A DNA stretch of 64,000 nt, from contig CBDUGV010000003.1 of assembly GCA_965366815.1 (NCBI GenBank), positions 741-64,740 on the forward strand, in the 5' to 3' direction. This document shows positions 1 to 64,000 of this stretch, piece by piece (positions within the stretch are counted from its first letter, which is position 1; the number at the start of each line of letters is the position of its first letter). The DNA is from an uncultured Bdellovibrionales bacterium. Its GTDB lineage: Bacteria; Bdellovibrionota_C; UBA2361; SZUA-149. The notes under the pieces were generated by a model. The model was not told where the DNA came from. It made no database searches and saw only the letters and a program-made list of their open reading frames with translations. The position numbers and the translations under genes were made by a program.

Positions 1-684
1 GGTCACCACGTCCTGACAGCTGAGGTGCTCGAAGATATCGCCAACCGAACCACAGATGATCTGAAGTGCCCCAGGGGGGAGAATATTCGATTCGATTATC
101 GCTTGAACCATGGCTCTTGTGAGGTAGGAGCTACTGGTCGCTGGTTTGACGATTGCTGGCATACCGGCCAAAAAAGTCGGGGCTAGTTTTTCTAGCATTC
201 CCCAGCAAGGGAAGTTAAACGCATTGATGTGAAGTGCTACGCCTTCAAGTGGTACGCAGATATGGCGTCCGACAAAGGTATTCTCTTTTGAGAGTCGCTC
301 GACTGGCCCCTCGACATGGAATACTTCGTCAGGAAGTTCTCGACGCCCTTTACTTGCATACGTAAAAAGAGTGCTTATACCTCCCTCAATATCGATCCAA
401 GAATCTTTTCTCGTCGCTCCAGTCGCCTTTGAAAGTTCGTAGAACTCTTCTTTGCGATCCATGAGATACAGGGCGAGTGCCTTAATCATCAGCGCTCGTT
501 GATGGATCGACATTTTCCGGAGAGCCGGACCACCGACGCGCCTGCCCCAGTTGAGCATCCCCTTAAAATCGAGACCGCGACTGCTGCTCTCAGCAACCTG
601 TTCACCTGTCACTGAATGAAGGATAGCCGCCGCATCGCCGCTGCCTTTGATCCAACTTCCTTCTGCGTAACTTGTGAGCCTCAT
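1..684 (-). CDS. paaZ: PaaZ, the bifunctional oxepin-CoA hydrolase / aldehyde dehydrogenase of phenylacetate catabolism. Only the N-terminal ALDH part is present; the gene runs off the window start.
   Basis: My own translation of the minus strand from the ATG at 684 gives [40 protein letters not shown]...[33 protein letters not shown], near-collinear with the E. coli PaaZ N-terminus ([40 protein letters not shown] motifs). It is not in the ORF track because it is truncated by the window edge. Confidence 0.85.
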   Translation of the reverse strand, partial: [228 protein letters not shown]

Positions 685-698
685 AGGTAGCGTCGCTC

Positions 699-1334
699 CT
701 AATCAGAATTTTTGCTATTCTTTTCAGGAGTCGCCTGGCTGATAGTTTCATGCCAAGTTTTGTAGACTTTCTCCTGAGAAGGGCGATTTGCTGGGATCTC
801 TCTTAGAGGCTCCACAGCTTTCATAGTGGCATGGCAGTCTGCTGGAAGTCCTTGGTAGAGTTCCGTTCCTTGGGTCTTCCACGCAAGCATTTCATCAGTT
901 ACCTCTTTTACTATCTTGGCGGGATTCCCCACTACGATCTTGCGCGGTGGCACGTCCATTTCTTGGGGTACCAAAGTAAGTGCTCCGACGATGGAGTCCG
1001 CACCGACACTCGCGTTGTCCATTATCACGGCATTCATGCCAATAAGCGCATTCGCACCAATTCGAGCCCCGTGAATAACCGCTCCATGACCGATGTGGGC
1101 TCCTTCTTCCAATCGAACGGTTACTCCGGGAAACATATGGACGACGCAACATTCTTGAACGTTGCAACCATCTTCGATAACAATCTCACCCCAATCGCCG
1201 CGAATTGCGGCACCGGGCCCGATATAGACGTTGGCGCCGATGCAGACATTGCCCACAACCGTGGCTTGTGGATGGACAAAGCTCGATTCATGGACTACTG
1301 GGACGAATTCTTGAAATGAATAGATGTTACTCAT
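699..1334 (-). CDS. paaY: PaaY-like hexapeptide-repeat protein (gamma-carbonic-anhydrase / acyltransferase fold).
   Basis: Left-handed beta-helix hexapeptide repeats (VGNVCIGANVYIGPGAAIRGD...IGANALIGMNAVI). Sits between paaZ and the thiolase as in paa operons. The track ORF starts at a TTG at 1346; the ATG at 1334 (MSNIYSF) is the more likely start. Confidence 0.8.
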   Translation of the reverse strand: MSNIYSFQEFVPVVHESSFVHPQATVVGNVCIGANVYIGPGAAIRGDWGEIVIEDGCNVQECCVVHMFPGVTVRLEEGAHIGHGAVIHGARIGANALIGMNAVIMDNASVGADSIVGALTLVPQEMDVPPRKIVVGNPAKIVKEVTDEMLAWKTQGTELYQGLPADCHATMKAVEPLREIPANRPSQEKVYKTWHETISQATPEKNSKNSD

Positions 1335-1338
1335 AGCC

Positions 1339-2547
1339 TTACTCAACTCGTTCTAGAATTGCTGCCAAACCCTGTCCTACGCCGACACACATAGTACAGA
1401 GCGCGTACCTTTTTTTCTTCTCAATGAGTTCATGCATCGCAGTAATTGCCAAGCGGGTCCCAGTCATACCAAGAGGATGACCAAGTGAGATCGCTCCTCC
1501 GTTTGGGTTGACTCGCGGGTCATCGTCCTCGATTCCCAACTCGCGCAAACAGGCAAGGACTTGGGCGGCAAAAGCTTCGTTTATCTCAATGATATCAATG
1601 TCACTGAGCGTCAACCCAGCTCGTGCCAGTGCCTTTCGGCTCGCCTCGACTGGTCCTATGCCCATGATGCGAGGCTCAACCCCACACACCGCAGACGAGA
1701 GCACACGCACCTTAGGGGCGATGCCGTACTGATCTACGGCGGACTGCGACGCAACTAACACAGCCGCAGCTCCGTCGTTGATTCCCGAGGCGTTTCCTGC
1801 AGTCACCGTTCCTTGCTTTCGGAACACGGGACTCAATTTTGCCAACCCTTCTCCGGTTGTACTTGGCCTTGGAAATTCGTCTGTTTCAAACACAATAGGA
1901 TCTTTTTTCCGTTGGGGGATTTCAAGCGGAACAATCTCTTTTGCCAGTCTGCCGCTCTGCTGGGCCTGGGCGGTTTTCTGTTGGGACCAATTGGCAAAGG
2001 CATCCTGATCCACTCGGGATATCGAGAACAGCTCTACGAGATTTTCAGCGGTTTGCCCCATTGATTCGACGCCCCAGGCCTGTTCAAAGCGAGGGTTTAC
2101 GAACCGCCATCCCATCGTAGAATCGAACATCGATTGCGCACGCCCGTAGGCTTGTTCGGCTTTTGACATGACCAGTGGTGCGCGGGTCATATGCTCGATA
2201 CCTCCGGCGAGAAAGAGATCTCCTTCACCGCAGCGTATAGCCCGGCTCGCATGAAGAATCGCACTCATGCCCGAGGCACACAGTCGATTTACGGTTTCAC
2301 CCGGAACGCTTGCCGGTAGTCCAGCGAGTAAAGAACTCATGCGGGCGATGTTTCGATTATCTTCCCCCGCTTGGTTCGCGCAGCCGAGTATGACATCTTC
2401 GATCGCTTCCACCGGGATTTGTGGATTGCGGCGAATTAGAGCCGCCAAAGGTATTGCTGCAAGGTCATCGGCGCGGACGCTACTCAGGGAACCACCGAGC
2501 TTACCAATAGCAGTGCGAACCCCGTCTATAAGATAGGCGCATTGCTT
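1339..2547 (-). CDS. paaJ: 3-oxoadipyl-CoA / 3-oxo-5,6-dehydrosuberyl-CoA thiolase. The true start is uncertain (see findings).
   Basis: The track ORF (from TTG 2448) reads ...DVILGCANQAGEDNRNIARM...ALCTMCVGVGQG, which are thiolase active-site motifs. Extending the same frame upstream gives KQCAYLIDGVRTAIGKLGGSLSSVRADDLAAIPL, matching the E. coli PaaJ N-terminus (MREAFICDGIRTPIGRYGGALSSVRADDLAAIPL). No ATG/GTG/TTG occurs in that frame upstream, so the start coordinate is approximate. Confidence 0.8.
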   Translation of the reverse strand, partial: KQCAYLIDGVRTAIGKLGGSLSSVRADDLAAIPLAALIRRNPQIPVEAIEDVILGCANQAGEDNRNIARMSSLLAGLPASVPGETVNRLCASGMSAILHASRAIRCGEGDLFLAGGIEHMTRAPLVMSKAEQAYGRAQSMFDSTMGWRFVNPRFEQAWGVESMGQTAENLVELFSISRVDQDAFANWSQQKTAQAQQSGRLAKEIVPLEIPQRKKDPIVFETDEFPRPSTTGEGLAKLSPVFRKQGTVTAGNASGINDGAAAVLVASQSAVDQYGIAPKVRVLSSAVCGVEPRIMGIGPVEASRKALARAGLTLSDIDIIEINEAFAAQVLACLRELGIEDDDPRVNPNGGAISLGHPLGMTGTRLAITAMHELIEKKKRYALCTMCVGVGQGLAAILERVE

Positions 2548-2563
2548 TGAACGTGAGTTTTGC

Positions 2564-3733
2564 TTATTTGATGAAATGGCGTTTCTCCTGCACCATGGTT
2601 CTTAGGAGCGGACTCGGGCGATAGCGATCTTCACCAAATGCCGCTTGGAGCTTTTCCAGTTCATTCAGTACGAAATCGAGTCCAAGTTCATCAGCCCAGG
2701 CCAGCAGTCCTTTGGGATAATTAACACCATGTGTCATGGCCAGTTCAATATCAGCTGGCGAGGCAACACCCCGAAACAGAGCATCAACAGCTTCGTTGAT
2801 CAGCAGTACCAAAGTGCGATGCAGTATTTTATCGCCCAATTTCTCATCTTTCGTGGGCTCAGACGTGAGACTCCCTTCCGCATAGCTATAAAATCCTCGA
2901 CCCGTTTTCCTGCCAAGTCGTCCAGCTTCCACATAGCGCTTTTGCTGAATTGAAGGTCGGTACCGGGGGTCAAAATACATACTCTGAAATATGCTTTCCG
3001 AGACGGTGTAATTGATGTCGATACCGATGAGATCCATTAACTCAAATGGGCCCATGCGAAACCCACCTCGCGTACGCATAGCCCAATCTATCGTCGGCGC
3101 ATCAGCGTATTGCTCTTCCAACATCTTGAGTGCTTCACCATAGAACGGTCGCGCAATTCTATTAACGATGAATCCGGGAGTGTCCTTTACTCTAACGAGT
3201 GTTTTGTTCCAGCCCGAAATTATTTGTTCGCTGCGCGTAAGAACCTCAGTTGAAGTTTGCAGAGCTTCGACAAGCTCGACCAATTTCATAACCGGGGCAG
3301 GATTAAAGAAGTGAGTTCCGACGACTCTCTCAGATTTGCGACAGGCCGAGGCAATCGCAGTGAGCGCAAGAGAGGAGGTGTTTGACGCCAGTATGCAATC
3401 GCTGTTTGTGTGGAGTTCTAGTGCGGAAAAGACTTCTTTTTTCGTTGCTAGATTCTCGTGCACCGCTTCTATGATAAGTGCACAGCCTCCAAACTCTTCG
3501 AAGCTCGCCGTTGGAGTGATGCGACTCAGGATCTCGTCCGCCTGCTCCGCGCTAAACTTCTTCTTTTCAATCAGGCGGTCAAACGTTTTTCGAAGCTTAG
3601 GGAGGAGAGCCAGTCGAGCTTCTTCAGAACTGTCATAGAGAACCACGCTGTGCCCGTACTGAGCCGCAGTTTGAGCAATGCCCGCCCCCATTGTGCCAGC
3701 GCCAACAACTCCAATGTGTTCTTTTGTGCTCAT
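2564..3733 (-). CDS. paaH: NAD-dependent 3-hydroxyacyl-CoA dehydrogenase (PaaH/PaaC-type).
   Basis: Rossmann motif VVGAGTMGAGIAQ at the N-terminus, 3HCDH C-terminal domain, and an operon position between thiolase and hydratase. Confidence 0.85.
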   Translation of the reverse strand: MSTKEHIGVVGAGTMGAGIAQTAAQYGHSVVLYDSSEEARLALLPKLRKTFDRLIEKKKFSAEQADEILSRITPTASFEEFGGCALIIEAVHENLATKKEVFSALELHTNSDCILASNTSSLALTAIASACRKSERVVGTHFFNPAPVMKLVELVEALQTSTEVLTRSEQIISGWNKTLVRVKDTPGFIVNRIARPFYGEALKMLEEQYADAPTIDWAMRTRGGFRMGPFELMDLIGIDINYTVSESIFQSMYFDPRYRPSIQQKRYVEAGRLGRKTGRGFYSYAEGSLTSEPTKDEKLGDKILHRTLVLLINEAVDALFRGVASPADIELAMTHGVNYPKGLLAWADELGLDFVLNELEKLQAAFGEDRYRPSPLLRTMVQEKRHFIK

Positions 3734-4518
3734 CTACCGCTAAACGTTGCTTTTCGTTTTTCCAAAAATGCCTGAACTCCTTCCCGAAAATCCTCGGTAG
3801 TTGCAGCTTCCTGTTGTAGCTTGGCTTCAAGCGACAACTGATCTTCTAAGGAATTCCCCTGGGACGCAAGTAATGCTTTTCTCGTGAGCACCAACGCTTT
3901 AGTAGGCATCTGCGCGAGTGTATTGGCGATAGAAGTCGCCGATTCGAGCAACGAGGCATCAGGGACTACCCGATAGATCATACCAATGCGCTGAGCTTCT
4001 TCTGCTGAGATTGGCTCAGCAAGGAAGGCTAAGGCACGCGCCTTGGCTAGGCCAACAAACCGCGGCATGTAGAAGGTTGCACCGGTATCTGGAATGAGAC
4101 CTATGCGGCTAAATGCTTGGATGAACGAGGCCGATTCATCAGCGACTACAATATCGCAGCAGAGAGCTAGGCTGGCACCGGCTCCTGCCGCGATTCCATT
4201 TACCGCGCAAACCGTCGGAACCCGCAGTTCGGTAAACTTTTCGACAAGCTTGTTACAGCGCTCCCGGACGACCCGCTCAACTTCATCAGCCAGTCCGTCG
4301 CTCAGCGGAATCTCTTTGAGATCCTGTCCAGAGCAGAACCCCTTACCAGCTCCGGTCAGAAGGAGCGCTCGACAGGAATCGTCTTTCTCGATCGTATCCA
4401 GAGTGAGCAGAATTTGATCCACCAAGGCAGCATTGAGCGCATTAATTGCTTCGGGTCGATTAAGAGTCAGTGTTACGAGGGGCCCATTTCTCTCTAGGGT
4501 TAGAAGTTCTTGGCTCAT
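3730..4518 (-). CDS. paaG: Enoyl-CoA hydratase/isomerase family protein (PaaG-type 1,2-epoxyphenylacetyl-CoA isomerase, or PaaF).
   Basis: 262 aa crotonase fold: NRPEAINALN, LLLTGAGKGFCSGQDL, CAVNGIAAGAGASLAL. The stop of paaH overlaps this gene's start (operon). Confidence 0.75.
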   Translation of the reverse strand: MSQELLTLERNGPLVTLTLNRPEAINALNAALVDQILLTLDTIEKDDSCRALLLTGAGKGFCSGQDLKEIPLSDGLADEVERVVRERCNKLVEKFTELRVPTVCAVNGIAAGAGASLALCCDIVVADESASFIQAFSRIGLIPDTGATFYMPRFVGLAKARALAFLAEPISAEEAQRIGMIYRVVPDASLLESATSIANTLAQMPTKALVLTRKALLASQGNSLEDQLSLEAKLQQEAATTEDFREGVQAFLEKRKATFSGR

Positions 4519-4683
4519 ACACTGTCCTCAAAGTCAGAAATCTTAAGTAAATTGCCGGGTTAATTTGAGTTGCAGGTATCTTAGCTCGGGTGAGCTATTG
4601 AAAAAAGGGTGGGATGGTCGCTTTCGTCGTTTCTTAGTCTCCTGCTCCCGAGTTAGTATGATAACAAATATGGCCATTAATCT

Positions 4684-6777
4684 ATGAGTACAGAATTGTC
4701 CTCTTCTGACAAATTACATCCTGGGTTCGATTGGGCCTCTGTTGCGCGCTTTGTGCTCCTTTCTCGGGCGATTGACGATTTGACTGAGCAGGAACTCTAC
4801 GCCAAGAAAAATATTGCCTATCAATTTTCTGCGCGCGGCCACACACTCAGCCAGGTCTTGTTGGGAACCCTGCTCAACGATCCCCATGATGCGGCCTCAG
4901 CCTACTACCGCTCAAGACCTCTGCTCCTCTCTCTCGGGTTGGCCATTGACGACGCCTTTGCCGGTCCGCTGGGCAAGACCGGTGGATATAGTGGTGGTCG
5001 AGACATCGGCGTGGTGTGCAATCTACTTGCTGACAGCGGAACGACCGTTCTGCCAATGGCTGGCGATGTGGGCTCGCAGTTTACCCCAGCAGCAGGTTGG
5101 GCTGAATCAATACGGTACTTTCATCAAGAGTTAGGTGATACGTCCTATCAACAAAGTATTGCGGTGGCGCATGGCGGAGACGGATCGACTGCTACTAACG
5201 GATTTTGGTCTGCGCTCAATATCTGTGCGACGCGCAAATTGCCGATGCTGTTTTTTATCGAGGACAATGGCTATGCCATTTCTGTGCCTTCGCGGCACCA
5301 AACTCCCGGTGGTAATATTGCTGAAAACCTTTCGGGATATCGCGACCTGACGATACTGGAAGGTGACGGAACTGAGCCAGCGGATGCTGCAGAGGTGATT
5401 TCCAAAGCGGTGAGAACTGTGCGAGAGGAGCGTGGACCGGTGTTACTGCGCTTGGATGTTCCACGGCTTTGTGGACACTCCGGACAGGACAATCAGGCGT
5501 ATAAGTCCGAAGAAGTGCTTGCTGCTGAACAGGCGCGCGATCCCTTACCTAAGTTAGAGCAGTACTTGGTTCCCGGACTGTATTCGCCCGAAGAATGGAG
5601 TGCGCTGAGCGCTCGTGTTAACCGAGAAGTAGCCCTGGGGCTCGAAAAAGCTCTGGAAAGGCCGGACCCAACTCCAGACGATATTGAGCGCTATGCTTTT
5701 TCTGAACTACAAGCGGATGGCTCTGTTGAATGGCAGAGCGCCGGCGGGTCTAGGCAAAAGTCCAGAGTTTCAGAAACGAATCGGCTCGCTCAGCCGGAAG
5801 GCTTGCGACTTAACTTTTTAGAATGCGTTCGTAAAACGCTGGAAGCTGAACTTCGTGCGAATGACAGAATGTTGGTGTTTGGCGAAGACGTGGGGTTGAA
5901 AGGGGGCGTGCATACCGCCACTATGGATTTGCAAGAAAAATTTGGTGAACATCGAGTTTTTGACACGAGTCTCTCTGAAGAGGGAATAATTGGCAGAGCG
6001 GTCGGTATGGCGTTAGCTGGTTTGCTGCCCGTTCCCGAAATTCAGTTTCGAAAGTATGCCGATGCTGCAACTGAGCAGTTAAATAATTGCGGCACTATTC
6101 GTTGGCGCACGACAAATAGATTTGCTGCGCCCCTTGTGGTGCGCATGCCGCTCGGCCATTCACGTCGCGCAGGAGACCCCTGGCACAGCGTTTCGGGGGA
6201 AGCGGTCTGGGCCCATCAGGTTGGCTGGCGAATTGTTATTCCATCTAATGCTGAAGATGCGGTCGGCTTGTTGCGTACGGCACTACGCGGGAATGATCCA
6301 GTCTTGTTTTTTGAGCATCGTGCCTTGCTCGATGCTCCGAGTGCTCGAAGGCCTTACCCGGGCGATGAATTTGCTCTCCCGTTTGGAGAAGCGGCCTGTG
6401 TACAGGAAGGCAGCGATCTGACGGTAGTGACCTGGGGAGCGATGGTTGAGAATTGTGTTGAGGCCGTGCGGGAGTTAGACGCTTCTGTGGAGATTCTCGA
6501 TCTACGTACTATTTGTCCCTGGGACCGCGAGGCGGTATTTGCCTCAGTCCGCAAGACCAAGCGCTGTGCAATTGTTCATGAAGATACTCGCACCGTTGGC
6601 TTCGGTGCCGAAATTTCGGCCCAATTAGCAAGTGAACTCTTTTTTGATCTCGATGCACCGATTAAGCGCATTTGTCCGCCCGATATTCCGATTCCGTACA
6701 ACCCGATCTTGATGAACGCGGTTGTTCCCAGTGAGAGTCGTATCAAGCAAGAACTGCAAAAAATTCTACAATTCTAG
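4684..6777 (+). CDS. Fused alpha/beta E1 component of a TPP-dependent 2-oxoacid dehydrogenase (alpha and beta in one 697-aa polypeptide).
   Basis: The N-terminal half has the E1-alpha TPP-binding region (GDGSTATNGFWSALNICATRKLPMLFFIEDNGYAIS). The C-terminal half is E1-beta / transketolase-like (GEDVGLKGGVHTATMDL...FDTSLSEEGIIGRAVGMALAGL...RMPLGH). It lies divergent from paaG. Confidence 0.75.
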   Translation: MSTELSSSDKLHPGFDWASVARFVLLSRAIDDLTEQELYAKKNIAYQFSARGHTLSQVLLGTLLNDPHDAASAYYRSRPLLLSLGLAIDDAFAGPLGKTGGYSGGRDIGVVCNLLADSGTTVLPMAGDVGSQFTPAAGWAESIRYFHQELGDTSYQQSIAVAHGGDGSTATNGFWSALNICATRKLPMLFFIEDNGYAISVPSRHQTPGGNIAENLSGYRDLTILEGDGTEPADAAEVISKAVRTVREERGPVLLRLDVPRLCGHSGQDNQAYKSEEVLAAEQARDPLPKLEQYLVPGLYSPEEWSALSARVNREVALGLEKALERPDPTPDDIERYAFSELQADGSVEWQSAGGSRQKSRVSETNRLAQPEGLRLNFLECVRKTLEAELRANDRMLVFGEDVGLKGGVHTATMDLQEKFGEHRVFDTSLSEEGIIGRAVGMALAGLLPVPEIQFRKYADAATEQLNNCGTIRWRTTNRFAAPLVVRMPLGHSRRAGDPWHSVSGEAVWAHQVGWRIVIPSNAEDAVGLLRTALRGNDPVLFFEHRALLDAPSARRPYPGDEFALPFGEAACVQEGSDLTVVTWGAMVENCVEAVRELDASVEILDLRTICPWDREAVFASVRKTKRCAIVHEDTRTVGFGAEISAQLASELFFDLDAPIKRICPPDIPIPYNPILMNAVVPSESRIKQELQKILQF

Positions 6778-6790
6778 ATTGCTCGACTGC

Positions 6791-7774
6791 TTAGGTACCT
6801 TGAGCGAAGTGAAACTCTGGAGGCCAGTTTACAGTTGTGACAGTTGCCGAAAATGATCCGAGCTGGGGGGAGCAAAGCTCAATCGCATCGCCATCTTCCA
6901 AGCTAAAACTGTCTGGAGGGACTAAGTCTGTACCGGTCAGGACCCACACACCTCCTGGATAAGGGCCGCAGCGATGTACCGAAGCTGCAAGTTCCTGAAA
7001 CGATCGTTTCATATGATCAGTAGAGGTCTCGCCAGTAAAGTGCTCCTTTCCATTTCGCGAAATACTCATGCGCATTTGAACTGGCAGCAGATTCTCTGTT
7101 GGATCGGGCACTATCATTGCGGCATTCAGTCCACAGGCGAGATGATGTACTTTCGCCTGTGTCAGCAAGAGGGTACAGGCCCCTTCAATACTTCGGGAAC
7201 TCATGTCCAGACCGAGTGTATAGGCCTCAATGGTGCCCTGTGAGCTGAGAAAGAAGGCGACTTCCGGTTCTGGTACATCCCAGGCTGGCAATCGTCCCAT
7301 TCCGGAGTCAGCGCGCTTTCCAGCCTCTTGACCGTGAGTGAAGACTTGATTCGGCAGTCCCTTAAAAAATATCTCAGCGTAATTTTCAGGATTCCCCACG
7401 TAGTCATACGGCGTCGCTGGTTTTTGCTCGACGGTCTTTGGCGCAACTGAACTTTTGCCTTTTGCGTGATACTCGACATTTCGCGCTTTGCGACTTGCGT
7501 CGTAGGTGACGCCGCAAGCCATGACGATCTGTGGCCAATCAATCGGTGCGCGTAGCTCCTGGAACAGCTTGTCCTCAGTGAAAGAAGTGCTGGGGCTGAG
7601 TTCTGTGATACACTCTTGTAGGTGCTGATGGAGCCCGACTCGATTTACTAACTCGGACCATGAATCGCAGCTTTGGCTCAGATCGTACCAATGACCATCA
7701 ACTTCTGCGACGAGTGCCTGCTGCGTTCTAAAGAGGCGAAGCATAGTATTTTCCTCAGAAAGTGCGAATTTCAC
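6791..7774 (-). CDS. Fumarylacetoacetate-hydrolase (FAH) family protein; start may be the ATG at 7744.
   Basis: C-terminal FAH-like segment (VLTGTDLVPPDSFSLEDGDAIELCSPQLGSFSATV). Convergent with the E1 gene. Confidence 0.55.
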   Translation of the reverse strand: MKFALSEENTMLRLFRTQQALVAEVDGHWYDLSQSCDSWSELVNRVGLHQHLQECITELSPSTSFTEDKLFQELRAPIDWPQIVMACGVTYDASRKARNVEYHAKGKSSVAPKTVEQKPATPYDYVGNPENYAEIFFKGLPNQVFTHGQEAGKRADSGMGRLPAWDVPEPEVAFFLSSQGTIEAYTLGLDMSSRSIEGACTLLLTQAKVHHLACGLNAAMIVPDPTENLLPVQMRMSISRNGKEHFTGETSTDHMKRSFQELAASVHRCGPYPGGVWVLTGTDLVPPDSFSLEDGDAIELCSPQLGSFSATVTTVNWPPEFHFAQGT

Positions 7775-7985
7775 CTGCCACTCTTTTTAGTTAATTCCAT
7801 GGAATAACTCCAATCGCCCGAGTAGGGGCCATTGTACCAAAGTGGGAGTTCCAGCCTTCTCGGACTATTTGCCGCAGTTGTTTAATTGGTTTATAAACAG
7901 GGGTCGATTCTTACTAGATCTCTTGATATCAATTTTCATTCTTTCACTGTGATTTCGCGACTATAGCGAACTTTCCAGCTGCCTT

Positions 7986-10004
7986 ATGGTATTTCCTGCA
8001 CGTAAACTAGCCGACCAAGATACTTACGCGAAGGAGCCCCGCGTCGAGCGGCGTAGAGTTCTTTTGGTGGGGTCTGAGCTTGAGTCTGCGATACCTTTAT
8101 TTTCTGTGCACAGTACAGAAGTGGAGTGCTGTGACAGCTTACTTGCGGCCTCGGCTCTAGCTGAGCCGCCCGAACTACTTGTTTTTGACGCGAATCTTGG
8201 ACTCTCGGCGATTGCGCAGTTGATTGAGCAGTATTCTGTTGATTCGCCTAGTAGCTACTTGCTGCTTGCTGACTTAGCGAGCGACCCTGCTGAGGCTGTA
8301 GAGGCAAGTAGGGCTGCTTTCCGAGCAGGTGCGGATGAGTACCTGCTGCGCCCGTTTAACGAATTTCAGCTCAAGGATGCGATCGCCTATTGCTTTGAGC
8401 TCGTTGCGAAGCGTTGTACAACGCTCGAACGCGAACATGAACTTCGAACTGTTGAACGACATTTTCATCAACTTGCTGGCAATATTCCACAGATCTCCTG
8501 GATAGCTGACAAGCCGATGGGGCGCACGCTCTATATTAGTCCGGCGTATGAAAAGATATTCGGATTAAAGAAAGAGGGAATGATCGATGATTCCTACTCT
8601 TTCTATAAACTCATTCATCCCGATGATGTCGAAAAATTAGACAAGCGATGGGAGGGGCGTCCATGGACTGATTATGGGCCGGATGAATGGAACGAGGTTA
8701 CCTATCGAATAATTCGGGCTGACGGCTCTATCCGCTGGTTGTGGACCCGAGCTTTTGTGATTCGCGATGATCAGGGTGAGCCTCATCGCCTGTGTGGTAT
8801 CTCGGAGGATATTACTGAGCGGAAGTTGCTAGAGGAAGAGCTTGTTCACACGCAGAAGATGCGAGCGATTGGTGAACTTGCTGGAGGAATAGCTCACGAT
8901 TTCAACAATCTTCTTACGCCGATACTCGGCTACAGCAATTTGCTGCGAGAGGGGCGCCTTTCTGCTGAGCGCTTGCCAAAAGTTGCAGAAGTTATCGAGA
9001 AAGCTTCATTACGGGCAATGGATCTCACCAAACGCCTCTTGGGTTTTGCCCGGCGGGGTAAGCATCAAAATACCTCGATCGACATTCACAAGACGCTCCA
9101 TGAGATTCTGACTTTAATGAGTCGGACCTTTGATAAGAACATAGGTATAGAGCACGAGTTCTATGCACCGAATCCCTATGTGCTTGGAGATCCTCACCAG
9201 TTGCACCAAGTCATATTAAACTTGGTGATCAATGCTCGCGACGCTTTGGAGTCGGTTGAAAAGCCCCAGTTGAGCTTGCGCACGGAATACAAAGAAGTGA
9301 CAGGGTTTAGCGACTTTAAAACGCCAGGGCTTGAGCCGGGTGGGTACTTGGTCGTCAGCGTAAGTGACAATGGTGCTGGGATCGATGAGGAGATTCAGCC
9401 GCGGATATTCGAGCCATTCTTCACGACAAAGGATAGGGGCCACGGAAGTGGAATGGGACTTGCGATGGTCTACGGCATCGTAAAGAACCACAATGGTTCG
9501 GTGGTTGTTGAAAGTACAGTGGGAAAGGGCACGAGCTTCCACGTGTATCTGCCTATTACTGAGATCATTCCAGAAGAGCTTGCGGACTCGGTTGATAGCT
9601 CTATTGTTTCTGGAAGTGGTACGGTGCTGCTTGTTGATGACGAAGATACCGTGCTTGAGGTTGCCAGAGATATGCTGGCGAAGTTGGGGTATACGGTGAT
9701 TACAGCGTCGAACGGCAAAGAAGCGGTACAGTATTACCAAAGTAACTGGCAGGAGATCGATCTCGTTGTGCTGGATATGCTAATGCCCGAAATGGGCGGT
9801 CGTGATGCGTTTTTGGCTCTGCAGAAAATTAACCCTGAAGTCAGTGCGATTTTGTCGACAGGGTACGATCTCAATCTCGCGGCTCAGGAGATACTTGAGC
9901 AAGGGGTGATGGGCTTTATCCAAAAACCCTATACGCTTGAGCAGTTCTCCAGTGTGCTTGCTGACGTTCTAAAGGCGTCGAGTCAGCAGCAAAACGCTTC
10001 CTAG
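7986..10004 (+). CDS. Hybrid sensor histidine kinase: N-terminal receiver-like (pseudo-receiver) domain, PAS, HisKA, HATPase, C-terminal REC.
   Basis: H-box HTQKMRAIGELAGGIAHDFNNLL, G-boxes DNGAGIDEEI...GHGSGMGLAMVYGIV, C-terminal REC VLLVDDEDTVLE...DLVVLDMLMPEMGG. The N-terminal REC-like fold ends in GADEYLLRPF. Confidence 0.8.
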   Translation: MVFPARKLADQDTYAKEPRVERRRVLLVGSELESAIPLFSVHSTEVECCDSLLAASALAEPPELLVFDANLGLSAIAQLIEQYSVDSPSSYLLLADLASDPAEAVEASRAAFRAGADEYLLRPFNEFQLKDAIAYCFELVAKRCTTLEREHELRTVERHFHQLAGNIPQISWIADKPMGRTLYISPAYEKIFGLKKEGMIDDSYSFYKLIHPDDVEKLDKRWEGRPWTDYGPDEWNEVTYRIIRADGSIRWLWTRAFVIRDDQGEPHRLCGISEDITERKLLEEELVHTQKMRAIGELAGGIAHDFNNLLTPILGYSNLLREGRLSAERLPKVAEVIEKASLRAMDLTKRLLGFARRGKHQNTSIDIHKTLHEILTLMSRTFDKNIGIEHEFYAPNPYVLGDPHQLHQVILNLVINARDALESVEKPQLSLRTEYKEVTGFSDFKTPGLEPGGYLVVSVSDNGAGIDEEIQPRIFEPFFTTKDRGHGSGMGLAMVYGIVKNHNGSVVVESTVGKGTSFHVYLPITEIIPEELADSVDSSIVSGSGTVLLVDDEDTVLEVARDMLAKLGYTVITASNGKEAVQYYQSNWQEIDLVVLDMLMPEMGGRDAFLALQKINPEVSAILSTGYDLNLAAQEILEQGVMGFIQKPYTLEQFSSVLADVLKASSQQQNAS

Positions 10005-12374
10005 CAAGAAACTGATTCCACTCACTACCCAACCAATCCACCCACTGGGGTGATTGCGGATCGAATAGCTAATTGTCGCTTCATTCGCGCTGGGTCGAAA
10101 ATAGATTCGCTCTTCAGCCCCGCGATACAGAGTGCCATCGTTTGATGAGAAGAGTGGGAAGTAGCTGTAATCTAAGCGATACAATTCCCCTGGTTCTAGA
10201 TTGCGAAGCGAAAACTCTTGCTGTGTTTGGTGCCAGAGTGCCTCGGCGTCTGATGTCGCTTCCGCACCTTCGGTTTTCGCACCAGCGGGCGCGAATGCTT
10301 CACTCTTGAGGAGGTTCGCATCGAGGTAGGTTTCAAGTGCTCTATATCTTGGAATTGTTTTAATTGCGGAGTAGCTTCTGGTGTAGTGGTTCAATTCCTG
10401 ACGAGGCGAGTGTAGCATGTGGACGGCAATGCCATTTGGTACGTTGGCCGATGGAGCGTCGACTCCGACGATGAGCAATTGTTTTATTTCGGGAGGAATC
10501 TCATCGAGCGACTCGAGTTTGAGCAATGCGTATTCAGTATAGAGTTGAGGACGCGCATAGAAATAAAATTCGAGGTAGGCGAAGGGTAGTTCTTGATTCG
10601 GGTCGAAGTAGCCAACAAGTTGTCGATCGTCTCTAGAAATCTTGTTTTCTACTTCCTTGCTTATCTGCACGACTCGGTATGGACCGAAACTCACGGTCGG
10701 CTCAACTTCGAATGGTTTTAAAGAGGCATACAGGGAGTCGGTTCCGACAACGATGTGGCTTACACCGAGGTCTCGCATCTGTTGCACTTTTAGTTCGTTT
10801 TCCGGCTGGTACTTTGAGCTGAAAACCAAGAAGGAGTGATAGGTGGATGCGTTTAGCATCGTTGCCGCGACTACGGGCATACGGTAGGCAAGTGAGCTTT
10901 CAATAAAGAGCCCATTGACGACTTCTCTCTGCGCTTTCTCCGGCAATTCACTGATCAAGTAGTGACAGCTGAGATAGGGGAATTTCTGATAATCGTTTAA
11001 GTGCTCAACAAATATCCGACCCTGAACAGGGTGATCAGCTAAATACGATACTACTTGGTCCAAATCGCTGAAATGTGACTGAGCGGTCGACTGTGCTACT
11101 CGTTGCTGCTCTAACGGGCCTAGGCGCGCAGCACTTACCGTGGCTGCCAAAAGGATCGCGAGCCAAATCAGTTGTGACCATAGTTGAACTTCCACGGATC
11201 TCTGGTGTCGATCGCGTTTTATACTAGTGAGTGCCGGAACGGTTGCGAGCAGGCAAAGGAACATCAAAACGAGATATCCCTGAAATCGATAATAATGAAT
11301 GCCAAGTGGAACGTTTGCTGCGACGAAATCGCTCGAGAGTATCACACTGAGTGCGGTAAACAGAAAAAAGCTCTGGATAAGGGGTCGACATCTGCGCGGC
11401 TCAGGATGAACAAATAACAGCGCAAACAACCCCCAGAACAATAAGTAGGAGAGATTCACCTTCGCTACTGTTTTCAGTCCCTCTACTTTTAACTCGTTCC
11501 AGAGTTCGGGAAGTGGATAGCGAAAAAAGAATCGAAGTAAATCGTCTTGCGCCGGATAGACATCCGCGAGCGTAAACTCAGAGGCAAATGCGAGAAAGGG
11601 TGCGAGCCAAAACCCCGCAAGACCGATGCCTACCAGGTGCACGACTGTTAAGATTCCTCTTCGCTTTCTTCGCCAAAGAAAAGCGAGGAAACCGATGCTT
11701 GAGGCAAAAATAGCGGTGAGAGGATGAGTAAGAATCAAACAAGTGAGTGACAGGCCGAGGGCTACGGCGCGGCCTCTCGTTGGCTCGCGAAGGAGGCGAA
11801 GCAATGTGCCAAAATAAAGCAGTAGAAGGTGCCAGGCAAACAACTGTGGCAGAAGGCCGACGTACAGTACCGAACCGGCACCAATTCCAAAGAACTGCTC
11901 ATCGTGATTGAGCCACCAAAAGGCGAGAAAGCAGCAAGACAACACAAGGAGCGAACGAATCCGCCTGTAGGCTTTCTGTTGATCAGTAAGCGCAAGAGCA
12001 ACGAAAGTGGAGCTACAGAAGTACAATGAGACAGGCAGGACGGCGAGACCCATGAGGATGCTTAGATGTACGCCCAAGGAGACAGGTGTGTCCGAAAAAA
12101 GTTGAAGTGGGAAGGAGATAGTCGCCAGCAGCAGATGGCTTAAAAATCCGTAGAATTGATACGCTGGCCAACCGGTGAACCAGGATGCGTCGTAAAAGAA
12201 CAGACGTCCGCTCAGTAATTGCTCGCGTAGTTGTGAGATCAGAGCAATGTGTCCGGCCAGATCCTCAGAAGGGACTGTTTGGCCGCTTAGAAGAAATTGA
12301 TAGCGCAGTGCCGTTATCAAGAAGAACGCGGCGAACAGGGCTATTGGAAAGAGATTGCTCTTACTTTGCTGCAT
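9969..12374 (-). CDS. Large polytopic membrane protein (PTPS-related / GT-C-like membrane domain), possibly a glycosyltransferase.
   Basis: 801 aa with many hydrophobic segments. The motif YDASWFTGWPAYQFYGFLSH is typical of the membrane '6-pyruvoyl-tetrahydropterin-synthase-related' family. Overlaps the 3' end of the kinase gene convergently. Confidence 0.5.
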   Translation of the reverse strand: MQQSKSNLFPIALFAAFFLITALRYQFLLSGQTVPSEDLAGHIALISQLREQLLSGRLFFYDASWFTGWPAYQFYGFLSHLLLATISFPLQLFSDTPVSLGVHLSILMGLAVLPVSLYFCSSTFVALALTDQQKAYRRIRSLLVLSCCFLAFWWLNHDEQFFGIGAGSVLYVGLLPQLFAWHLLLLYFGTLLRLLREPTRGRAVALGLSLTCLILTHPLTAIFASSIGFLAFLWRRKRRGILTVVHLVGIGLAGFWLAPFLAFASEFTLADVYPAQDDLLRFFFRYPLPELWNELKVEGLKTVAKVNLSYLLFWGLFALLFVHPEPRRCRPLIQSFFLFTALSVILSSDFVAANVPLGIHYYRFQGYLVLMFLCLLATVPALTSIKRDRHQRSVEVQLWSQLIWLAILLAATVSAARLGPLEQQRVAQSTAQSHFSDLDQVVSYLADHPVQGRIFVEHLNDYQKFPYLSCHYLISELPEKAQREVVNGLFIESSLAYRMPVVAATMLNASTYHSFLVFSSKYQPENELKVQQMRDLGVSHIVVGTDSLYASLKPFEVEPTVSFGPYRVVQISKEVENKISRDDRQLVGYFDPNQELPFAYLEFYFYARPQLYTEYALLKLESLDEIPPEIKQLLIVGVDAPSANVPNGIAVHMLHSPRQELNHYTRSYSAIKTIPRYRALETYLDANLLKSEAFAPAGAKTEGAEATSDAEALWHQTQQEFSLRNLEPGELYRLDYSYFPLFSSNDGTLYRGAEERIYFRPSANEATISYSIRNHPSGWIGWVVSGISFLLGSVLLLTRRL

Positions 12375-12462
12375 AGCTCAGACAAGCCATACAGACATCA
12401 ATATGGTCAAGGAAAACCTAAGGAATTCCAGATGAGTTGCACCTTATTATTGATTGTTGCTG

Positions 12463-12816
12463 CTATTGAATCGGAGCAAGCTTCGATGCGATCAATTCAT
12501 TAATCGCGGCATCGTAGGTGAAGCGATGAATCAACGTTTCCAACTCTTCTTCGGAGCTGATGCTTTTTTCTCGACTCAAGCGCAGGAATACTTGCTCAAC
12601 GACATGAGCTGATGAGCTCAATTCATTCGTTAAGTTCATTGCTAGGGAAAATACTGTAGTTTCGAAGCGTGAGATTATCGCTTCCAATTCCACCAAGAAT
12701 GGAGAGTCGGACTTTTGCGTGCCAGACTTAGATTCTTCCACCTTAGGTTCTTCCACGGTAGATTCAAGCCCAGTAGATTCAAAATTTGCATCTAATTGCT
12801 CATCCAGCTCCATCAT
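12463..12816 (-). CDS. Small acidic hypothetical protein (about 117 aa), likely co-transcribed with the downstream membrane protein.
   Basis: ORF on the same strand upstream of 9969..12374. GGAGG lies 6 nt before the ATG pair at 12816 (the track start at 12834 lacks a Shine-Dalgarno). No recognisable domain. Confidence 0.4.
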   Translation of the reverse strand: MMELDEQLDANFESTGLESTVEEPKVEESKSGTQKSDSPFLVELEAIISRFETTVFSLAMNLTNELSSSAHVVEQVFLRLSREKSISSEEELETLIHRFTYDAAINELIASKLAPIQ

Positions 12817-12853
12817 CTCAACCTCCAAGAACATCTTAGAACTCTTCTAGTTA

Positions 12854-12872
12854 TTTGCGGAGAATCCGCAAA
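12854..12872. promoter_or_regulatory. Perfect 8-bp inverted repeat in the divergent promoter region between the small acidic ORF and creB.
   Basis: TTTGCGGA gaa TCCGCAAA. Confidence 0.35.
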
Positions 12873-13039
12873 ACTCCTTGCACCAAAATCGCCCTAATAA
12901 CCAACAAAAAAGCTTTACGAATTGACGATAACGGAAATCAGCAAAGCGATCAAACCTCTGATGTGATAAATGCTAGAATGAATATTCAGTTGAAAGTATT
13001 ATTGTAATACTGACCATCTTTTAGTGTGCTTTTAAAGCT

Positions 13040-13759
13040 ATGACTGCCGGACAGAAAATTCTCATTGTAGAAGACGAGCCTTCAATTGCGGACAATATCG
13101 TATATGCGCTCTCAACAGATGGTTTTGAGCCCATATGGTGTCAGACGGCAGCAGAGGGTCGAGAGGTCCTAGATGCCAACTCAATTAAACTGATTATTCT
13201 TGACGTCGGGCTTCCCGATGAAAACGGTTTTGAGTTCGCGAAGCAACTTCGTCAAACGAGTACCACTCCGATAATTTTTGTTACCGCTCGAGCAGATGAG
13301 GTCGATAGAATTGTCGGCCTCGAAATTGGCGCAGATGACTACGTGGTAAAGCCGTTTAGCCCAAGAGAATTGAGCGCTCGAGTCAAGGCCGTTTTACGTC
13401 GAGTTGCTTCTACCGCTGGCGAATCAAGCGCGGTACCACGAACTGACAACCAGGGAGTCTTGCGTTATGGGCCCTTCGTCCTCGACGAAGTGAAGCACGT
13501 GATAACCTATCATGAACAAGCACTCGATCTATCACGCTATGAATTTCGCTTGTTAGCGATAATGCTCAAAAGCCCCGGTCGTGTGTATTCAAGAGATCAT
13601 TTGATGCAACTTGCCTGGGAAGAGCCAGATATGAGTCTGCAGCGTACGGTCGATACCCATATTAAGACCATTCGTCAAAAGTTGCGGATCGTGCAAGCAA
13701 GCGAAGATCTAATCGTAACCCATCGAGGCATCGGCTATTCGATTAGGGAGGTGGTGTGA
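13040..13759 (+). CDS. creB: OmpR-family response regulator, CreB-like.
   Basis: KILIVEDEPSIADNIVYAL...LIILDVGLPDENGFEF...FVTARADEVDRIVGLEIGADDYVVKPFSPRELSARVKAVLRR aligns almost residue-for-residue with E. coli CreB. A winged-helix C-terminus is present. Confidence 0.8.
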   Translation: MTAGQKILIVEDEPSIADNIVYALSTDGFEPIWCQTAAEGREVLDANSIKLIILDVGLPDENGFEFAKQLRQTSTTPIIFVTARADEVDRIVGLEIGADDYVVKPFSPRELSARVKAVLRRVASTAGESSAVPRTDNQGVLRYGPFVLDEVKHVITYHEQALDLSRYEFRLLAIMLKSPGRVYSRDHLMQLAWEEPDMSLQRTVDTHIKTIRQKLRIVQASEDLIVTHRGIGYSIREVV

Positions 13760-15198
13760 GTATACGCCGCCGAATTTTCTTCGGTATCCTTTTCATTGTA
13801 GGAATCGGCTTTTATTTTCTCATTGACTGGATTGTCGGTGACCTTACGCCTCAATATCGCGAAGCAACAGAAGAGCCCCTAGTCGATGCATCGCAAGTGC
13901 TTGCCTCAGTTGCGGCAGTCTCGTCGAATGAAGACGGTGTCGATGTAGAGTTGTTTCGACGTATTTTCGAAGATACCTATAAGCGAACCTTTGAGGCCCA
14001 GATATATAATTTCTTAAAGACCGAAGTTGATTATCGTGTCTACATCACAGATGCCCAGGGGCTTGTGATCTTCGACTCTGATAATGGTCGAGACGTCGGA
14101 AAAGACTATTCTGCTTGGCGCGACGTGCGTCTCACACTGGAGGGTAAGTATGGGGCTCGTACCTCGCGGGATATTCCCGACGAACCAGGGGCAAGCGTTC
14201 TCTATATAGCTGCTCCTATAGTTGTGGATAACGAAACTATAGGTGTGCTTTCGGTCGGGAAGCCGACTCGCAATGCCAATCAGTTCATCGAAGAGGCGAA
14301 AAGAAAAATAATTGTCGGTGGGTTGGTCAGTGGATTCTCGCTAGTGTTAATAGCGCTCCTGATCTCCGCGATGATCACTCGACCAATTCACCGACTAACG
14401 ACTTATGCTCGGGCCATTCGGGATGGGCGTCGCGAGGTTCTCCCTCGCTTGTCGGGTCGTGAAATAGTTGAGTTGGGTGAAGCCTTTGAGCAGATGCGCG
14501 ATACGCTGGAGGGCAAACAGTATGTAGAAAATTATGTACAGACCCTAACCCATGAAGTAAAGAGCCCGCTCTCAGCTATTCAAGGCGCTGTGGAATTGTT
14601 GAACGAAAACCCCCCGGAAGCGCGTCGCCAACAATTTCTAGAGAATATTAGGACTGAGGCTACCAGGATTCAACAAGTTGTGGAGAAGCTACTGCTTCTC
14701 TCCAAACTTGAGACGCGTAAGGCGCTAGACGATCGACAATCGATTGAGTTGGTGGAATTACTAGAGGAAGTAGTCGGGAGCCTGTCTCCGACTGCTGTTG
14801 CCAAAGGTGTTACCGTGACTCGAGTTGGAGAAGCCTTGGCAACGTTTCAAGGTGATCCCTTTCTTATCCGGCATGCGCTGGTCAATCTTCTGCAAAACGC
14901 GATTGATTTTTCTCCAGAAAATGGAGAAGTGCACTGTGGCATTGAAATGCAGGGTGATTCTATCTGTTTGGCGGTTGAAGACCAAGGACCTGGGGTACCG
15001 GATTTCGCCGCCGGTAGAGTATTTGAACGATTCTACTCCCTTCAGCGACCAGACAGCGGCAAAAAAAGTTCAGGCTTGGGATTGAGCCTCGTGCAAGAAG
15101 TAGCTGATATTCACGGTGGACGAGTTACGATACTCAATCGACCCGAGGGTGGGGCACGGGCAGAACTCTCGTTGCCGACAGTTCTGCCGCGCTCCTAG
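13756..15198 (+). CDS. creC: Sensor histidine kinase, CreC-like.
   Basis: YITDAQGLVIFDSDNGRDVGKDYSAWRDVRLTLEGKYGARTSRD...VLYIAAPI...IGVLSVGKP and H-box YVQTLTHEVKSPLSAIQGAVELL are collinear with E. coli CreC. The start overlaps the creB stop (GTGTGA). Confidence 0.8.
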   Translation: MSIRRRIFFGILFIVGIGFYFLIDWIVGDLTPQYREATEEPLVDASQVLASVAAVSSNEDGVDVELFRRIFEDTYKRTFEAQIYNFLKTEVDYRVYITDAQGLVIFDSDNGRDVGKDYSAWRDVRLTLEGKYGARTSRDIPDEPGASVLYIAAPIVVDNETIGVLSVGKPTRNANQFIEEAKRKIIVGGLVSGFSLVLIALLISAMITRPIHRLTTYARAIRDGRREVLPRLSGREIVELGEAFEQMRDTLEGKQYVENYVQTLTHEVKSPLSAIQGAVELLNENPPEARRQQFLENIRTEATRIQQVVEKLLLLSKLETRKALDDRQSIELVELLEEVVGSLSPTAVAKGVTVTRVGEALATFQGDPFLIRHALVNLLQNAIDFSPENGEVHCGIEMQGDSICLAVEDQGPGVPDFAAGRVFERFYSLQRPDSGKKSSGLGLSLVQEVADIHGGRVTILNRPEGGARAELSLPTVLPRS

Positions 15199-15227
15199 GG
15201 GTCCACGTTCGGGCTTGGCCCTTCCAA

Positions 15228-16139
15228 CTACATTTCACTCTCGTCCAAAGCGGTCCGAACCCATCTGTTGCCATGCAGCACATACTTGATAAGTCGGCCG
15301 TTTCTGTCCGGGAGCACCATAGTCCCATCGGGAAGCTCAGGCTCTCCTTGGCCGCAATCGCCAACTACGTCGCAGTGTGTCACCGGACTTGCGGGAGGGG
15401 TTTCACTCCCATTACTTTTCGTTCCCCGCAGTGCGAGCGTGATTTTGCCCATACCTCGGGCGAGTTCTATTCGTTGTGCATCTCGGATGGTGACGAGCAG
15501 GGTTGCTGTTGCTCCTGCGCCGATATTTCGTCGTTTGTTGTCTTGATCCGTACCGTCAACAGAAAGTACTTTTACAAACTCGATAAGCGTCTTCACTGCT
15601 TTTCTGCCTCGTTGGTCCGTGTAGTGAAAAAGAATATCTACCCTGGAATTCGGTACGACATAGCCGTTCACAAGTTCAGTTTGTGTTCCGTAAATTGAAA
15701 CCGCTCGATATCCTGGTGGAATTGGCAGATCCCCAAGGGGAACTTTTTCGCTGATGTCGTCCTGAGAGATCGGAAAGCCAGCGCGAATCATCCGTTTCGC
15801 AAACTTTCCAAGCGCCATATCTTCGTGTGCCGCCGGGATGACCGAAAACGGGATGCGGTCCTTCTCGTACGACTGGAGGCTAAACATATTGGCATCAAGT
15901 CGCGTGCCTGACTCAATGCGGGTTGCGGCTATCAATACGTCGACCATTTCCAATTTCGCAGCCGGTGCATCGCTCGCTGCCGTGACTGCTGCTTGTGTCG
16001 TTTGTCCTCCTCCCAACACCATGTACGTTACAATTGAAAAGAGTGACAATACAATGACGGCTAAACCACTGATTGCAAGAACCATTTTTCGACGAGCACG
16101 TTGTGCAAAAGTCGTATTTGTCGCAAATCCCCTAGTCAT
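15228..16139 (-). CDS. cpaB: Flp pilus assembly protein CpaB/RcpC (SAF domain plus C-terminal beta-clip), lying alone with no other tad genes beside it.
   Basis: N-terminal TM segment, SAF-like region (VDVLIAATRIESGTRL), C-terminal region (RVDILFHYTD...FVKVLSVDG...ATATLLVTIRDAQRIELARGMGKITLALRG). GGAGGT lies 8 nt upstream of the ATG at 16139; the track ORF extends to 16193. Confidence 0.75.
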   Translation of the reverse strand: MTRGFATNTTFAQRARRKMVLAISGLAVIVLSLFSIVTYMVLGGGQTTQAAVTAASDAPAAKLEMVDVLIAATRIESGTRLDANMFSLQSYEKDRIPFSVIPAAHEDMALGKFAKRMIRAGFPISQDDISEKVPLGDLPIPPGYRAVSIYGTQTELVNGYVVPNSRVDILFHYTDQRGRKAVKTLIEFVKVLSVDGTDQDNKRRNIGAGATATLLVTIRDAQRIELARGMGKITLALRGTKSNGSETPPASPVTHCDVVGDCGQGEPELPDGTMVLPDRNGRLIKYVLHGNRWVRTALDESEM

Positions 16140-16322
16140 TCGGATACCTCCATCGGTATATTTTGTGATTGCTAAATAAATTTGCTCGAGCATTTGAATA
16201 GACTGAGTGCTTCGAAAATGGTTCGAATAAAAATATTCTTTCGAAGGGCCTAGTTAAATCAGATCGGATCAGTGTTCCTCGCTACATTTTTTCGAAGTTT
16301 TTGCCGAAAAAATACCTAGCCC

Positions 16323-16351
16323 GAGAACTTTTCTCATTCAACTTGGTCTAG
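16323..16351 (+). promoter_or_regulatory. Candidate ECF (sigmaE-type) autoregulated promoter for the ECF sigma operon.
   Basis: GAGAACTT, a 16-nt spacer, then TCTAG matches the GGAACTT-N16-TCTRA pattern. The -10 ends 7 nt before the ATG, so a leaderless or very short leader transcript. Confidence 0.4.
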
Positions 16352-16357
16352 TGTTGT

Positions 16358-16933
16358 ATGGAGTCATTAATCCCAGAAGAAGAACAGCTCTCTGAGCGCG
16401 AGGTGATTGAGCGCGTGCAGCACGGATCGCGGGAAGATTTTCGCCTGCTCGTGGTGGCCCATCAGTCACGTGTATTTGCAGCGATTCGGAGGCAAGGTGT
16501 TCAATCACATATTGCCAAGGAACTTACACAAGAAGTGTTCCTGAAAGCCTTTCTCAATATTAACTCGTTTCGATTTGAGGCGAGTTTTTCAACTTGGCTA
16601 TTGCGAATTACAATTAACCACACAAGTTCCTATTTTACCTCGAAGCGTTTTCGACAAGGGAAACAGACTATTCATCTGACCAGTGCAATGCATGAAGCGC
16701 ACGGAGAAGAGGACACCGACTGTTACGATCGAGAAGCGCTTGGGCGACTCAAACTGGTGATTGCGGCATTACCACCGAAGTATCGTGAGGTGTTGGTGCT
16801 ATGTGGTTTTGAACAACGCTCCTACCAAGAGATTTCAGATTTGCTTGGTATTCCGGTCGGCACCGTGCGTTCTCGATTGCATAAAGCACGGTGTATGGCG
16901 AAAGAACTCTATTTTCAGCGCAACAACGAGTAG
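16358..16933 (+). CDS. ECF (sigma-70 family, group 4) RNA polymerase sigma factor.
   Basis: Region 2 (VVAHQSRVFAAIRR...TQEVFLKAFLNINSF) and region 4 (YREVLVLCGFEQRSYQEISDLLGIPVGTVRSRLHKAR). Confidence 0.85.
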   Translation: MESLIPEEEQLSEREVIERVQHGSREDFRLLVVAHQSRVFAAIRRQGVQSHIAKELTQEVFLKAFLNINSFRFEASFSTWLLRITINHTSSYFTSKRFRQGKQTIHLTSAMHEAHGEEDTDCYDREALGRLKLVIAALPPKYREVLVLCGFEQRSYQEISDLLGIPVGTVRSRLHKARCMAKELYFQRNNE

Positions 16934-16937
16934 ACCT

Positions 16938-17807
16938 ATGGATTCGAAACTGACACAAAGGCGTTTTTTAGATTTATTCGAAGGACAGCTCACTGAAGAA
17001 GAGCGGCTTGTCCTAGAAGATGAACTCGAGACCTCTCCAGAGTTAAACAGAGAGTATACTGAGTATCGAGCCTTGGCGAAGCTCGAAGAGCTTATTGCTT
17101 CAGAAGACTTCTATCTTGAAGAAGACCTTTCAGAAATCGTCCTCGACACGATTGAGGACAAGGGAATGCAACAAGAAGCTCATGCAGCCTATTTCCGAAA
17201 GTATCATGTTTGGATTGGCAGCTTGATGAGTGTGAATGTGGCGCTTCTCGCGGTATTGGTGACACTGTTGGCACGTGGACCGGTTGCCACACCAAGCGCT
17301 CCTCGGGATACGCAAGTACAAGTTGCGAGTAGCGATGCTATCGTCCCAGGTTTTCGACCAGTTACGATCGACGTTGCAATGCCGAAGAAATTTCATCCGG
17401 AGCGTGTCGATATCCGCGTTGCATATGAGCGAGATGGTCGAAGGCAGCTTCATGATTTGGCTCGATTCGTGAAAGTGCTCGACATTAAGGATGCGCATGA
17501 CAGTGATGTTGCAAATGCCCGATTGACGCTACTTGTGCCCGATGAGGCTGCTGAGCGGATTACCCTTGCGCGACTTGTTGGTGAACTAGATTTGCTACTT
17601 TCCTCCCCGATTGCCTCTCCGAAGCCGCAGGGTGGTGAGCAGGTAACCATTCGCGACCCTTCTGGGCGACCGATTGTCGAGAATGCGGCACGCTCGACCT
17701 TTGCGGTGCTCTATTTACCAGAGAGAGACTCTGGTGTCCCAGTTCGTCAGGTGTACTATGAAGGTCATTGGCATCGTCACTACGATATGCGGGCGATTGG
17801 CTTCTAG
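16938..17807 (+). CDS. Putative anti-sigma factor: cytoplasmic N-terminal domain, one TM helix, and a periplasmic CpaB C-terminal-like domain.
   Basis: The ATG at 16938 is 2 nt after the sigma stop. The N-terminus LDLFEGQLTEEERLVLEDELE is anti-sigma-like and the TM helix is IGSLMSVNVALLAVLVTLLA. The C-terminus RVDIRVAYERDGRRQLHDLARFVKVLDIKD...ARLTLLVPDEAAERITLARLVGELDLLL aligns with the C-terminus of the adjacent CpaB (RVDILFHY...LIEFVKVLSVDG...ATLLVTIRDAQRIELARGMGKITLAL). The track's longer ORF (from 16761) overlaps the sigma gene in another frame; I rejected it. Confidence 0.6.
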   Translation: MDSKLTQRRFLDLFEGQLTEEERLVLEDELETSPELNREYTEYRALAKLEELIASEDFYLEEDLSEIVLDTIEDKGMQQEAHAAYFRKYHVWIGSLMSVNVALLAVLVTLLARGPVATPSAPRDTQVQVASSDAIVPGFRPVTIDVAMPKKFHPERVDIRVAYERDGRRQLHDLARFVKVLDIKDAHDSDVANARLTLLVPDEAAERITLARLVGELDLLLSSPIASPKPQGGEQVTIRDPSGRPIVENAARSTFAVLYLPERDSGVPVRQVYYEGHWHRHYDMRAIGF

Positions 17808-18745
17808 CCAATAAACGAGCGCCATGCGTTCACTTCGGCGGTCCGTTCGAAACGCGGCTTCAACCGCAACAGATGATCCTTAAGTGAGGTATACCATTGC
17901 ACATCGGTCTCACTGCGCAGCAAGAGTGCTGAGAGTTCCTTCGTGTCTTCGACTTCAAAAATAGCTGGATAGTCTTCACCAAGTAGGCCGACGAGTCCAG
18001 GAATCCGACTAATGATCAAGGGTAGTTCCGCCACTATCGCTTCGGAAACAACGGCTGGGGCACCTTCTACTCTTGACGACTGGACGAGGAGGTCAGCACC
18101 TCGCAGTTCGGCAAGGACTTCGTCATGCCCTACTTCTTCAAACCAATGGTAGCGTGAATTCTCCGACATTTCCTCGCGGGCACGTCTCGCGAGTTTCGGA
18201 TCTAGAGACCCGCCAAAATGGCGAATCTGTATTTTCGAAGACTGGGGGAGTAGTCGAGCCGCAGCAGCGGTGCGGAGTGGATCTTTTTCGTCTCGTAGAT
18301 GACCTGAGACGATCACGGTGAATGCATCAGAGTCCTTTGCTTTGCTATTGGTGGATAGCTCTGCCGATTGCAGTAGCACTACTGATTTCTTCTGTAACTC
18401 CGCTGGCAGCTCCGCATGGGTGCTGGGGTTTAGACAAATTACATTGTCGACAGTCGAGAGTTTTTCAGAAACAGCCAGCTTTGTCTCTTCGTTGCCATAC
18501 ATGTCAGTTCCGGTAATCGCGACGGCGACTCTTGTCGTTGGCTGCTCTTGTTTGAGACGGGCGACAATTTCCGCAGTCTTAAACACATGGAGGCAGATAG
18601 CGAAGTCGAGCTTCTCGCCATCGTATTCGTCAGCAACTCTCACCTGATGGCCGAGCTGCTCGAGGATTGCCGCCCAGCGATTGGCGGTAATTCGATTGCC
18701 ACTAGAACGTGTATTCGAGCGCGGGAAGAAGATTGCGACTTTCAT
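17804..18745 (-). CDS. Glycosyltransferase family 1 (GT4-type) protein.
   Basis: GT-B C-terminal domain signature (LLVQSSRVEGAPAVVSEAIVAELPLIISRIPGL). Likely start MKVAIFF at 18745. Confidence 0.65.
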   Translation of the reverse strand: MKVAIFFPRSNTRSSGNRITANRWAAILEQLGHQVRVADEYDGEKLDFAICLHVFKTAEIVARLKQEQPTTRVAVAITGTDMYGNEETKLAVSEKLSTVDNVICLNPSTHAELPAELQKKSVVLLQSAELSTNSKAKDSDAFTVIVSGHLRDEKDPLRTAAAARLLPQSSKIQIRHFGGSLDPKLARRAREEMSENSRYHWFEEVGHDEVLAELRGADLLVQSSRVEGAPAVVSEAIVAELPLIISRIPGLVGLLGEDYPAIFEVEDTKELSALLLRSETDVQWYTSLKDHLLRLKPRFERTAEVNAWRSFIG

Positions 18746-18927
18746 GCGTATCTCAACCCCTTTCTCACCCAGCATTCATGAATTGATATCAAATAGTTAC
18801 CTTCAATAAGGTAAAGCATCGGCGAAATACTGTCGATTCAAGAGCTATGCCTTTTGAGACTGCCCAACGGCCTTCTCATACTCTACAGACTTGATTGCAC
18901 ATATACAATTTAGCATAGCCAGTTCGA

Positions 18928-19689
18928 ATGAAGGTTTTAATCGCAATTTGTTTAGTGGGAGTTCTGCTCTCCGAGTGGCCAAAAGGCTATTGGCCCACCT
19001 TGCGATCGCAAAGCAAATGCCTCTGGCGAGATATTCGCCGTTCGTTTGCCGTGCGAATCAGCATCGTCTTTCTGGTTATCTTTCTCTTTGATTCGTTTCT
19101 CTTAACTGCAATTCAATCAGTGGAGCATCCGATCGGAACTCGGTTGATTCGTCTGGGCGGATTGATCGGGCGGAATGTAAATTTCTGGTTTCTACTTCTT
19201 GGCGCCTATCTATTGAGTAAAGTATTTCGCATGCGCAAAGTTTCTGTTGTGATTCTCGGTGCAATGTTTTCGGCCGCGCTTACTGGGGTCGCTTGTAACG
19301 TATTAAAAGTCTTGGTGCTTCGCTCTCGTCCGGCTGCAGATATGGGACAGATGTCTTTTTTCAACGTGGGAGGATACATCGAGCATAAAGGGTTATTTCT
19401 TAGTTTCCCTTCTGGGGATGTCGCTCTGGTCGCCGGTGCCGCTGGATTTATTTTCTATTTTGTGAAGGATTGGTATCTACGCGCCCTAGTCGTTGCGATA
19501 CCTCTGCTCACATGTGCTTCGCGCATCCAACTCAATAGGCACTGGCCTTCTGATACCGTCTTATCGGTCTGCCTCGGGCTTCTCATTGGCCATTATCTCT
19601 GGCGCTCTCATCAATCACGTATGACAAATTACTCTCAGCTGCCGCTGTTTTTAAGGGTCCATCGGCCCCTCCTAGAGAGCGAGAAATAG
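18928..19689 (+). CDS. PAP2-superfamily membrane phosphatase.
   Basis: PAP2 motifs KVLVLRSRP, PSGD and SRIQLNRHWPSD, embedded in a polytopic membrane protein. Confidence 0.7.
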   Translation: MKVLIAICLVGVLLSEWPKGYWPTLRSQSKCLWRDIRRSFAVRISIVFLVIFLFDSFLLTAIQSVEHPIGTRLIRLGGLIGRNVNFWFLLLGAYLLSKVFRMRKVSVVILGAMFSAALTGVACNVLKVLVLRSRPAADMGQMSFFNVGGYIEHKGLFLSFPSGDVALVAGAAGFIFYFVKDWYLRALVVAIPLLTCASRIQLNRHWPSDTVLSVCLGLLIGHYLWRSHQSRMTNYSQLPLFLRVHRPLLESEK

Positions 19690-19705
19690 TTTAGCGGAAC
19701 ACTGA

Positions 19706-19780
19706 GCTACGAAATTCGCTGTCCCTAGGGTAATTTCCCAAAATTCGCTTATTCCGATATATTTACCTACGAATTCGAGC
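19706..19780. repeat. Three palindromic CGAA(A)TTCG-type sites spaced about 30 bp apart upstream of the second hybrid kinase.
   Basis: TACGAAATTCGCT (19708), CCAAAATTCGCT (19738), TACGAATTCGAGC (19768). Confidence 0.4.
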
Positions 19781-19943
19781 GGCAGATTGAAAAGCCAGTC
19801 GTAGTACAGGTAATCTCAATCGGCATCAAGCGGAGGTGGTTGTGGTGTGGGGGCAGTTGAGCTTCGTACTGCAACACGAACACGAATTTTACCGGATCAT
19901 CTTAGAGCGATCACTATAAACTGCAGGCTATAGACTGGATACA

Positions 19944-21980
19944 GTGCAATTGCTGAGAAGACAGAGCAAGAAAAATCAGCCGGACCAAGCTGAGGAGTCC
20001 GATGAGCTGCTTACTTCCGATTTGGCAACGAAGCCACAACAAGTGTTGTTCGTGCACCTCTCGTCGATTTCGACAGAGCCACTTATCTCTGTACTTGAGG
20101 ACCGAAACTGTGTTGTTCGAGCAGTGGATTCTGCTGAAGCTGCGATTGAACTAATCGCCCAATGGCCGATCGAGGTCGTTTTCGTTGGTCTGGCCTCCGA
20201 TCGGAAACAGGCGATGCGCAGCATCCTCAAATTTCGTTCTATGCGGCCGTTAACGTGCGTTGCGGTAGGTTCGCTTGAAAATGACGGCCAGCAGTTCTCT
20301 CGACGAGAAGTGCTCGAGATCATTAGAGCGGGAGCTGACGATTTTCTAGAGCCCCCGTTTCAAACTGAGGAAGTCCAGAGCTGCCTGTCGTTTTGTCGCG
20401 ATAAATTGTCACAAAGGCAGCAGATGCACCAAACGATTGAGGCCTTGCGGCGCAGTGAAGAACAGTTCTTGGAGTTCGCTGAACATTTAGATCAAGCGTT
20501 TTGGTTATCTGATGATGCGAACCAGCAGTGCTTGTACGTCAGTCCTGCCTACGAACGCATTTTTGGACTCAGTATTGAAAGCCTCTATGAGAATACTTAT
20601 TCTTATAAACCCCTGGTGCACCCAGATGATGTGAGCAAAGTCGACAAGTATATTGCTGAGCGCAAGCGGGGTAATAGCGCTGAAGTTGAATATCGCTTCC
20701 GGCATCCTGATGGTTCTATTCGTTGGATTCGCTCTCGCGCGTTTCCTATCGTTGATGAGAACGGTAGCTTGTTGCGAATTGCCGGAATTACCGAAGACAC
20801 CACTGAGAAGAAGCGACTCGAAGAGGAATTGCTGCACACCCAGAAAATGCAGGCCATCGGCGAACTTGCCGGAGGTATCGCACATGATTTCAATAACCTG
20901 TTGACTCCGATTCTCGGCTATAGCGATCTTCTGACCTCAGGGAAGTTGTCGCAACAGAAAATCGAAAAAGCCAGTGATACGATTCGACGAGCTGCGACGC
21001 GAGCCATGGAGCTCACGAAGCAATTGCTGGGTTTTGCCAGAAAAGGCAAGCATCAACATTTGCCAGTTGATGTGCATAGCGAAGTTGATGAAGTCGTAGC
21101 ACTGGTTAAGCGAACCTTTGATAAGAAAGTTATTATCGAAACTCGTCTGGAAGCCGGGAACAGTGTCGTGCTGGGGGATCCGACCCAGATTAATCAGGTG
21201 CTCCTTAATCTCGCGCTCAATGCGCGAGACGCGATGAGTGAGTTGGAGAGTGCTCGGCTGACCATCACGACAGCCGTTAGCGATGTCCCCTATACCCTCT
21301 TAGTGCAGGACCCCAACAATCGACTGAATCGATATTTAAAGGTTACGGTGTCTGACACAGGCTGTGGAATTGAACACCAAACTCAGCAACGAATTTTTGA
21401 ACCGTTCTTCTCTACTAAACCACATGGTGAAGGCAGCGGAATGGGACTGGCGATGGTCTACGGCATTGTTCGAACCCATGGTGGAACTATTGAAGTTGAA
21501 AGTGAGGTGGGGCAAGGGACAACGTTTCGCTTCTACTTACCGCTGGCTGACGAGGTAGTTACTCAGGAGCGCGCTGAAGAAGGATCCAAGGGAGTTGCCG
21601 AGTCGCGAACCGGTGTGGTGCTCTTGGTCGATGACGAGGAAAGCGTACGGGAAGTTGCTCAGGACATGCTGACGCATCTGGGCTACGAAGTGTTGGTTGC
21701 ATCTGATGGGCTCGAGGCGATTGCCATCTATAAACAGCGTCAAAATGACATCTCTTTAGTAATACTTGATATGCTCATGCCAAGGCTTGGTGGACATGAT
21801 TGCTATCGGAAATTGCGTGAAATCAATTCTGAGGTCGTGGCGATTCTCTCTACTGGCTATGATCTCAACCACTCTGCTCAGAAGATCCTAGATGAGGGAG
21901 TCAAGGGCTTTATTCAAAAGCCCTATACTCTCGAACAGTTTGCCGAAACGACCGGCCGCTTTCATCCTTCAAACAAGTAG
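19944..21980 (+). CDS. Hybrid sensor histidine kinase, paralogue of 7986..10004 with the same domain order.
   Basis: Near-identical H-box (HTQKMQAIGELAGGIAHDFNNLLTPILGYS), HATPase boxes, C-terminal REC (VLLVDDEESVREVA...LVILDMLMPRLGG). The N-terminal receiver-like domain ends in GADDFLEPPF. Confidence 0.8.
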   Translation: MQLLRRQSKKNQPDQAEESDELLTSDLATKPQQVLFVHLSSISTEPLISVLEDRNCVVRAVDSAEAAIELIAQWPIEVVFVGLASDRKQAMRSILKFRSMRPLTCVAVGSLENDGQQFSRREVLEIIRAGADDFLEPPFQTEEVQSCLSFCRDKLSQRQQMHQTIEALRRSEEQFLEFAEHLDQAFWLSDDANQQCLYVSPAYERIFGLSIESLYENTYSYKPLVHPDDVSKVDKYIAERKRGNSAEVEYRFRHPDGSIRWIRSRAFPIVDENGSLLRIAGITEDTTEKKRLEEELLHTQKMQAIGELAGGIAHDFNNLLTPILGYSDLLTSGKLSQQKIEKASDTIRRAATRAMELTKQLLGFARKGKHQHLPVDVHSEVDEVVALVKRTFDKKVIIETRLEAGNSVVLGDPTQINQVLLNLALNARDAMSELESARLTITTAVSDVPYTLLVQDPNNRLNRYLKVTVSDTGCGIEHQTQQRIFEPFFSTKPHGEGSGMGLAMVYGIVRTHGGTIEVESEVGQGTTFRFYLPLADEVVTQERAEEGSKGVAESRTGVVLLVDDEESVREVAQDMLTHLGYEVLVASDGLEAIAIYKQRQNDISLVILDMLMPRLGGHDCYRKLREINSEVVAILSTGYDLNHSAQKILDEGVKGFIQKPYTLEQFAETTGRFHPSNK

Positions 21981-21988
21981 CCTTTGCT

Positions 21989-22471
21989 CTAGTGCTTCTT
22001 AAAATAGTCGAAGGGCTCCAAGCACGAATTGCAGAACCATAGCGCTTTGCAGGCAGTAGAACCGAATTCGGAGCGACATTCTGTATCTATTGATTTGCAG
22101 CGTGGGCAGACAATCGTGCTAGGCAGTTGTACCAGTTGCCTATCGCTTGGCGCGGCGATACCAATTTTTCGAAGTTTCTCTTTCGTTTTATCGCTGATCC
22201 AATCTGTCGTCCAACATGGCGAGAGAGTCACTTTCAGCTGTACTGATTGAATTCCGTTCTCCGCGAGTACATTGGTGATATCGTTCTTCATAACATCCAG
22301 TGCAGGGCAGCCGGAATAGGTTGGGGTAATGACAACTACCACACGCTGCCCTTCTAAAAGCACATCTCGAACAACGCCGAGTTCCACCACGTTAATGGAT
22401 GGCAGTTCGGGGTCTTTTACTTGTTCAAGTAGTTCGAGTATCTGCTTTTTATTCATCGAGACTTGTTCCAC
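21989..22471 (-). CDS. paaD: 1,2-phenylacetyl-CoA epoxidase subunit PaaD.
   Basis: MIP18-like domain (KDPELPSINVVELGVVRDV...VVITPTYSGCPA) plus a C-terminal Cys cluster (CPRCKS...CNSC). Confidence 0.8.
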   Translation of the reverse strand: MEQVSMNKKQILELLEQVKDPELPSINVVELGVVRDVLLEGQRVVVVITPTYSGCPALDVMKNDITNVLAENGIQSVQLKVTLSPCWTTDWISDKTKEKLRKIGIAAPSDRQLVQLPSTIVCPRCKSIDTECRSEFGSTACKALWFCNSCLEPFDYFKKH

Positions 22472-22474
22472 GAT

Positions 22475-23245
22475 TTACCAATCTGCTTCGGGGAATGCTC
22501 GTGCCGTACTTTGCATCTCGCTTAACAAACGCCCGAGGTGTTCAGAGTGCTGGCCCTCTCGACCACGAGCTAGATACTGAGGATTCGTTTCGAGAGCCGG
22601 GAGCGTCGCCTCTGCAAGTATCTCGCCAACTTGCTGATTCCATGCGGCACGGATATCGAGAAGTGGTGCGATCAGCCCTTTTTGCTCCAAGTCCTGTACT
22701 GCAGAACTTGCTTGAAATAATTCTTCAATATATTGGGATAATTGTTCGATTGCCGCGCGCATGCGGCCATGACTCTCTGGCGTACCATCGCCAAGACGAA
22801 GTATCCATGTACTGCTATGGCGAAGGTGGTAGAGAACTTCTTTATGCGCTTTCTCGGCAATTTCCGCGAGTCTAGGGATCTGAGCCGATATAAGTTGTTC
22901 GAATCTCAGGCAGGAGAAGCTGTCGTAAAAAAATTGGCGGGCGATTGTGTCCGCGAAGTCACCGTTCGGTTGTTCTACCAACAAACAATTGCGGAATTGG
23001 ACAGTATCGCGAAAAAACGCGAGCCGATCAGCATTATGCCCTTCTCCTTTCACTTCAGCGGCATGTTCTAGGAGAAGAGTTCCAACGCCAAGGCAGTCGA
23101 GTGCGATGTTTGCTAAGGCAATGTCCTCTTCAAGCATCGGGGCGTGACCACACCATTCGGAAAGACGATGCCCGAGCACAAGATGATCGTCGGCAAGCTC
23201 GAGTAGAAAATGGAATAGCGGTAGACGATTTTCAGCTGGTATCAT
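22475..23245 (-). CDS. paaC: 1,2-phenylacetyl-CoA epoxidase subunit PaaC.
   Basis: Ferritin-like PaaC family signature (LLELADDHLVLGHRLSEWCGHAPMLEEDIALANIALDCLG) and an operon position between paaB and paaD. Confidence 0.85.
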   Translation of the reverse strand: MIPAENRLPLFHFLLELADDHLVLGHRLSEWCGHAPMLEEDIALANIALDCLGVGTLLLEHAAEVKGEGHNADRLAFFRDTVQFRNCLLVEQPNGDFADTIARQFFYDSFSCLRFEQLISAQIPRLAEIAEKAHKEVLYHLRHSSTWILRLGDGTPESHGRMRAAIEQLSQYIEELFQASSAVQDLEQKGLIAPLLDIRAAWNQQVGEILAEATLPALETNPQYLARGREGQHSEHLGRLLSEMQSTARAFPEADW

Positions 23246-23247
23246 TG

Positions 23248-23565
23248 CTACTGCTTCCGCTTCGCGACTTTGTAAAATTGCGGATGTCGAAAAATCTTAT
23301 CCTGAGCCGGATCAAAAAACGGGCCGCGATCGTCTGGAGTGCTGGCGGTTATACTTTCAGAGGGGACAACCCATATACTGACGATCTCTTCCCGCCTCCC
23401 ATATACATCACGAGCGTTTTGCAACGCCAGTTCGGCATCGCTTGCGTGCACATTCCCTGCGTGTTCATGTGGTGCTCCACCGGCCAATTGCACAAAGACC
23501 TCCCACATCGCGAGCGTTTGCTCTTCATCGCTGTACTTTGAGTCGTTTTTGGGTGCTTTTCCCAC
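23248..23565 (-). CDS. paaB: 1,2-phenylacetyl-CoA epoxidase subunit PaaB.
   Basis: WEVFVQLAGGAPHEHAGNVHASDAELALQNARDVYGRREEIVSIWVVPSESITAS...FFDP...FRHPQFY matches E. coli PaaB (YEVFVRSKQGLSHRHVGSLHAADERMALENARDAYTRR...SIWVV). The proposed start is the GTG at 23565, preceded 5 nt upstream by AAGAGGA. The track's longer ORF overlaps paaA out of frame. Confidence 0.75.
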   Translation of the reverse strand: MGKAPKNDSKYSDEEQTLAMWEVFVQLAGGAPHEHAGNVHASDAELALQNARDVYGRREEIVSIWVVPSESITASTPDDRGPFFDPAQDKIFRHPQFYKVAKRKQ

Positions 23566-23581
23566 TCGTGTCCTCTTTTCG

Positions 23582-24547
23582 CTAGGCTGCCAGTTCGTTG
23601 CTTCGTTTCTTATCTGCATAGGCTTGTGCTGCCGCACGAACCCATTCACCGTCTCGGAAGGCTTTTGTTCTCGCTTCGAGTCGATCTCGATTACATGGAC
23701 CGTTCCCAGAGAGTACTTGCCGAAATTCGTCCCAGTCAATTTCTCCAATTCGCCAGGATCCAGACTGCTCGTCAAACTCCAAATCCGGATCGGGAATCTG
23801 CAAGCCCCAGGCATGAGCCTGGGGTACGCTTGCGTCAATGAACCGCTGCCGCAGTTCATCATTCGATTTTAGCTTTACGCGAAATTTCAACAATTCGGCG
23901 CTGTTCGGACTGTTGCTGTTGGGTGGCCCAAACATCATCAGCGTTGGCCACCACCACCGATTGAGCGCATCCTGTACCATCTCCTGCTGAGCTTCTGTTC
24001 CATTTGCCAGGGTCTCCACAATTTCCATTCCTTGCTTCTTGTGGAAGTTCTCCTCCCTGCAGATTCTCAGCATGGCGCGTGCGTACGGCCCATAAGAACA
24101 TTTGGCAAGCATTGTTTGATTGATGATAGCGGCACCGTCAACCAGCCAGCCGATAATCCCAATGTCAGCCCAGCTCAGCGTTGGATAGTTGAAAATATGG
24201 GAGTACTTGGCTTTCGCCGCAAGTAGCTCGGCAACAAGCTCAGCTCGCGTGACGCCGAGAGATTCTACAGCCGAGTAGATGTAGAGACCGTGACCGGCCT
24301 CATCTTGTACTTTTGCAATGAGCGCCATCTTACGCTTCAGCGTCGGAGCTCGGGTAATCCAATTTCCCTCCGGAAGCATGCCCACTACTTCAGAGTGTGC
24401 GTGTTGCGACATCATGCGGATCAATTGTTTGCGGTAGGCATCCGACATCGGATCCTTCGCTTCAATGGTTTCGCCGCTGTCGATTCGCGTTTGAAATAGC
24501 TCTTCGTCGAATAACAACTGTGAAGACTTCGAACTCATAAGATTCAC
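23582..24547 (-). CDS. paaA: 1,2-phenylacetyl-CoA epoxidase catalytic subunit PaaA.
   Basis: [38 protein letters not shown]...[10 protein letters not shown]...[23 protein letters not shown]...SYGPYARAM is nearly collinear with E. coli PaaA, including the di-iron ligand motifs. Confidence 0.9.
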
Positions 24548-24676
24548 TAACCCCCTAAAACGAAACCAGAAATATTGTACCAGTATATCGTACCGGGATC
24601 GGCGAGTTAAGTAGAATCTCAGCTTAGTATCGTTAAGTATTACAGAGTCTTCTGCGAGCAGCTGCTCAGCGGACTC

Positions 24677-26287
24677 CTACGCCAAGCGATAGCGTGCCTG
24701 ACTCGGGTGCCGTTCGCCAAGCCGCAGCACACCGCGATCCTGATTAGCACTCAGGTGTTCGAGAATCTTGTAAACTGTTTCAGATTCATCTTCGGCGCCA
24801 ATTGCCGAGGCAAGTTCCTCAGCGGTGAGTCCATCTCCAGAAGTACCGGTGCTTTGGAGGGACTTCATAACAGCGTGCTGTAACTCAACCACACGGGCGG
24901 CGGCTTTCTTTCCGGCCTCGACACCAGGTTGATGATAAGCGTTTACATTGACCAGACTGGCATAGAGTCCAACGCTGCGCTCGTAGAGGGCAATTAACGC
25001 GCCCAACGTGTGGGCATTGAGTTTGTCTACGGTAATAGTGACCGAACCGCGATCGTTTTCATGAAGCGCGCGTCGAGTGCCAAGCATAAATCCACTTAAG
25101 TAATCGCCGGAAGTCACGCCAGGCTCAACTTCGAAATCACCGCGTTGATCACTGAAATCGCAGAAATCTTCGAGAACCTCAATGAAGGTTACGAAGAAGT
25201 TATTGAGCCCATCTCGTAGTTGTTGCACATATGCGTGCTGATCCGTCGAGCCTTTATTCCCATAGACGGCAATACCTTGGTTTACCGTGGCGCCGTCGAG
25301 GTCTTTCTCTTTACCCAAGGACTCCATAACCAATTGTTGGAGGTACTTGCTAAACAGACAGAGGCGATCTTTGTAGGGGAGGAGCACCATATCGCGCTCT
25401 CCTTTTCCATTGCCAGCTGCATACCACATCAGCGCGAGGAGAGCGGCAGGGTTCTGCAACGTCTCTTTGTTTCGAGTCAGCATATCCATCTTCGCTGCTC
25501 CCGCGAGAAACTGGTCGACATCGGCGCCATGCAGTGCGGCTGGGACCAATCCGACGGCAGAAAAAAGCGAGGTTCTTCCCCCAACCCAGTCCCACATGTA
25601 GAGTTGGGCAAGCCAGGTTTGTTCATCAGCGAGTTGATCGAGTTTGCTACCGCTACAAGTAATAGCTACTGCGTGATGACCAAAGTGTAGTCCTCGATCA
25701 GTAAACGCCCGGGCTACTTCCAACATGCCGTTTCGAGTTTCGACCGTCCCGCCCGATTTAGAAATAACGAGGCAGAGCGTTTCATCCAGTTTGTCGCCAA
25801 TCTGGCTCAGCGTCTTGCTGATACCGTCAGGATCGGTGTTGTCACAGAAGTAGAGGTTCATCGGTGCGTCGGGAGACCAAAGCGCATCGTAGACGAGCTG
25901 TGGGCCAAGTGCCGATCCACCAATTCCGATCAACAATACATTTGAAAATCTATCTTTGCGTTCTGGGGTGATCGCACCGCTGTGGATTCGCTGGGCAAAG
26001 TCTTTGACTCTATTGATACTAGCAGAAATCTCATTACCGAGATTGCTATCTGGTGCCAGCTCGGGGTTTCGCAACCAGTAATGTCCTACCATCCGTTGTT
26101 CGTCAGGATTGGCAATCGCACCGTTCTCGAGCTCTTCCATCGCGGTAAACGCATCTTGCATTTTCGCTTCCATCGACGAAAGAAAGTCTTCGGCAAAATG
26201 CATCCGACTGATATCGAGTGAAAGTCCTAGTTCTGGATAGATGGTGAGAAATTGGCAGTAGCGCTGCCATTGTTGTTGCTGCGTCAT
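24677..26287 (-). CDS. pgi: Glucose-6-phosphate isomerase.
   Basis: 536 aa with PGI family signatures ([35 protein letters not shown]). Confidence 0.85.
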
Positions 26288-26322
26288 GGTTCCCCCAAAA
26301 GCGACTTGTAGTGCGACTAATG

Positions 26323-28692
26323 CTATTCGGCTGGGGGTATCTTGGCTCGTTTTAACGCTTCAATCAAGCTCGCCTTGCTGGGGATGGTCGAAAGCACCGT
26401 TGGTTTCTCAGGAGCTGACGCTGGAATTACTACATACAGTGGAACTCCGGTGCCACCATATCGTCGGAGCGCCCGGGTAATCTCATCGCTGCCTGAAGTC
26501 CAATCGGCGATAAGCGGTACAACTCCGTTCTCTTCCAATGCGGCAGCCACTTCCTTGGTCTCTAATATCAAATACTCATTGGCTTTGCAGGTAATACACC
26601 AATCTGCAGTAAAATCGATAAATACACTCTGCCCTTGTGCCAAAAGTTCTTCTAAGCGGCTATCGGAGTAGTTTTGCCAGGGAATGAGGCTATTGGTTTT
26701 CGCGCTTTGTTCACCCTGAACAGTCGGCTGTTGCACCGGGGTGATTATCTTCGGATAGAGCTTCAAAGCGGATACAAGCACTAATAGAAGCGTTACTACG
26801 GTGACAAGTGTTTTAGCTTTACCGGATTTCCAAGTTGCGAGCCAATCAAACAACCAGAAACAATATAAGACGATGAGGAGTAAAAGAACGCACCACATAC
26901 TTCCTTCCCCACTCAGGCTATGAAGTATGAATAGCAGCCAAACAACTGTAGCTAAGAGAAAGAATCCCATGAGCTGTCGTAGGCGATCCATCCAAGGTCC
27001 TGGTTTGGGTAATCGCTCGAGTAGTTTCGGATGCGTCGAGAGAAAATAGTAAGGAAGCGCAAGACCGTGGCCAATTGCCAAGAAGACCGCGATTGTCTGA
27101 AGTGCAGGTTGGGTAAAGGCAAAGACCAGCGCAGTGCCGAGGAAGGGAGCAGTGCATGGGGTCGACAGTGCCGTTGCGAGTACACCTTCAAAAAAATGTT
27201 TCGTGAGCGAAGGCTTCAACTCATCAACTGCCGTGCATGACTTTCCAATGAAGGGCAGCTGAAAGGTATAGAGATTGAAGAATCCCAGACTCAAACAAAA
27301 CAAAATCAATGTTAATCCCAATACGAATTCAGGATGTTGAAACTGAAATCCCCAACCGAGCTGAAAGCCAAACGATCGGAGGGTAACGACGCAAAGTGCC
27401 AATACGAGAAAGGTCGCGATGATACCACTTGAAAAGGCAAGTGCGTTTCTCCTAGCGTCGCGTAGGTCTTCACCACTGTGACCGACGAATCCCATTACCT
27501 TGATGCCGATAATTGGCAATACGCAGGGCATGAGATTGAGCAGCATTCCTCCGATAAATCCGAATACAAGCGCAATTAACATTCCGAGCAGACTACTCGC
27601 TGGCGTAGCGTTAATCGGGAGTTCAACCGCGGTCTTAGGCAGTTGAACGCGAAACGTCGCTTCTGTGAAAGGAGAGGCTGCAACCATCAGCGCTAGGACT
27701 TCGGGTGGAGCTTCTTCTGATGCACTCTGAGAAATATTGAGATCTATCTCCCAGGCGAGTGAAAGATCCTGAGGCGTCCTGGCAATGTCTGCGGAGAGTA
27801 CGGCAATGCCTTTGATTTTTTGATTCCCCTCTGCCGCAGTTGAGTCGATTTCAAGCAGCTGGGTTGCGACCGTAGGTATCGCTGCATCTTCTTGCTCCTG
27901 TTTCCCAGTACCGACTTGCACGATACCGGGAGTTATAAAATCCGGCAGTGGCTCGAGAAAAATTTGAATATGCTTGTACGGCTCTTCGAGTGGGGCAAGC
28001 CCCTGAAACTCGAGAGCCATAGTGAATTCAACTCCCGCTGGAACACTGTGCCGACTCGGCACAACCTCCAATCCGACTGTGGTATCGACGAGCTGTCGCC
28101 ACTTCGAGACGCTTGTTGGATGAAGCTTTGAATACTTAGAAAAAACTTCACTTTTGCGCGATGGAGTAGAGGGTGTATCCGTGAGTTGAATTTTGACTTG
28201 AGCTTTGGCTTCCCCAGGAATACAGATGTCTTTGCAGACGAGCCAACTTGTCGAGGCTTCTATTTCAATCGCATCTTCATCATAGGCCTCTGGTGCATGT
28301 GCGATGATCGAAGAGGAAAGAAGCACCTCTTTTTTATAGCCATAGGTAATAATGCCTCCTCGTTCAATGAATCGCTGAGGAGCCGGCCAGAGTAAGTCTC
28401 CAGTCGACCAGCCATTTGACACTCTCCAATGCACTTTTGTCGGGACGGCTGATTCCCCACTATTTTTCCAGTAGATATGCCAACCTGGTTGGATGTGAAA
28501 AAGAACACCGACTTGCGTCTCAATCTGTTGATCTGCCGAACCACGTTGCAGATTTTCATTGAGTGCAACCAGCTCAATTTCTACCGGGTGTTTCGGAACT
28601 GCGAGTTGGGCCTGCAGCAGGAGCGGGTTGAGCAACAGGAAAGCTGCGGGAACTAAAACTGTCCAGAGATATGTCAGAATAGATCGATTCAT
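26323..28692 (-). CDS. dsbD: Thiol:disulfide interchange protein DsbD (N-terminal periplasmic domain, membrane core, C-terminal thioredoxin).
   Basis: Membrane core with the paired Cys ([14 protein letters not shown]) and C-terminal thioredoxin CxxC ([14 protein letters not shown]). 789 aa. Confidence 0.8.
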
Positions 28693-28746
28693 ACGGTGTC
28701 ATTTGGCAACATTCAAAGAATAGTGACACTTTGGACGGTGCTGGCG

Positions 28747-29856
28747 CTAGAGTATTGCTAATTTCTTCTCCGGGGAAGCGGAATTTTGCACTCTGCCAGG
28801 CAAGAAATCAGTCGTGACCTCGACCTTTTTGCCGAGCAGATACAGCGCTGCGTCGGCAGTTGCTGCAAACGAGGTCGACATACCAAAACCGCCAAATGCG
28901 GCTAACCAGAACAGCCCCGACAGGTTCTGATCTTCGCCCCAGATAGGCAGTTGATCTTCTGTGTAGGTTCTAAAGCAGTGCCAGGAGCGTGCGAGCTTGG
29001 CTTTCTCTGCGGCACTCGGTAGCGAATCGAGCAGTTTCTCCGCTAGGTTTTCGCGAACATCGTTTTTCGGTACGAAGGAATCCAGACTATCGACAACGGT
29101 TCGGTCGCATATGGAGATCAGACGATTTTTTCTATCCCATTGGCGCACATACCAGCCATGGTGTTCCTCCCAAAAAAAGCCACATTCGGGAACAGGCATA
29201 TAGTCTTCCTCCCAGCCACTCATTAAAAAGAGGTGGCGAGCGTAAGGGCGTGTATCGACCTGAGAAGTCGGGCAATGCTCGTCGAGCGGCTCGTTTACCC
29301 AAGCACCAGCTGCATTTACAAGCCACGCTGTTGAAAAAGTCTCATTGGTTTCGCTGTGAACAATCCAGTCGTCGCCTTTCTTGCCTACTGTTTGAACCGT
29401 AGTCCTAAACTGAAAACGTACATACTCGCGGTCGCAAGCGGCAACCAGAGCATTGACATAGCCTGGAGAATCCAGAAGACCATCGGTTGCGGTATACACA
29501 GAGGGTAATACGAAAGATTTTCCCGCATTCATCAAACGAAAGCTGCGTTGCTCAAACAAACCTTCATGGTGCTGAGGGATCTCTCGCCCGACAATCATCG
29601 ATCCGCTTTGGCGAAAATAGGTATTGCGTATTTCCTCCGGCCAAAGCTCAATTGAACGACGGGTCCAGTCACTGAGCTGCGGGTGATGATACAGTTGACG
29701 TATCATCCCGGCATTCTTGCCCGAGGCGTGCGCTGCTGGGATCGGCTCACGTTCAAGCACCAGTACGCGCTGCCTGGCCTTGCCCAGATGATAGGCCAAG
29801 GAAACGCCGAGCACTCCGGCTCCGATAATTACTACGTCATATCTCATAGGGTTCAC
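28747..29856 (-). CDS. FAD-dependent oxidoreductase (DAO family, D-amino-acid dehydrogenase / glycine oxidase-like).
   Basis: N-terminal dinucleotide-binding motif YDVVIIGAGVLGVSLAYHL...VLVLERE and a DAO-type fold. Confidence 0.7.
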   Translation of the reverse strand: MNPMRYDVVIIGAGVLGVSLAYHLGKARQRVLVLEREPIPAAHASGKNAGMIRQLYHHPQLSDWTRRSIELWPEEIRNTYFRQSGSMIVGREIPQHHEGLFEQRSFRLMNAGKSFVLPSVYTATDGLLDSPGYVNALVAACDREYVRFQFRTTVQTVGKKGDDWIVHSETNETFSTAWLVNAAGAWVNEPLDEHCPTSQVDTRPYARHLFLMSGWEEDYMPVPECGFFWEEHHGWYVRQWDRKNRLISICDRTVVDSLDSFVPKNDVRENLAEKLLDSLPSAAEKAKLARSWHCFRTYTEDQLPIWGEDQNLSGLFWLAAFGGFGMSTSFAATADAALYLLGKKVEVTTDFLPGRVQNSASPEKKLAIL

Positions 29857-29971
29857 ATGCTATACCGAAGCAGAAGCGATAGCACAAAATTTCCCCTTGA
29901 CCGACTAGGAAACTTCCCCAATACTCGCTTTGAAAAGCTTTATTGATTTCAAGGGGTTGGCTTTAAGTAAA

Positions 29972-30346
29972 ATGAACTTACGAAGCTCTATCTTCCTTTT
30001 TCTTCTGTGTTCTTTGATTGTTTCGCCCACATCTGTGGTCGCTCAGTCAGATGCATCGTCAAACCAGCAAGCTGCAAACAGTTGTGTCTGTGACTGTGTG
30101 TATTTGCAAAACAGCAATATCAGAAATCATCGCTACTATTCGGCTGGTACAAACGGTAGTTGTCAGGTCATCGAAGGAAAAGCCTGTATTGGTGAGTTGC
30201 GCGGAGAGAATTTTCGCGGACAAGTCAAAAATTGTTTAGCCGGTCCGACCCAAATCAGTACGCCGTTCTCATCTTGGTTTCATGTTCGTCAAATAGCTGC
30301 TCTTGGCAATGTAGATGCTGTTGCTAAGAAACTTGCAACTCACTAA
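29972..30346 (+). CDS. Small secreted Cys-containing hypothetical protein.
   Basis: Signal peptide (MNLRSSIFLFLLCSLIVSPTSVVAQS), several Cys, no known domain. Confidence 0.4.
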   Translation: MNLRSSIFLFLLCSLIVSPTSVVAQSDASSNQQAANSCVCDCVYLQNSNIRNHRYYSAGTNGSCQVIEGKACIGELRGENFRGQVKNCLAGPTQISTPFSSWFHVRQIAALGNVDAVAKKLATH

Positions 30347-30362
30347 AACCACTGAGGCTCGA

Positions 30363-31946
30363 TCAGTAGCCGTCGGAAATCGCCGCACACGGTAACCGCT
30401 TTCGTTTGCTTATTCCAGTTAACCAATTCGGCTTGTCGAACAGTATCAATTCTAATTCATCTGGGTGCTCTACGGTTTCACAAACTGTGGCAAATACTTT
30501 CTTGAACACTCGCTCGGCATGGTAGGGGGGGCTTTCGAATACCGAAAATGACCAGCGAAGAATGTGGACAATTTCTCTGCCGTCAAGGGACTGTATTGAA
30601 CCTTGCACTTCTTTAGGAAGCTCCTGCTTTATTCTATCACTCTTTAGTTCTATCTCAGCCTCTCGTGTCGTCCAGGAGTAGAGCGCATGAGAAAAGAAAT
30701 CATCCCAGTTGGTAAAGAAGTTGAGCAGCGGTGCCACGAAAAACAGCAGTGCCAAGAACGCATGTACTAATCCCTTGTTCAAAAGGATCGCGCGAGGACC
30801 TAGATCTCTCACCTTCCAAAATACCAGCCATAGCAAAACGATGTGAACGACATTCCAGGACCAAACGCTGTGGTTCCAATTGAGTCCAAACGGGCCAAAT
30901 ACCAATAATATTGCCAGATGCATACCGGTGAGGAGAATGACACCGAGCTTTCTCGTCCTCGTAAATAGCAGGCAGAGCGCACCACCGCTTTCAACCACCG
31001 GACTCAGGAAGGCACTCGCATATACAAACGCTTTTATGTCCGCCGAGAGGCTCGCGACAAAGGGCTCAACCATCCAGGGAAAGCCAACAAACAGATATTT
31101 TGCACTTATCTTGTGGAGTCCACTCCAAAACCAGATTCCGATCAAGATAATTCCAAGCGTGTTGAGCAGAACGCGTTCCTTCTCTCGGAGTTCCTCCGGA
31201 GAACGCTGCTCATTCCAAGGGAAGAACCCCATAGCGAACAGCATTAACGCGAATTCAACATAGTAGGGCATCAAACGCGACTGATCGAAGAGGCTATAGC
31301 TCGTTACGAGCGCAACGAAAATCGCGATCTGTTTTCTCGGATCTGGCAAAGCGGCTATCAGCAACAATGCAAGGATCAGAATAGTGAAGATCAGATAATC
31401 AATTGGGAAAGGGATTTGTGGCAAACTATCGTGAACGGGAATAAGGGGGTAGAAACGCGAGTGCTGGGAGAACCAAAGGTTTCTCGTAATAGGCATAGGT
31501 ATCAGAAAGCCCAAGACGACAGCGATCTTACACCAATAGAGCCGTTGGTAGGGACCAAACAGCACCATCCGGTTAATGGCAAAGAGTGGATAGATGCACA
31601 CTGCAATCCAGATAAACGGAGGGAGTTGTAGAATGCGCGCAAATGGAGCGAGTTTCGAGTTGGATTCAAGCAACCGCAAAACCGCTGGGGCTCCTTTTGT
31701 TATAGTGCCATCTTTTCCAACGAGGTGGATGGCGCCTTCGGCCGCCTCTCGCGATACCGCTTCTGGTAACTGAGCATTTCGAAAGTCGAGAAACGACGCT
31801 TCGCTCTCTGTCTCCACCTTAGCGACAAAGGCACGACACATCGGACAGTCTCCATCATAGAAGACTTCTTCTTCTCCTTCTTGATTGCTTTTATCTTCGT
31901 CGTTCTCGGACATATGGGGAATCGAGCGTAGGCTATGCTTGGTCAA
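30363..31946 (-). CDS. DCC-family thiol-disulfide oxidoreductase (DUF393) domain fused to a large polytopic membrane domain (possibly HTTM / gamma-carboxylase-like).
   Basis: N-terminal VFYDGDCPMCRAFVAKV matches the DUF393 YDGxCxLC motif. It is followed by about 400 aa of hydrophobic segments. Confidence 0.55.
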   Translation of the reverse strand: MTKHSLRSIPHMSENDEDKSNQEGEEEVFYDGDCPMCRAFVAKVETESEASFLDFRNAQLPEAVSREAAEGAIHLVGKDGTITKGAPAVLRLLESNSKLAPFARILQLPPFIWIAVCIYPLFAINRMVLFGPYQRLYWCKIAVVLGFLIPMPITRNLWFSQHSRFYPLIPVHDSLPQIPFPIDYLIFTILILALLLIAALPDPRKQIAIFVALVTSYSLFDQSRLMPYYVEFALMLFAMGFFPWNEQRSPEELREKERVLLNTLGIILIGIWFWSGLHKISAKYLFVGFPWMVEPFVASLSADIKAFVYASAFLSPVVESGGALCLLFTRTRKLGVILLTGMHLAILLVFGPFGLNWNHSVWSWNVVHIVLLWLVFWKVRDLGPRAILLNKGLVHAFLALLFFVAPLLNFFTNWDDFFSHALYSWTTREAEIELKSDRIKQELPKEVQGSIQSLDGREIVHILRWSFSVFESPPYHAERVFKKVFATVCETVEHPDELELILFDKPNWLTGISKRKRLPCAAISDGY

Positions 31947-32379
31947 TCGAAACGTGGCCAGCGACGCTAGAGTCTGTAGCGCTCGAATCGCTTGAAATCT
32001 GGTCTGCTGGAACCTTACTTGGCCTCGTCCAAATAAAAATGAGTACCAATGTAATTGTAATAATAACGAGAGATTTTAGCACCCAGGAAAAGTGCAGGAG
32101 AAAAATGGGGTAGCTCGCTAACAGGAGCATCATCGCAGTGGAGAGCCGTTTCGCTTTGAGCTGAATAACACCATGTAGCTCCCAGTCTTGGATAATTGGC
32201 CCAACCTTTGGTCGACTGAGCAGCCAAGAGTGCAAGCGATGAGAGCTCTTAGAGAAACAATACGCAGCCAATAAAAGAAATGGCACTGTCGGCAACAGCG
32301 GGACAAAGGCTCCAACGAATCCCAGCACTACGCAGAGGCACCCAGTACCTAGAAAAAATAGGCGTTTGATTTGAGTCAT
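31933..32379 (-). CDS. YbaN/DUF454-family small inner-membrane protein.
   Basis: MTQIKRLFFLGTGCLCVVLGFVGAFVPLLPTVPFLLLAAYCFSKSSHRLHSWL is the DUF454 signature. The ATG at 32379 is more likely than the track TTG at 32451. Its 3' end overlaps the downstream gene start by 14 nt. Confidence 0.6.
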   Translation of the reverse strand: MTQIKRLFFLGTGCLCVVLGFVGAFVPLLPTVPFLLLAAYCFSKSSHRLHSWLLSRPKVGPIIQDWELHGVIQLKAKRLSTAMMLLLASYPIFLLHFSWVLKSLVIITITLVLIFIWTRPSKVPADQISSDSSATDSSVAGHVSIDQA

Positions 32380-32508
32380 TATCTGTTCGAACCGGCTCGA
32401 TATAGCCCTGACTGACTTATATCGGTACTCCACTGATACACGGATTATCACAAAAAATACAAATTATCGCGTAGGAAGCTATCCAATTCTTGGGAACCGG
32501 ACGATATA

Positions 32509-32528
32509 CCTACGTGAATACACGTAGG
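32509..32528. promoter_or_regulatory. 20-bp perfect palindrome in the divergent intergenic region between the ybaN-like gene and the metzincin gene.
   Basis: CCTACGTG aata CACGTAGG. Confidence 0.35.
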
Positions 32529-32595
32529 CATTAGTTTTGCATTGTCTATTGAGTAGCAATTGCACTTTTCATCAATCGCTTCGCGTAAATAGCTC

Positions 32596-35500
32596 ATGAT
32601 TCGTAGACCTGCCCTTTGTTTCCTCTCCAGCGTCCTGCTCGCGTTCTACGCGTTTGTGCCGGTCGTATTGGCCGATGAGCACGCGCATCATTTGCATTCA
32701 GACCAAGAGGCATCAACTGCTGATATAGATGCCTGCCGAATTGTCCACGAAGAGAAGGGTGCGATATTGGCCGAACTCTCTCCCCCAATCGATGTCAATG
32801 CTGAGCCAGATGTCGAGCCGAGGGGTGCCGTTGTGTCGCTTGCGGTAGCGTCGGCGGGGGGTGCATTCGCTTTGCACAGCAATCCAACCGCCACGAAGAA
32901 GATCTTCTTAGACTTTGATGGGCACGTGGTTTCCGGAACTATCTGGAATTCACGAAATGGTGGCAATGACATTCATGCCCCTGCATTTAGTACAGATACA
33001 GACATTACCACTTTTTCAGCGTCTGAACTTGCGCGGATAGAAGAAATTTGGCGGCGAGTGTCTGAGGACTTTGCTCCATTTGACGTTGATGTAACTACTG
33101 AGGATCCAGGAGTTGCTGCATTTACCGCAGGGCGTCAGGCGCTTCGAGTGATGATAAGTACTGATGTTGACGAAGCGTCAATTGGAGGCACCGGTAATCG
33201 CTGGTACAGCGGTGCTGGAGGTGTCGCGTACTACAACTCATGGGACTGGACAAGTGATACGCCAGTTTGGGTGTTTGAAAACAATCTCGGCAACGGCAAT
33301 GAAAAATATACGGCTGAGGCCTCCTCTCATGAAATTGGGCATGCGCTCGGTTTGAGTCATGACGGAGATTCAGCGGTAGATTACTACAGAGGTCACGGGT
33401 CAGGTGCGACTGGTTGGGCGCCAATCATGGGCGTCGGATACTACAGAGCCTTATCTCAATGGAGTAAAGGTGAATATTTTGAGGCCGACAATACTCAAGA
33501 CGATCTCGCTATTATAACTACTCGGTTGCCCTATCGAACCGATGATCACGGTGACACGAATGGGACAGCCACCACTATTGTGCCAACGGGTACGAGTATA
33601 GCCGCGAATGGCGTTGTTACTACACCGACAGATGTTGACGTCTATGCGTTCACCACTGGTGCTGGTCTCGTATCAATCGCCATTGATCCGTATGACGCCT
33701 CCGATGGAAAAGCTAACCTCGATATTGAAGCGAAGCTCTACACCTCTGGTGGCGGCCTTGTGGTGACGAGCAATCCGGCAGATTCGCTCAATGCATCGAT
33801 TTCTGAGACGCTCGCGGCTGGGACCTATTACCTCCACATTGATGGCGTGGGAAAAGGCAATTTGACTACAGGGTATAGTGATTACGGAAGTCTTGGAGCC
33901 TATACTATCTCTGGCAGTGTACAGTTAGGCGGTGGTGGCGGTGATACAATTCCTCCAACGGCGGCAATTGGCAGTCATCCAGACGTCACAGTAGCTGCTG
34001 GGACGAGCTACGATTTTACAGTTCAGTTCTCTGACAATACTGCGATCAATGTCTCTACGCTGACGACGGGAGACACCCTTGTCACTGGTCCGAACTCATA
34101 CTCAACGACAGCAAGTTTTGTTGGGGTCAACAACAACAGCAATGGAACCCCAAGGACGGCAACCTATAGAATCACGCCACCGGGGGGGGCGTGGAGTGCA
34201 TCAGATAACGGCACTTATACAATTTCATTGGCAAGCAACCAGGTGCTCGATACTTCTGCCAACACGGCGCTGAGCGGTACTCTTGCGACGTTTAGTGTTT
34301 CGGTGGTCGACGACGCTGATAGCGATGGTGTTCCGGATGCGACAGATAACTGTCCAACGACGCCAAATGCCGGCCAAGAAAATTTCGATGGAGATGGGCA
34401 GGGCGATGCCTGCGACCCGAACGACGATAACGACAGCGTGAACGATTCTGGCGACTGCGCTCGCCTCGATGCTTCCCGATGGCGCAACCGTGCATACCCA
34501 GATACTGACAGAGACGGAGTGCGAGAATCCGCCACTCTCAAAACAGTTGCCTGTTATGGAACCACTCCACCGAGTGGGTATACCACTGCGGAGAATGGTC
34601 CGGACAATTGCCCGACGATTGCAAATGCCGGGCAGGAGAATTTCGATCTCGATGGTCAAGGGGATGCCTGTGACGCCGACGATGACAATGATGGCTTGGC
34701 GGATACTTCAGAGAACGAGTCTTCTTGCCCATTCCGTCTCGACCCTGATTCTGACGATGATGGCCAAACAGATGGTACTGATCCGAATCCCTGTGTGGCC
34801 GACGAGGAACCTGAACTCGGTAAGCGATTTTGTTCGGAATGGAACGGATTCTTAGGCGACACTCTTACTGGAGCGGGAATGTTTAACGTTATGGAAGTAC
34901 AGCGCAAGGGGGTCGGATCAGGTGCGAGGTCTACTCCAGTCAATGTGTTGGTAACGCTTTTCGAGCAAAACGGGACATCGCGAGAGAAAATTGGGTTTGC
35001 CCTTGCTCCCGGAGAGAAACGCGATGTGCTGGTTCACGATATGGACGGATTCACGCCGCTCAGTATTGGGTTGGTTTGCGTGGAACATGACGGTCCAGCG
35101 GGCGAGATAGACGGAGCGATGATCCACTACAATCAGCGTCGTGGTTCCTATGATTTTTCTATCGCAAGCGCCTTCTCTGCAGGGCTATTGGGAAGACAAG
35201 CAGTTCCCTATAACACCTATCACCCAGGACTGGCTGCGCGCCTTGAAGACAATGATCCAGACGATATCGGACAGCCCGTGCTGCCGGACCGGGTCGCGAA
35301 CTGGTTACAGATCTCTTATCCGCCAAAATCTGGTGATAGCAGAAGATTTCACGCAACTCTCACCTTGCATGATATGCGCGGAAACGTCATGCGGGATGAA
35401 AACGACCAAGAAGCTCGATTTATCATCGACATGGCTCCCGGTGAGCGAGTAGATTTTTCTGCACATGCCTACGGCCACTCTCGAGTGGGGATGGCGGTGT

Positions 35501-36273
35501 TAGAACCACAATTCGACTCTGTTGATATTCGAGTGGTGTTTGGAAACAATCGTTACTTCTATCGCAAGAACTTGGCAGTAAGTACTTTTGATACGGCATT
35601 TCGAGTCGAGTCGCTCAAAGGAACTGAAACTGTCACCATCGCTTCGCTTGATACCCGGGCGGGCGCTTCGGCTATTGTCGAAGTGTTAAATCCGAATGAC
35701 ACGAGCGCTGCTGCGCTGGTGCAAGTTTTTTCCGAAAATGGTGAGTTTAGAGGCCAAGTGGAGCTGAGCGAGGGCGATCTGCCGCCACGTGCGAGTTTCC
35801 ACGTTATAACTGATACCATTCTTGGGCAAAACCAACGGGGAGTCGCGATTATCACCCCCTTAGTCGGGTCTATCGCAGCGGTTGAGATGGAGTATCATCG
35901 AGACAACCGTGGAGTACTTGAGTTTGCTGCGGCGACACCAGCGGTGAGTCCTGTGGGCGTGGTAGTCGGTGCTGGCTACAATACTTGGCTCGGACAGGTG
36001 GCAGAAGTCATTGTTATGAATCCGTCAACGACTGCGCGGAATGCCAGCTTTGATGTGCTTGGCCAGAGCGGAGAGGTCCTTTTTGGCGGTCTGCCGCTAT
36101 CGGTACCGGCGTCTGGTCATGCAGTGATTCGAATCAATGATTATGTAGCTGCCAATCTCTATGGACAGATACTCGTCCATGTTCCTACCAATGGAAGCTC
36201 TCAACCAACACTGGCTGCAAGAATGCGTCGGGTGGCGGATGGTGCTTGGGTGCTCTCCTTGCCCGTGCGCTAG
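32596..36273 (+). CDS. Large secreted zinc metalloprotease (metzincin): PPC-like domain, two thrombospondin type 3 Ca-binding repeat blocks, and a roughly 450-aa C-terminal domain of unknown function.
   Basis: Signal peptide, HEIGHALGLSHDGD (HExxHxxGxxH), the pre-peptidase C-terminal-like segment (TPTDVDVYAFTTGAGLVSIAIDP...YYLHIDG), and TSP3 repeats (DSDGVPDATDNCPTTPNAGQENFDGDGQGDACDPNDDND and DNCPTIANAGQENFDLDGQGDACDADDDNDGLAD). Confidence 0.75.
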   Translation: MIRRPALCFLSSVLLAFYAFVPVVLADEHAHHLHSDQEASTADIDACRIVHEEKGAILAELSPPIDVNAEPDVEPRGAVVSLAVASAGGAFALHSNPTATKKIFLDFDGHVVSGTIWNSRNGGNDIHAPAFSTDTDITTFSASELARIEEIWRRVSEDFAPFDVDVTTEDPGVAAFTAGRQALRVMISTDVDEASIGGTGNRWYSGAGGVAYYNSWDWTSDTPVWVFENNLGNGNEKYTAEASSHEIGHALGLSHDGDSAVDYYRGHGSGATGWAPIMGVGYYRALSQWSKGEYFEADNTQDDLAIITTRLPYRTDDHGDTNGTATTIVPTGTSIAANGVVTTPTDVDVYAFTTGAGLVSIAIDPYDASDGKANLDIEAKLYTSGGGLVVTSNPADSLNASISETLAAGTYYLHIDGVGKGNLTTGYSDYGSLGAYTISGSVQLGGGGGDTIPPTAAIGSHPDVTVAAGTSYDFTVQFSDNTAINVSTLTTGDTLVTGPNSYSTTASFVGVNNNSNGTPRTATYRITPPGGAWSASDNGTYTISLASNQVLDTSANTALSGTLATFSVSVVDDADSDGVPDATDNCPTTPNAGQENFDGDGQGDACDPNDDNDSVNDSGDCARLDASRWRNRAYPDTDRDGVRESATLKTVACYGTTPPSGYTTAENGPDNCPTIANAGQENFDLDGQGDACDADDDNDGLADTSENESSCPFRLDPDSDDDGQTDGTDPNPCVADEEPELGKRFCSEWNGFLGDTLTGAGMFNVMEVQRKGVGSGARSTPVNVLVTLFEQNGTSREKIGFALAPGEKRDVLVHDMDGFTPLSIGLVCVEHDGPAGEIDGAMIHYNQRRGSYDFSIASAFSAGLLGRQAVPYNTYHPGLAARLEDNDPDDIGQPVLPDRVANWLQISYPPKSGDSRRFHATLTLHDMRGNVMRDENDQEARFIIDMAPGERVDFSAHAYGHSRVGMAVLEPQFDSVDIRVVFGNNRYFYRKNLAVSTFDTAFRVESLKGTETVTIASLDTRAGASAIVEVLNPNDTSAAALVQVFSENGEFRGQVELSEGDLPPRASFHVITDTILGQNQRGVAIITPLVGSIAAVEMEYHRDNRGVLEFAAATPAVSPVGVVVGAGYNTWLGQVAEVIVMNPSTTARNASFDVLGQSGEVLFGGLPLSVPASGHAVIRINDYVAANLYGQILVHVPTNGSSQPTLAARMRRVADGAWVLSLPVR

Positions 36274-36324
36274 CGGTGAGATAGATTCGAAAGCAAAACG
36301 AACTTTGGTTACCTCCATACACTA

Positions 36325-36699
36325 ATGCTAGGCAAAATTCTTCTTCGTGGACTAAGACGGCGCTGCCCCCATTGCGGACAGGGGCGTTTGTTCGTGAAGC
36401 GACTTGAGTTGTATGAGCGTTGTGCTGTTTGTGGTATTCGCTTCGAGTTCAAACGAGGTGACACTTGGGGTTTTTGGATTCTGCTCGATCGTTTGTTGAT
36501 CGGCGTTCCGATTTTGATTTTCTTTATCAGCCTGATGCCCCCAGGTTCGAAAGTGTTCTACTACTGGGCAGCAGCTATTGTCGTCGTTGTCTTAGGTACG
36601 GCACAGCATCGATATGGCCTTTGTGTCGCTCTCGATTACTTTTCCCGGCGGCGTGCAGCCGATCCGAATGATCAGTTCCCAGAGCTAGGGGAGAACTAG
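36325..36699 (+). CDS. DUF983-family zinc-ribbon membrane protein.
   Basis: CPHCGQGRLF...CAVCG zinc ribbon followed by two TM segments. Confidence 0.55.
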   Translation: MLGKILLRGLRRRCPHCGQGRLFVKRLELYERCAVCGIRFEFKRGDTWGFWILLDRLLIGVPILIFFISLMPPGSKVFYYWAAAIVVVVLGTAQHRYGLCVALDYFSRRRAADPNDQFPELGEN

Positions 36700-36764
36700 C
36701 CTAGAGGAGAACTAGCTTAGAGGTGGACTAGTCTAAGAATCCAGGAGTATAGGGATGGGACGGC

Positions 36765-38909
36765 CTAAGGATGGAGCAGCCGGTGCAAAGCATCGGGATG
36801 ACGCTGCCAATTGTAAGCCACCGGATCATCTGGTGAACTCCCATAGGGAATCGGATACATCCCTTCATCTGAAGTGCCGAGAGCTTCGTAACTAGTAGGG
36901 CTTGGGAGTTGTTCTCGCATGGCATTCCATTTGGCAACTTGTTGGGCAAAACTTCGATCTAGTTGCCCACGGTCGCTATAGAAACGAGAATAGTTCGCAA
37001 GTTCCAACTGCTTGTCCATCCAAAAAAGAGCGAGTAATGGTGTGAGCGCTACTGTTGCGAATAGCAACTTCTTTTTCTTGCCACGCATTGGGAGTTCGGT
37101 CGGTCGTCCAGCTGGAAGAAAGAGCGGTGCCAGCAGCAGACAAACGCCGAGCAGCGATACCGCGTGATAGCGAAGTGAGAGGGAGTACTCTACCCCACCC
37201 CAGTCGTATCTGCCGATAGCAGTGAGCAAGAAGGGTGAAATGAGCACGAGTTGACCGAGCAGCCAATGCCTCCAACCGCCGTTTCTTTTGAATAGATAAT
37301 ACCCGAGTAGTGCGAGTGAGACGCCAGAACTGATCAGCGTCAATGCTAAGTCCTTAAACATCAACTGCGTATTTGGTACATAGAACTGCAACTGGTAGAA
37401 GCCCAATCCCCGCAAAAAGCTGCCAAATTGAGAACCAAAGAAAGTATAGCGCAGCAAAGGCTCCAGGTGAGGCATCGCAATCTCGTCTCGCCCCTGACCG
37501 ATCCCTTGGCGATTGAGCAGGTACGCGACTGCTACAATACCGGCAGCAGCGAGGGTTGCCCCGGCTACCTTCCAAAACTGTTGGCGATACTTCGGGGCAA
37601 AAAGCAGAGCCAAGAGTAGAACCTCAGCCCAAAGCGTAACCCCTCCGCCGAAGCAGAGTGGCGCTGCGATCGTACACGCAAAGAGTGAAAAAAGAAGCCA
37701 GACCCGACCTCCACGCAGATAAGCTAGGGCAGATAGATAGGCTAAGAGACGGAAGCTGATAGAGAGGAGCGTGCTTTGACAGGTTATCCATTGTACTACT
37801 GCGGTTTGAAGTGCGCAGCAGCTAAAGAGACCGCAGGAGAGTACCGCAGCCGCGGTGGACTTGAGTCCGAGTTTTCGCAGCAAGACAAAAAGGAGCGCTG
37901 CATTTGCTGCAAACAAGCCAAAGGTCACCAGTTGGTAGGCGAAGTAGTTGCCGCCAAATAGCCGATATTCAGCCTGAAACAGTGCTGAGAATAGCGGGAT
38001 GAAGTGCTCGTGATGGCTAATGAAAATGCCCTTGATGCCGTGTTGTATAAAACGCTCAAAGAACAGCAGGTCATCTCCGTAGAAGAAGAGATCAAACCGG
38101 TAGTGGACTAAGAGTGATAATCCAGCAGAGACCATACAGGCACTGAAAAATCCTTGAGCAAGTGGCAGCGCGAGGCAGGCAGTGACGACAAGGCTTGCAC
38201 AAAACGCCCAGTGAATAATGGAAGCTCGCTCAGCTGCAAATCGGCGAAGCAAGACCGTCCATTGTGGGACGTCGTAGAAATTAATCCGCTCTCGCAATGA
38301 AAGCCAACCAGCTCCTGGTTCATGATCTACTAAGTGCAAGCGAAGGCGTTCTGTGGGTTCTAGATCTTCTAAGAAATGCCCCATCAAACGCCATGTGCCA
38401 TACCGCTTACCCTCCGCCGGTTGTAGGCGAACCTTTGAGCCGTCCGACTCTCGTTCTATAGCGATATACAACTTATGGGGTGAACCGATGGGTTTGCTCG
38501 CGGCGTATTCGAGCTCCAGATAATTGGCAGCTGGAACAAACCAATCGCTAGAACACGTTGCGACTGCCGCTGGTTTGCCGGGGAACCAGGTTGCAATTCG
38601 TTTGAGTTTGGCGAAGCCGACAGAATCACTGTCAGTAGCGCTGCAGGGTCCAAGATTGCTCCAAGGCACCGAGACGTGGCTGTTGAATGTTCGGTAGAAC
38701 TTTGTATGGGCGAGCTTGTAGGAAACCGCAAACAAGAGTGTTGCGAGAACTGAAACTATCAGCAGCGAGAGATGGAGCCGACGAAACCGGAACGTGCTGA
38801 GCCGAGCGGAGTCGAGAAACGATTGCTCCTCGCATTGTTCGAAGCTTCGTGCGGTATTCTCAGCAACCAAGGGAAAAGGCTCTCTTCGCAAGCATCCCGG
38901 AACCACCAA
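36765..38909 (-). CDS. Large polytopic membrane protein of unknown function (possibly a GT-C-like glycosyltransferase).
   Basis: 714 aa with more than 10 hydrophobic segments; no confidently recognised motif. Confidence 0.45.
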   Translation of the reverse strand: MVVPGCLRREPFPLVAENTARSFEQCEEQSFLDSARLSTFRFRRLHLSLLIVSVLATLLFAVSYKLAHTKFYRTFNSHVSVPWSNLGPCSATDSDSVGFAKLKRIATWFPGKPAAVATCSSDWFVPAANYLELEYAASKPIGSPHKLYIAIERESDGSKVRLQPAEGKRYGTWRLMGHFLEDLEPTERLRLHLVDHEPGAGWLSLRERINFYDVPQWTVLLRRFAAERASIIHWAFCASLVVTACLALPLAQGFFSACMVSAGLSLLVHYRFDLFFYGDDLLFFERFIQHGIKGIFISHHEHFIPLFSALFQAEYRLFGGNYFAYQLVTFGLFAANAALLFVLLRKLGLKSTAAAVLSCGLFSCCALQTAVVQWITCQSTLLSISFRLLAYLSALAYLRGGRVWLLFSLFACTIAAPLCFGGGVTLWAEVLLLALLFAPKYRQQFWKVAGATLAAAGIVAVAYLLNRQGIGQGRDEIAMPHLEPLLRYTFFGSQFGSFLRGLGFYQLQFYVPNTQLMFKDLALTLISSGVSLALLGYYLFKRNGGWRHWLLGQLVLISPFLLTAIGRYDWGGVEYSLSLRYHAVSLLGVCLLLAPLFLPAGRPTELPMRGKKKKLLFATVALTPLLALFWMDKQLELANYSRFYSDRGQLDRSFAQQVAKWNAMREQLPSPTSYEALGTSDEGMYPIPYGSSPDDPVAYNWQRHPDALHRLLHP

Positions 38910-39202
38910 AGAGAACCATAGTTGCCCTGCTTAAAAGTGGTGTTCCAATAGGTATCATCGGGCCTCTTGTGGACGAAGTGGTTGGGAAAGCACATTTCAT
39001 ACTGAAGTCCTCACCTATCATAAGGCTGGGGTGACCTCAAATCCAGCTAGTTTCAGCTCCGGCGGACTGACAATAAGGCTGAAATATTAGGGAGTTACCC
39101 GGGATGTCGGCAGCTGCTTGCAGCCTCATTCACATTTAAGTTCTCCAGCCTAAGAGTCGATTATTTAGGTAGGGCTGATCTCAGTTGAAAGCGAAGAAGA
39201 GT

Positions 39203-39637
39203 ATGATGAAGTTTCCTTTTCGGGCGTATGTGTTCGCGGTGTTCTGCTGCTCGTTTGTGGTGGCGCCCTCATTCGTCATAGCTGAGACCTCTAGCAAAAG
39301 CACTGAACGTGTTCAGACGGAGGGCGAGGAAGTCTGTCCAGAAGAAGAGGCAGCAGCTCAAGCTTCCAAGACAGAAGAAGAGGCAGGAGAGACTGAGGAT
39401 CTTCAAAAGAATACCACGAAAGTTATTCGACCATTTGGCCCCGGCCTCAAGAAATCAAATTCTGAAAAGACAGTAGGCAGTCGTTTTAGTCGTTATAGCG
39501 GCAACGACGGATATGAGAATCATGATGGCATTGTTGATGTCGCCCGAGTCGAACGGAAGCGCCGCAGGCAAAGTGCCTCTGCGAGGACGGCATCATCGGC
39601 AAGTCGTGCAGGCCGTTCCAGAAAACGGCGTAGTTGA
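39203..39637 (+). CDS. Secreted low-complexity protein with a Glu-rich middle and Arg/Ser-rich C-terminus.
   Basis: Signal peptide MMKFPFRAYVFAVFCCSFVVAPSFVIAE and a C-terminal RKRRRQSASARTASSASRAGRSRKRRS. Coding status uncertain. Confidence 0.35.
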   Translation: MMKFPFRAYVFAVFCCSFVVAPSFVIAETSSKSTERVQTEGEEVCPEEEAAAQASKTEEEAGETEDLQKNTTKVIRPFGPGLKKSNSEKTVGSRFSRYSGNDGYENHDGIVDVARVERKRRRQSASARTASSASRAGRSRKRRS

Positions 39638-39692
39638 CGTCGAAGATAGAAGTGACATTCGCCGGTGGCTGATGTTTTAGAGTTTCAAACGT

Positions 39693-40532
39693 ATGGATTT
39701 GAAAGATACAAAAGAACAGGATATCGCGTCGACTTCGACCAGTGCCGTTCGCAGGCAGATTGCGATAAGTACTGGGGTTGTGCTGTTTCTGATCTTAGGT
39801 ATCTTGGTCGCAGTTGGTTTTCGCAACCCGCGCGTTGGGCTATCAGCTTCGTTGGAACAAACGGAGAGTTTGCAAGTTCCTGAGCCCGTCGCTGAGCCAT
39901 TGGTGAACCCACTTGAGGAGTGCGTTCATCGCATGCCGATTCCGTTCGGCGGAAAAGCGAGAACGAAGTGCTTGCTCAATTGCTATGCACCTGGAGTAGA
40001 TACGCCTTTGTGTGAGAAGGTTTGCGACCAGCGCAATGCCGAGAACTTTGCCGGGAGCCTTCTTTGGCAAGGACACTCGCCGAAGCCGGTTGCAGAGAAA
40101 ATTGCCACTGACTGCCTTGATCGAAGTCTGGCGTCGAAAGAACCAGTCTCCCGGACAGAGTGGGCCGACAAGACTGCAAAGATTGTAGAGTTTCTAGAGA
40201 TTACTGAAAAAGATGTAGAGCTCTATCAGCGAGAGGATCTCTCTAAAAGATTTTCGCAGTTTGAAAAAATCGATGCTGTGTTACCGAATCTAGAGAAACC
40301 GTCCTCGCCTCAACAAAAATTCTTACAACAGCTCAACGCAGTTCTGTGCCTACGTCAATCTATTGCAACAACTCAGTTAGCAGTACTCGAAGCAGCAGAA
40401 AGCTCAGATACCTTCAGTGAGCGGTTCTATCGATCAGTAGAGGAGACACTGTTGTCTTCGGCGCGGGTGCTTGAAGCCCCCCTCTCAGCCGCTTATATGG
40501 CAGCAGTCGTTGATCAGAGTCCGGACGCCTAG
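39693..40532 (+). CDS. Hypothetical membrane-anchored protein.
   Basis: Single N-terminal TM segment (ISTGVVLFLILGILVAVGF) then a Cys-containing periplasmic domain; no known domain. Confidence 0.4.
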   Translation: MDLKDTKEQDIASTSTSAVRRQIAISTGVVLFLILGILVAVGFRNPRVGLSASLEQTESLQVPEPVAEPLVNPLEECVHRMPIPFGGKARTKCLLNCYAPGVDTPLCEKVCDQRNAENFAGSLLWQGHSPKPVAEKIATDCLDRSLASKEPVSRTEWADKTAKIVEFLEITEKDVELYQREDLSKRFSQFEKIDAVLPNLEKPSSPQQKFLQQLNAVLCLRQSIATTQLAVLEAAESSDTFSERFYRSVEETLLSSARVLEAPLSAAYMAAVVDQSPDA

Positions 40533-40536
40533 GGAG

Positions 40537-41376
40537 ATGATGATGCAGCCTCACATGCGAATCATACAACTATTTGCACCAAGCGCTCTACCTATACTTA
40601 TACTCCTCGGTTTGCTCGTAGTACTTCCAACTGTCACCTTTGCTGATCCAAACACGAAGTGTTTGGCTGAGGCAAAAGGAAGAGACATTCGTTGGGATAA
40701 AGCCTGGCAGGCAGATCGTTCAGATCACGACGTGGTGTATCGCGTTGAGAGCATAAAGCGTGTGAAGTATCCACCGGCAATTGTCATTGAACTTGCCTCG
40801 ACTGGACCGGCTAAGAAGAAGAAACGCAAGGCTCGGATCACACGGGAGCATGTTGAGAGAATGTTTTGCCAACGAATGGTCGATACTGGCAGAAAGAAAG
40901 GCGTGTTGGTCGCCTATGGATCGGGTATCAGCTATACGACCCGTGGAAAAGAGATAAACGTAAGTTACAATAGCCGAGAGGTTTCGCCGAAAGATTTAGT
41001 ATTTCGAAAATTCCATGGGGGAGCGTGGGTGCCAGCAAAGGCTCGAGTTGGTGAGAAACAGGTGGTATGCAAGCTGCCAACCATATCATATGCCTGTAGT
41101 GAAACGGACAAGAAGTCCTTGGAGCGCCACCGCAGCGCAACGCGGCCACATCACCATCCGTATTATAAGATGATAGTACCCAATGGATTCATCAGACACA
41201 CTGCTAATGGATGGAAAAGAGCTGAGCCACTTGGTCTTCCAGTCGATGCGCTTATGAGTGAGTGTCAGGTGGGTAACGAAACGTACTCTTGTTTAGCTGA
41301 GGAGAAAAAGAAACACGAAGTTGACCTCCTCACTCTTCAAAAACAATTAGAGATTGAACAGAAAATCAGCCGCTAA
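40537..41376 (+). CDS. Hypothetical secreted protein.
   Basis: ATG triplet at 40537-40545 just after the upstream stop, AGGGAG immediately upstream, signal peptide (RIIQLFAPSALPILILLGLLVVLPTVTFA), Lys-rich patch (KKKKRKAR). Confidence 0.4.
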   Translation: MMMQPHMRIIQLFAPSALPILILLGLLVVLPTVTFADPNTKCLAEAKGRDIRWDKAWQADRSDHDVVYRVESIKRVKYPPAIVIELASTGPAKKKKRKARITREHVERMFCQRMVDTGRKKGVLVAYGSGISYTTRGKEINVSYNSREVSPKDLVFRKFHGGAWVPAKARVGEKQVVCKLPTISYACSETDKKSLERHRSATRPHHHPYYKMIVPNGFIRHTANGWKRAEPLGLPVDALMSECQVGNETYSCLAEEKKKHEVDLLTLQKQLEIEQKISR

Positions 41377-41478
41377 CTCTAAAGATTTATGGTTTTTCGG
41401 CCGAGGATTAAGCTTGTTGGTGAGCTGCACGTACTCATGTGCAGTGTTGGTTCATGTACACATCGGTTGGTTTCTATC

Positions 41479-41958
41479 ATGAAAGTAAGGTTCCTGATCC
41501 TTTCAATATCGGTAATGTCTCTCATCGCAGCAATGGGAATTCCCAAGACCAGCTTTTCGCAAGGAATGACGGGCGTAGAGGACATGCGAATGAGTAGTTT
41601 GCAATTCGACTCATTTCGCTTGGCACACTTCGCGGTGGATAAAACACCATTATACATGCTGCCGCTCGACGGGGTTCGGATCGATAGGGTAACGTATGAT
41701 GGGGCTAAATTGGATTCTTCGGCTCGAGCGGCTTTGGAAAAATCGATCAAGCGATTAGTCGCCTGTGGCTATCAACCAAGCGCAAAAGTGCAGCTTATAG
41801 GACAGGAAGACGAGGTCTTGTCTTTTGAAGGCGCTATGGGCTTAAACTATAACCCAGAAGGTGAAGTGCTTTGGGAACAGTCAGCGCAAGAACAGGAAAC
41901 TTCATCTGAGTTTCTCGCGAGCTGTATATACCACCTTTCAGGCCAAGACCTCGTGTAG
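41479..41958 (+). CDS. Hypothetical secreted protein.
   Basis: Signal peptide (MKVRFLILSISVMSLIAAMG); no known domain. Confidence 0.4.
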   Translation: MKVRFLILSISVMSLIAAMGIPKTSFSQGMTGVEDMRMSSLQFDSFRLAHFAVDKTPLYMLPLDGVRIDRVTYDGAKLDSSARAALEKSIKRLVACGYQPSAKVQLIGQEDEVLSFEGAMGLNYNPEGEVLWEQSAQEQETSSEFLASCIYHLSGQDLV

Positions 41959-42059
41959 CATACTCCCAAATACTAGATTTCATTTGTGTAAGCTGTACAG
42001 CAGCTCCTGCCTTCTCTTGTTTGATTGACGGCAGTATAGAGAACCGGTAGGAACCTTGC

Positions 42060-43085
42060 ATGACTGAACCTACCGAACTTTCCACATGGGGCTCTGAAGA
42101 AACGAAGTACTTCTACGAGCTCACCCCTGAACGCATTCTCGATGCTGTCGAGACTTTTGGTTTCAAATGCACTGGGCGCTGTATGGCACTCAATAGTATG
42201 GAGAACCGGGTTTACGACGTAGAAATCGAAGTGGACGATGAGAAGAGTCTTCGAACCCGGAGTGAGCGTTTTCGAATTGTAAAATTTTATCGCCCAGGAC
42301 GTTGGACTGAGACGCAGATTCGTGAGGAGCATCAGTTCCTCTTAGATCTGACGGAGCTTGAGATACCAGTTGTCGCGCCCTTGCAATTTGGAGATGGAGA
42401 GACACTTCTCAAAGTGCCCGATTGCAATATTTGGGCGGCTGTCTTTCCGAAAGTTGGTGGGCGGAATCCAGATGAGCTTCAGGACGATCAGCTCCCGCTG
42501 GTTGGTCGCTTGCTTGCTCGATTGCACAATGCGGGTGCGACACGAGAGGCGTCGCATAGAGTACAATTGTGCCCGGCGACCTATGGGCTTGAGAATTTAC
42601 AATTTCTCTTGGACCAACAGATCCTTCCCGAGCAGATCGAAGATCGCTATGCCGATCTGGTAGAGGAGATTTGTGACATTTCGGAGCCTTGGTTTGCAGA
42701 GAGCGAAGTGCAACGAATACACGGTGACTGCCATTTGGGTAATCTCCTTTGGGGAGACGCAGGCCCGTTTTGGGTCGATTTCGATGATATGGTTCGTGGA
42801 CCCTGCGTTCAGGATATCTGGCTGATGATCCCAGGAAGAGACGATTATGCAAAGCGACAATTGGATATCGTTCTTGAAGCCTATGAGCAGATGCGTGTGT
42901 TTGATAATCGTTCGCTGAGATTGATTGAACCACTTCGCGCACTTCGCATGGTTCATTTTAATGCGTGGATTGCCAAGCGTTGGGAAGACCCCGCGTTTCC
43001 CCGTACATTTGTTGAGTTTGGGACAGAGAAATACTGGAACGAGCAATTGCGTCAGCTCGAGGACCAATTGGATCTTCTCCCGTAG
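42060..43085 (+). CDS. srkA: Stress-response Ser/Thr protein kinase SrkA (YihE/RdoA family).
   Basis: LNSMENRVYDVEIEVDD...FRIVKFYRPGRWTETQIREEHQFLLDL...VVAPLQFGDGETLL...IHGDCHLGNLLW...FWVDFDDMVRGPCVQDIWLM...IEPLRALRMVHFNAWIAKRWEDPAFPRTF is collinear with E. coli YihE. Confidence 0.85.
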   Translation: MTEPTELSTWGSEETKYFYELTPERILDAVETFGFKCTGRCMALNSMENRVYDVEIEVDDEKSLRTRSERFRIVKFYRPGRWTETQIREEHQFLLDLTELEIPVVAPLQFGDGETLLKVPDCNIWAAVFPKVGGRNPDELQDDQLPLVGRLLARLHNAGATREASHRVQLCPATYGLENLQFLLDQQILPEQIEDRYADLVEEICDISEPWFAESEVQRIHGDCHLGNLLWGDAGPFWVDFDDMVRGPCVQDIWLMIPGRDDYAKRQLDIVLEAYEQMRVFDNRSLRLIEPLRALRMVHFNAWIAKRWEDPAFPRTFVEFGTEKYWNEQLRQLEDQLDLLP

Positions 43086-43232
43086 TCTTTTTTTGTACAT
43101 CTGCGGTAATACTGTAAAAGTTCACGGTATAACTTCCGACCTTTCTACTGCCATTTGACTTCTCTTGGCTGAGGTCGCAGATTTGCACCTGACTACTTTC
43201 GATCAACTTCTTTTCACTTTGGGAAAACACTA

Positions 43233-44246
43233 ATGACTATCTTCTTTCGAACTGTATTGGCGTTCTTATTGTTCCTTGCATCAGCCTCAATTGCCGTCGC
43301 GCAGGATCAAGCTCACCAGGTAGACCAAACGAATGCAGCGCGTGCGAAGATGGCGCGCCCCGCAAACGACGAACTTCTCCCACCGAATGCGAGACCGGGC
43401 GAATGTTATGCCAGAGCATTTATTCCACCACAGTACGAGACGACGGAAGAGAAGCTCGTGAAGCAAGAGGCGGGCGAAGAACTGTCCGTCACACCAGCGT
43501 CGTTTGAGACCGTTGAAGAGAAAGTGGTGATTGAGGAAGCGTCACATTCACTCGAGGTGATTCCACCGACGTATGAATGGGTCGAAGAGAAAGTGATGGT
43601 GAAGCCCGAACATAAGAAGATTGAAGTGGTTCCCGCTCAATATGAGGTCGTGGAGAATAAGATCGTCGATAAGCCGGCACACACCGTATGGAAAAAGGGT
43701 CGTGGACCGGTAGAGAAGATGGACAATGCGACTGGTGAGATCATGTGCCTTGTCGAAGTTCCGGCGAAATACAAAGTGGTGAAAAAGCGTATTCTGAAAG
43801 CAGCTGCTTCGGTGAAAGAGACCGTTGTGCCAGCGACCTACAAGACAATTCGAAAGAAGGTAGTGAAGACGCCAGCGCAAACAAAGAAAGTAGCGGTACC
43901 GGCGAAATACGAAACCATCACCGTAGAACGCTTGGTGAAAGCACCGGGAGTAGCTCGTAAGGCGATTGCAGAAGAATTCCAGACCGTGTCAAAAACGGCA
44001 AAAGTTGCTGATGGTCGCATGGAATGGCGTCCAGTACTTTGCGAAACGAATATGACCGATGGATCGATTCAGGCGATTCAAGAAGCCTTGCTCAAGGAGG
44101 GCTTTGATATCGGAGCTGCTGATGGAAAGTTGGGTAAAAAGACTGTCAGCGCGATTGGCGAATACCAAAAACGCCATGGGCTTGCTGAAGGTGGTTTCAC
44201 TTTAGAAACGCTTGAGAAGCTCGGAGTAAAGACCAAGAGGAGCTAG
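43233..44246 (+). CDS. Secreted tandem-repeat protein with a C-terminal peptidoglycan-binding (PG_binding_1-like) domain.
   Basis: Signal peptide. At least four imperfect repeats of about 25-30 aa with the pattern (I/V)PxxYExVxEKVxVKP. C-terminal IQAIQEALLKEGFDIGAADGKLGKKTVSAIGEYQKRHGL. Confidence 0.55.
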   Translation: MTIFFRTVLAFLLFLASASIAVAQDQAHQVDQTNAARAKMARPANDELLPPNARPGECYARAFIPPQYETTEEKLVKQEAGEELSVTPASFETVEEKVVIEEASHSLEVIPPTYEWVEEKVMVKPEHKKIEVVPAQYEVVENKIVDKPAHTVWKKGRGPVEKMDNATGEIMCLVEVPAKYKVVKKRILKAAASVKETVVPATYKTIRKKVVKTPAQTKKVAVPAKYETITVERLVKAPGVARKAIAEEFQTVSKTAKVADGRMEWRPVLCETNMTDGSIQAIQEALLKEGFDIGAADGKLGKKTVSAIGEYQKRHGLAEGGFTLETLEKLGVKTKRS

Positions 44247-44260
44247 CTCTCCCCCAAAAT

Positions 44261-44300
44261 CTATACTAGCTCGGAGCGGTTCTCGCTCCAGCTAGTATAG
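44261..44300 (+). terminator. Long inverted repeat just after the repeat-protein stop; a candidate terminator or protein-binding site.
   Basis: CTATACTAGCTCGGAGCG / CGCTCCAGCTAGTATAG arms of about 17 bp with one bulge. A T-run (44328-44336) follows 27 nt later, so not a canonical intrinsic terminator. Confidence 0.4.
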
Positions 44301-44419
44301 GTTAAGATTTCTCTTCCTTTCTTCGGCTTTTTTTATTTAAGCCAACAAAGCACAATATTGTGGAATAACAAGACCATGGCGTGTTGTGTTACAACTATGA
44401 TGTGCCAACCATTGTAACC

Positions 44420-44428
44420 TGCTATAAT
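44420..44428 (+). promoter_or_regulatory. Extended -10 promoter element upstream of the M43 protease gene.
   Basis: TGcTATAAT 28 nt upstream of the ATG, with GGAG 7 nt before the ATG. The -35 is weak. Confidence 0.35.
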
Positions 44429-44455
44429 TTAATGCGTTTCTGGCTTGGAGAATAA

Positions 44456-45493
44456 TTGATGCGTAAGGTCTGGATTGTTTCTATCGGCGTTTTGGCTGTT
44501 ATCGCGCTTGGATGTGCGGTGGATTCCGGCGGAGGCGATGGTGGAGGCTCCTCGACCGTGAGCGGTTCAAGCAGCGCCGTCGAGGATGATTCGTTCACTG
44601 GTATCAGTATCAACAATGATGTCATCGATTCGGTATTCAACGATTCTGCCCGCTCGTTCTTCTTCTGCGGGACCGAAGATCCTGACGACGGGACGAAGGG
44701 TCAGCTCTCAGGACAGTTTATAGATTTTCAGCGCAGTGGACGGCTCGCTCAAACTACTGCTGCGACTGCCGAGATTTCGGTGTTCTTTCACGTCATCAGT
44801 CGCGGGGATTCGCGTGAAGATGGTGAGGTTCCCGACTCAGATTTGATTATACAACTCGATGCAATGAACCGTGCCTTTAGTGGGGCTGCAGGAGGAGTGC
44901 GTACCGGGTTCCAATTTCGTTTAGCCGGCATCAATCGCGTACGCCGTCCTGAATGGTTTAATCTAGGTCTCGGATCTGAAGAGGAGATTGACATGAAGCA
45001 GACGCTTCAACAGGGTGGCCCCGAAACCCTCAATATCTACACTACCACAATCGACAGTAGTACTTTTGCTGAAGGGGAAGTGGGAACGGTACTCGGATAT
45101 TCCTCGCTACCGGTTTTCTATCCCCTGATTCCGTTTTTCGACGGAATCGTGATGAATCACAACGCTCTTCCAGGTGGGTCTGCGGATCGCTACAACACAG
45201 GGGGAGTATTGGTCCACGAAGCTGGCCATTGGATGGGCTTGCTTCATACGTTTGAAGGGGAGTGTGATGGAACCTTCGATGATCTAGTGCAAGACACCCC
45301 CAGAGAAAAAATTCCAACCCGCGGCAACTTTTGCCCGGTCAATCAAGACACGTGCGAAAGCGAAGGTGTTGACCCGATTCACAACCACATGACGTACACC
45401 GAAGACGATTGCCGCTTCGAGTTTTCGCCGGGTCAAGTCGAGTTCATGCGTTTCAATGCCCTGATATTCCGGCTGTTGTTTCCAGAGCAGTAA
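44456..45493 (+). CDS. M43-family (pappalysin/ulilysin-like) zinc metalloprotease lipoprotein.
   Basis: Lipoprotein signal (VLAVIALGCAV), Gly-rich linker, HEAGHWMGLLHTF (HExxHxxGxxH) and downstream Cys pairs typical of M43B. Confidence 0.75.
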   Translation: MMRKVWIVSIGVLAVIALGCAVDSGGGDGGGSSTVSGSSSAVEDDSFTGISINNDVIDSVFNDSARSFFFCGTEDPDDGTKGQLSGQFIDFQRSGRLAQTTAATAEISVFFHVISRGDSREDGEVPDSDLIIQLDAMNRAFSGAAGGVRTGFQFRLAGINRVRRPEWFNLGLGSEEEIDMKQTLQQGGPETLNIYTTTIDSSTFAEGEVGTVLGYSSLPVFYPLIPFFDGIVMNHNALPGGSADRYNTGGVLVHEAGHWMGLLHTFEGECDGTFDDLVQDTPREKIPTRGNFCPVNQDTCESEGVDPIHNHMTYTEDDCRFEFSPGQVEFMRFNALIFRLLFPEQ

Positions 45494-45506
45494 CAGATTC
45501 GTCTCT

Positions 45507-46934
45507 TTAAGCTTGATAGACCAGTTTATCGAAGTCAGGCTCGCCTTTGAGGGGAGCAAGATCGGGGTCCATGATTGCGACTTCTCGGAGGGCGGGATCT
45601 AGTTCGAAGGCGATGCTAAGACTTTCGCAGGCTCGTTTTGCGTCTTGAAGCAGAGCATAGGCGCAGGCGATGTTCCAAAAGGTAGCTGGGTTCTCAGTGT
45701 CGCCTTGCAAATCACTTCGCAGCTCGTCTAGGCATTCTTCGGCGAGATCGGCATCGTTCTTCTTTGCATAACTGTAGGCGAGCAATCCTCGTAGTTCCAA
45801 GTTCTCGCAGTCTTCTTCTAAGGCTTCCTCCAGAATGGTAATGGCATTGTCTATGTTGCCAGACTCAATTTCTTGATGGGCATACATTGCCGATTGAGAT
45901 CCGGGAACGAGTTCGAGACTGCCGAACAATGAGTCGAGCATTGAGTTATCCTCGGCCGGACTGACAAACGCGGCCTCCAGATCGCAATTGTGTTTATAGC
46001 CACGTTCGGCGATCTGCTGAATCGTCTCGGAAATGTTCGAGAGAATATTTCGAGGCTGGTCGAACCAACCGTGAATCCAGTTTGCTCCACCATTCACGCT
46101 TCCGAGCTCTATGCGTTCAACGAACATTCCGCACTGAGTGCGAAGCTCGTCGATCAGAGCTTGTCCGTCAAAGTTCTTCACTTCGCGAAAGTAGAGTTCA
46201 AGACATACCGACTCGCCGATGAATCCACCGTCTTGGTCCAATTCTGCCGCTTGTAGACTGAGCACTTCACTGACTTTCTCAAATGAGATAACACGACGTT
46301 CTTCATCACTCGAATTATCAAACGTTGCGTAGTGATTTGCGAGTTCGTCGGCATACCTATCAAATCGCTGGGGTAGTTCTGTCAGAGGGAAAGCATTTGT
46401 ATCGCTCAACTTCTCTTTGTCGATGATTGTGACTTCGCCGACTTTGGTCGCAACATCAATTTCTCCAATCGCGGCATCGAGTAGGAGAAAGGCAATCTCC
46501 AGCCAGGAGTAGTAGTCCTCTGGACGATAGTTCTCAGCAAAAAGAGAGATGTCGATTCTGCGCAAGGATGACTTTAGAACACAGTCCACCTCAAGTGGTG
46601 AGATGTGAAAATCTCGAACGCTCAGCATCCCCCCTTCGAGCTGCTTTCGTTGACGAAAGCCAACTATCTGCCAGTGATCGAATTGCGGTTTCTGGTCAAG
46701 CAGCTGTTCCACCACTGGAATAAGCTCGCGTACGCCGTTGGCGCTGATCGTTAGTTCCCGACGCTCCGCATTGGCAGACCCAAGTTCGAACGTAAGATCG
46801 GGATCTACTTTTCTCAGCTGCTCACCCAACTTCTGTAGGGGCTCGTAGCCGCCTTTGACAGGGTCGTAGTTTCGCAACATGGATTCCTGGTTCGAAAACC
46901 AGGTCCAGAATTCTCTAATTGTGTCTTGCACCAT
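45507..46934 (-). CDS. TPR-repeat-containing hypothetical protein.
   Basis: C-terminal TPR-like helices (AITILEEALEED...LRGLLAYSYAKKNDADLAEECL...FWNIACAYALLQDAKRACESL). The N-terminal domain is unknown. ATG at 46934 preferred. Confidence 0.45.
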   Translation of the reverse strand: MVQDTIREFWTWFSNQESMLRNYDPVKGGYEPLQKLGEQLRKVDPDLTFELGSANAERRELTISANGVRELIPVVEQLLDQKPQFDHWQIVGFRQRKQLEGGMLSVRDFHISPLEVDCVLKSSLRRIDISLFAENYRPEDYYSWLEIAFLLLDAAIGEIDVATKVGEVTIIDKEKLSDTNAFPLTELPQRFDRYADELANHYATFDNSSDEERRVISFEKVSEVLSLQAAELDQDGGFIGESVCLELYFREVKNFDGQALIDELRTQCGMFVERIELGSVNGGANWIHGWFDQPRNILSNISETIQQIAERGYKHNCDLEAAFVSPAEDNSMLDSLFGSLELVPGSQSAMYAHQEIESGNIDNAITILEEALEEDCENLELRGLLAYSYAKKNDADLAEECLDELRSDLQGDTENPATFWNIACAYALLQDAKRACESLSIAFELDPALREVAIMDPDLAPLKGEPDFDKLVYQA

Positions 46935-47075
46935 TCCGCTTCTCCGGACACCGAGGACAGTCCTTACTTCAGTACTCGACAAGAGGCCGGATAGACTTGA
47001 CTAAAAGTCGGGACGACCGCGAATTTTGTGCTAACATACTAGTTTCATTAAGTAATTTTATGTAATGGTTTCAGT

Positions 47076-47927
47076 ATGTTAGCATCGCAGCAGGCAGCCC
47101 TGCAGATACGCATCTCGGCACTCTTGGCCCTCCTCATTTGGCTTGTACAGCCCGTATTCGGCGCTCAGGCGCAAGTTGTGGCCACTCTCGGCGAAGAGCA
47201 GATAGAGGGCAAAGAGCTGTTACCGGAGAGTCAGCACGTTTCAGAGCAACGAAGAAAGCTTTCAAAAGAGCAGTTCAATTCTTGGCTCCGACTAGAAGCT
47301 GGTCGACAGTTGCAGGGTATCGTTCTTGGCAGCTTGCTCGAGAAGTTCGCAGAGACAGAAGGCATAGAACCGACTGAAGAAGAAGTTGCTCAATTCATCC
47401 ACGGCTCTGACGTGATAGAGCGTAAGGAAGCCGAGCAGATCACAAGAGTGTATGAAGACCTCAAGCGTGCGATCAAAGAAGGGAAGTACAAGGGAGAAGC
47501 GCTCACTCGTAGAAAGAAACAACTGAGCTCACTGTCTCGGATCATTGAGACGAGCAAGGAAGCGCAGCGTTTTGCCGATGAGTATCCCGAAGAACAATTG
47601 CGTATCGAACAGACCATTGGTCGACAATTTGTTCGGAGATGGAAGATCAATAAAGCGCTCTATGATCGCTTTGGCGGTCGGGTTATCTTTCAGCAAGCGG
47701 GACCGGAACCAATTGATGCCTATCGTGTGTTTCTCGAAGGCCATGAGGAGAAAGGAAGTTTCTCGATAAAAGATAAACGAATCAAAGAATCGTTTTGGCG
47801 GTATTTTACTGATTCGAAATTGCACTTGTTCTTGCCGGAGACCGACGGCAAGAAAGCGATTCACTCGCCATGGTGGGTGCAAAGTTCGGAATCCGAATCA
47901 CAACCCGAAGTCGATCCTAAACTCTGA
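47076..47927 (+). CDS. Hypothetical secreted protein.
   Basis: Signal peptide (ISALLALLIWLVQPVFGAQAQ); charged and predicted helical. Confidence 0.4.
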   Translation: MLASQQAALQIRISALLALLIWLVQPVFGAQAQVVATLGEEQIEGKELLPESQHVSEQRRKLSKEQFNSWLRLEAGRQLQGIVLGSLLEKFAETEGIEPTEEEVAQFIHGSDVIERKEAEQITRVYEDLKRAIKEGKYKGEALTRRKKQLSSLSRIIETSKEAQRFADEYPEEQLRIEQTIGRQFVRRWKINKALYDRFGGRVIFQQAGPEPIDAYRVFLEGHEEKGSFSIKDKRIKESFWRYFTDSKLHLFLPETDGKKAIHSPWWVQSSESESQPEVDPKL

Positions 47928-48642
47928 TTCCTAGCTTTTCGAAGCCTTTCTCTGCCTCTTGCGCCCAACCTCGATTCGCAAGTGGGCTCGCGGGGCTTGG
48001 ATGGAGAATACTACCAGTTCTCGTTTCGCTATTTTTGAGCGTCGCTGTTGAGAGTGCTTGGATAATTTGTTTTTCGGCAAACTTACCGACGCCAATGACG
48101 TGTTTAGGTTCTAGTACATTGCAGAGCTTGACCAATGCCTCATTGCATACGGCAAACAACGGCTCTGATTGCTCCTTTTGCAGTTTGTCCGGCGTGAGGT
48201 TCTTGCCACCAGCTTCCATAAAGCACAGCGGGCAGTAGTTCCAAATAAAAAACCTCTTAAAGAATTTCTGTGGGGTGCGGTAGCGCTCCTTTGCCCAGCC
48301 CCAAAGGCGTGTGCCACTTACCTCACTACGAGTACAGTCAAAGCCGTGAATCGGGCGCTTTGGATGCTGTTCGGATGGGTGCTCAATTTTTTCACAGATA
48401 TCAAGCCAGTCCCGCACCATAGCGACATCGCCAAATGGGACGCCGGTTTGTGCCATGCCAAACGGACCTGGATTCATGCCGACGAGCAGTATTTCTTTCT
48501 TGGAACTCCCGTAGCGCTTTAGGTATTCGTGAAATGGACGTCGGGCATATTGGATCGGGTTGTACGTATAGGCAACCGGATCTTCAAAAGTCATTTTGCC
48601 GACTGTTCGAGCAAGAGATTGTGCTATGGAGACAGAATTCAT
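47917..48642 (-). CDS. SMUG1-family (family 3) uracil-DNA glycosylase.
   Basis: GMNPGPFGMAQTGVPFG and HPSPASPLANRGW correspond to the two catalytic motifs of SMUG1 (GMNPGPWGMAQTGVPFG / HPSPRNPQANKGW). Confidence 0.75.
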   Translation of the reverse strand: MNSVSIAQSLARTVGKMTFEDPVAYTYNPIQYARRPFHEYLKRYGSSKKEILLVGMNPGPFGMAQTGVPFGDVAMVRDWLDICEKIEHPSEQHPKRPIHGFDCTRSEVSGTRLWGWAKERYRTPQKFFKRFFIWNYCPLCFMEAGGKNLTPDKLQKEQSEPLFAVCNEALVKLCNVLEPKHVIGVGKFAEKQIIQALSTATLKNSETRTGSILHPSPASPLANRGWAQEAEKGFEKLGIRV

Positions 48643-48711
48643 GCGGTCAACTTAGCATGAGTTCGCCGTTGAGGGCAGGTCCGAATCTACATAATGAGAA
48701 GGTTCGGTAGC

Positions 48712-48744
48712 AAAAAAAAACGCGCGAGGTGGGTGCCTCGCGCG
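48712..48744 (-). terminator. Rho-independent terminator downstream of the FG-GAP protein gene.
   Basis: On the minus strand a 9-bp GC-rich perfect stem (CGCGCGAGG / CCTCGCGCG), a 6-nt loop, then a 9-nt U-run (plus-strand A-run 48712-48720). It starts about 35 nt after the stop. Confidence 0.7.
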
Positions 48745-48780
48745 TGAAATGCAAGTTGGTTTGTTCAATCGCGGTTTGTG

Positions 48781-51546
48781 CTAAAAGAACTTTCCTGTCT
48801 TCTTAGGTAGATAGAATTGGCCTATCGGGCCACCGAACGCGTAGTATTGCGTCGCTCCATTTCGGTTGTTGATATACCAGTTGCCGGAACGGAATACTGT
48901 GATGTCGAGTAGTCCGTCGCCGTTAAAGTCTCCGACGATAGGTAAGTCACCGAGAGCCGCAAGACCCCAAGGGATTGCTGTCAGATTCTCAGTATCCTTT
49001 GTCAGGAGATACCAGACTCCGCTGCCGTTTGCGTCCCAGGCCATCCAATCTGCTTTCCCATCAGAGTCCCAGTCACCAGGGACAGGAACCATGCCGTTGA
49101 GACCCCACTGCCGTGTGGTGAACGGCTCAGAGGCGCCATTTGGATAGCTCGAGTTAAGCACATACCAAGTACCATCTGACGGACGCCAAACAGCTGGGTC
49201 GGTCTTTCCATCACCATCGTAATCGGCAGGTACTGGAATATCTCCAGCGAGCCCCCAATAGTAGGCAACAGGATCTTCCGGGTTGATTGCCCAGATACCA
49301 ATACCTAAGCTGTCGTCATAGACCGCCAGTTCATCGAGGCCATCGCCGTTGTAATCATTGATTACCATGTTGTGCGATGCGGCACCCCAATATCGAGCAT
49401 AGACACCGCCCGTACTGGAATAGATTACAATGTGAAGCGCCGGGAAGCAGGTAATGCAGGTAACTCCTCGGTCGATCTTTCCATCGCCATCGAAGTCTCC
49501 TCGAATTGGTCGATAGTTATAGTCAGCCCAGACAAACTGCTGAAAGCCTTCTAAGGATCGGAGGTCGTAGAAGATACCCCATACGCCCCAAACAGATGGC
49601 TCACTTACGCCATCACCATCCCAGTCCCAATCACGGATTGCAAGGCGAGGATCTGGCGCGCCCGGAACATATGCTCCTGTCTTTACATGAACTGAAGAAT
49701 AGCGGCGAGTTGTGTTCGTGCCGTCATCAACCTCTACATAGATATAGTAATCAGTGTTTGCTGGTAGTGAAGAGGTGTTCCAGGTAAATGACTTATTACC
49801 TGCGGTCTGGTTGTTCAGGGTCGCAATGAGCGTTCCATTGAAGCCAGTATTGTCCGTGTCGTAATACAAACGGACGGTAAATGTACTGCTGTCCGCATCA
49901 GCGACCGAATATCTGATAGTAAAACGATCTCCTGGTGCTCGGTTTTCACCGACGAGCTTTGCGTAGTCCAAGAAGGTCCAAACATATTGTCCTGCAAGGG
50001 TAAATTCACCTGGATCGAATCGAAAGTTTGCCAAACGATAGTACGATTCCCAAGCGGGACCTCTTCCAAGGTTGTTGACATCAGCCATATCGAGCCAATA
50101 GGTGTTCATTCCTGGATACGTAGGGAATGCCCAGGTCTCCATTCCGTCACCCACGACATCTGTGTTCCAAGCGACAAATCGCGCGACCCATCCATCCCGG
50201 ATACGATCGGCAACCGTTGGAAACAAGGTCGCATCATGGCCGAAGCGAATTACCGCATAGCGGTAATGGTTCGGATCAATCGAACTGGTATTCAAGCGAA
50301 ACTGCACATCACTCTCCAAATTCCCCAGACTGCTATACGGAGGTTCTGCTTGTGCTTGAAAACGATATCCACCTTCAACAGTGGATGAATCTGCGACAAA
50401 GCTCTCGTTGATGAACTGTCGCAACACTTGTAGGTCACCGAGATTTTCAATATCAACTCCGCTGGGGTCCATATCCCAAGGGTTGCCAACTTCGACAGTG
50501 GCATAGTCGTCACCAGAAGTAGGAGAGGGAGAAGTGATATACACACTTGGCTTTGAAGTTACCCGAACACGGGCCGAGTAAGCAGTGCGAAGCGGCGAGC
50601 CGGTGAACGATCCACCGACGTGTCGCTGCAACTCAACATAGAAGTAATGATCTCCTGGTGGAAGAATCGCAGATGGTATCGTGTGTGAACCTGGATCAAT
50701 CCCCTTTCCATAGCGGGCGAGGAGTGTTCCGTTGAATCCACTTGCGTCGGTGTCATGATAAACCGAAACAACGTAGCTCGAGTTGATACCGCTGGAGTTC
50801 CAGTCAATCACGATATTTGGAGCCGAGTTCGGATCGACAAGGCGAATCCAATCAAATTGCGTTACAGAGCCTGCCGAACCGAAAAGAGAGGGGTCAATTC
50901 GTAGCGCGTGGATGTTGTTTGCATTCCAAGCTCCCTGAGTAACTTCGAAACTATTGCTGGAATTTGCAAGATCGAAATCGTAGATCTTGAAACCAGTGTA
51001 GTTGTTGTTGCTGTCGGAATGGTACCAGCCGTCAAAACTAGCTCCATTTGGACTAGAGGGTACTGGCCAAAGTCCGGTATTGAGATCCTTTCTCGATTCC
51101 CAATAGACGGCGAAGGAACTTCGATTCGTTTGATTAAGTCGATAGGCCAGTCGAGTGTACTTGGTTCCATCGATTTGGTGATTGATTCCATACTTCGGGA
51201 GCGTTCGATCTCCAGGTAGTGCTTCAGCGGAAGAAAGCTTTTCGGGCGCGCTGATATTTGGGAACACCGGAAAGACATATCCACCCTGTGCGGAGAATGT
51301 TCCCTGCCAAAGGCCATTGGTCGCAGTCACACTTGTGCCAACGAAGTTCTCTTCCCAACCAATCATATATCGATTGAAACCATCAGCTGGTTGGTCGAGC
51401 ATGTCTGAGAAGTAGTCATCGCCCTCAGCCACAGTTTGGTTTGAAAGTGGCCCTTGAAGACTAATTGACTGCGCAAATGCCGTTCCTGGCACGCAGAAGA
51501 ATAGAGCAGTGAGTAAAAAGGAGAATGGTAAAAACCGTAGCTTCAT
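48781..51546 (-). CDS. Large secreted protein with an internally duplicated N-terminal region and C-terminal FG-GAP-like repeats.
   Basis: Signal peptide. Duplicated segments (VVSVYHDTDASGFNGTLLARYGKG and TVRLYYDTDNTGFNGTLIATLNN). At least five FG-GAP-type repeats (DFDGDGKIDR, DYNGDGLDELAV, DYDGDGKTDPAVW, DWDSDGKADWMAW, DFNGDGLLDITVF). Confidence 0.65.
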   Translation of the reverse strand: MKLRFLPFSFLLTALFFCVPGTAFAQSISLQGPLSNQTVAEGDDYFSDMLDQPADGFNRYMIGWEENFVGTSVTATNGLWQGTFSAQGGYVFPVFPNISAPEKLSSAEALPGDRTLPKYGINHQIDGTKYTRLAYRLNQTNRSSFAVYWESRKDLNTGLWPVPSSPNGASFDGWYHSDSNNNYTGFKIYDFDLANSSNSFEVTQGAWNANNIHALRIDPSLFGSAGSVTQFDWIRLVDPNSAPNIVIDWNSSGINSSYVVSVYHDTDASGFNGTLLARYGKGIDPGSHTIPSAILPPGDHYFYVELQRHVGGSFTGSPLRTAYSARVRVTSKPSVYITSPSPTSGDDYATVEVGNPWDMDPSGVDIENLGDLQVLRQFINESFVADSSTVEGGYRFQAQAEPPYSSLGNLESDVQFRLNTSSIDPNHYRYAVIRFGHDATLFPTVADRIRDGWVARFVAWNTDVVGDGMETWAFPTYPGMNTYWLDMADVNNLGRGPAWESYYRLANFRFDPGEFTLAGQYVWTFLDYAKLVGENRAPGDRFTIRYSVADADSSTFTVRLYYDTDNTGFNGTLIATLNNQTAGNKSFTWNTSSLPANTDYYIYVEVDDGTNTTRRYSSVHVKTGAYVPGAPDPRLAIRDWDWDGDGVSEPSVWGVWGIFYDLRSLEGFQQFVWADYNYRPIRGDFDGDGKIDRGVTCITCFPALHIVIYSSTGGVYARYWGAASHNMVINDYNGDGLDELAVYDDSLGIGIWAINPEDPVAYYWGLAGDIPVPADYDGDGKTDPAVWRPSDGTWYVLNSSYPNGASEPFTTRQWGLNGMVPVPGDWDSDGKADWMAWDANGSGVWYLLTKDTENLTAIPWGLAALGDLPIVGDFNGDGLLDITVFRSGNWYINNRNGATQYYAFGGPIGQFYLPKKTGKFF

Positions 51547-51732
51547 TGTCGAACCGCCTCGTCAAATAACCTGCTAAAAAAAATTTTCTACCCCGGGCCA
51601 AAGTGTTTCTCTCGGTTGAAGAATCGGCGCGGGCACCCATCTTGATTTAAACAGCAAGAAGTCTGCCAATAACTCAATCGGGTTTGACCTAGCTAAAAAG
51701 TCGGTGCTTTTGGTGACTTACTTAAGGTAATT

Positions 51733-51765
51733 AAATCCCTAATTTCTAAGTAGGGATTTAGAAAT
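51733..51765. promoter_or_regulatory. Nested/overlapping inverted repeats in the 336-bp divergent intergenic region upstream of the nucleotide-sugar dehydrogenase gene.
   Basis: AAATCCCTA (51733-41) pairs with TAGGGATTT (51751-59). ATTTCTAA (51742-49) pairs with TTAGAAAT (51758-65). Confidence 0.35.
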
Positions 51766-51882
51766 CGCTTTCTTTGAACTGAACTACGCAAAAAGGTCAG
51801 AATAAGTTAGGTTTGGTGGCGCCGCCGCGAGCTTGCTTGCAGTGCGGACTTTTCGTTATTTAGCTGAAACTGTTTTCACTAC

Positions 51883-53157
51883 ATGGAACCTGTCCAAATT
51901 GGGGTGCAATTCGTGGTATCTGGCTCATCTGAAAAAGTAGTAATTGTCGGCGGCTGTGGTCACGTTGGTCTGCCGCTTGGGGTTAAGTTTGCACTCGCTG
52001 GATTCCAGACCGTGTTGCTAGATATCAATGCGGAATCGGTTGCCACAGTGAATTCGGGAAAGTTCCCCTTTCTCGAGCGAGGTGGGGATGAGCAGTTGGC
52101 CGAAGCGATCAAGCTTGGATTGCGTGCATCCGTCGAGCCGCAAGAATGTGCCGATGCTCAGGTCGTTGTATTTGTTATTGGCACGCCCGTAGATGAGCAC
52201 CTCAATCCGAAATTGAGCGACGTTTTCGCAATTTTTGATAGTTACTCGAAGTACTTTTCTGAAGATACTCTCGTCGTCATGCGATCGACCTTGTTCCCCG
52301 GAACAATGGAGCACCTGCATAGCAGAGTTGAAAACGGTGAAGTCAAAGCAAAGTTGGCGTTTTGCCCAGAGCGCGTGTCGCAAGGGTATGCGCTTGACGA
52401 GATTGATTCGCTCCCCCAAATTGTTTCTGCTTTTGACGAAGAAAGTTTCGAGAAAGCCTACCGGCTCTTTGCTCGTCTTGCGCCCGAGATAATTCGGCTC
52501 TCGCCGCTCGAAGCCGAAATTACGAAGCTAATGGCTAACTCATGGCGCTATCTTGAGTTTGCGATTGCCAATCAGTTTTACCTAATCGCTCAAAGCAACG
52601 GCATCGATTTTTACCGTATCTATCAAGCCATTCGATACAAGTATCCACGTGCCTCGGGATACAAATCCCCGGGATTTGCCGCTGGGCCTTGTTTGTTTAA
52701 GGACACAATGCAGCTCGCGAGTTTTCACGACAACCAGTTTGCGATGGGTCACTCGGCGATGTTGGTCAACGAAGGACTCGCAAACCATGTAGTCGACCAC
52801 GTTGCCCGCGAGTTTGGCGGACAACTGTGGGATAAGACGATCGGTCTGCTCGGAATGACCTTTAAAGGTGACAACGACGATATTCGTGAATCGTTGAGCT
52901 TTAAAGTTAAGAAAGGTCTTGAATTCAAAGGGGCGAAGGTCTTGTGGAACGACCCGTATCTGAAAGACTCAACCTCACTGAAAGAGTTGCAATTGCAATG
53001 CGATCATTTGGTTCTCTGTACCCCGCACAGTGCCTACCGGGATGTAAAACTCAGTAAGCCTTGCGTCGATATATGGGGGTTCTTTGGCGTGCCGGAGTTA
53101 GAAATTCTACCCGGTGTGCAAAGCGACGAGCCGCAAAAGACGGCAGCGGAACGATGA
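51883..53157 (+). CDS. Nucleotide-sugar dehydrogenase (UDP-glucose / UDP-ManNAc dehydrogenase family).
   Basis: N-terminal Rossmann (VVIVGGCGHVGLPLG) and central and C-terminal UDPG_MGDP_dh motifs (LLGMTFKGDNDDIRESLS). Confidence 0.8.
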   Translation: MEPVQIGVQFVVSGSSEKVVIVGGCGHVGLPLGVKFALAGFQTVLLDINAESVATVNSGKFPFLERGGDEQLAEAIKLGLRASVEPQECADAQVVVFVIGTPVDEHLNPKLSDVFAIFDSYSKYFSEDTLVVMRSTLFPGTMEHLHSRVENGEVKAKLAFCPERVSQGYALDEIDSLPQIVSAFDEESFEKAYRLFARLAPEIIRLSPLEAEITKLMANSWRYLEFAIANQFYLIAQSNGIDFYRIYQAIRYKYPRASGYKSPGFAAGPCLFKDTMQLASFHDNQFAMGHSAMLVNEGLANHVVDHVAREFGGQLWDKTIGLLGMTFKGDNDDIRESLSFKVKKGLEFKGAKVLWNDPYLKDSTSLKELQLQCDHLVLCTPHSAYRDVKLSKPCVDIWGFFGVPELEILPGVQSDEPQKTAAER

Positions 53158-53167
53158 GACGTATAAA

Positions 53168-54340
53168 CTATTTCTTCTCGGCGAGCAGATAGTTCACACA
53201 GGCAAGTTTTCGTTCAGTCTCCTGTGAAAGCTGTGTGACATATTCTTTGGTTGTGTAGCCACCAGGAAGTCCGACGAGATCACTCACCTTCAGGTCAAGG
53301 AAGCGAGAAGCGACATCTTCTGGAAGCCCAGCAACGTATTCCCGCAAAAAACAATTGAGCGCAGTAATTGGCTCTCCATATTGCATGACATCAAGTTCCT
53401 GAATCAGGATCTCGTTGTTAAACAAGCTCTTAAGTCCATCCTGAGTCATATTGAAATAGTGGGACGGATAGCCATGTTCGTGGAACAGGAATGGTACGGT
53501 CACGTACAGCGATCCGCCTGGTTTGAGGACTCGTAGAAATTCTTTGGCATTGAGCCAGGGGGTTTGAACATGCTCTAGCACTGAGGCTGAATAGATACAG
53601 TCAAAACTATTATCCGCAAAGGGGAGCGTTAACCCATCGCCCAAAACATCCACTGTCGGATTTGGATGGATCTCATAGGTTATTACATGATCAAAGTATT
53701 TCTCTCGGACTCCCGCTCCAAAATCAAGCACCAGTCCGTCTTGATGTTTTAGGAGGACGTCGCGACATCGCGTGCTATAGACGTTCTCCGACTGGGGCGA
53801 ATCATCGAGCTTGTCTTGCTGGGAGGAGAGTTGTTGAGACGAAAAATCGAGGATGGATTCGCTGTGGCGGTAGATTGTCCGGCAACTGGAACAAGCTAAA
53901 CCGTGCTCCTGTTCAACAAAGGTGGCTTCTCCTTTGGATTGCTCGATGCAGTGCGGGCAGCGAACAATATCCCGCAACTTATCGAATTTGAGTTGTTTTT
54001 GATGAAAGTTGCCCGTAGCGACTGGGCGAACGGGAACGTGGATCACATATCGCTTCCCGTCACACCGAAAGGAGAGTTGAATAGGTGATCCATTGCTGAG
54101 TAATTCCAAGGAGCAGGAGCTGCGCACGCCGATGGCTTTTCGCGGCGGAAACATCTGTTCGACGTCGGGGCGTTCCTGAAACTGTAGATAGATAAAGTCC
54201 TTGTGGGGTTCGCTGTCGATTTTGAAATCGTCACAGACTGAGCTTTCCGGCCAGGCAATCCACACATCTAAGGAGAAGATGCCGCTAGAACGGCCCTGCT
54301 CGTCTTCTTCTGGATCAGGGGCATACCAAATAGGCTGCAT
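53168..54340 (-). CDS. Class I SAM-dependent methyltransferase with an N-terminal Cys4 zinc-ribbon-containing domain.
   Basis: Methyltransf_11-like motifs (VLDFGAGV; DNSFDCIYSASVLEHV; LRVLKPGGSLYVTVP), preceded by CPHC...CSSC. Confidence 0.7.
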   Translation of the reverse strand: MQPIWYAPDPEEDEQGRSSGIFSLDVWIAWPESSVCDDFKIDSEPHKDFIYLQFQERPDVEQMFPPRKAIGVRSSCSLELLSNGSPIQLSFRCDGKRYVIHVPVRPVATGNFHQKQLKFDKLRDIVRCPHCIEQSKGEATFVEQEHGLACSSCRTIYRHSESILDFSSQQLSSQQDKLDDSPQSENVYSTRCRDVLLKHQDGLVLDFGAGVREKYFDHVITYEIHPNPTVDVLGDGLTLPFADNSFDCIYSASVLEHVQTPWLNAKEFLRVLKPGGSLYVTVPFLFHEHGYPSHYFNMTQDGLKSLFNNEILIQELDVMQYGEPITALNCFLREYVAGLPEDVASRFLDLKVSDLVGLPGGYTTKEYVTQLSQETERKLACVNYLLAEKK

Positions 54341-54417
54341 GTGTTGGTCTCACATCGTCGAAGTAAATACGTCTGCGACAGATATAACGTTAAACTGTAA
54401 TGGATTCAATCGGCTTG

Positions 54418-56475
54418 CTAGCCTTCGCTGACCTGGACCAAAATAAAAGGATTTTCACCTAAGACGACGTTCATGTATTCGTCTATCTGCTCGACCATCG
54501 TGCGGCAAAGTGGATCTTCGGTTATTCTTTCTTCGCTATTGTCACACTGCACTTTCGGTGTGCATTCATCCGATGGCGGACGAATGGGGCCAAAGAGTCC
54601 CTGAGTTGCCGCTGCAACTTCATAAACAGCTGTGTTCGCCTCATACCAGGGATCGACAGTGGACATTCGGTTATACGCTTCTCCCAAGGAATTGAACTTA
54701 TCTTCGTTATATCCACCTTTGACGTACGGTACATTCTCTTTCCGGGCATCAAAGTCACTCAGACAATCACCGACGCCACTCTCGTCGAGCGTGCGTTCGA
54801 CCGTATGCGGAGCAACAGCGCCACCAACTAGAATCCAGTGAATCGGAACATTTCGCTCGCTGAGCGCCTCGTTAACGAAGGTGTACAAATCTTGTTTCGC
54901 CTGCTGATAGTATTGCAAGGTGTTGTTGCAACCAGGGGTACATCCTGAAAGCTGATTGGGAAAATCGTCTGGATCGTAGCAATGACGACAGTTAAACACG
55001 CCGTCACCGATCGACACAATAAAACTCGATGCAGAACCATCGGGGTTGATCTCCAGAAGCTGTTGCATCGCTTCAGATAAGGCAGAAATAGTGTCAGTGC
55101 TAAAAGCCTCCGAACCTGCTGGAATTAAATTGTGCCGTAAGAGAAGCTCATATCCACGCAGATTCTGATCTTTCAAATCTTCGGAGGTGATACCAGGTGG
55201 ATCGTCTTGAATCGGTCCAGTCACATCAAAATTGGTGAGATTCTTCAAATAATCAAAATCGTCGGTTGGCTTAATCACTCCAGTCCAGGGCATGCGAGAG
55301 TTATAGAAAATCATGCATAATTTATCGCCGGCGACCTGACGTTTTTCAAAAGTTTCAATTGCGCGGTTGAGCCCTCGAAAGACGGTGCGGAGTGGTTCTG
55401 GTCCAAGCTGCGTCGCATCGCGGTACACATCCGCCCGATACCAGCGGCCGTCATTCCCCACATTCGGATTGGCATCAATCACCACTTGATAGCGCGGATC
55501 AGAGGCCGGATCGGGGTGAAGCGGGTAGCGTGTTCGGTCGTAGTCGCCATCACCTAAGCTTTTCTTGAGGCGATAGTCATCGTAAAAGTGCATGGTTTGA
55601 TATTGTTGGTCCGTCAGGTCGACGAAAGGAAATCCCAAGAATGCCGCCCACTCGACAGAATTTTGTGGCCGTGGTTGACCATTGCAAACAGCGGAGGGAG
55701 GGGAACTCTTGGAAAGTTCATTACTGCAAAGAAAATTGTAATGTTCGGTTTGATAAAAATCTTCACTCACCGATTTATTGTCAGATTCGAGGAGAAACGT
55801 TGCTTCGCGACCTCGCCCGCCGGTCGGATCATCGTTTTGCTTGGTTGTCGTTCGACTTGGATGTGTTTCTCGAATCATCGAGAGCGACATATCGACCAGA
55901 AAACAGCCATGTCGCGGCACGATACTGGAGACGGCTCGCACATGTACTGGGAAGGATTGAATGCCAAACAGCCAACGGCCAAGTTTCGTTGTGATGCCCT
56001 GGTACATTGAACCGGTAATCCGATATGCCGTGACCTTTGCATCTGCATCGTTCGGATCGGAAGGTACAAAGCACGGATAGGCACTGTCATCCGAGCCGCA
56101 GCTCTCATCAGAGTCTTTGGCAGTGAGCCAAACACCTGGTTCAAGCAATGCTCCTGATGCAGAAGGGTTGTCAGAGAGCTCGCCATCTTGATTCCCGGAT
56201 GAACTATTCATCAGCAATAGGTTTTTCTCCGAGACTTTCTGTGCGCGTGCAAGTGCGTCGCTAACCTTATCTGGAACGGTCTCCGCTTTGCTGGAGATAT
56301 GAGCTTCGAGTGCTGCGAGCACTGCCAGTCGAGCATAGTGCTGGGTCTCTTCACGAGACGCTGCTGCAAGTGAAAGGTCGACCGCAAAGGCAACAAAGCT
56401 GAAAAATACGACGAGCAGCGACGCCACTAGTACGAGGATTGCTCCTTGTTCGCTCTTACCTTTCATCTCTAGCAA
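54418..56475 (-). CDS. TadG-like pseudopilin with a von Willebrand factor A domain.
   Basis: N-terminal Tad_N-like helix (EQGAILVLVASLLVVFFSFVAFAVDLSLAAAS), a vWA MIDAS motif (GCFLVDMSLSM), 685 aa. Confidence 0.55.
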   Translation of the reverse strand: MLEMKGKSEQGAILVLVASLLVVFFSFVAFAVDLSLAAASREETQHYARLAVLAALEAHISSKAETVPDKVSDALARAQKVSEKNLLLMNSSSGNQDGELSDNPSASGALLEPGVWLTAKDSDESCGSDDSAYPCFVPSDPNDADAKVTAYRITGSMYQGITTKLGRWLFGIQSFPVHVRAVSSIVPRHGCFLVDMSLSMIRETHPSRTTTKQNDDPTGGRGREATFLLESDNKSVSEDFYQTEHYNFLCSNELSKSSPPSAVCNGQPRPQNSVEWAAFLGFPFVDLTDQQYQTMHFYDDYRLKKSLGDGDYDRTRYPLHPDPASDPRYQVVIDANPNVGNDGRWYRADVYRDATQLGPEPLRTVFRGLNRAIETFEKRQVAGDKLCMIFYNSRMPWTGVIKPTDDFDYLKNLTNFDVTGPIQDDPPGITSEDLKDQNLRGYELLLRHNLIPAGSEAFSTDTISALSEAMQQLLEINPDGSASSFIVSIGDGVFNCRHCYDPDDFPNQLSGCTPGCNNTLQYYQQAKQDLYTFVNEALSERNVPIHWILVGGAVAPHTVERTLDESGVGDCLSDFDARKENVPYVKGGYNEDKFNSLGEAYNRMSTVDPWYEANTAVYEVAAATQGLFGPIRPPSDECTPKVQCDNSEERITEDPLCRTMVEQIDEYMNVVLGENPFILVQVSEG

Positions 56476-56492
56476 TCAATTCCTCTCTCAAA

Positions 56493-58451
56493 TTACTCTG
56501 GGCGAAACAGTCCGTCATCGGTCTTAATACAAGATTGTTCTGCGCACTCAGGAGGTCCACACCATGCTCCGTCATAGAGGACTGGCTTGTCAGGTGGGCA
56601 AATGCAGAGACAGCTATTGACGTTGAGCGCACCCCCGTGGCAAGCCAGGTTGCCAGGGCAGGCACAGCGATTTCCAACGGCAACTTTTGGGTCCGGACAT
56701 GTTTGACACCTGCAGTTAGACTTGAGGATTGAATTCGAACCACAACTGTCAGGAGTGAGGTCGCACACACAGCTGTTGCCTTCCGGCCTGGTGTTTGGCG
56801 GACAATCCGTGCAAGCACAGTTAGCGTCGTTGCGAATTTGACCAGCTGCGCAGGTATTGGTGCAACGGCAGGAACCGTTTACAATTTCCTTTCCGTTTGG
56901 ACATGAATAACAGGAGCACGTACTCGAATTCAATAATTGGTTCCCAGGACACTGTCGGTTACAGATGCATCGTGTGCCTTCGCCAATGAATCCGTCGGGG
57001 CAGCTGACGCACGAACAGCTCTGCTGATCGAGACGCTGGCCTTCCGGGCATTGCTTGTTACACACTCACCAGAGACCCCAAACAGGGACATGATCGGGCG
57101 GGCAAGCATCACAACGGCATTCCGACAGATTGAGAATTTCTGTTTGTTCGTTACAAGTTCCCCAAGCCTCACAAACACAAGAATTTCCGACTTTGGTGGT
57201 TCGGGGCGGACAAGGCGTGCAGCGACAGTTAACATAGTCGATGACCTCATTTTCTGCGCATTCAACATCACACACACAATTGTTGTTCTTTACCACTTTT
57301 GGTGGAGCACAGGATTCGCAACGACATTGGCTCGCGTTTAGATACTCACCCGCGTTGGGGTCGCAGTCTGCTTGGCAGACGCAGGTTGTATGTTGATCAT
57401 TTGCAACAGTTGCTCCTGGGCAGTTAAAGCATTTACAGTTAAGGAGATCTACAATCTGCTTTTCGCCAGTACACTCATTCTCTGTTATAAAATTAGCCGG
57501 GCAGCTACAAGAAGTCCCTTCTTCGTTTGCCATTTCTTGATTTGGGCAGTCGATGCAGGCGCAGTTATTTTGATCAAATATCTGATTCTCGCCGCAGCTC
57601 GCTTCTTCCGCGGTGGCAAACTGACAGTTGGTGCATCTACCAGAGTTATCTGGCATGAGAAAATTATCTCCGGGACATTCGCAGGTAAACGAACCATCGG
57701 GTTGTTCAACGTAGATGAGCCCTTCGCGACAGGAACAGACACCTTCTTCGCTTTCAACCTTCGACCCGTCGTCGGGATAGTCTTTACAGGGGCAAACGGT
57801 AGTTCCTTCTTCCCCGGCCGCGACAGCATCATTCACACAGTCGATTCGTTTGGGGAACGAAGGAGCAGAGCGTCGCTCTCGAAACCCAGAAGCAAAGCCC
57901 GACACTTGCAGAGGTCCCAAGAACCAGAGATAGGGCCGTACTTCAGCCCGTAAGGTAACTTCAATTGGTCGCTCACGTAGTTCAGCCGTAAGTGACGGGC
58001 CATTCGGAAGCTCTGCATCAAACGAATACTTGGGATCTGCAGTGTCCCCCTTTTTGTAATACGCACGTATGTCACTTGCGCCCAACATCAACTCTACTGC
58101 GGGCACGGTGTCGTCTCCGCCAACAAAATACATCGAGCTGTTCGCCGCCTTATCACCGATCATCGTGCGAAGGGGCATCTGTCGTGCAGTGGTCAAAACT
58201 GAAGTGATCGCTGATTCACGGCGAGATCCACAGGCAGACTGGTCTCCATCTGGCAAAAAGCGACAGTCGGTATCGAGATCTTCAACCACGGCCGCGAGCG
58301 ATACTGCTCGATTGGCCGAGCTATTGAGAATAGCTCGAGCTGTGAGGTATCGAGAAAAATCCATTAGGCCGAGCGTGAATAGAATGAGTAGCGGTAGAAC
58401 GAGTGCGAATTCCCAAATGGTCGCGCCATCCTGGTCGTTTTGTAGTCGCAT
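56493..58451 (-). CDS. TadE/TadF-like pseudopilin N-terminus fused to about 450 aa of tandem Cys-rich repeats. The reading frame is interrupted by one in-frame TGA at 57066-57068.
   Basis: TadE motif (IWEFALVLPLLILFTLGLMDFSRY). Repeats alternate CxCxxCP and CxCxxxC. Track ORFs 57066..58451 and 56493..57065 are in the same frame, separated only by TGA. The TGA aligns with a conserved Cys of the repeat (W*VCNKQCP versus RCICNRQCP). So this is either a selenocysteine codon, a nonsense mutation (pseudogene), or a sequencing error. Confidence 0.55.
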
Positions 58452-58466
58452 GAGCCCGGCTTTATC

Positions 58467-58934
58467 TTATCCAGCGTTGGCAAATAGGTATGGGCCGGTA
58501 GCTTCCGCTCCGAGATTTCGAAGCGAACCGAATTGTTCGAAAAATGGTTCGAAACTCAATTGTAGCCGCACCCGTACCTCTAGTTGATCATTGGCGTTTT
58601 TGTACAGCTCAGTCGAGAGACCTGAAACTGAAGTTCCCGGCACTCCATAGCGGTCGAGTAGGAATCGTACACGGTTTTGCACTTCGTAATGACCCTGAGG
58701 AAGAGAACGGTTGGCGGTATCGTGGTAACCCATCTCCAATGCACTATGGGAAACAGCGTACCTCGCCCCTTCGTAAACGACACGCCGCACATTTAAGTAT
58801 TGGTTTGCCGCTCTCCCTAGATCGACCGTTGCTGATACTAATAACAGTAAGAACGGCAAGGTAATAGCAATTTCGAGGAAGGCGTGTCCGCGCTCGTTAT
58901 CATTATCTCTATGTAGGTTGGACCTAAACATCAC
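58467..58934 (-). CDS. TadE-like pseudopilin.
   Basis: HAFLEIAITLPFLLLLVSATVDLGRAANQY is the TadE family N-terminal motif. 155 aa. Confidence 0.6.
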   Translation of the reverse strand: MMFRSNLHRDNDNERGHAFLEIAITLPFLLLLVSATVDLGRAANQYLNVRRVVYEGARYAVSHSALEMGYHDTANRSLPQGHYEVQNRVRFLLDRYGVPGTSVSGLSTELYKNANDQLEVRVRLQLSFEPFFEQFGSLRNLGAEATGPYLFANAG

Positions 58935-59135
58935 CGTTAATTTTCAAAGACCCCGATTTTGTTAGAGAAATTAGACACCTTTGCACCCCAAGACCGCTAG
59001 CAAGTGCTTCAGGGGGTTACCGCAACTTAACCGTTAGTAAGTTCGACCTCTGAGTATAATTACTTTAGTATTTCACTGTGGGAATTATGGGGTAGTTGGG
59101 AAAATTGCGAGTAGCTGCTCAAGCCCTCTGCAGAA

Positions 59136-60278
59136 CTATCGGTTGAGGACTGCCCGAACACCGAGCAATAGTGTGCGCAGGGGCTTTATCAAGTAGTAGA
59201 GGGCAAACAGCCGATCCGGAACATTCACATCCCAATCCGAATCATGCGGTATGCACATTCGACCCAAGACATAGCGGAATTTCGCAGCAGGCCTCTTGCG
59301 CAGGCGAAGGTTGATTCTAGCGAAATCCAGTGCCGAATATGGTCGGCCTGTGCGCAGTTGATGCTCAATACTCTTGGCAATTGCTTGAAGTGTTGCATCT
59401 TGATCCCAGCGTTCTTGTATGGAGGCTGGGATCTTTGCTGAGAGAAGCTTGACGCTTAGCAGAAAAGGCACGGCAAGGAACCGACCTAGCTCGGGATGCA
59501 ATGTATAGGTTTGTATATAGTTCCAGTCGAGATCGGCATTATCGACTATCATGCGAATGTCGAGCAGATACTTCAACTGTAACCACAGATCCTTGCTCCC
59601 GTGGATGCACCCCCAAATGAGCGCGTCCTCTGCCGACATGGTTTTTACGTAGCGCTCTTCGATTCGAACTTCAATCGCTCGAGACCATAGACTCTTCAGC
59701 GCTCCTGGCAGCGCGTATTGCTTCTCTATCAAAGCCCAATGAAGATCGAGTTCCATTACATTCTGTTTTCTCCGCAGGACTATCGCGTGTTGCGTCTTGA
59801 ATTCTGATTCTTGCTGAGCCGGGGTGAGTGGATTCTTCGGGACATAGCCAAGTTGGGATAGCAATCGAAGCGCATCTGCCCTATCTCCAGGTTGCACAAG
59901 TAAGTCTAAATCAGAATAATCTCGAGCCTTGCCCTCGGGGTAGGCCAGTTCAGCGAGAGCCGGCCCCTTAATACAAAGGACCGGAATCAGTTGCTCTTCG
60001 AATGCAGCGAGTATTCTGAGAAGTTCACCGCGAATAGTCAGCCCCAGCGCGATGCTCTGACGGGGCTCCTCAGCTAGCAGGGTGTCCTTGTTGTTGAGCA
60101 CCCGGGCAGTCGCCAGGGACACTCCATGAAAGGCGGCTAGTTCGAGCAATTTTTCAACAGTGCAAGAGTCACTTGGTAAAACAGATTCACGACTTTTTTC
60201 ATCTGCAAAAGCGAGCAGTGCTTCTCGCAACATCTCGAATTCAGCGCTCGTTGCAGCCATAGACTCTCTTAGTAACAA
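59136..60278 (-). CDS. Nucleotidyltransferase-family protein of the kind common in polysaccharide loci.
   Basis: 380 aa; weak match to the 'nucleotidyltransferase family protein' seen in exopolysaccharide (EPS) and capsule clusters; context only. Confidence 0.4.
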   Translation of the reverse strand: MLLRESMAATSAEFEMLREALLAFADEKSRESVLPSDSCTVEKLLELAAFHGVSLATARVLNNKDTLLAEEPRQSIALGLTIRGELLRILAAFEEQLIPVLCIKGPALAELAYPEGKARDYSDLDLLVQPGDRADALRLLSQLGYVPKNPLTPAQQESEFKTQHAIVLRRKQNVMELDLHWALIEKQYALPGALKSLWSRAIEVRIEERYVKTMSAEDALIWGCIHGSKDLWLQLKYLLDIRMIVDNADLDWNYIQTYTLHPELGRFLAVPFLLSVKLLSAKIPASIQERWDQDATLQAIAKSIEHQLRTGRPYSALDFARINLRLRKRPAAKFRYVLGRMCIPHDSDWDVNVPDRLFALYYLIKPLRTLLLGVRAVLNR

Positions 60279-60441
60279 CTGGAGAAGTGGTTACCTAGTA
60301 ATTTACTCACATTAACAAAAATTGACCGGCAAACTAGGGAATAGAGATATCAGCTTGTTTGCCCATCTTTATGAAACAAAACATCGATTTCCACCATCAC
60401 AGAGAAGGATAGCATAAAGCAAAATAACCCTTGTAAGACTG

Positions 60442-61761
60442 ATGAAGACGAAACGATTGGTTTACTGGTTCTTGGTGGCAACCCTGCTTGCAGGGTGTGT
60501 GCGTTTTATTCCTTCGCGCGCCGATTTGAATAAGCCCTACGGCAACGATCCTTCTATCGAGTATGTGGGAAGGAGCGCCTTCTACCTCTACGACCGAGAG
60601 CAGCGCAGTCGACTTGCTGCATTGATCAAGAAACGAATTGCCAATGCGCCAGAGAAATGGGATTCGGCTTATCGAATTGGGGCCGGTGACCAAGTGCGCA
60701 TCGATGTCAAAAATTTCGAAGAGATAAGTCGTGAGTATAAGGTAAACCCTGACGGCTTTATTAGTTTGCCTTTTGTCGGCAAACAGCAAGTTGCGGGACT
60801 AACTGATTCTGAAATTGCCGACCGGGTTGCAAAAGTAGTCGAAGACTATGTTCTTGAGCCACAGGTCCACGTCGAGGTGACCGATTACTCTGCATACAAA
60901 GTGTGGTTGATGGGTGGTCAATTCGATGGCGTCAGTGGGACGGGAAATGACACCGGCTATAAAAATCGAGCATTTCCGCTTCGGCGCCCGAACTACTCGC
61001 TCGTTGAACTACTTGTGGAGACTGGTGAAGCAGAACTCCTGGCCTCCGGGGGGGTCATATACATCTATCCCCAAGGTGGTCTCTATTCAGTTGATTTGTT
61101 GAGCAAGAAGAAAATTACTTCTCTGCGTAGAACAACGCTTGAGGATATGAGTCCGTTTTGCAACCGCAATAGTGAAGGTTGGGCAACTGACGGCGGAGAA
61201 GATGCGTCGGCGAGTTGTGGTCCCTATCAAATGCTTGATTCGCAAATACCTCTTGATAAGAAGTATCACCCGAAGGCACGAATTCAGATCGACGTTGAGG
61301 AGCTGTTTGGCGGCATATCCCGTCCACCTCTCTACGTGCCCCTTCGTCCGGGAGATGCAATCTACATACCACCTCCACCCTTGATTCAAGTCTATGGGGA
61401 GGTGAACGCGCGTGGTTCCGTTCGAGCTTCTCGTGGAACAGGCGGATCGCGCGGCGGGGTTCAGGCCGGCTCTGTGAAGCCAACGCTAATGTCTGTTTTG
61501 ACTGAAGTGAGAGGCCTTACCTATGCCGCTGATATCCACAATCTCGAAATTTTTCGCGAGCTCGAATTTGGTAAAAAAGTCGTGTTGAAAGTAGATTTTG
61601 AACAACTGACGCTTCGCGGTACTCAGGATATTCGATTACGCGATGGTGACATTGTATGGGTTCCGAGTCAGTCAGGCAGATTCAGCGAACAGCATAGCAT
61701 CAATGCGATCAATTCTGTTCTGAATGCTGGAAATAATGCCCGCAATACGGCGACTCAGTAA
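60442..61761 (+). CDS. Polysaccharide export outer-membrane lipoprotein (Wza-like; Poly_export plus SLBB domains).
   Basis: Lipobox (LLAGCV) and Poly_export motif (YRIGAGDQVRIDV...VNPDGFISLPFVGKQQVAGLTDSEIADRV). Confidence 0.75.
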   Translation: MKTKRLVYWFLVATLLAGCVRFIPSRADLNKPYGNDPSIEYVGRSAFYLYDREQRSRLAALIKKRIANAPEKWDSAYRIGAGDQVRIDVKNFEEISREYKVNPDGFISLPFVGKQQVAGLTDSEIADRVAKVVEDYVLEPQVHVEVTDYSAYKVWLMGGQFDGVSGTGNDTGYKNRAFPLRRPNYSLVELLVETGEAELLASGGVIYIYPQGGLYSVDLLSKKKITSLRRTTLEDMSPFCNRNSEGWATDGGEDASASCGPYQMLDSQIPLDKKYHPKARIQIDVEELFGGISRPPLYVPLRPGDAIYIPPPPLIQVYGEVNARGSVRASRGTGGSRGGVQAGSVKPTLMSVLTEVRGLTYAADIHNLEIFRELEFGKKVVLKVDFEQLTLRGTQDIRLRDGDIVWVPSQSGRFSEQHSINAINSVLNAGNNARNTATQ

Positions 61762-61778
61762 GGGATGGATAGAGCGGT

Positions 61779-63410
61779 ATGTCGTCGATAAAGAGAGACT
61801 ATTTTTCTTCACTTCCGTACAAAATTCTCCAGCGTCGTTGGCTGGTGATTGTACCGTTCGTGTTGATAATGAGCCTCATATTTGCGTATACACGAAATGT
61901 CGACCTCTTTCGAAGTTCTGCTATTGTTACGTTTCATACTGAGTACATGCTTGCCGATCGCGATCGGGCGATAAAGAGTCTATTCGAAGATAAAGTCAGC
62001 TCAGTCGTCGGTTCCCTGCGATTTGGAGAACCCCTTCGCTCGATTGCTCAAAAAGTCTGGCCGGACCTGGACGCCAATACGAACCCAGTTGTGTTTAATG
62101 CACGGGCACAAAAGCTGGGGTCGTCCAATGGTATTCAACTGGCTTTTCGACGAGACAATTTTCGGGCGCTCACTATCTCTTACACCTCAAAAGATCCAGA
62201 TGAAGCCTATCGAGTAGTGCAAGCCACGATCGAAACGCTGATGGAAGAGTCGAAATTCCGCACCGAGCGAAGAGTGGCAAGTAGCGCTTCATTTATGAAT
62301 CGTGAAATTGAGGAATCCAAGAAGAAGCTCGAAGAAATTGACCAAGAAATTGCTCGGTTGGAAAGCGGTCTTGCCCCCTTTATCGACGATGGAAATGGCG
62401 CTGGGGCCGCCTCAGATTCCGCTGTGCGCCGAGCTGGATTAATGCGAGGTGGGAATCCAATCAATTCCATAAAATATAGGGAATTGCTTCCCAAAGTGCA
62501 GTTTGATCTAAAAGTTGCCGAGAAAGAACTGGAGCGATTGGTTTCTCGATTAGAAAATCAAAGTTATCTAGATGATGCGCGACAGCTCGAGAACGTGCTC
62601 CCTCATTCCGATGATCCGACCCTGAGCGAGCTTCGTGCCGCAATTCGCGAAAAGCAGAAACAGCGAAACATATTGTCCTCACAGGGTTTTCTAAAACTGC
62701 ACCCAAAGCGCAAAGCCCTGGAGGCGGAGATTAGAAATCTCGAGCGCTTGGAAGAGGAACGAGTCACAGAGCTTCAGGCCAAGACTGGTGAGCAGGGATT
62801 CGAACTCGCAAAACTGAAGCTTGAAAGTCAGATTAGGACAGAAATCGGAAACAAAACCGAAGAAATCTCTCGACTGCGTGATCGGATTTCAGTGCTTGAG
62901 AGATACGAAGAAGAGGTCGCCGCGCAGAGCGATGCGCTCGTCGATCAAATTGATCTGATATCAATGCAGCAATCGCAACTGGAACAACTGAAACAACAAA
63001 AAATTGTGAAAGCAGAGGCCTATCATCAAGCAGTCTCTGAACTAGATATCATTCGGAGGCAGGGACGAGCCGACCGTGACGATATCGGGTTACAGATAAC
63101 AATTGCAGAAGCTCCCAAGCTTCCCAAGAGCGCACTGCCATTGGCACATATGAGTACAATAGTGATGGGTATCGCCCTGTCGCTGGCCGGAGGAATTGGA
63201 CTGGTTTGTGGACTTGATGGCTTGGATTCTTCGCTCGAATCGACTGCAGAGCTGCGAGAGATTGTACCCGTACCAGTTATTGGTGAGACCGACCGAATGG
63301 TAAGTGCTGAGCAACGGACACGAATGCGTCTGAGAAGTGCGGTGCTTTTGCTATTCTTATTGTTGTTTGTCCTTTCATCTGATCAGATTGTGACGAGGTT
63401 TTTCTTGTAA
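61779..63410 (+). CDS. Polysaccharide chain-length determinant / co-polymerase (Wzz/GumC-like PCP) protein.
   Basis: N-terminal TM segment, long coiled-coil periplasmic region, C-terminal TM (IVMGIALSLAGGIGLVCGL). Confidence 0.6.
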   Translation: MSSIKRDYFSSLPYKILQRRWLVIVPFVLIMSLIFAYTRNVDLFRSSAIVTFHTEYMLADRDRAIKSLFEDKVSSVVGSLRFGEPLRSIAQKVWPDLDANTNPVVFNARAQKLGSSNGIQLAFRRDNFRALTISYTSKDPDEAYRVVQATIETLMEESKFRTERRVASSASFMNREIEESKKKLEEIDQEIARLESGLAPFIDDGNGAGAASDSAVRRAGLMRGGNPINSIKYRELLPKVQFDLKVAEKELERLVSRLENQSYLDDARQLENVLPHSDDPTLSELRAAIREKQKQRNILSSQGFLKLHPKRKALEAEIRNLERLEEERVTELQAKTGEQGFELAKLKLESQIRTEIGNKTEEISRLRDRISVLERYEEEVAAQSDALVDQIDLISMQQSQLEQLKQQKIVKAEAYHQAVSELDIIRRQGRADRDDIGLQITIAEAPKLPKSALPLAHMSTIVMGIALSLAGGIGLVCGLDGLDSSLESTAELREIVPVPVIGETDRMVSAEQRTRMRLRSAVLLLFLLLFVLSSDQIVTRFFL

Positions 63411-64000
63411 TGTTGGAGAAAGTAAGCGAATTGAAGAGCTGGTTGCTCCGTGCGCCGCAAAAACTGATAGAGCAGCGTTCAACTGTTGAACGGTTTTTCT
63501 TAGACTATTCGTTGCAACGACACAGAACTCCAGATGGAGTAGACCCACATGTTGTCGCCTATAGTGACCCTAATTCACTTATTGCAGAACAATACAAAGC
63601 ACTTTGTACAAAGCTTTTTGTTGGTAGTGCTGAAACCAAGCTAAAAGTAGTTGCGGTGACAAGTTCTCAGCCAGGAGAAGGGAAAACCACAACTGTTTCC
63701 AATCTCGCTGCTACCCTGGCCTCAAACTTCAAGCAGAAAGTAATAATAATCGACACGGATTTGCGTCGCCCGGCAATACACAAGTTCTTCGGTGTTCCGA
63801 AATCCCCAGGCTTGGTTGATATACTGAAAGGCTCTGCAGACTATCGACAGTTTACCGAAGAGCCAGCGGTTCGCAATTTGTATGTTATTCCGGCGGGGAG
63901 TCCTACTGAAAATCCAGGGAGTCTACTGAACTCGGCTGGAATTAAAGTACTGCTCTCACGAATAGCGAGCAAGTTTGATATTGTCATCTTGGATACATCC
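63410..64000 (+). CDS. BY-kinase (Wzc/CpsD-type tyrosine autokinase ATPase domain), 3' partial at the window end.
   Basis: Walker A (VTSSQPGEGKTTTVSNLA) and Walker A' (VIIIDTDLRRP). The start ATG overlaps the upstream TAA (TAATG). Confidence 0.7.
   Translation, partial: MLEKVSELKSWLLRAPQKLIEQRSTVERFFLDYSLQRHRTPDGVDPHVVAYSDPNSLIAEQYKALCTKLFVGSAETKLKVVAVTSSQPGEGKTTTVSNLAATLASNFKQKVIIIDTDLRRPAIHKFFGVPKSPGLVDILKGSADYRQFTEEPAVRNLYVIPAGSPTENPGSLLNSAGIKVLLSRIASKFDIVILDTS

Follow-up and report, generated by a model that had tools for sequence, protein, structure and literature searches.

The anti-sigma factor described in the present study carries, as its periplasmic half, a CpaB/RcpC protein without domain D1 (SAF), and its gene directly follows that of an ECF sigma factor and lies divergently from a stand-alone cpaB paralogue. 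The module was found in a 64,000-nt stretch of an uncultured Bdellovibrionales contig (the window) and points to an undescribed link from pilus-machine assembly to gene control. The explanation we favor, and hold to be reasonably probable, is that the anti-sigma factor mimics CpaB, reports CpaB-ring/secretin docking and controls the CpaB paralogue; anatomy, gene linkage and promoter motif were computed, whereas we infer what it binds, in which direction it signals and that proteolysis takes part. The initial annotation had placed the cpaB, sigma and anti-sigma genes around a divergent intergenic region of 218 bp (16140–16357), and all of these were recovered at the same coordinates (Table 1).

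Table 1. Positions in the window of the genes, domains and predicted promoters of the module
Feature	Position	Strand	Evidence or content
cpaB paralogue, stand-alone (303 aa)	15228..16139	-	membrane helix, D1/SAF, D2/RcpC, linker, C-terminal hairpin
C-terminal hairpin segment of the CpaB paralogue (about residues 272–294), GTMVLPDRNGRLIKYVLHGNRWV	15258..15326	-	
Predicted ECF-type promoter of cpaB, GAACCATTTTCGAAGCACTCAGTCTA	16199..16224	-	exact GAACN{16,18}GTCTA
Predicted autoregulatory ECF-type promoter of the sigma/anti-sigma operon, GAACTTTTCTCATTCAACTTGGTCTA	16325..16350	+	conserved motif
ECF (group 4) sigma factor, 191 aa	16358..16933	+	Pfam Sigma70_r2, r4_2; TIGR02937
Anti-sigma factor fused to CpaB minus D1, 289 aa	16938..17807, stop codon included	+	
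Cytoplasmic class-I anti-sigma domain (residues 1–77, four helices)	16938..17168	+	AF2, family profile
Single transmembrane helix (residues 89–112)	17202..17273	+	hydrophobicity, AF2, hhalign
Periplasmic D2 (Pfam RcpC) domain (residues 135–222)	17340..17603	+	Pfam, Foldseek, hhalign
C-terminal beta domain (residues 235–289), with the CpaB hairpin homologue AVLYLPERDSGVPVRQVYYEGHW inside	17640..17804	+	

The sigma factor has matches to Pfam Sigma70_r2 (E 1.6e-10) and r4_2 (E 1.7e-17), none to r3 or r1, and a score of 83.9 bits against TIGR02937 (cut-off 42.9). A protein of about 190 residues with only sigma-2 and sigma-4 domains belongs to ECF group 4, and the adjoining anti-sigma gene and a predicted promoter whose -35 element contains AAC and whose -10 element is of the GTC type, both recognized in silico, agree with this. 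RpoE and SigW come nearest among the named models, every one of them scoring below its equivalog cut-off, and orthologues are 40–54% identical, the named ones coming almost all from Bdellovibrionota-type MAGs. The second gene had been described as translationally coupled to the first, and their spacing is indeed close, but they do not overlap, 4 nt separating the sigma stop from the anti-sigma ATG (TAG ACCT ATG). The Met at 16938 is the start in all 17 aligned homologues, and gene callers give the length of 289 aa on four contigs. A longer, out-of-frame ORF had been named as a possible true anti-sigma gene; the ORF in question (16761–17807) proved to be in the same frame and merely extended upstream.

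By domain homology the 289-aa protein is a class-I single-pass anti-sigma factor, for which inhibition of the sigma factor is predicted. Among solved structures the N-terminal family profile matched anti-sigma domains only, with RsiW (5wuq, E 0.0017) first and RslA, MucA, RsrA, RseA and DdvA after it, and Pfam zf-HC2 is matched by 7 of 17 homologues, the H-x3-C-x2-C zinc motif being kept in 8 of 17. The window copy has ELETSPELNRE at the site of the HLxxCxxC of its relatives and has lost the zinc ligands, which makes it a non-zinc representative within the family of class-I anti-sigma (ZAS) proteins. A Pfam search of the window protein returned no anti-sigma match of its own, and its match to the NF052375 anti-sigma model was sub-threshold (E 4.8e-5). 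AF2 places helices at residues 3–14, 20–32, 34–55 and 65–77, with pLDDT 91–94 across residues 11–50. There is a sole hydrophobic peak (Kyte-Doolittle 2.28, residues 93–111), which coincides with an AF2 helix at 86–112 and aligns in hhalign with the membrane helix of CpaB. An anti-sigma-like N-terminus and one transmembrane helix, as first proposed from the letters of the gene, are thus both upheld. The possibility that the protein is instead a CpaB variant with a structural role in a second Tad-like machine, with an N-terminal extension that merely resembles an anti-sigma domain, would suit the lost zinc motif, the empty Pfam result and the sub-threshold model score of the window copy, but is highly improbable given the zinc motif and zf-HC2 matches among homologues, the exclusively anti-sigma structural matches of the family profile, the four AF2 helices ahead of the membrane helix, the absence of D1 and a gene that is always immediately 3′ of an orthologous ECF sigma gene and never in a tad operon.

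Several independent comparisons bear on the periplasmic half of this anti-sigma factor, which had been taken for a paralogue of the CpaB C-terminal domain. By BLASTP the 289-aa protein is 36% identical to the neighboring CpaB across 114 aa (E 4e-9), and the alignment of family profiles that had been suggested as a check gives a probability of 99.85% (hhalign, E 1.2e-30, 207 columns), reaching from the membrane helix through D2 and the L3 linker to the C-terminal beta-hairpin and skipping about 80 CpaB D1 columns. The best Foldseek match of D2 in the PDB (D2 pLDDT 89–93 in AF2) is P. aeruginosa RcpC (9gzr, E 1.9e-4, probability 1.00), and the proposed paralogy is well borne out by these results taken together. 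Pfam RcpC matches residues 137–221 of the window protein below threshold (E 1.9e-4, 21.8 bits against a gathering score of 28.8), and Pfam finds no SAF domain in it. A survey of other genomes for ECF anti-sigma factors with RcpC domains, also suggested at the outset, yielded relatives above the Pfam threshold (L021 and L017 with 69 bits each, L022 with 44 bits). With D1 missing and only 27 bits against the TIGR03177 pilus_cpaB model (cut-off 71), the window protein is, strictly speaking, no CpaB; the L021 relative joins an anti-sigma domain to a near-complete CpaB that scores 123.9 bits against the same cut-off. With the family HMM, canonical Tad-locus CpaBs (120–133 bits) are nearer to the periplasmic part than is the adjacent orphan (52 bits). 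In L022 the anti-sigma D2 clusters with the D2 of its own neighboring CpaB (bootstrap 90). The window D2 has a gap of 5 residues in the loop that carries G-x-V-E-G-F-A-K-P in CpaBs and is so strongly diverged that ring formation may be lost. The highest conservation of the family sits in the C-terminal domain, where G243, Y259 and W278 are invariant and D240, R244 and V257 nearly so. This domain (six strands in AF2, pLDDT 78–87) comprises the CpaB hairpin homologue, one additional DPxGRxI strand and an aromatic C-terminus that is conserved, and the homologue of the secretin-binding hairpin, recognized by alignment, is the best conserved segment of the family.

The divergent gene is a full CpaB, with a membrane helix, SAF (E 1.8e-6), RcpC (E 1.4e-18) and the hairpin, and with a score above cut-off in TIGR03177 (114 bits against 71). 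Its ATG (16139) is preceded at 8 nt by GGAGG, its hairpin segment GTMVLPDRNGRLIKYVLHGNRWV can be aligned to VMYxxDPxTGRQxRYVLxNGRW, the tail conserved in CpaBs, and it is 43% identical to P0005, the CpaB of a Tad locus of the same samples. Its description as an orphan holds locally, there being no tad/cpa operon genes such as flp, cpaC/rcpA, cpaE, cpaF or tadBC within about 38 kb, but not beyond: TadE/TadG-like genes occur at 54.4–58.9 kb of the window, and in the same samples another contig carries a full Tad locus, which has a CpaB of its own (P0005). A search for secretin genes in the window and in Tad loci L005, L007 and L009 identified none, and for a 493-aa ORF at the expected secretin position of the Tad locus neither Pfam nor the PDB gave a match.

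Relatives of the anti-sigma/CpaB protein form about 20 sequence clusters, all metagenomic, and were recovered by exhaustive HMMER search, word-indexed searches having given only the query and one relative. Related loci were located with the sigma alignment, the anti-sigma alignment offering no sufficiently conserved stretch, and a metagenome scan added one module locus (L097, truncated, with a sequence match to L018) and the partial sister locus L098. Wherever the upstream sequence could be read (the window, L011, L012, L014, L015, L017, L018, L021, L022, L097 and L177), the anti-sigma gene lies directly 3′ of an orthologous ECF sigma gene, and it was never seen inside a tad operon. In all eight loci with a visible cpaB this gene adjoins the sigma/anti-sigma pair, and it does so in three gene orders: divergent (the window, L012, L177 and L178), downstream of the pair (L011 and L022) or upstream on the same strand (L015 and L021). 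The anti-sigma factors of these eight loci are only 25–35% identical. The nearest sister sigma orthologues (L019, L020, L023 and L024) are accompanied by anti-sigma factors with vWF_A, VWA and YfbK_C domains, and cpaB was near none of these four loci. One hybrid, L017, joins the VWA/YfbK_C architecture to an RcpC domain, with no cpaB within 6 kb. A two-component system (13040–15198), a glycosyltransferase gene (17804–18775) and a PAP2 gene were considered as parts of the module and rejected, none being kept beside it elsewhere.

The motif cGAACTTTyc-N10/11-nnGTCTAa is kept upstream of orthologous sigma genes in at least 15 loci, and the sigma promoter earlier predicted at 16323–16351 fits it. 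There are three exact matches to GAACN{16,18}GTCTA in the 64 kb, where 1.19 are expected, and two of the three lie inside the 218-bp intergenic region, each facing its own gene. Paired motifs for sigma and cpaB also occur in L012, L177 and L178, a single motif precedes cpaB in L011 and L021 (in the latter cpaB alone, which heads the row, has it), and L015 has a variant. The question raised by the initial annotation, whether the sigma regulon includes cpaB, is thus answered positively in silico by the motif on the minus strand of the window and by six further loci, and the cpaB paralogue is probably switched on by the sigma factor. The -10 element of the sigma promoter ends 7 nt before the ATG, and the sigma/anti-sigma mRNA may be leaderless. 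A genome-wide position-weight matrix gave shuffled and real sequence equally high scores, so the regulon claim is confined to the position-specific conserved motifs, i.e. the two promoters. Additional matches at 7966–7996 (poor -10), 32773–32798 (within an ORF) and 36709–36735 (wrong direction) were treated as chance, and the Tad locus was rejected as a regulon member since no convincing motif was seen in L005, L007 or L009.

It could be argued that the module is a generic envelope-stress ECF pair in which the CpaB-derived ectodomain is a scaffold or oligomerization module without a Tad link, and cpaB a domain donor left as a relic of duplication. The RpoE/SigW-like sigma factor, the unrelated VWA/YfbK_C ectodomain in the closest sister orthologues, which suggests that the sensor domain is swappable, the highly diverged D2 of the window and the RcpC domain of L017 without an adjoining cpaB would all be consistent with this. 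We nevertheless consider it unlikely, as a relic cpaB would not remain adjacent in eight loci, in three gene orders and beside anti-sigma factors as different as these, nor would it retain a sigma-type promoter. Furthermore, the highest conservation lies in the hairpin region, the partner-binding element in RcpC, and the pairing of D2 domains in L022 is expected if anti-sigma and CpaB must stay compatible.

If the anti-sigma factor is instead a CpaB mimic that reports on the Tad machine, as we prefer, the sigma factor would be held at the membrane by the anti-sigma factor, whose CpaB-like ectodomain would stand in for a CpaB subunit, either joining CpaB D2 rings or using its hairpin to dock on the Tad secretin's N-domain. 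The stability or conformation of the ectodomain would then report the completeness or occupancy of the Tad alignment complex, and altered contact would lead to inactivation of the anti-sigma factor, the most likely means being the regulated proteolysis seen with other single-pass anti-sigma factors. The freed sigma factor would transcribe its own operon and the CpaB paralogue, and, since this output shares a domain with the sensor, feedback on the sensor is possible. In RcpC, D2 forms a C12 ring, L3 is required for oligomerization, and the hairpin binds the N-domain of the RcpA secretin, completing its beta-sheet, and is needed for function (PMC12307814). A more specific and decidedly tentative version is that the anti-sigma factor is a sub-stoichiometric or surrogate Tad alignment subunit, co-assembling through D2 and L3 with its hairpin on the secretin, so that assembly, occupancy or mechanical load would be converted into ECF transcription as an assembly or surface-contact checkpoint, with the CpaB paralogue as a feedback element. 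Alternatively, signaling might be directed at the secretin in the manner of cell-surface signaling, the hairpin alone docking on the secretin N-domain without entry into a ring and cpaB being output only. Here the invariant residues fall in the C-terminal hairpin domain and not in D2, the RcpC hairpin does complete the RcpA N-domain beta-sheet (PMC12307814), and in cell-surface signaling an outer-membrane partner binds the anti-sigma factor and shields it from proteolysis (PMC11637429). However, D2 and L3 are kept family-wide though they would be dispensable, and no secretin was found in accessible sequence, making this idea improbable; it is in any case a sub-variant of CpaB mimicry and not a true opposite.

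With CpaB/RcpC (PDB 9gzr; Evans et al. 2025, PMC12307814) the protein shares, by alignment, an N-terminal membrane helix, D2, L3 and a hairpin segment at the C-terminus, but D1 is deleted, an anti-sigma domain replaces the short cytoplasmic tail, the DPxGRxI strand and aromatic end are additions, and the gene lies outside a tad operon. Like RsiW, RslA, RsrA and MucA/RseA it has a four-helix domain, one membrane helix, an extracytoplasmic sensor and a gene directly after that of an ECF sigma factor, while differing from class-I (ZAS-type) anti-sigma factors in a sensor taken from a pilus-machine subunit and, in the window copy, in the absence of zinc ligands. FecR-type anti-sigma factors contact the signaling domain of TonB-dependent transducers. 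The likeness to FecI/FecR/FecA is one of concept only, i.e. a membrane anti-sigma factor that touches the periplasmic N-domain of an outer-membrane channel and signals to an ECF sigma factor, and with neither a FecR domain nor a TonB-dependent transducer in the module it is an analogy and not membership. Similarly, FlgM/sigma-28 is alike only in the concept of an anti-sigma factor whose fate is tied to assembly of an envelope-spanning machine, FlgM being soluble and exported through the machine whereas the anti-sigma factor here is membrane-anchored and resembles a structural subunit. Anti-sigma factors with vWF_A, VWA and YfbK_C (DUF3520) have been described for ECF289 (Casas-Pastor et al. 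2021, PMC7826278), and the four sister loci have exactly that architecture, a likeness at the level of architecture; the window family differs in having no VWA or YfbK part and in the adjoining cpaB, which is absent beside the sister loci.

Searches for anti-sigma or ECF factors together with CpaB, RcpC, Tad or Bdellovibrio gave nothing relevant in the searchable literature, in keeping with the initial suggestion that the arrangement is an undescribed signaling module. To our knowledge, little has been established on how Tad (type IVc) machines make their assembly or activity felt in gene expression. Only in 2025 was RcpC/CpaB identified as the periplasmic alignment ring (PMC12307814), and an anti-sigma factor with the CpaB ring domain and hairpin, linked to a CpaB paralogue with a predicted sigma-dependent promoter, would offer a concrete molecular route for coupling Tad to transcription, an idea that may be checked with few constructs. 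There are two further implications. First is that ECF anti-sigma factors gain a new class of sensor domain. Secondly, a natural variant of CpaB without D1 could help to dissect the roles of D2, L3 and the hairpin in assembly. The part missing from the anti-sigma factor is exactly the SAF domain, outside the Pfam RcpC match, with D2, linker and hairpin kept.

The patterns detected in the window, which is a segment of a 200-kb metagenome contig (ENA ERZ25043444 NODE_26), resolve into a three-gene module made up of an ECF sigma factor, an anti-sigma factor with a CpaB-derived periplasmic part, and a stand-alone cpaB paralogue; its domain architecture, the orthology of its sigma factors, the conserved linkage of cpaB and a shared promoter motif are all supported by computed results. 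The positions proposed for the three genes in the initial annotation were all confirmed (Table). The cpaB-like gene has GGAGG 8 nt upstream of its ATG and its product scores 114 bits against the TIGR03177 pilus_cpaB model (cut-off 71), while the sigma factor passes TIGR02937, with RpoE and SigW as the nearest named models. Four bases separate the sigma stop codon from the anti-sigma start. A longer ORF from 16761 had been raised as an out-of-frame alternative for the anti-sigma gene, but it is in fact the same frame extended upstream; the Met at 16938 is the start in all homologues, and a product of 289 aa was called by gene callers on four contigs. Elsewhere in the window, ORFs of 801 aa (9969-12374, minus) and 714 aa (36765-38909, minus) had no Pfam match, nor did four successive ORFs of 150-301 aa (39185-41958, plus).

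Table. Coordinates of the module, its predicted promoters and related features (window positions unless a locus is named)
Feature	Position	Strand	Basis or remark
cpaB-like gene, 303 aa	15228-16139	-	Pfam SAF + RcpC (RcpC E 1.4e-18); TIGR03177
Predicted cpaB promoter, GAACCATTTTCGAAGCACTCAGTCTA	16199-16224	-	Same motif as sigma-operon promoter
Predicted sigma-operon promoter	16325-16350	+	Conserved motif
ECF sigma factor	16358-16933	+	Sigma-2 + sigma-4 domains only (Pfam)
289-aa ORF (anti-sigma)	16938-17807	+	Homologues, profile comparisons, AlphaFold2 model
Tad minor-pilin-like (TadE/TadG-like) cluster	54418-58934	-	38 kb from module
Anti-sigma gene of locus L017	6540-9173		zf-HC2 + RcpC (69 bits) + vWF_A + VWA + YfbK_C

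The proposal that the periplasmic domain of the 289-aa protein aligns with the CpaB/RcpC C-terminal region was borne out both by a BLASTP alignment with the adjacent CpaB (36% identity over 114 aa, E 4e-9) and by profile-profile comparison of the anti-sigma family with 18 CpaBs (probability 99.85%, E 1.2e-30, 207 columns). On Pfam RcpC the window copy scored 21.8 bits, below the threshold of 28.8, and the best Foldseek match in the PDB was 9gzr, the Tad pilus alignment complex protein RcpC (E 1.9e-4, probability 1.00). According to Evans et al. 2025 (PMC12307814), the membrane helix of RcpC is followed by D1, D2, an L3 linker and a beta-hairpin; D2 assembles into a C12 ring, oligomerisation depends on L3, and the hairpin is the element that contacts the secretin RcpA, at its N-domain. 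Since the profile-profile alignment begins at the membrane helix and extends to the C-terminus with the CpaB SAF domain (D1) as its sole omission, the window protein is, in these terms, an anti-sigma domain joined to a CpaB without D1. By eye, the hairpin segment reads VMYxxDPxTGRQxRYVLxNGRW in CpaB and AVLYLPERDSGVPVRQVYYEGHW in the anti-sigma factor. The most conserved residues of the anti-sigma family, G243, Y259 and W278 followed by D240, R244 and V257, all lie in the C-terminal region. In nearly all members of the family the last two residues are a small one and an aromatic one (-AF, -GF, -AY or -SF; window 17790-17804), with one ending in -DL, and the CpaBs have no such terminus. By analogy, the aromatic ending may be likened to the signals that tail-specific or PDZ-type proteases recognise at aromatic C-termini.

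A cpaB gene adjoins the sigma/anti-sigma pair in every module locus with enough flanking DNA, in three arrangements: divergent from sigma (window, L012, L177 and L178), after the pair (L011 and L022) or before it (L015/L016 and L021). No further conserved neighbour was found around the module in the loci compared. A motif, cGAACTTTyc-N10/11-nnGTCTAa, lies upstream of the sigma gene in at least 15 orthologous loci, and the promoter initially predicted at 16323-16351 fits it. The same motif stands upstream of the module cpaB in L012, L011, L021, L177 and L178, with a variant in L015. There are three exact occurrences of GAACN{16,18}GTCTA in the 64 kb of the window (1.19 expected), and two of them lie within the 218-bp intergenic region, one directed at cpaB and the other at the sigma gene. 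In L021, where cpaB is first in a co-directional row, the motif stands in front of cpaB but not of sigma, so that the module cpaB is expected to depend on sigma whichever the arrangement; the question of whether the regulon includes cpaB is thus answered positively in silico, in the window and in other loci. A weight matrix for the promoter did not discriminate genome-wide and we therefore make no claim on the wider regulon. An alternative explanation, that this is a generic stress pair beside which cpaB is a relic, appears unlikely, as it would account neither for an adjacency kept across different gene orders nor for the promoter motif in front of cpaB.

In the window (16346-16360) and in L178 (about 112-145), no more than 7-8 nt separate the end of the sigma promoter's -10 element from the ATG, which suggests a leaderless sigma mRNA in both; most other sigma orthologues have a leader of 30-60 nt with a conserved AAAGGTT at its end before the start codon. 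At 7966-7996 (plus), just upstream of a hybrid PAS histidine kinase gene (7986-10004), the window has a good -35-like match, GCGAACTTTCC, but with a poor -10 (GGTATT), and it is probably a chance occurrence because shuffled sequence scores equally high. L022 carries extra exact matches at 6469-6494, at the start of its downstream cpaB, and at 3627-3652, before two unannotated genes upstream of sigma (263 and 148 aa, without Pfam match); these two genes may also belong to the regulon of that MAG.

A second contig from the same two samples carries a Tad locus with CpaE, Flp, an unknown 493-aa protein, CpaB (P0005), CpaF, TadB and TadC. In both samples the coverage of this contig follows that of the window contig (7.44 vs 7.30 and 5.35 vs 5.27), and its G+C matches (0.503 vs 0.498), so the two contigs very probably come from one genome. 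P0005 and the window CpaB share 43% identity. The anti-sigma family HMM scored 120-133 bits over D2 and tail on canonical Tad-locus CpaBs but only 52 bits on the adjacent orphan CpaB, so the likeness of the ectodomain is to CpaBs as a group, with no special closeness to its neighbour. A weakly resolved neighbour-joining tree built from about 100 columns of D2 united the module CpaBs of L012, the window, P0003 and P0004 in one clade (bootstrap 93), grouped the L022 anti-sigma D2 with that of its own neighbour (bootstrap 90) and placed the L021 anti-sigma D2 inside the canonical CpaBs (bootstrap 100), which suggests repeated fusion or gene conversion. The Tad minor-pilin-like cluster of the window encodes TadE-like proteins of 155 aa (E 1e-7) and 461 aa (E 1e-10), a protein of 685 aa whose N-terminus is Tad/TadG-like (22.8 bits, cut-off 22.3) and a 190-aa protein without a match, and no sigma-type motif was seen upstream of it. 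The Tad locus of these samples (L005, 1-16918) and those of related MAGs (L007 and L009) have an unusual conserved gene context, in the order PP2C phosphatase, unknown, Ser/Thr kinase, CpaE, Flp, CpaB, CpaF, TadB, TadC, FHIPEP (FlhA-like) and kinase-like. No recognisable secretin was found in these three loci, and the 493-aa ORF between flp and cpaB in L005 had no Pfam or PDB match.

The favoured reading, held with moderate confidence, is that the anti-sigma factor acts as a CpaB surrogate, its ectodomain joining CpaB D2 rings or docking on the secretin, in which case a changed contact of the ectodomain would inactivate the anti-sigma factor, probably by regulated proteolysis in which the conserved aromatic C-terminus may be a signal to a PDZ-type or tail-specific protease. 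Once released, the sigma factor would transcribe the CpaB paralogue as well as its own operon, and the paralogue could feed back on the sensor. Docking on the secretin only, with FecR-like signalling, is a sub-variant of this surrogate model that we consider quite improbable.

ECF sigma factors are sequestered by class-I anti-sigma domains. The anti-sigma-like N-terminus claimed initially is supported by the family profile, whose six matches among solved structures were all anti-sigma factors (RsiW 5wuq, E 0.0017, then RslA, MucA, RsrA, RseA and DdvA), and with Pfam zf-HC2 matches in 7 of 17 members; H-x3-C-x2-C is present in 8 of the 17. The window copy has ELETSPELNRE at that position and is therefore a non-zinc member. 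The single membrane helix likewise agrees with the only hydrophobic peak, at residues 93-111. An AlphaFold2 model built on 17 homologues (mean pLDDT 79, about 90 in folded parts) shows four N-terminal helices, a long membrane helix (86-112), a beta-rich domain (139-222) and a six-stranded beta region (235-288). That the 289-aa protein is no anti-sigma factor at all is very hard to reconcile with its position directly after sigma, the zinc motifs in its relatives and the PDB matches to anti-sigma factors.

An exhaustive HMMER search of 1.84 billion representatives gave 43 matches, about 20 of them full-length relatives (27-35% identity, E 4e-30 to 1e-9) and the others either true CpaBs, over residues about 130-281 only, or other anti-sigma factors, over residues 4-77 only. 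All family members are of metagenome origin. Sigma orthologues recovered when GTDB genomes were scanned with the sigma alignment (40-52% identity) were almost all from Bdellovibrionales, Bdellovibrionota or "Deltaproteobacteria" MAGs, the two exceptions being labelled Pseudomonadota and "bacterium". CpaB signals are stronger in relatives than in the window anti-sigma factor: that of L021 (491 aa) contains an almost complete CpaB (TIGR03177 124 bits, Pfam RcpC 69 bits), and that of L022 scores 44 bits on Pfam RcpC.

Varied sensor domains are common among ECF anti-sigma factors and the module is therefore not a new category; what is new is a sensor derived from a pilus alignment subunit, a conserved partner gene and a shared promoter. 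The initial annotation knew of no such described module, and no description came up either in full-text literature searches that paired anti-sigma or ECF with CpaB, RcpC, Tad or Bdellovibrio; CpaB, RcpC and pili are unmentioned in the main texts of the ECF reclassification and class-I anti-sigma papers. Sister sigma orthologues have VWA-type anti-sigma factors of 730-890 aa (L017, L019, L020, L023 and L024), and no cpaB lies within 6 kb in the four VWA-type loci or in L017. The L017 protein, with a clear RcpC between membrane helix and VWA part, is a hybrid of both anti-sigma types. The other four, without RcpC signal, have the vWF_A + VWA + YfbK_C architecture and in this are like the anti-sigma factors described for ECF289 by Casas-Pastor et al. 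(PMC7826278).

Follow-up and report, generated by a model that had tools for sequence, protein, structure and literature searches.

What are three minor-pilin genes doing inside a polysaccharide locus, with no pilus machine beside them? The question is raised by a cassette in the stretch of DNA analysed here (64,000 nucleotides; hereafter the window). Our preferred answer, to which we assign a probability of about 0.7, is that the cassette is operon-like and encodes a stand-alone tip (initiation) complex, made of minor pilins, for a Tad (type IVc) pilus whose machine is encoded elsewhere. The relevant features are:

54418-58934, minus strand: three-gene cassette of consecutive co-oriented genes
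58467..58934, minus strand: small TadE-type pseudopilin (Pfam TadE; leader motif in 7/7 orthologues)
57069..58451, minus strand: long TadE-type pseudopilin, N-terminal part, open in the window (461 codons; TadE, orthologue alignment and repeat parsing)
57066..57068, minus strand: TGA within the frame of the long TadE gene (codon 462; contig comparison)
56493..57065, minus strand: C-terminal part of the long TadE-type protein (same frame; 190 codons plus stop)
54418..56466, minus strand: TadG/CpaL-like large minor pilin (Tad_N, AlphaFold model, Foldseek and MIDAS columns)
15228..16193, minus strand: CpaB/RcpC homologue (TIGR03177 and Pfam RcpC)

The genes lie where the original prediction had placed them, and 15 and 17-26 nt separate the coding regions of the three proteins (155, 652 and 682 aa). 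The TadE identity proposed for the first two was borne out with HMMER: against Pfam TadE (PF07811, gathering cut-off 22.9 bits), the small gene scored 32.4 bits and the long gene (56493..58451) 42.0 bits, and their orthologues at other loci likewise carry the TadE annotation. The small protein, 155 aa from a GTG or 154 aa from the ATG at 58931 chosen by the gene callers, contains no cysteine. Its leader ends in ...NERG, followed by HAFLEIAITLPFLLLL, which gives the prepilin motif ERG/HAFLEI, and it corresponds to the shortest subunit of a tip trimer (TadE/CpaJ/KilM-like). In the long protein, the leader (...QDG/ATIWEF) precedes a conserved module of ~210 aa and then an array of six-Cys repeats, as delimited in an alignment of seven orthologues. 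Repeat parsing gave ~9 copies of 33-42 aa each, with the pattern C-x-C-x2-C-P...C-x-C...C; this C-terminal array (72 Cys) had no match in Pfam or the PDB. A six-frame scan of the whole window for N-termini of the form G-x4-E-[FYMILVA] plus hydrophobic residues retrieved only these two class III leaders, and the G/xxxxE[FMI] motif is kept in 14/14 small and long TadE-like proteins from seven loci.

The third protein has 682 aa from the ATG at 56466 used by the gene callers; a TTG at 56475 adds three residues. Its Tad_N assignment was upheld, marginally, with 22.8 bits against Pfam Tad (PF13400, cut-off 22.3), and eight of 12 homologues match the same profile. The N-terminus, EQG/AILVL, has no Glu at +5; among 112 homologues, Gly8 is kept in 104 and Glu at +5 is found in none. 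In the AlphaFold model (pLDDT 92.2, pTM 0.90), a pilin-like part composed of a 52-residue N-terminal alpha1 helix and a beta-sheet is followed by a Rossmann-like domain. The latter contains a metal-ion-dependent adhesion site (MIDAS), D192-x-S194-x-S196 ... T457 ... D488, whose residues are positioned after beta1, ahead of a helix and behind beta4. The DxSxS loop is followed by an insertion of ~150 aa, and cysteines occur in the C-terminal region. The MIDAS columns are 97-99% conserved in the 112 homologues (D192 and D488 in 111 each, S or T at S194 in 112 and at S196 in 111, T or S at T457 in 109), and the family as a whole is under strong constraint.

A Foldseek search of the PDB with the whole 682-aa model returned only vWA domains among its top ~50 matches. 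Their probabilities were mostly 0.9-1.00 (a minority lower), with TM ~0.45-0.53 on isolated domains; E-values ran from 1.8e-3 (best) to 3e-2, all above 1e-3, for a full-length model searched against single domains. The best matches were the vWA domains of Bacteroides BatA/BatB, and the set also contained three adhesins from pilus tips (GBS104, PitA and RrgA) as well as the Streptococcus sanguinis minor pilin PilB. The vWA domain with MIDAS claimed in the original prediction is supported by the model, Foldseek and the conserved motif, but not by the Pfam VWA models, none of which matched the protein at E<=0.1. VWA_2 matched two of 12 homologues (best E = 2e-4), and a profile search against PDB sequences gave no match. 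Judged by fold and motif, the vWA assignment is right all the same.

The cassette was seen at 11 distinct loci (the window and 10 others), either as a full triad or with just the long-TadE/TadG pair. The order small TadE, long TadE, TadG-like is kept at nine of them (the window, L003, L006, L008, L009, L010, L011, L015 and L016), with the genes closely packed or overlapping. The closest relative, L016, has 59% identity; the family is large, with 394 clusters (50% identity) at E<=1e-30, and one homologous locus is labelled 'uncultured Bdellovibrionales'. No Tad machinery was in view beside the cassette at any of the 11 loci. One MAG holds two triads (L008 and L010) and two contigs carry tandem pairs, which would fit interchangeable tips. 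A degenerate-pattern scan of GTDB species representatives with two peptide patterns retrieved four loci, none of them from Bdellovibrio bacteriovorus, so the TadG of that species is not a close member of this family.

The three proteins could instead form a pilus-independent complex, anchored in the cytoplasmic membrane by their N-terminal helices, that takes part in no filament and, like BatA/BatB, performs metal-dependent binding or scaffolding in the periplasm or at the surface. The leading Foldseek matches agree with such a complex, as do the lack of adjoining pilus machinery at all 11 loci, the missing Glu5 and the marginal Tad_N score. We nevertheless consider it unlikely. Two of the three proteins belong to Pfam TadE and strictly conserve a prepilin processing motif, which befits filament subunits rather than static anchors, and the TadG-like model has a pilin-like alpha1 helix and beta-sheet module. 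The absence of Glu5 is, moreover, the rule for cap or tip pilins such as GspK and CpaL (PMC11870444).

The long TadE gene had been read as one open frame in the original prediction, which overlooked the TGA at 57066-57068. In the present assembly, this codon divides the gene into 461 and 190 codons and falls on the fourth Cys position of repeat 5 (C462*). The upstream part encodes the first 4.5 of the ~9 repeats, and the downstream part the remaining repeats and the conserved C-terminus. Two near-identical contigs (L001 and L002; 99.86% and 99.95% identity) carry TGT (Cys) at this site and encode an uninterrupted protein of 652 aa; the TGA is either a nonsense SNP or an assembly error. Selenocysteine was rejected, given the TGT in these contigs and the lack of a SECIS-like structure 3' of the TGA, where the 80 nt downstream fold no better than shuffled sequences (z = +0.89).

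Because the nonsense codon truncates the long TadE gene, the cassette may be impaired in the present strain, and the TGA could even mark a decaying pseudogene cluster that has lost its function. It removes 190 aa, among them the C-terminus that the close orthologues L006, L008 and L009 conserve, and both differences between the long TadE gene and contig L001 are non-synonymous (C462* and P294Q), as against two of 21 in the remaining genes. Decay is improbable, however, in view of the intact small TadE and TadG-like genes, whose proteins are identical to those of the sister contigs, and of the strong constraint across the family. The 461-aa product might still work, as orthologues span 431 to 652 aa, and, in a metagenome assembly, a difference of one base may reflect an error or a minority allele.

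If the cassette does encode a pilus tip complex, the machine it serves would be encoded elsewhere. As the original prediction had stated, no Tad ATPase, platform protein, secretin or prepilin peptidase was found nearby, here among the scanned ORFs of at least 150 aa from 699 to 63410. Tad genes immediately beyond the window would have spoken against an orphan cassette; the 9.4 kb past its right end, read from a 99.86%-identical 200-kb contig, contain none. The ~73 kb of genome examined revealed no Flp pilin and no TadA/B/C, RcpA or TadV. The sole other Tad component in the window is the cpaB gene already pointed out in the original prediction, ~38 kb from the triad, which scored 114 bits against TIGR03177 pilus_cpaB (cut-off 71) and 67 bits against Pfam RcpC. 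This bona fide cpaB suggests that a Tad system exists in the genome, with dispersed genes.

The cassette might also serve another type IV filament machine (T2SS, T4aP or other T4F). Prepilin peptidases and minor pilins can be promiscuous, PilD processes Flp in B. bacteriovorus, and one distant locus has a T4P-type N_methyl pilin gene ~5 kb upstream of its tandem pairs. Against this quite improbable alternative, the Pfam matches are to TadE and Tad_N and none to N_methyl or T2SS pseudopilin families, the leaders are of the Tad type G/xxxxE[F/M/I] and lack the N-methyl-Phe motif, the combination of two TadE proteins with a vWA-bearing TadG is the Tad signature, and the genome has cpaB. The stand-alone vWA/pseudopilin module relying on a Tad or T2SS machine encoded elsewhere, as originally proposed, therefore holds up in its Tad form, on Pfam families, leader motifs, MIDAS and orphan status at 11/11 loci.

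The other proposal of the original prediction, a part in a surface-polysaccharide/adhesin system, is not supported. That the cassette belongs to the adjoining polysaccharide export locus (wza/wzz/wzc, UDP-glucose dehydrogenase and glycosyltransferases) as an anchor, organiser or co-regulated adhesin is very improbable and largely refuted by synteny: the triad does have a methyltransferase and UDP-glucose dehydrogenase to one side and NTP_transf_5, Wza and Wzz-like genes to the other, with polysaccharide genes running on past the window end, but this context is limited to the present species, and no homologous locus, L016 included, has wza, wzz, methyltransferase or NTP_transf_5 neighbours. The polysaccharide surroundings are incidental, because the neighbours at other loci are unrelated and mostly housekeeping genes (YhbY, DnaK/ArgG, thiolase/alanine racemase, transketolase/PEPCK, purK/purE, ispH/gcpE and RNR), with no Tad machinery in view.

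For the Tad tip complex that we favour, the following mechanism can be proposed. The motor, platform, secretin and major Flp pilin would be encoded elsewhere in the genome. N-terminal hydrophobic helices would place all three proteins in the inner membrane, where a prepilin peptidase (TadV/CpaA-type or a shared PilD) would cut both TadE-like proteins after the conserved Gly and expose xxxxE[F/I]. The three alpha1 helices may then bundle into a heterotrimer with the large TadG-like subunit on top, devoid of Glu5 like GspK and CpaL. By polymerising Flp beneath this primer, the Tad machine would carry the complex to the distal tip of the pilus. There, the vWA domain would present its MIDAS and the long TadE-like subunit would form a disulfide-rich stalk of six-Cys repeats, variable in length; together they may bind to a ligand carried by a surface or another cell. 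As the host is probably related to Bdellovibrionales, we infer that the bound target may be prey.

The separation of the cassette from its machine, treated as an anomaly in the original prediction, has precedents in Myxococcus Tip1-3 (PMC12075869), Caulobacter cpaL (PMC11870444) and Bdellovibrio tadG (bioRxiv 10.64898/2026.07.08.737194). Placement inside a tad locus (flp-tadV-rcpCAB-tadZABCD-tadEFG) was observed neither in the window nor at the 10 other loci, and, since published exceptions exist, is typical but not obligatory. Caulobacter CpaL combines a pilin module with a split vWA domain (MIDAS D160/T162/S164/T470/D515), and is predicted to lie at the tip with CpaJ and CpaK (PMC11870444). 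Compared by description, D192/S194/S196/T457/D488 of the window protein parallel these residues. In both proteins, a large insertion behind the DxSxS loop splits the MIDAS, both large subunits lack the canonical Glu5/Tyr6 signature and both genes lie outside the main pilus cluster. In contrast to CpaJ/CpaK/CpaL and TadE/TadF/TadG of Aggregatibacter actinomycetemcomitans, the three genes of the window stay together, always away from the machinery, and the second pseudopilin adds the six-Cys repeats. The large subunit is not matched by any Pfam VWA model, and sequence similarity to those proteins does not extend beyond the N-terminal Pfam motifs.

The layout also resembles, by description, that of the Myxococcus xanthus Kil Tips (Tip1-Tip4) of the Tad-like Kil pilus, three-gene sets of short, extended and very large TadE/F/G-like proteins. 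The disulfide-rich Tip1-3 clusters (KilL/KilM/KilN) are encoded apart from the kil machine, and the cassette of the window likewise forms a separate gene cluster; both pilus formation and prey killing depend on the KilLMN Tip clusters (Herrou et al. 2025, PMC12075869). Several cassettes per genome and disulfide richness are common to both, and in the Kil Tips, which also belong to a predatory lineage, target specificity is proposed to depend on the variable distal domains. However, the KilN distal domain lacks an analogue in the PDB, whereas the window protein has a vWA/MIDAS domain there; the gene order is L-N-M in kil cluster II and M-like, L-like, N-like in the window; and the authors' Tip1-4 HMMs match Myxococcota only (PMC12075869). 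S. sanguinis PilB, PilY1/PilC and the Gram-positive RrgA/GBS104/PitA likewise display a MIDAS-bearing vWA domain at the tip of a pilus, where it serves adhesion or mechanosensing, but belong to T4a or sortase pili with other assembly modules and share no sequence similarity with the window protein. In B. bacteriovorus, a probably related lineage, tad genes are dispersed and a lone tadG is needed for efficient prey invasion (bioRxiv 10.64898/2026.07.08.737194). The gene for this tip protein stands by itself in strain HD100, whereas the TadG-like gene described here always follows one or two TadE-like genes. Encoding tip genes away from the pilus machine is already known, and we regard the cassette as an uncharacterised member of such systems rather than as a new one.

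The three consecutive genes at 54418-58934 that the original prediction had described as TadE/TadF/TadG-like form a co-oriented cassette, with spacers of 15 and 17-26 nt, and all three score above the Pfam cut-offs.

Genes of the cassette, with their Pfam matches
58467..58934, minus strand: small TadE-type gene, 155 aa; TadE (PF07811), 32.4 bits (gathering cut-off 22.9)
56493..58451, minus strand: long TadE-type (middle) gene; TadE (PF07811), 42.0 bits (gathering cut-off 22.9)
54418..56466, minus strand: TadG-like gene, 682 aa from its ATG; Tad_N (PF13400), 22.8 bits (cut-off 22.3)

The Tad_N match is marginal, and 8 out of 12 members of the TadG-like family match too. For this protein, the ATG is the start chosen by gene callers and gives the form on record, whereas a TTG-start form is not on record. 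NCBIfam models matched none of the three proteins. Both TadE-type proteins carry a Tad class III leader of the G/XXXXE[F/Y] type, ...NERG/HAFLEIAITLPFLLLL in the small protein and ...QDG/ATIWEFALVLPLLILF in the long one. When the 64 kb were scanned in six frames, the motif G-x4-E-[FYMILVA] with a hydrophobic stretch after it occurred in these two ORFs only; therefore, the window contains neither an Flp candidate nor another pseudopilin. The small ORFs upstream of the cassette lack a leader motif.

Pfam VWA models did not match the TadG-like protein at E<=0.1 (VWA_2 matches two of 12 homologues), so the predicted vWA domain (von Willebrand factor A) was tested by other means. Searching PDB sequences with the family profile gave nothing useful. 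The AlphaFold2 model, computed from an alignment of 112 sequences (24-59% identical to the query), reached a pLDDT of 92.2 and a pTM of 0.90 and superseded a 12-sequence run with a pLDDT of 75.7 and weaker Foldseek matches. It contains a pilin-like module, made of an N-terminal helix of 52 residues (7-58), another helix and a sheet of four strands, and then a Rossmann-like domain. In the latter, strand 185-192 ends in D192-x-S194-x-S196, T457 lies just before helix 459-473, and strand 480-487 ends in D488, which is the canonical topology of a metal-ion-dependent adhesion site (MIDAS). These residues are conserved among the 112 sequences: D192 in 111, S194 (S/T) in 112, S196 (S/T) in 111, T457 (T/S) in 109 and D488 in 111. 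The DxSxS loop is followed by an insertion of about 150 residues. Every one of the top ~50 Foldseek matches in the PDB was a vWA domain, including BatA/BatB, TRAP, ITIH1, factor B, ANTXR1/2, the CD11b I-domain, the pilus tip adhesins GBS104, PitA and RrgA, and the vWA minor pilin PilB of S. sanguinis. Probabilities were mostly 0.9-1.00, with a minority lower, TM-scores on isolated domains were ~0.45-0.53, and E-values were only 2e-3 to 3e-2. Despite the missing Pfam match, model, structural matches and MIDAS conservation all back the vWA claim, and we conclude that this is a divergent but genuine vWA domain with a functional-looking MIDAS. By sequence and fold, the cassette proteins belong to the TadE and TadG/CpaL families. 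The N-terminal Gly of the TadG-like protein is conserved in 104 of the 112 sequences, and the +5 residue is never Glu. Homologues P0006, P0007/P0008 and P0011 have long insertions after the conserved D488/C493 region (alignment A1, columns ~600-730). Insertions in the TadG-like homologues include dockerin-like Ca-binding DxNGDG loops, with Pfam Dockerin_1 present in 3 out of 12, and the distal face is a hotspot for such variation.

The middle protein consists of the leader and a ~210-aa module ending in ...GFRE..S.P..DC.G.P, both common to seven orthologues, followed by tandem 33-42-aa repeats with six Cys each (C-x-C-x2-C-P-x7-9-C-x-C-x3-5-C), about nine of them in the window's species. Orthologues contain 34-72 Cys in 431-652 aa; therefore, repeat number varies. 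The repeats show no tandem structure at the DNA level, their only Pfam match was a trivial CXCXC hit (16 bits), and a PDB sequence search gave none. This gene is not the single open frame that had been assumed, since an in-frame TGA at 57066-57068 (minus strand), at the fourth Cys position of a repeat, divides it into 461 and 190 codons. Two independent sister contigs of the same species, L001 (a 200-kb ENA contig, ERZ25043444 NODE_26, 99.86% identical to the window over 19.6 kb) and L002 (99.95% identical), read TGT (Cys) at this position, and the gene called there encodes a 652-aa protein. Shuffled sequences fold as well as the RNA downstream of the TGA (z = +0.89). Because the sister contigs have TGT and no RNA structure follows, the TGA is a nonsense SNP or an assembly error; selenocysteine is ruled out by the same TGT codons and the lack of a SECIS-like structure. 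The window differs from L001 at 28 positions, 24 of them within genes. Both differences in the middle gene are non-synonymous, C462* and P294Q (57571), and all but two of the about 21-22 in other genes are synonymous. The sole return of a word-indexed search with the middle protein was a 461-aa copy on the NCBI and ENA record, identical to the truncated reading and presumably derived from the window's own source assembly. Upstream of the cassette, an NTP_transf_5 gene (59136-60278) is called at 374-380 aa in the window and L001 and at 328 aa in sister contig L013 (1145-2131), a variation in start or length between strains or assemblies.

Between 699 and 63410, Pfam scans of ORFs no shorter than 150 aa detected no T2SSE/TadA, TadB/C, secretin or prepilin peptidase. 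They retrieved metabolic genes (paa genes, beta-oxidation, PGI), DsbD, two-component systems, secreted proteases and the polysaccharide locus. Tad genes were also sought just beyond the window, and none occurs in the 9.4 kb past its right end on the 200-kb contig, which encode a Wzc-like ATPase, a 1156-aa unknown protein, an acetyltransferase, glycosyltransferases and an ABC exporter. The absence of tad machinery around the triad was thus borne out, as was cpaB (15228..16193; TIGR03177, 114 bits, cut-off 71) being the sole other Tad gene in the window. It adjoins an ECF sigma factor (16358-16933) and a putative anti-sigma factor (16761-17807), which is weakly similar to CpaB/RcpC in its C-terminal part (26 bits); a pilus alignment protein may here be in an unusual regulatory pairing. 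Two other products are probably secreted: a 1225-aa protein (32596-36273) with thrombospondin type 3 repeats and weak reprolysin-like metalloprotease matches, and a 921-aa protein (48781-51546) with FG-GAP/VCBS repeats, adjoining the polysaccharide genes. Pfam yielded nothing at E<=1e-3 for six sizeable ORFs (714, 150, 279, 301, 189 and 801 aa; 36765-41958 and 9969-12374), among them four consecutive plus-strand genes at 39185-41958. For the 714-aa and 801-aa ORFs, NCBIfam matches were likewise absent at E<=0.1.

A word-indexed search with the TadG-like protein found only 11 homologues, while the numbers from an exhaustive profile search were 1521 (E<=1e-3) and 394 (E<=1e-30). Almost all of these are unnamed metagenomic proteins of full length (600-800 aa). 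The family comprises at least 394 clusters (50% identity). Counting the window, eleven distinct cassette loci could be compared.

Homologous cassette loci outside the window, with protein lengths in the order small TadE, long TadE, TadG-like
L003/L004/L005: 163 + 485-493 + 694 aa, small gene divergent; neighbours thiolase, alanine racemase
L006/L007: 157 + 592 + 718 aa; neighbours DnaK, amino-acid permease
L009 (Bdellovibrionales MAG): 157 + 597 + partial; neighbours as at L006
L008 and L010 (both MAG SZUA-149): two separate triads; short contigs
L011: triad; neighbours transketolase, VKOR-DsbA, PEPCK
L015: 155 + 474 + 688 aa; neighbours purK/purE
L016 (closest relative, 59%): 177 + 523 + 691 aa; neighbours YhbY and unknown proteins
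P0100 contig: tandem long-TadE/TadG-like pairs, 983+754 and 1045+755; metabolic neighbours
P0080 contig: tandem long-TadE/TadG-like pairs, 731+712 and 728+717; neighbours ispH, gcpE
L017: one long-TadE/TadG-like pair, 571 + 632 aa; neighbours CsrA, RNR

At all of these loci the triad or pair lies away from Tad machinery, none being in view at any of the eleven, and polysaccharide neighbours recur at none of the others. The cassette is thus a self-contained unit whose normal state is orphan. The alternative of a surface-polysaccharide/adhesin system has the window's own gene neighbourhood in its favour, and it is rejected because the other loci do not share those neighbours; a functional link to the polysaccharide locus is likewise rejected on synteny, and the association in the window is incidental. 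The SZUA-149 MAG encodes two diverged triads (L008 and L010, 46% and 30% identical to the query), and the P0100 and P0080 contigs (sample ERR4592245) carry tandem pairs in which the small TadE gene is absent. A genome can thus have several tips, and the cassette also comes in a two-gene form. In GCA_016307145.1, one locus is present on two contigs, L003 and L005 (JADMIO011246850.1 and JADMIO010075646.1); its contig numbers exceed a million, and the assembly is probably that of a host or a metagenome, with a bacterial associate and redundant contigs. A PGI-DsbD pair lies a few kb upstream of the L003 triad (1852-5729; 2.1-6.1 kb from the small TadE gene), another is found in the window (24677-28692) but 26 kb from the triad, and a VKOR-DsbA fusion (3849-5084) is located ~3 kb upstream of the L011 triad. 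The recurrence of disulfide-handling genes near a Cys-rich cassette could be coincidence or a folding requirement.

The best-supported explanation is that the cassette encodes a minor-pilin tip or initiation complex used by a Tad pilus machine encoded elsewhere. The original prediction of a stand-alone vWA/pseudopilin module proved right in this respect, given the leaders, the conserved MIDAS and the orphan state at all loci. Both TadE-like proteins would be cut after the conserved Gly, and the alpha1 helices of all three proteins would bundle into a trimer. The TadG-like subunit, devoid of Glu5 as are GspK and CpaL, would cap the complex, and Flp would polymerise beneath it. The vWA/MIDAS head and a disulfide-rich repeat stalk would then be displayed at the distal end, where a ligand may be bound in a metal-dependent manner.

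A broader reading, which taken as a whole we regard as unlikely, at about one chance in four, is that the family constitutes a widespread class of relocatable tips. Self-contained cassettes could serve uncultured Bdellovibrionota relatives in this way, with the head and the variable-length six-Cys stalk determining specificity for prey or substrate. Genomes with several cassettes, or with tandem ones, would have tips to exchange, nonsense changes that differ between strains, as the TGA does, would turn single tips on or off, and nearby DsbD and VKOR-DsbA would reflect a dedicated folding requirement. For the window itself, the finding is ordinary, with an odd context that is incidental and one interrupted gene; the useful lead is the hundreds of unnamed cassettes, several per genome. 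If the tip explanation is true, it carries the 2025 'adaptable tips' idea for Tad pili beyond Myxococcota, into a large unannotated family known only from metagenomes, and provides an annotation rule: TadE-TadE-TadG(vWA) without neighbouring machinery would denote a module for a pilus tip rather than a tad locus that has broken down. For work on surface or prey recognition by Tad pili, the conserved MIDAS and the Cys-repeat stalk of variable length offer concrete targets.

Orphan TadE/F/G cassettes are a known arrangement, as three precedents indicate. Caulobacter CpaL combines a pilin-like module with a vWA domain divided by a beta-rich insertion, with a MIDAS formed by D160/T162/S164/T470/D515 and lacks the +5/+6 signature that is usual; its gene lies apart from the main pilus cluster, and the protein is predicted at the tip with CpaJ and CpaK (PMC11870444). 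Its layout, a pilin module and a split vWA/MIDAS, is almost identical to that of the window's TadG-like protein. Myxococcus xanthus has four KilL/KilM/KilN (TadE/F/G-like) 'Tip' cassettes, three of them in separate clusters, which are disulfide-rich, interchangeable and needed for Kil pilus formation and prey killing, and Tip-like complexes have been predicted for Bdellovibrio and Bradymonas as well (PMC12075869). In Bdellovibrio, depletion of a lone tadG impairs prey invasion (bioRxiv 10.64898/2026.07.08.737194). After these 2025-2026 papers, the cassette is no surprise to a specialist. It stands apart from these known systems by the stalk of six-Cys repeats that its TadF-like subunit bears and, for its family, by how strictly the genes travel together and how large the unannotated family is.

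Follow-up and report, generated by a model that had tools for sequence, protein, structure and literature searches.

Our analysis of a 64-kb stretch of DNA (the window) revealed a giant TadE-like minor pilin gene on the minus strand (56493..58451) whose coding sequence is interrupted by a stop codon. Translation of the minus strand from 58451 to 56493 gives a single frame of 652 codons with one internal stop, a TGA at codon 462 (57066..57068). As stated in the initial annotation, this leaves two ORFs, one of 461 aa (57066..58451) and one of 190 aa with a GTG start (56493..57065); in annotation, both should be treated as one disrupted gene. The frame contains 71 Cys codons besides the TGA, which would amount to 72 Cys in 652 residues (11%) if it were read through. 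Splitting the protein at every CxC bore out that the TGA sits where the repeat register calls for a Cys, namely at the first Cys of a CxCxxxC unit (*VCNKQCP). A scan for promoters and terminators returned nothing informative.

The giant gene is the second of three minor pilin genes on this strand. The first encodes a small TadE-like protein (58467..58934; a 155-aa ORF, or 154 aa from the ATG at 58931), which matches the Pfam TadE model with 32.4 bits against a cut-off of 22.9 and carries, according to a motif scan, the prepilin motif G/HAFLEI. Its orthologues lie directly upstream of the giant gene in the related contigs L002, L003 and L004. The third gene (54418..56475) starts 17 nt past the stop codon of the giant gene and encodes a TadG-like large minor pilin of 685 aa, which reaches 22.8 bits with Pfam Tad (PF13400; cut-off 22.3) and has orthologues downstream of the giant gene in L002 and L003. 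A DMSLS motif (DxSxS) in this protein may represent a putative MIDAS site of a vWA domain, a domain that Pfam did not detect in it. The order of small TadE, giant Cys-rich TadE and TadG-like gene is kept in L002, L003 and L004, all from Bdellovibrionota metagenome-assembled genomes (MAGs), as far as these contigs reach. Within the window, no tad machinery adjoins the module; the only nearby candidates, two RcpC/CpaB-like ORFs, are some 40 kb distant, and neither tadV nor flp was found in the window. The three genes thus appear, by their sequence and order, to form a stand-alone minor-pilin module that is conserved in Bdellovibrionota, and the host is a probable predatory bacterium of the Bdellovibrio group.

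A TadE pilin module joined to a Cys-rich rod

The proposed TadE-like N-terminus was borne out by Pfam, in which TadE (PF07811) matches residues 9–49 with 41.3 bits (cut-off 22.9). The sequence MRLQNDQDG/ATIWEFALVLPLLILF provides a prepilin peptidase site of the form G/xxxxE with Glu at +5, followed by a hydrophobic helix. Accordingly, residues 1–215 (57807..58451, minus strand) can be described as a pilin module with a leader (residues 1–9), the cleavage motif G9/ATIWEF, a sheet and a junction. In the AlphaFold2 model (mean pLDDT 85), a long alpha-1 helix (residues 10–55), a second helix (residues 68–95) and a beta-sheet are predicted, followed by serial hairpins; block means of pLDDT are mostly 84–98 over residues 11–190 and fall to 65–79 over residues 191–220. 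This latter stretch overlaps a conserved junction, GFRE...P.R.DC.G...CPC, with R191, E192, P200, C205, C220 and C222 invariant in our two alignments (A1 and A2).

The junction leads into a Cys-rich repeat region (residues 220–652; 56496..57794, minus strand) whose predicted structure is a string of short beta-hairpins and which closes with a conserved C-terminal tail, ...CGPxxC...PE. The alternation of CxCxxCP and CxCxxxC units noticed initially was confirmed, with about 22 units, or 22–23 when the protein is split at every CxC. At the DNA level these repeats have diverged: there are no tandem repeats, and the longest direct repeat spans 34 nt at 76% identity. Structural comparison of the repeat region with Foldseek returned only weak matches, all to eukaryotic disulfide-rich rods such as mastigoneme, Meckelin, the Cys-rich domains of TNFR and ErbB, and EGF (best E = 6e-5, with TM-scores of at most 0.12 relative to the query). 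When the repeat region was scanned alone, Pfam CXCXC (PF03128) was borderline, with 15.9 bits (cut-off 15; E = 0.016); the full-length scan yielded nothing at E ≤ 0.01. A sequence search of the PDB gave no significant match, and the protein has no match in NCBIfam.

A family of giant Cys-rich TadE proteins

An exhaustive HMMER search identified 173 cluster representatives related to the giant protein. We retrieved 152 sequences, comprising the 150 listed representatives and the two other alleles of this locus, and at least 56 of them, including two alleles of the locus itself, share the same architecture. The closest relatives among the matches listed (E = 3.7e-100 to 3.5e-39) are 573–778 aa long and have the same layout, and the family extends up to 1206 aa and 148 Cys among the sequences retrieved. 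In a genome-collection search with alignment A2, matches were limited to Bdellovibrionota MAGs; the same collection scanned with the single protein, as well as two JGI metagenome scans, gave nothing. A word-index protein search with the full protein found only the fragment encoded in the window itself, since the list of candidates was flooded by Cys-rich words, while the N-terminal 237 aa found nothing and alignment A1 only generic small TadE proteins. It had been remarked that a TadE protein of about 650 aa with Cys repeats is unusual. This is true in comparison with TadE/TadF proteins of 150–190 aa, but the protein is one of at least 56 similarly built members among the 152 sequences. Taken together, the sequences point to a sizeable, undescribed family of diverged and so far unannotated pilins.

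A sister allele encodes the intact protein

An independent metagenome contig, L001 (ENA ERZ25043444 NODE_26, 200 kb; coverage about 7x according to the record name), aligns without gaps over 17,508 nt of the window, itself a metagenome assembly, at 99.857% identity. In L001, which is the one other assembly available for this comparison, codon 462 is TGT (Cys), the differing base being the third of the codon (window position 57066), and the product, P0003, is an intact protein of 652 aa. Contigs from three other samples, which we reached via neighbouring genes, break inside or beside the giant gene and end before codon 462, and thus yielded no third allele at this position. When the 461-aa and 190-aa products were looked up by exact match, no contig was retrieved.

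Overall, the window and L001 differ at 25 positions, of which 19 are synonymous, four non-synonymous and two intergenic. This pattern resembles genuine divergence between strains under purifying selection more than it does random error. Two of the non-synonymous differences fall in the giant gene. Besides the stop, codon 294 (window position 57571, minus strand) reads CAA (Gln) in the window versus CCA (Pro) in L001, and Pro also occupies this position in the matching repeat of the orthologue P0004. The window allele carries the derived state at both sites (Cys to stop and Pro294 to Gln). Both differences in the giant gene are thus non-synonymous, compared with two non-synonymous and 19 synonymous differences elsewhere (hypergeometric p = 6/253 = 0.024).

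The in-frame TGA most likely represents a nonsense allele

We interpret the TGA as most likely a nonsense allele that arose by a T-to-A change in a Cys codon (TGT to TGA), with a consensus error as the less likely source. This interpretation is based on the TGT in L001, on the ordinary folding of the downstream RNA, on the use of TGA as a stop elsewhere and on the share of Cys codons among potential nonsense sites. Of the 252 single-base changes that could create a stop codon in the intact allele, 72 (29%) strike Cys codons, the largest class, so it is unsurprising to find the stop at a Cys position. Three artefacts or recoding schemes could be ruled out. Since long DNA repeats are absent, a repeat collapse during assembly fails to explain the TGA. 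Likewise, a compensating pair of frameshifts around the odd spacer PDHVPVWGLW is incompatible with an intact allele that is identical there except for one base, and a genome-wide reassignment of TGA with the six other long ORFs of the window that end in this codon.

The nonsense allele would encode a 461-aa pilin that lacks the last 10–11 repeat units and the conserved C-terminal tail, and the downstream 190-aa ORF lacks an export signal. For these reasons we regard the window copy as a presumably recent nonsense allele, that is, an incipient pseudogene or a truncated variant. The truncated product of 461 aa could nevertheless be partly functional, since family members span about 290 to 1206 aa. 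Combining these observations with the gene context, we consider it probable that the locus encodes a Tad minor pilin with a disulfide-rich rod, belonging to a tip module, and that the TGA is an ordinary stop in a recently arisen nonsense allele. Of the three explanations offered in the initial annotation, a TGY-to-TGA nonsense mutation or an error thus stands, while selenocysteine is contradicted by the TGT in L001 and the absence of SECIS-like structure.

A one-base consensus or sequencing error would mean that the organism really has TGT and makes the intact 652-aa protein. This would agree with the sister contig, which is the only other assembly of the population covering codon 462, and with the nature of the data, as both sequences are metagenome assemblies and the sister contig has a depth of about 7x. 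Moreover, the contigs of other samples that end in or beside the giant gene indicate that the locus assembles poorly. However, the other 24 differences (19 synonymous, three non-synonymous and two intergenic) bear the signature of polymorphism, and any errors along this alignment are therefore far fewer than genuine SNPs. Furthermore, neither a homopolymer nor a long repeat that could promote an error is present at the TGA, and the giant gene has a second derived non-synonymous change. We therefore think that an error is unlikely.

Alternatively, the TGA allele could be a maintained functional variant, which would encode a tip pilin of 461 aa with a shorter rod, with or without low-level read-through of the UGA, and thereby provide length or on-off variation within the population. 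Past the FRE junction, the rods of family members vary from about 90 to about 1000 aa in length, the giant gene collects non-synonymous differences, and the contig breaks in the three other samples may reflect strain heterogeneity. Interchangeable Tips are also known to tune prey range in Myxococcus (PMC12075869). On the other hand, the change is a simple transversion in a sequence that lacks a slippage-prone tract or inverted repeats, and such an allele was seen only once. With 39 Cys, the truncated product would also have an odd number of them, and it would lose the C-terminal tail, in which the final Glu is retained by about 35 of the 56 family members (E652 is at least 90% conserved). On balance, maintenance of the allele seems decidedly improbable.

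Both the sister allele and the repeat register have a Cys where the UGA stands, an exchange that typifies pairs of Sec and Cys homologues, and a modest hairpin is located 27–66 nt downstream. Decoding as selenocysteine would thus yield a Sec/Cys allele pair in a disulfide-rich extracellular protein. The RNA downstream of the UGA, however, folds no better than shuffled sequences or the other Cys-codon sites: the 69 nt from the UGA reach −15.6 kcal/mol compared with −19.3 ± 2.9 for shuffles (z = +1.28, i.e. less stable), and the site ranks 19th in folding energy among the 72 Cys-codon sites of the gene. A scan against Rfam gave no match. The hairpin starts 27 nt past the UGA and has its apical loop about 46 nt downstream, which we take to be too far for a bacterial SECIS. 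Moreover, within the gene the sequence downstream of codon 462 is identical in the TGT allele, and therefore no dedicated recoding element has evolved. Among diverged orthologues, a UGA is neither conserved nor does it alternate with Cys; the sole UGA is that of the window, and the 54 other Cys-rich family members retrieved are all free of interruptions. No tRNA, no tRNA-Sec and none of selA, selB and selD were found within the 64-kb window. Since a single Sec among 71 structural Cys of an exported pilin would also have no redox rationale, selenocysteine at this codon is hardly credible. While the idea of a selenocysteine-containing pilin fails, the lasting value of the locus lies in a family whose members carry a very long, putatively disulfide-rich rod on a TadE pilin module.

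A candidate tip module of a Tad pilus

By analogy with the Kil Tip clusters of Myxococcus and based on gene order, we propose that the three genes probably constitute a Tad pilus tip module with a putatively disulfide-bonded rod. In this model, a prepilin peptidase would cleave all three proteins, and their alpha-1 helices would assemble into a complex that primes the pilus or forms its tip. This would place the rod and the TadG-like head at the pilus end, where they could contact a surface or prey. A tip role has been demonstrated genetically and modelled for the KilL/KilM/KilN Tips of Myxococcus, whose clusters encode heterotrimers of TadE/F/G-like proteins for which many disulfides are predicted (Herrou et al. 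2025, PMC12075869). The same study predicted a Tip in Bdellovibrio bacteriovorus and reported that sequence searches for KilL/M/N homologues fail outside Myxococcota. Prey invasion by B. bacteriovorus, whose tad genes are scattered, requires Tad (bioRxiv 10.64898/2026.07.08.737194). Because Tad pili are needed for prey invasion by Bdellovibrio and Tips set the prey range of Myxococcus, the rod-bearing TadE proteins represent concrete candidates for the prey-contacting end of the Tad pilus in the Bdellovibrio group.

It is even conceivable, though doubtful, that Bdellovibrionota possess an undescribed class of Tad tip in which a TadE minor pilin bears a rod tens of nm long, held by some 35 or more disulfides of CxC hairpin repeats. 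Such a rod would serve as the prey-contacting or envelope-probing element of an invasion pilus and would vary in length and sequence among strains, and the stop allele would then reflect natural tip variation rather than simple decay.

Comparison with known systems

Like bacterial selenoproteins that have Cys homologues (FdhF-type UGA/SECIS recoding), the giant gene has an in-frame UGA where a homologue has Cys. In contrast to these, it lacks both a suitably spaced SECIS-like element and a catalytic redox context, no recoding machinery was found within the window, and its Cys allele is DNA of 99.86% identity with the same downstream sequence. With canonical TadE/TadF proteins (PF07811) it shares the leader, the G/xxxxE[FY] motif, the hydrophobic alpha-1 helix and a location beside another TadE and a TadG-like gene, and its predicted helix-plus-sheet fold may be of the same pilin type. 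However, canonical members have about 150–190 aa, whereas the giant protein has 652 aa with an additional junction (GFRE...DC.G...CPC) and a rod of about 430 aa with 70 Cys, and its module lies outside any tad machinery operon within the window. The rod itself resembles eukaryote-type disulfide-rich rods (TNFR, the furin-like region of ErbB, EGF arrays, the Chlamydomonas mastigoneme and CXCXC, PF03128) in its serial short beta-hairpins pinned by regularly spaced Cys; as the matches are weak, this most likely represents convergent architecture and not membership in these families.

A parallel in layout is provided by the Kil Tips of M. xanthus. In both predatory lineages, a stand-alone cluster of three genes encodes a short pilin, a second one that is extended at its C-terminus and a large TadG-like pilin, and many intramolecular disulfides are predicted. 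The two systems differ in the protein that carries the large variable element, which in the Kil models is a distal domain on the TadG-like KilN and in the module described here is the repeat rod on the TadE-like protein.

An interrupted Cys-rich TadE-like pilin gene

Translation of the minus strand from 58451 to 56493 gave one frame of 652 codons whose sole internal stop is codon 462, the TGA at 57066-57068. As the initial annotation had described, the ORF list breaks this frame into ORFs of 461 aa and 190 aa. Its further claims of a TadE-like N-terminus and of Cys-rich repeats with the TGA at a register Cys also held: Pfam TadE (PF07811) matches the N-terminus of this giant protein with 41.3 bits (cut-off 22.9), and the stop occupies the first Cys of a CxCxxxC unit. 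The prepilin motif, MRLQNDQDG/ATIWEF, is followed by a hydrophobic helix, and from residue 220 onward there are 22-23 CxC units, CxCxxCP(x8-11) alternating with CxCxxxC(x9-11). On read-through, 72 of the 652 residues are Cys. The repeats are ancient, and their DNA sequences have drifted apart: tandem repeats were not found in the giant gene, and its best internal direct repeat spans 34 nt at 76% identity. An assembly that collapsed repeats therefore cannot be the origin of the stop.

A sister allele and the nature of the TGA

In the protein collection, the giant protein shares its 90% cluster with P0003, an intact 652-aa protein with Cys at position 462. P0003 is encoded on a 200-kb metagenome contig (ENA ERZ25043444 NODE_26; L001), which aligns to the window without gaps over 17,508 nt at 99.857% identity. 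Codon 462 is TGT in L001 and TGA in the window, a single third-position change at 57066. The 25 differences comprise 19 synonymous, four non-synonymous (the stop included) and two intergenic changes, a pattern typical of genuine divergence between close strains subject to purifying selection and not of random base-calling error. Within the giant gene we found two non-synonymous and no synonymous differences, against two and 19 in the other 15.5 kb (hypergeometric p = 6/253 = 0.024), an excess that relaxed or diversifying selection on the gene could produce. The second difference in the gene, at 57571, changes codon 294 from Pro in L001 to Gln in the window; Pro is likewise found in the matching repeat of the orthologue P0004. 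At both sites (Cys to stop and Pro294 to Gln) the window carries the derived state.

We consider the TGA to be probably a real nonsense allele, a functional variant included. A one-base consensus error would produce the same codon and is an improbable alternative; true SNPs clearly exceed any errors in the stretch aligned to L001, and the giant gene also contains the Pro294-to-Gln change, likewise derived and damaging. Contigs from three further samples of this population (ERZ25043462, ERZ25043448 and SRR26386732; loci L006, L009, L010 and L011) stop inside or right beside the giant gene; ERZ25043462 has one contig on either side of it, and about 1.6 kb of its sequence is absent from them. These contig ends reflect either low coverage or a strain difference at the locus.

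Decoding of the UGA as selenocysteine, an option raised in the initial annotation, is highly improbable and was not borne out, given the TGT codon of the near-identical L001, an observation of the kind that the annotation itself had named as refuting. Moreover, the part of the giant gene 3′ of codon 462 does not differ between the two alleles, which indicates that no recoding element has evolved. A search for a SECIS element likewise gave no support. The 69 nt from the UGA on fold at -15.6 kcal/mol, less stably than dinucleotide shuffles (-19.3 +/- 2.9; z = +1.28). As an internal control, the 60-nt stretch following every Cys-position codon of the gene (72 in all) was folded; the UGA site ranked 19th (-14.4 against a mean of -11.9, sd 3.2). 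The sole hairpin starts 27 nt after the UGA, which is too far for bacterial SECIS geometry, and Rfam returned nothing relevant even at E <= 10. Furthermore, no tRNA gene was found in the window and no sel genes among the 39 window ORFs scanned. A stop at a Cys position is also the commonest appearance of a random nonsense mutation in this gene, because Cys codons form the largest class of possible single-base nonsense changes in the intact allele (72 of 252, 29%). Genome-wide reassignment of TGA is ruled out, as TGA ends six other long ORFs in the window. Counting the internal TGA, the 50 long window ORFs use 31 TAG, 12 TAA and seven TGA stops; among bacterial stop codons TAG is usually the least used, and its dominance here is an unusual bias.

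Protein family and predicted structure

Searched exhaustively with HMMER, 1.84 billion cluster representatives yielded 173 relatives of the giant protein at E <= 1e-3, 38 of them at E <= 1e-10. The closest (573-778 aa; E = 3.7e-100 to 3.5e-39) are built alike: a TadE N-terminus is followed by roughly 180 aa of core, which closes with an invariant [FY]RE...P...DC.G...CPC junction, and then by a long Cys-rich repeat region. Among 152 sequences retrieved, at least 56 combine the core with at least 20 Cys after it, including the two alleles of the locus itself (P0001 and P0003), and these Cys-rich members reach 1206 aa with 148 Cys. Other relatives, about 290-320 aa long, form a second group in which only a short tail follows the core. 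Giant TadE-type minor pilins with a very long CxC-repeat rod are frequent in metagenomic data, and we found no description of such a protein in the searchable literature. The rod is a portable module common to other secreted proteins, since P0022, an 830-aa signal-peptide protein lacking a TadE domain, carries the CxCxCP...CxCxxxC repeat type of the giant protein (41% identity over 110 aa).

An AlphaFold2 prediction from an alignment of 40 family sequences (mean pLDDT 85.3) shows a long alpha-1 helix at residues 10-55, another helix at 68-95, a beta-sheet and, in the repeat region, more than 40 short strands arranged as serial hairpins; the sole poorly modelled stretch is residues 429-462. Foldseek matches of the repeat region in the PDB were weak and were all to eukaryote-type disulfide-rich rods: the Chlamydomonas mastigoneme, Meckelin, TNFR Cys-rich domains, ErbB furin-like repeats and EGF arrays. 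A PDB sequence search with the giant protein gave no match. Scanned alone, the repeat region barely attains the cut-off of Pfam CXCXC (PF03128), with 15.9 bits against 15.

In the 461-aa product, the pilin module and roughly half the rod would remain, and 10-11 repeat units together with the C-terminal tail would be lost. Its Cys count is odd (39), and the 190-aa ORF is without any export signal. The lost tail looks functional from its conservation: Glu is the last residue in about 35 of the 56 Cys-rich members, with Pro before it in 11, and the family alignment A3 shows a conservation of at least 90% for E652. The Glu-ended tail may act as a terminal recognition or capping signal. Many Cys-rich members (in the range P0003-P0150) have a ...CGPxxC... 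tail, corresponding to 56493-56570 in the window. A polar effect of the stop on the TadG-like gene downstream is possible.

A three-gene module

The giant gene lies between a small TadE-like gene 15 nt upstream (58467..58934, minus strand; 155 aa, Pfam 32.4 bits) and a TadG-like gene 17 nt downstream (54418..56475, minus strand; 685 aa, Pfam Tad 22.8 bits, cut-off 22.3). The TadG-like protein contains a DMSLS motif that could, by its sequence, be a vWA MIDAS site; a vWA domain was not detected by Pfam. A motif scan of the window revealed no prepilin motifs beyond the module. Scanning the N-terminal alignment against one genome per GTDB species yielded three loci, all in Bdellovibrionota/Bdellovibrionales MAGs, which keep the order small TadE, giant Cys-rich TadE and TadG-like within contig extent. 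By this shared order, the window most probably belongs to an uncultured Bdellovibrionota bacterium. The module appears to move as a unit because its neighbours differ: a DnaK/Hsp70-like gene lies beside it in two of the Bdellovibrionota MAGs (L002, 5477-5872; L003, 12574-14469), while in the window its immediate neighbours are nucleotidyltransferase and exopolysaccharide-export genes on one side and a methyltransferase gene on the other.

The only other Tad-related ORFs found in the window are two RcpC/CpaB-like ones about 40 kb away, one strong (67 bits) and one below cut-off, in a region comprising 15231-16193 (minus), 16358-16933 (plus) and 16761-17804 (plus), where the small ORF between them overlaps the second. 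Genes for a DsbD-type thiol:disulfide interchange protein and a protein with a DCC1-like thiol-disulfide oxidoreductase domain (26326-28692 and 30366-31946, both minus) lie about 28 kb from the giant gene; their nearness is probably coincidental, and they are relevant to a genome exporting proteins with at least 70 cysteines. Eukaryote-like extracellular domains are abundant in the neighbourhood, which includes two large secreted-type proteins, of 921 aa (48784-51546, minus; FG-GAP and Kre9/KNH-like Ig domains) and 1225 aa (32596-36270, plus; thrombospondin type 3 repeat, weak reprolysin-like metalloprotease matches).

Comparison with Tad pilus tips

Myxococcus has four interchangeable Tips that prime its Kil Tad pilus and give it function (Herrou et al., Nat Commun 2025, PMC12075869). 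In each Tip three pilins form a heterotrimer: the short KilM, KilL with an extended C-terminal region and the large TadG-like KilN. The Tips are rich in predicted disulfides and are encoded in stand-alone three-gene clusters, and a Tip complex was also predicted, by structure searches, for Bdellovibrio bacteriovorus (PMC12075869). In the latter species, tad genes are scattered over several loci, including a lone tadG, and Tad depletion abolishes durable prey attachment and invasion (2026 preprint, 10.64898/2026.07.08.737194). The RcpC/CpaB-like ORFs of the window could be a piece of a similarly dispersed system. By analogy, we propose that the module is a Tad tip cluster. Its three prepilins would be cleaved after the conserved Gly and bundle their alpha-1 helices, priming the filament, and would remain at the filament end, exposing the TadE-borne rod and the TadG-like head. 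About 35 rod disulfides would form in the periplasm and render the rod rigid and protease-resistant. Like the Kil Tips, the module consists of short pilin, extended pilin and TadG-like genes, and its giant rod-bearing TadE is a concrete candidate for the end with which Tad pili of the Bdellovibrio group contact prey.
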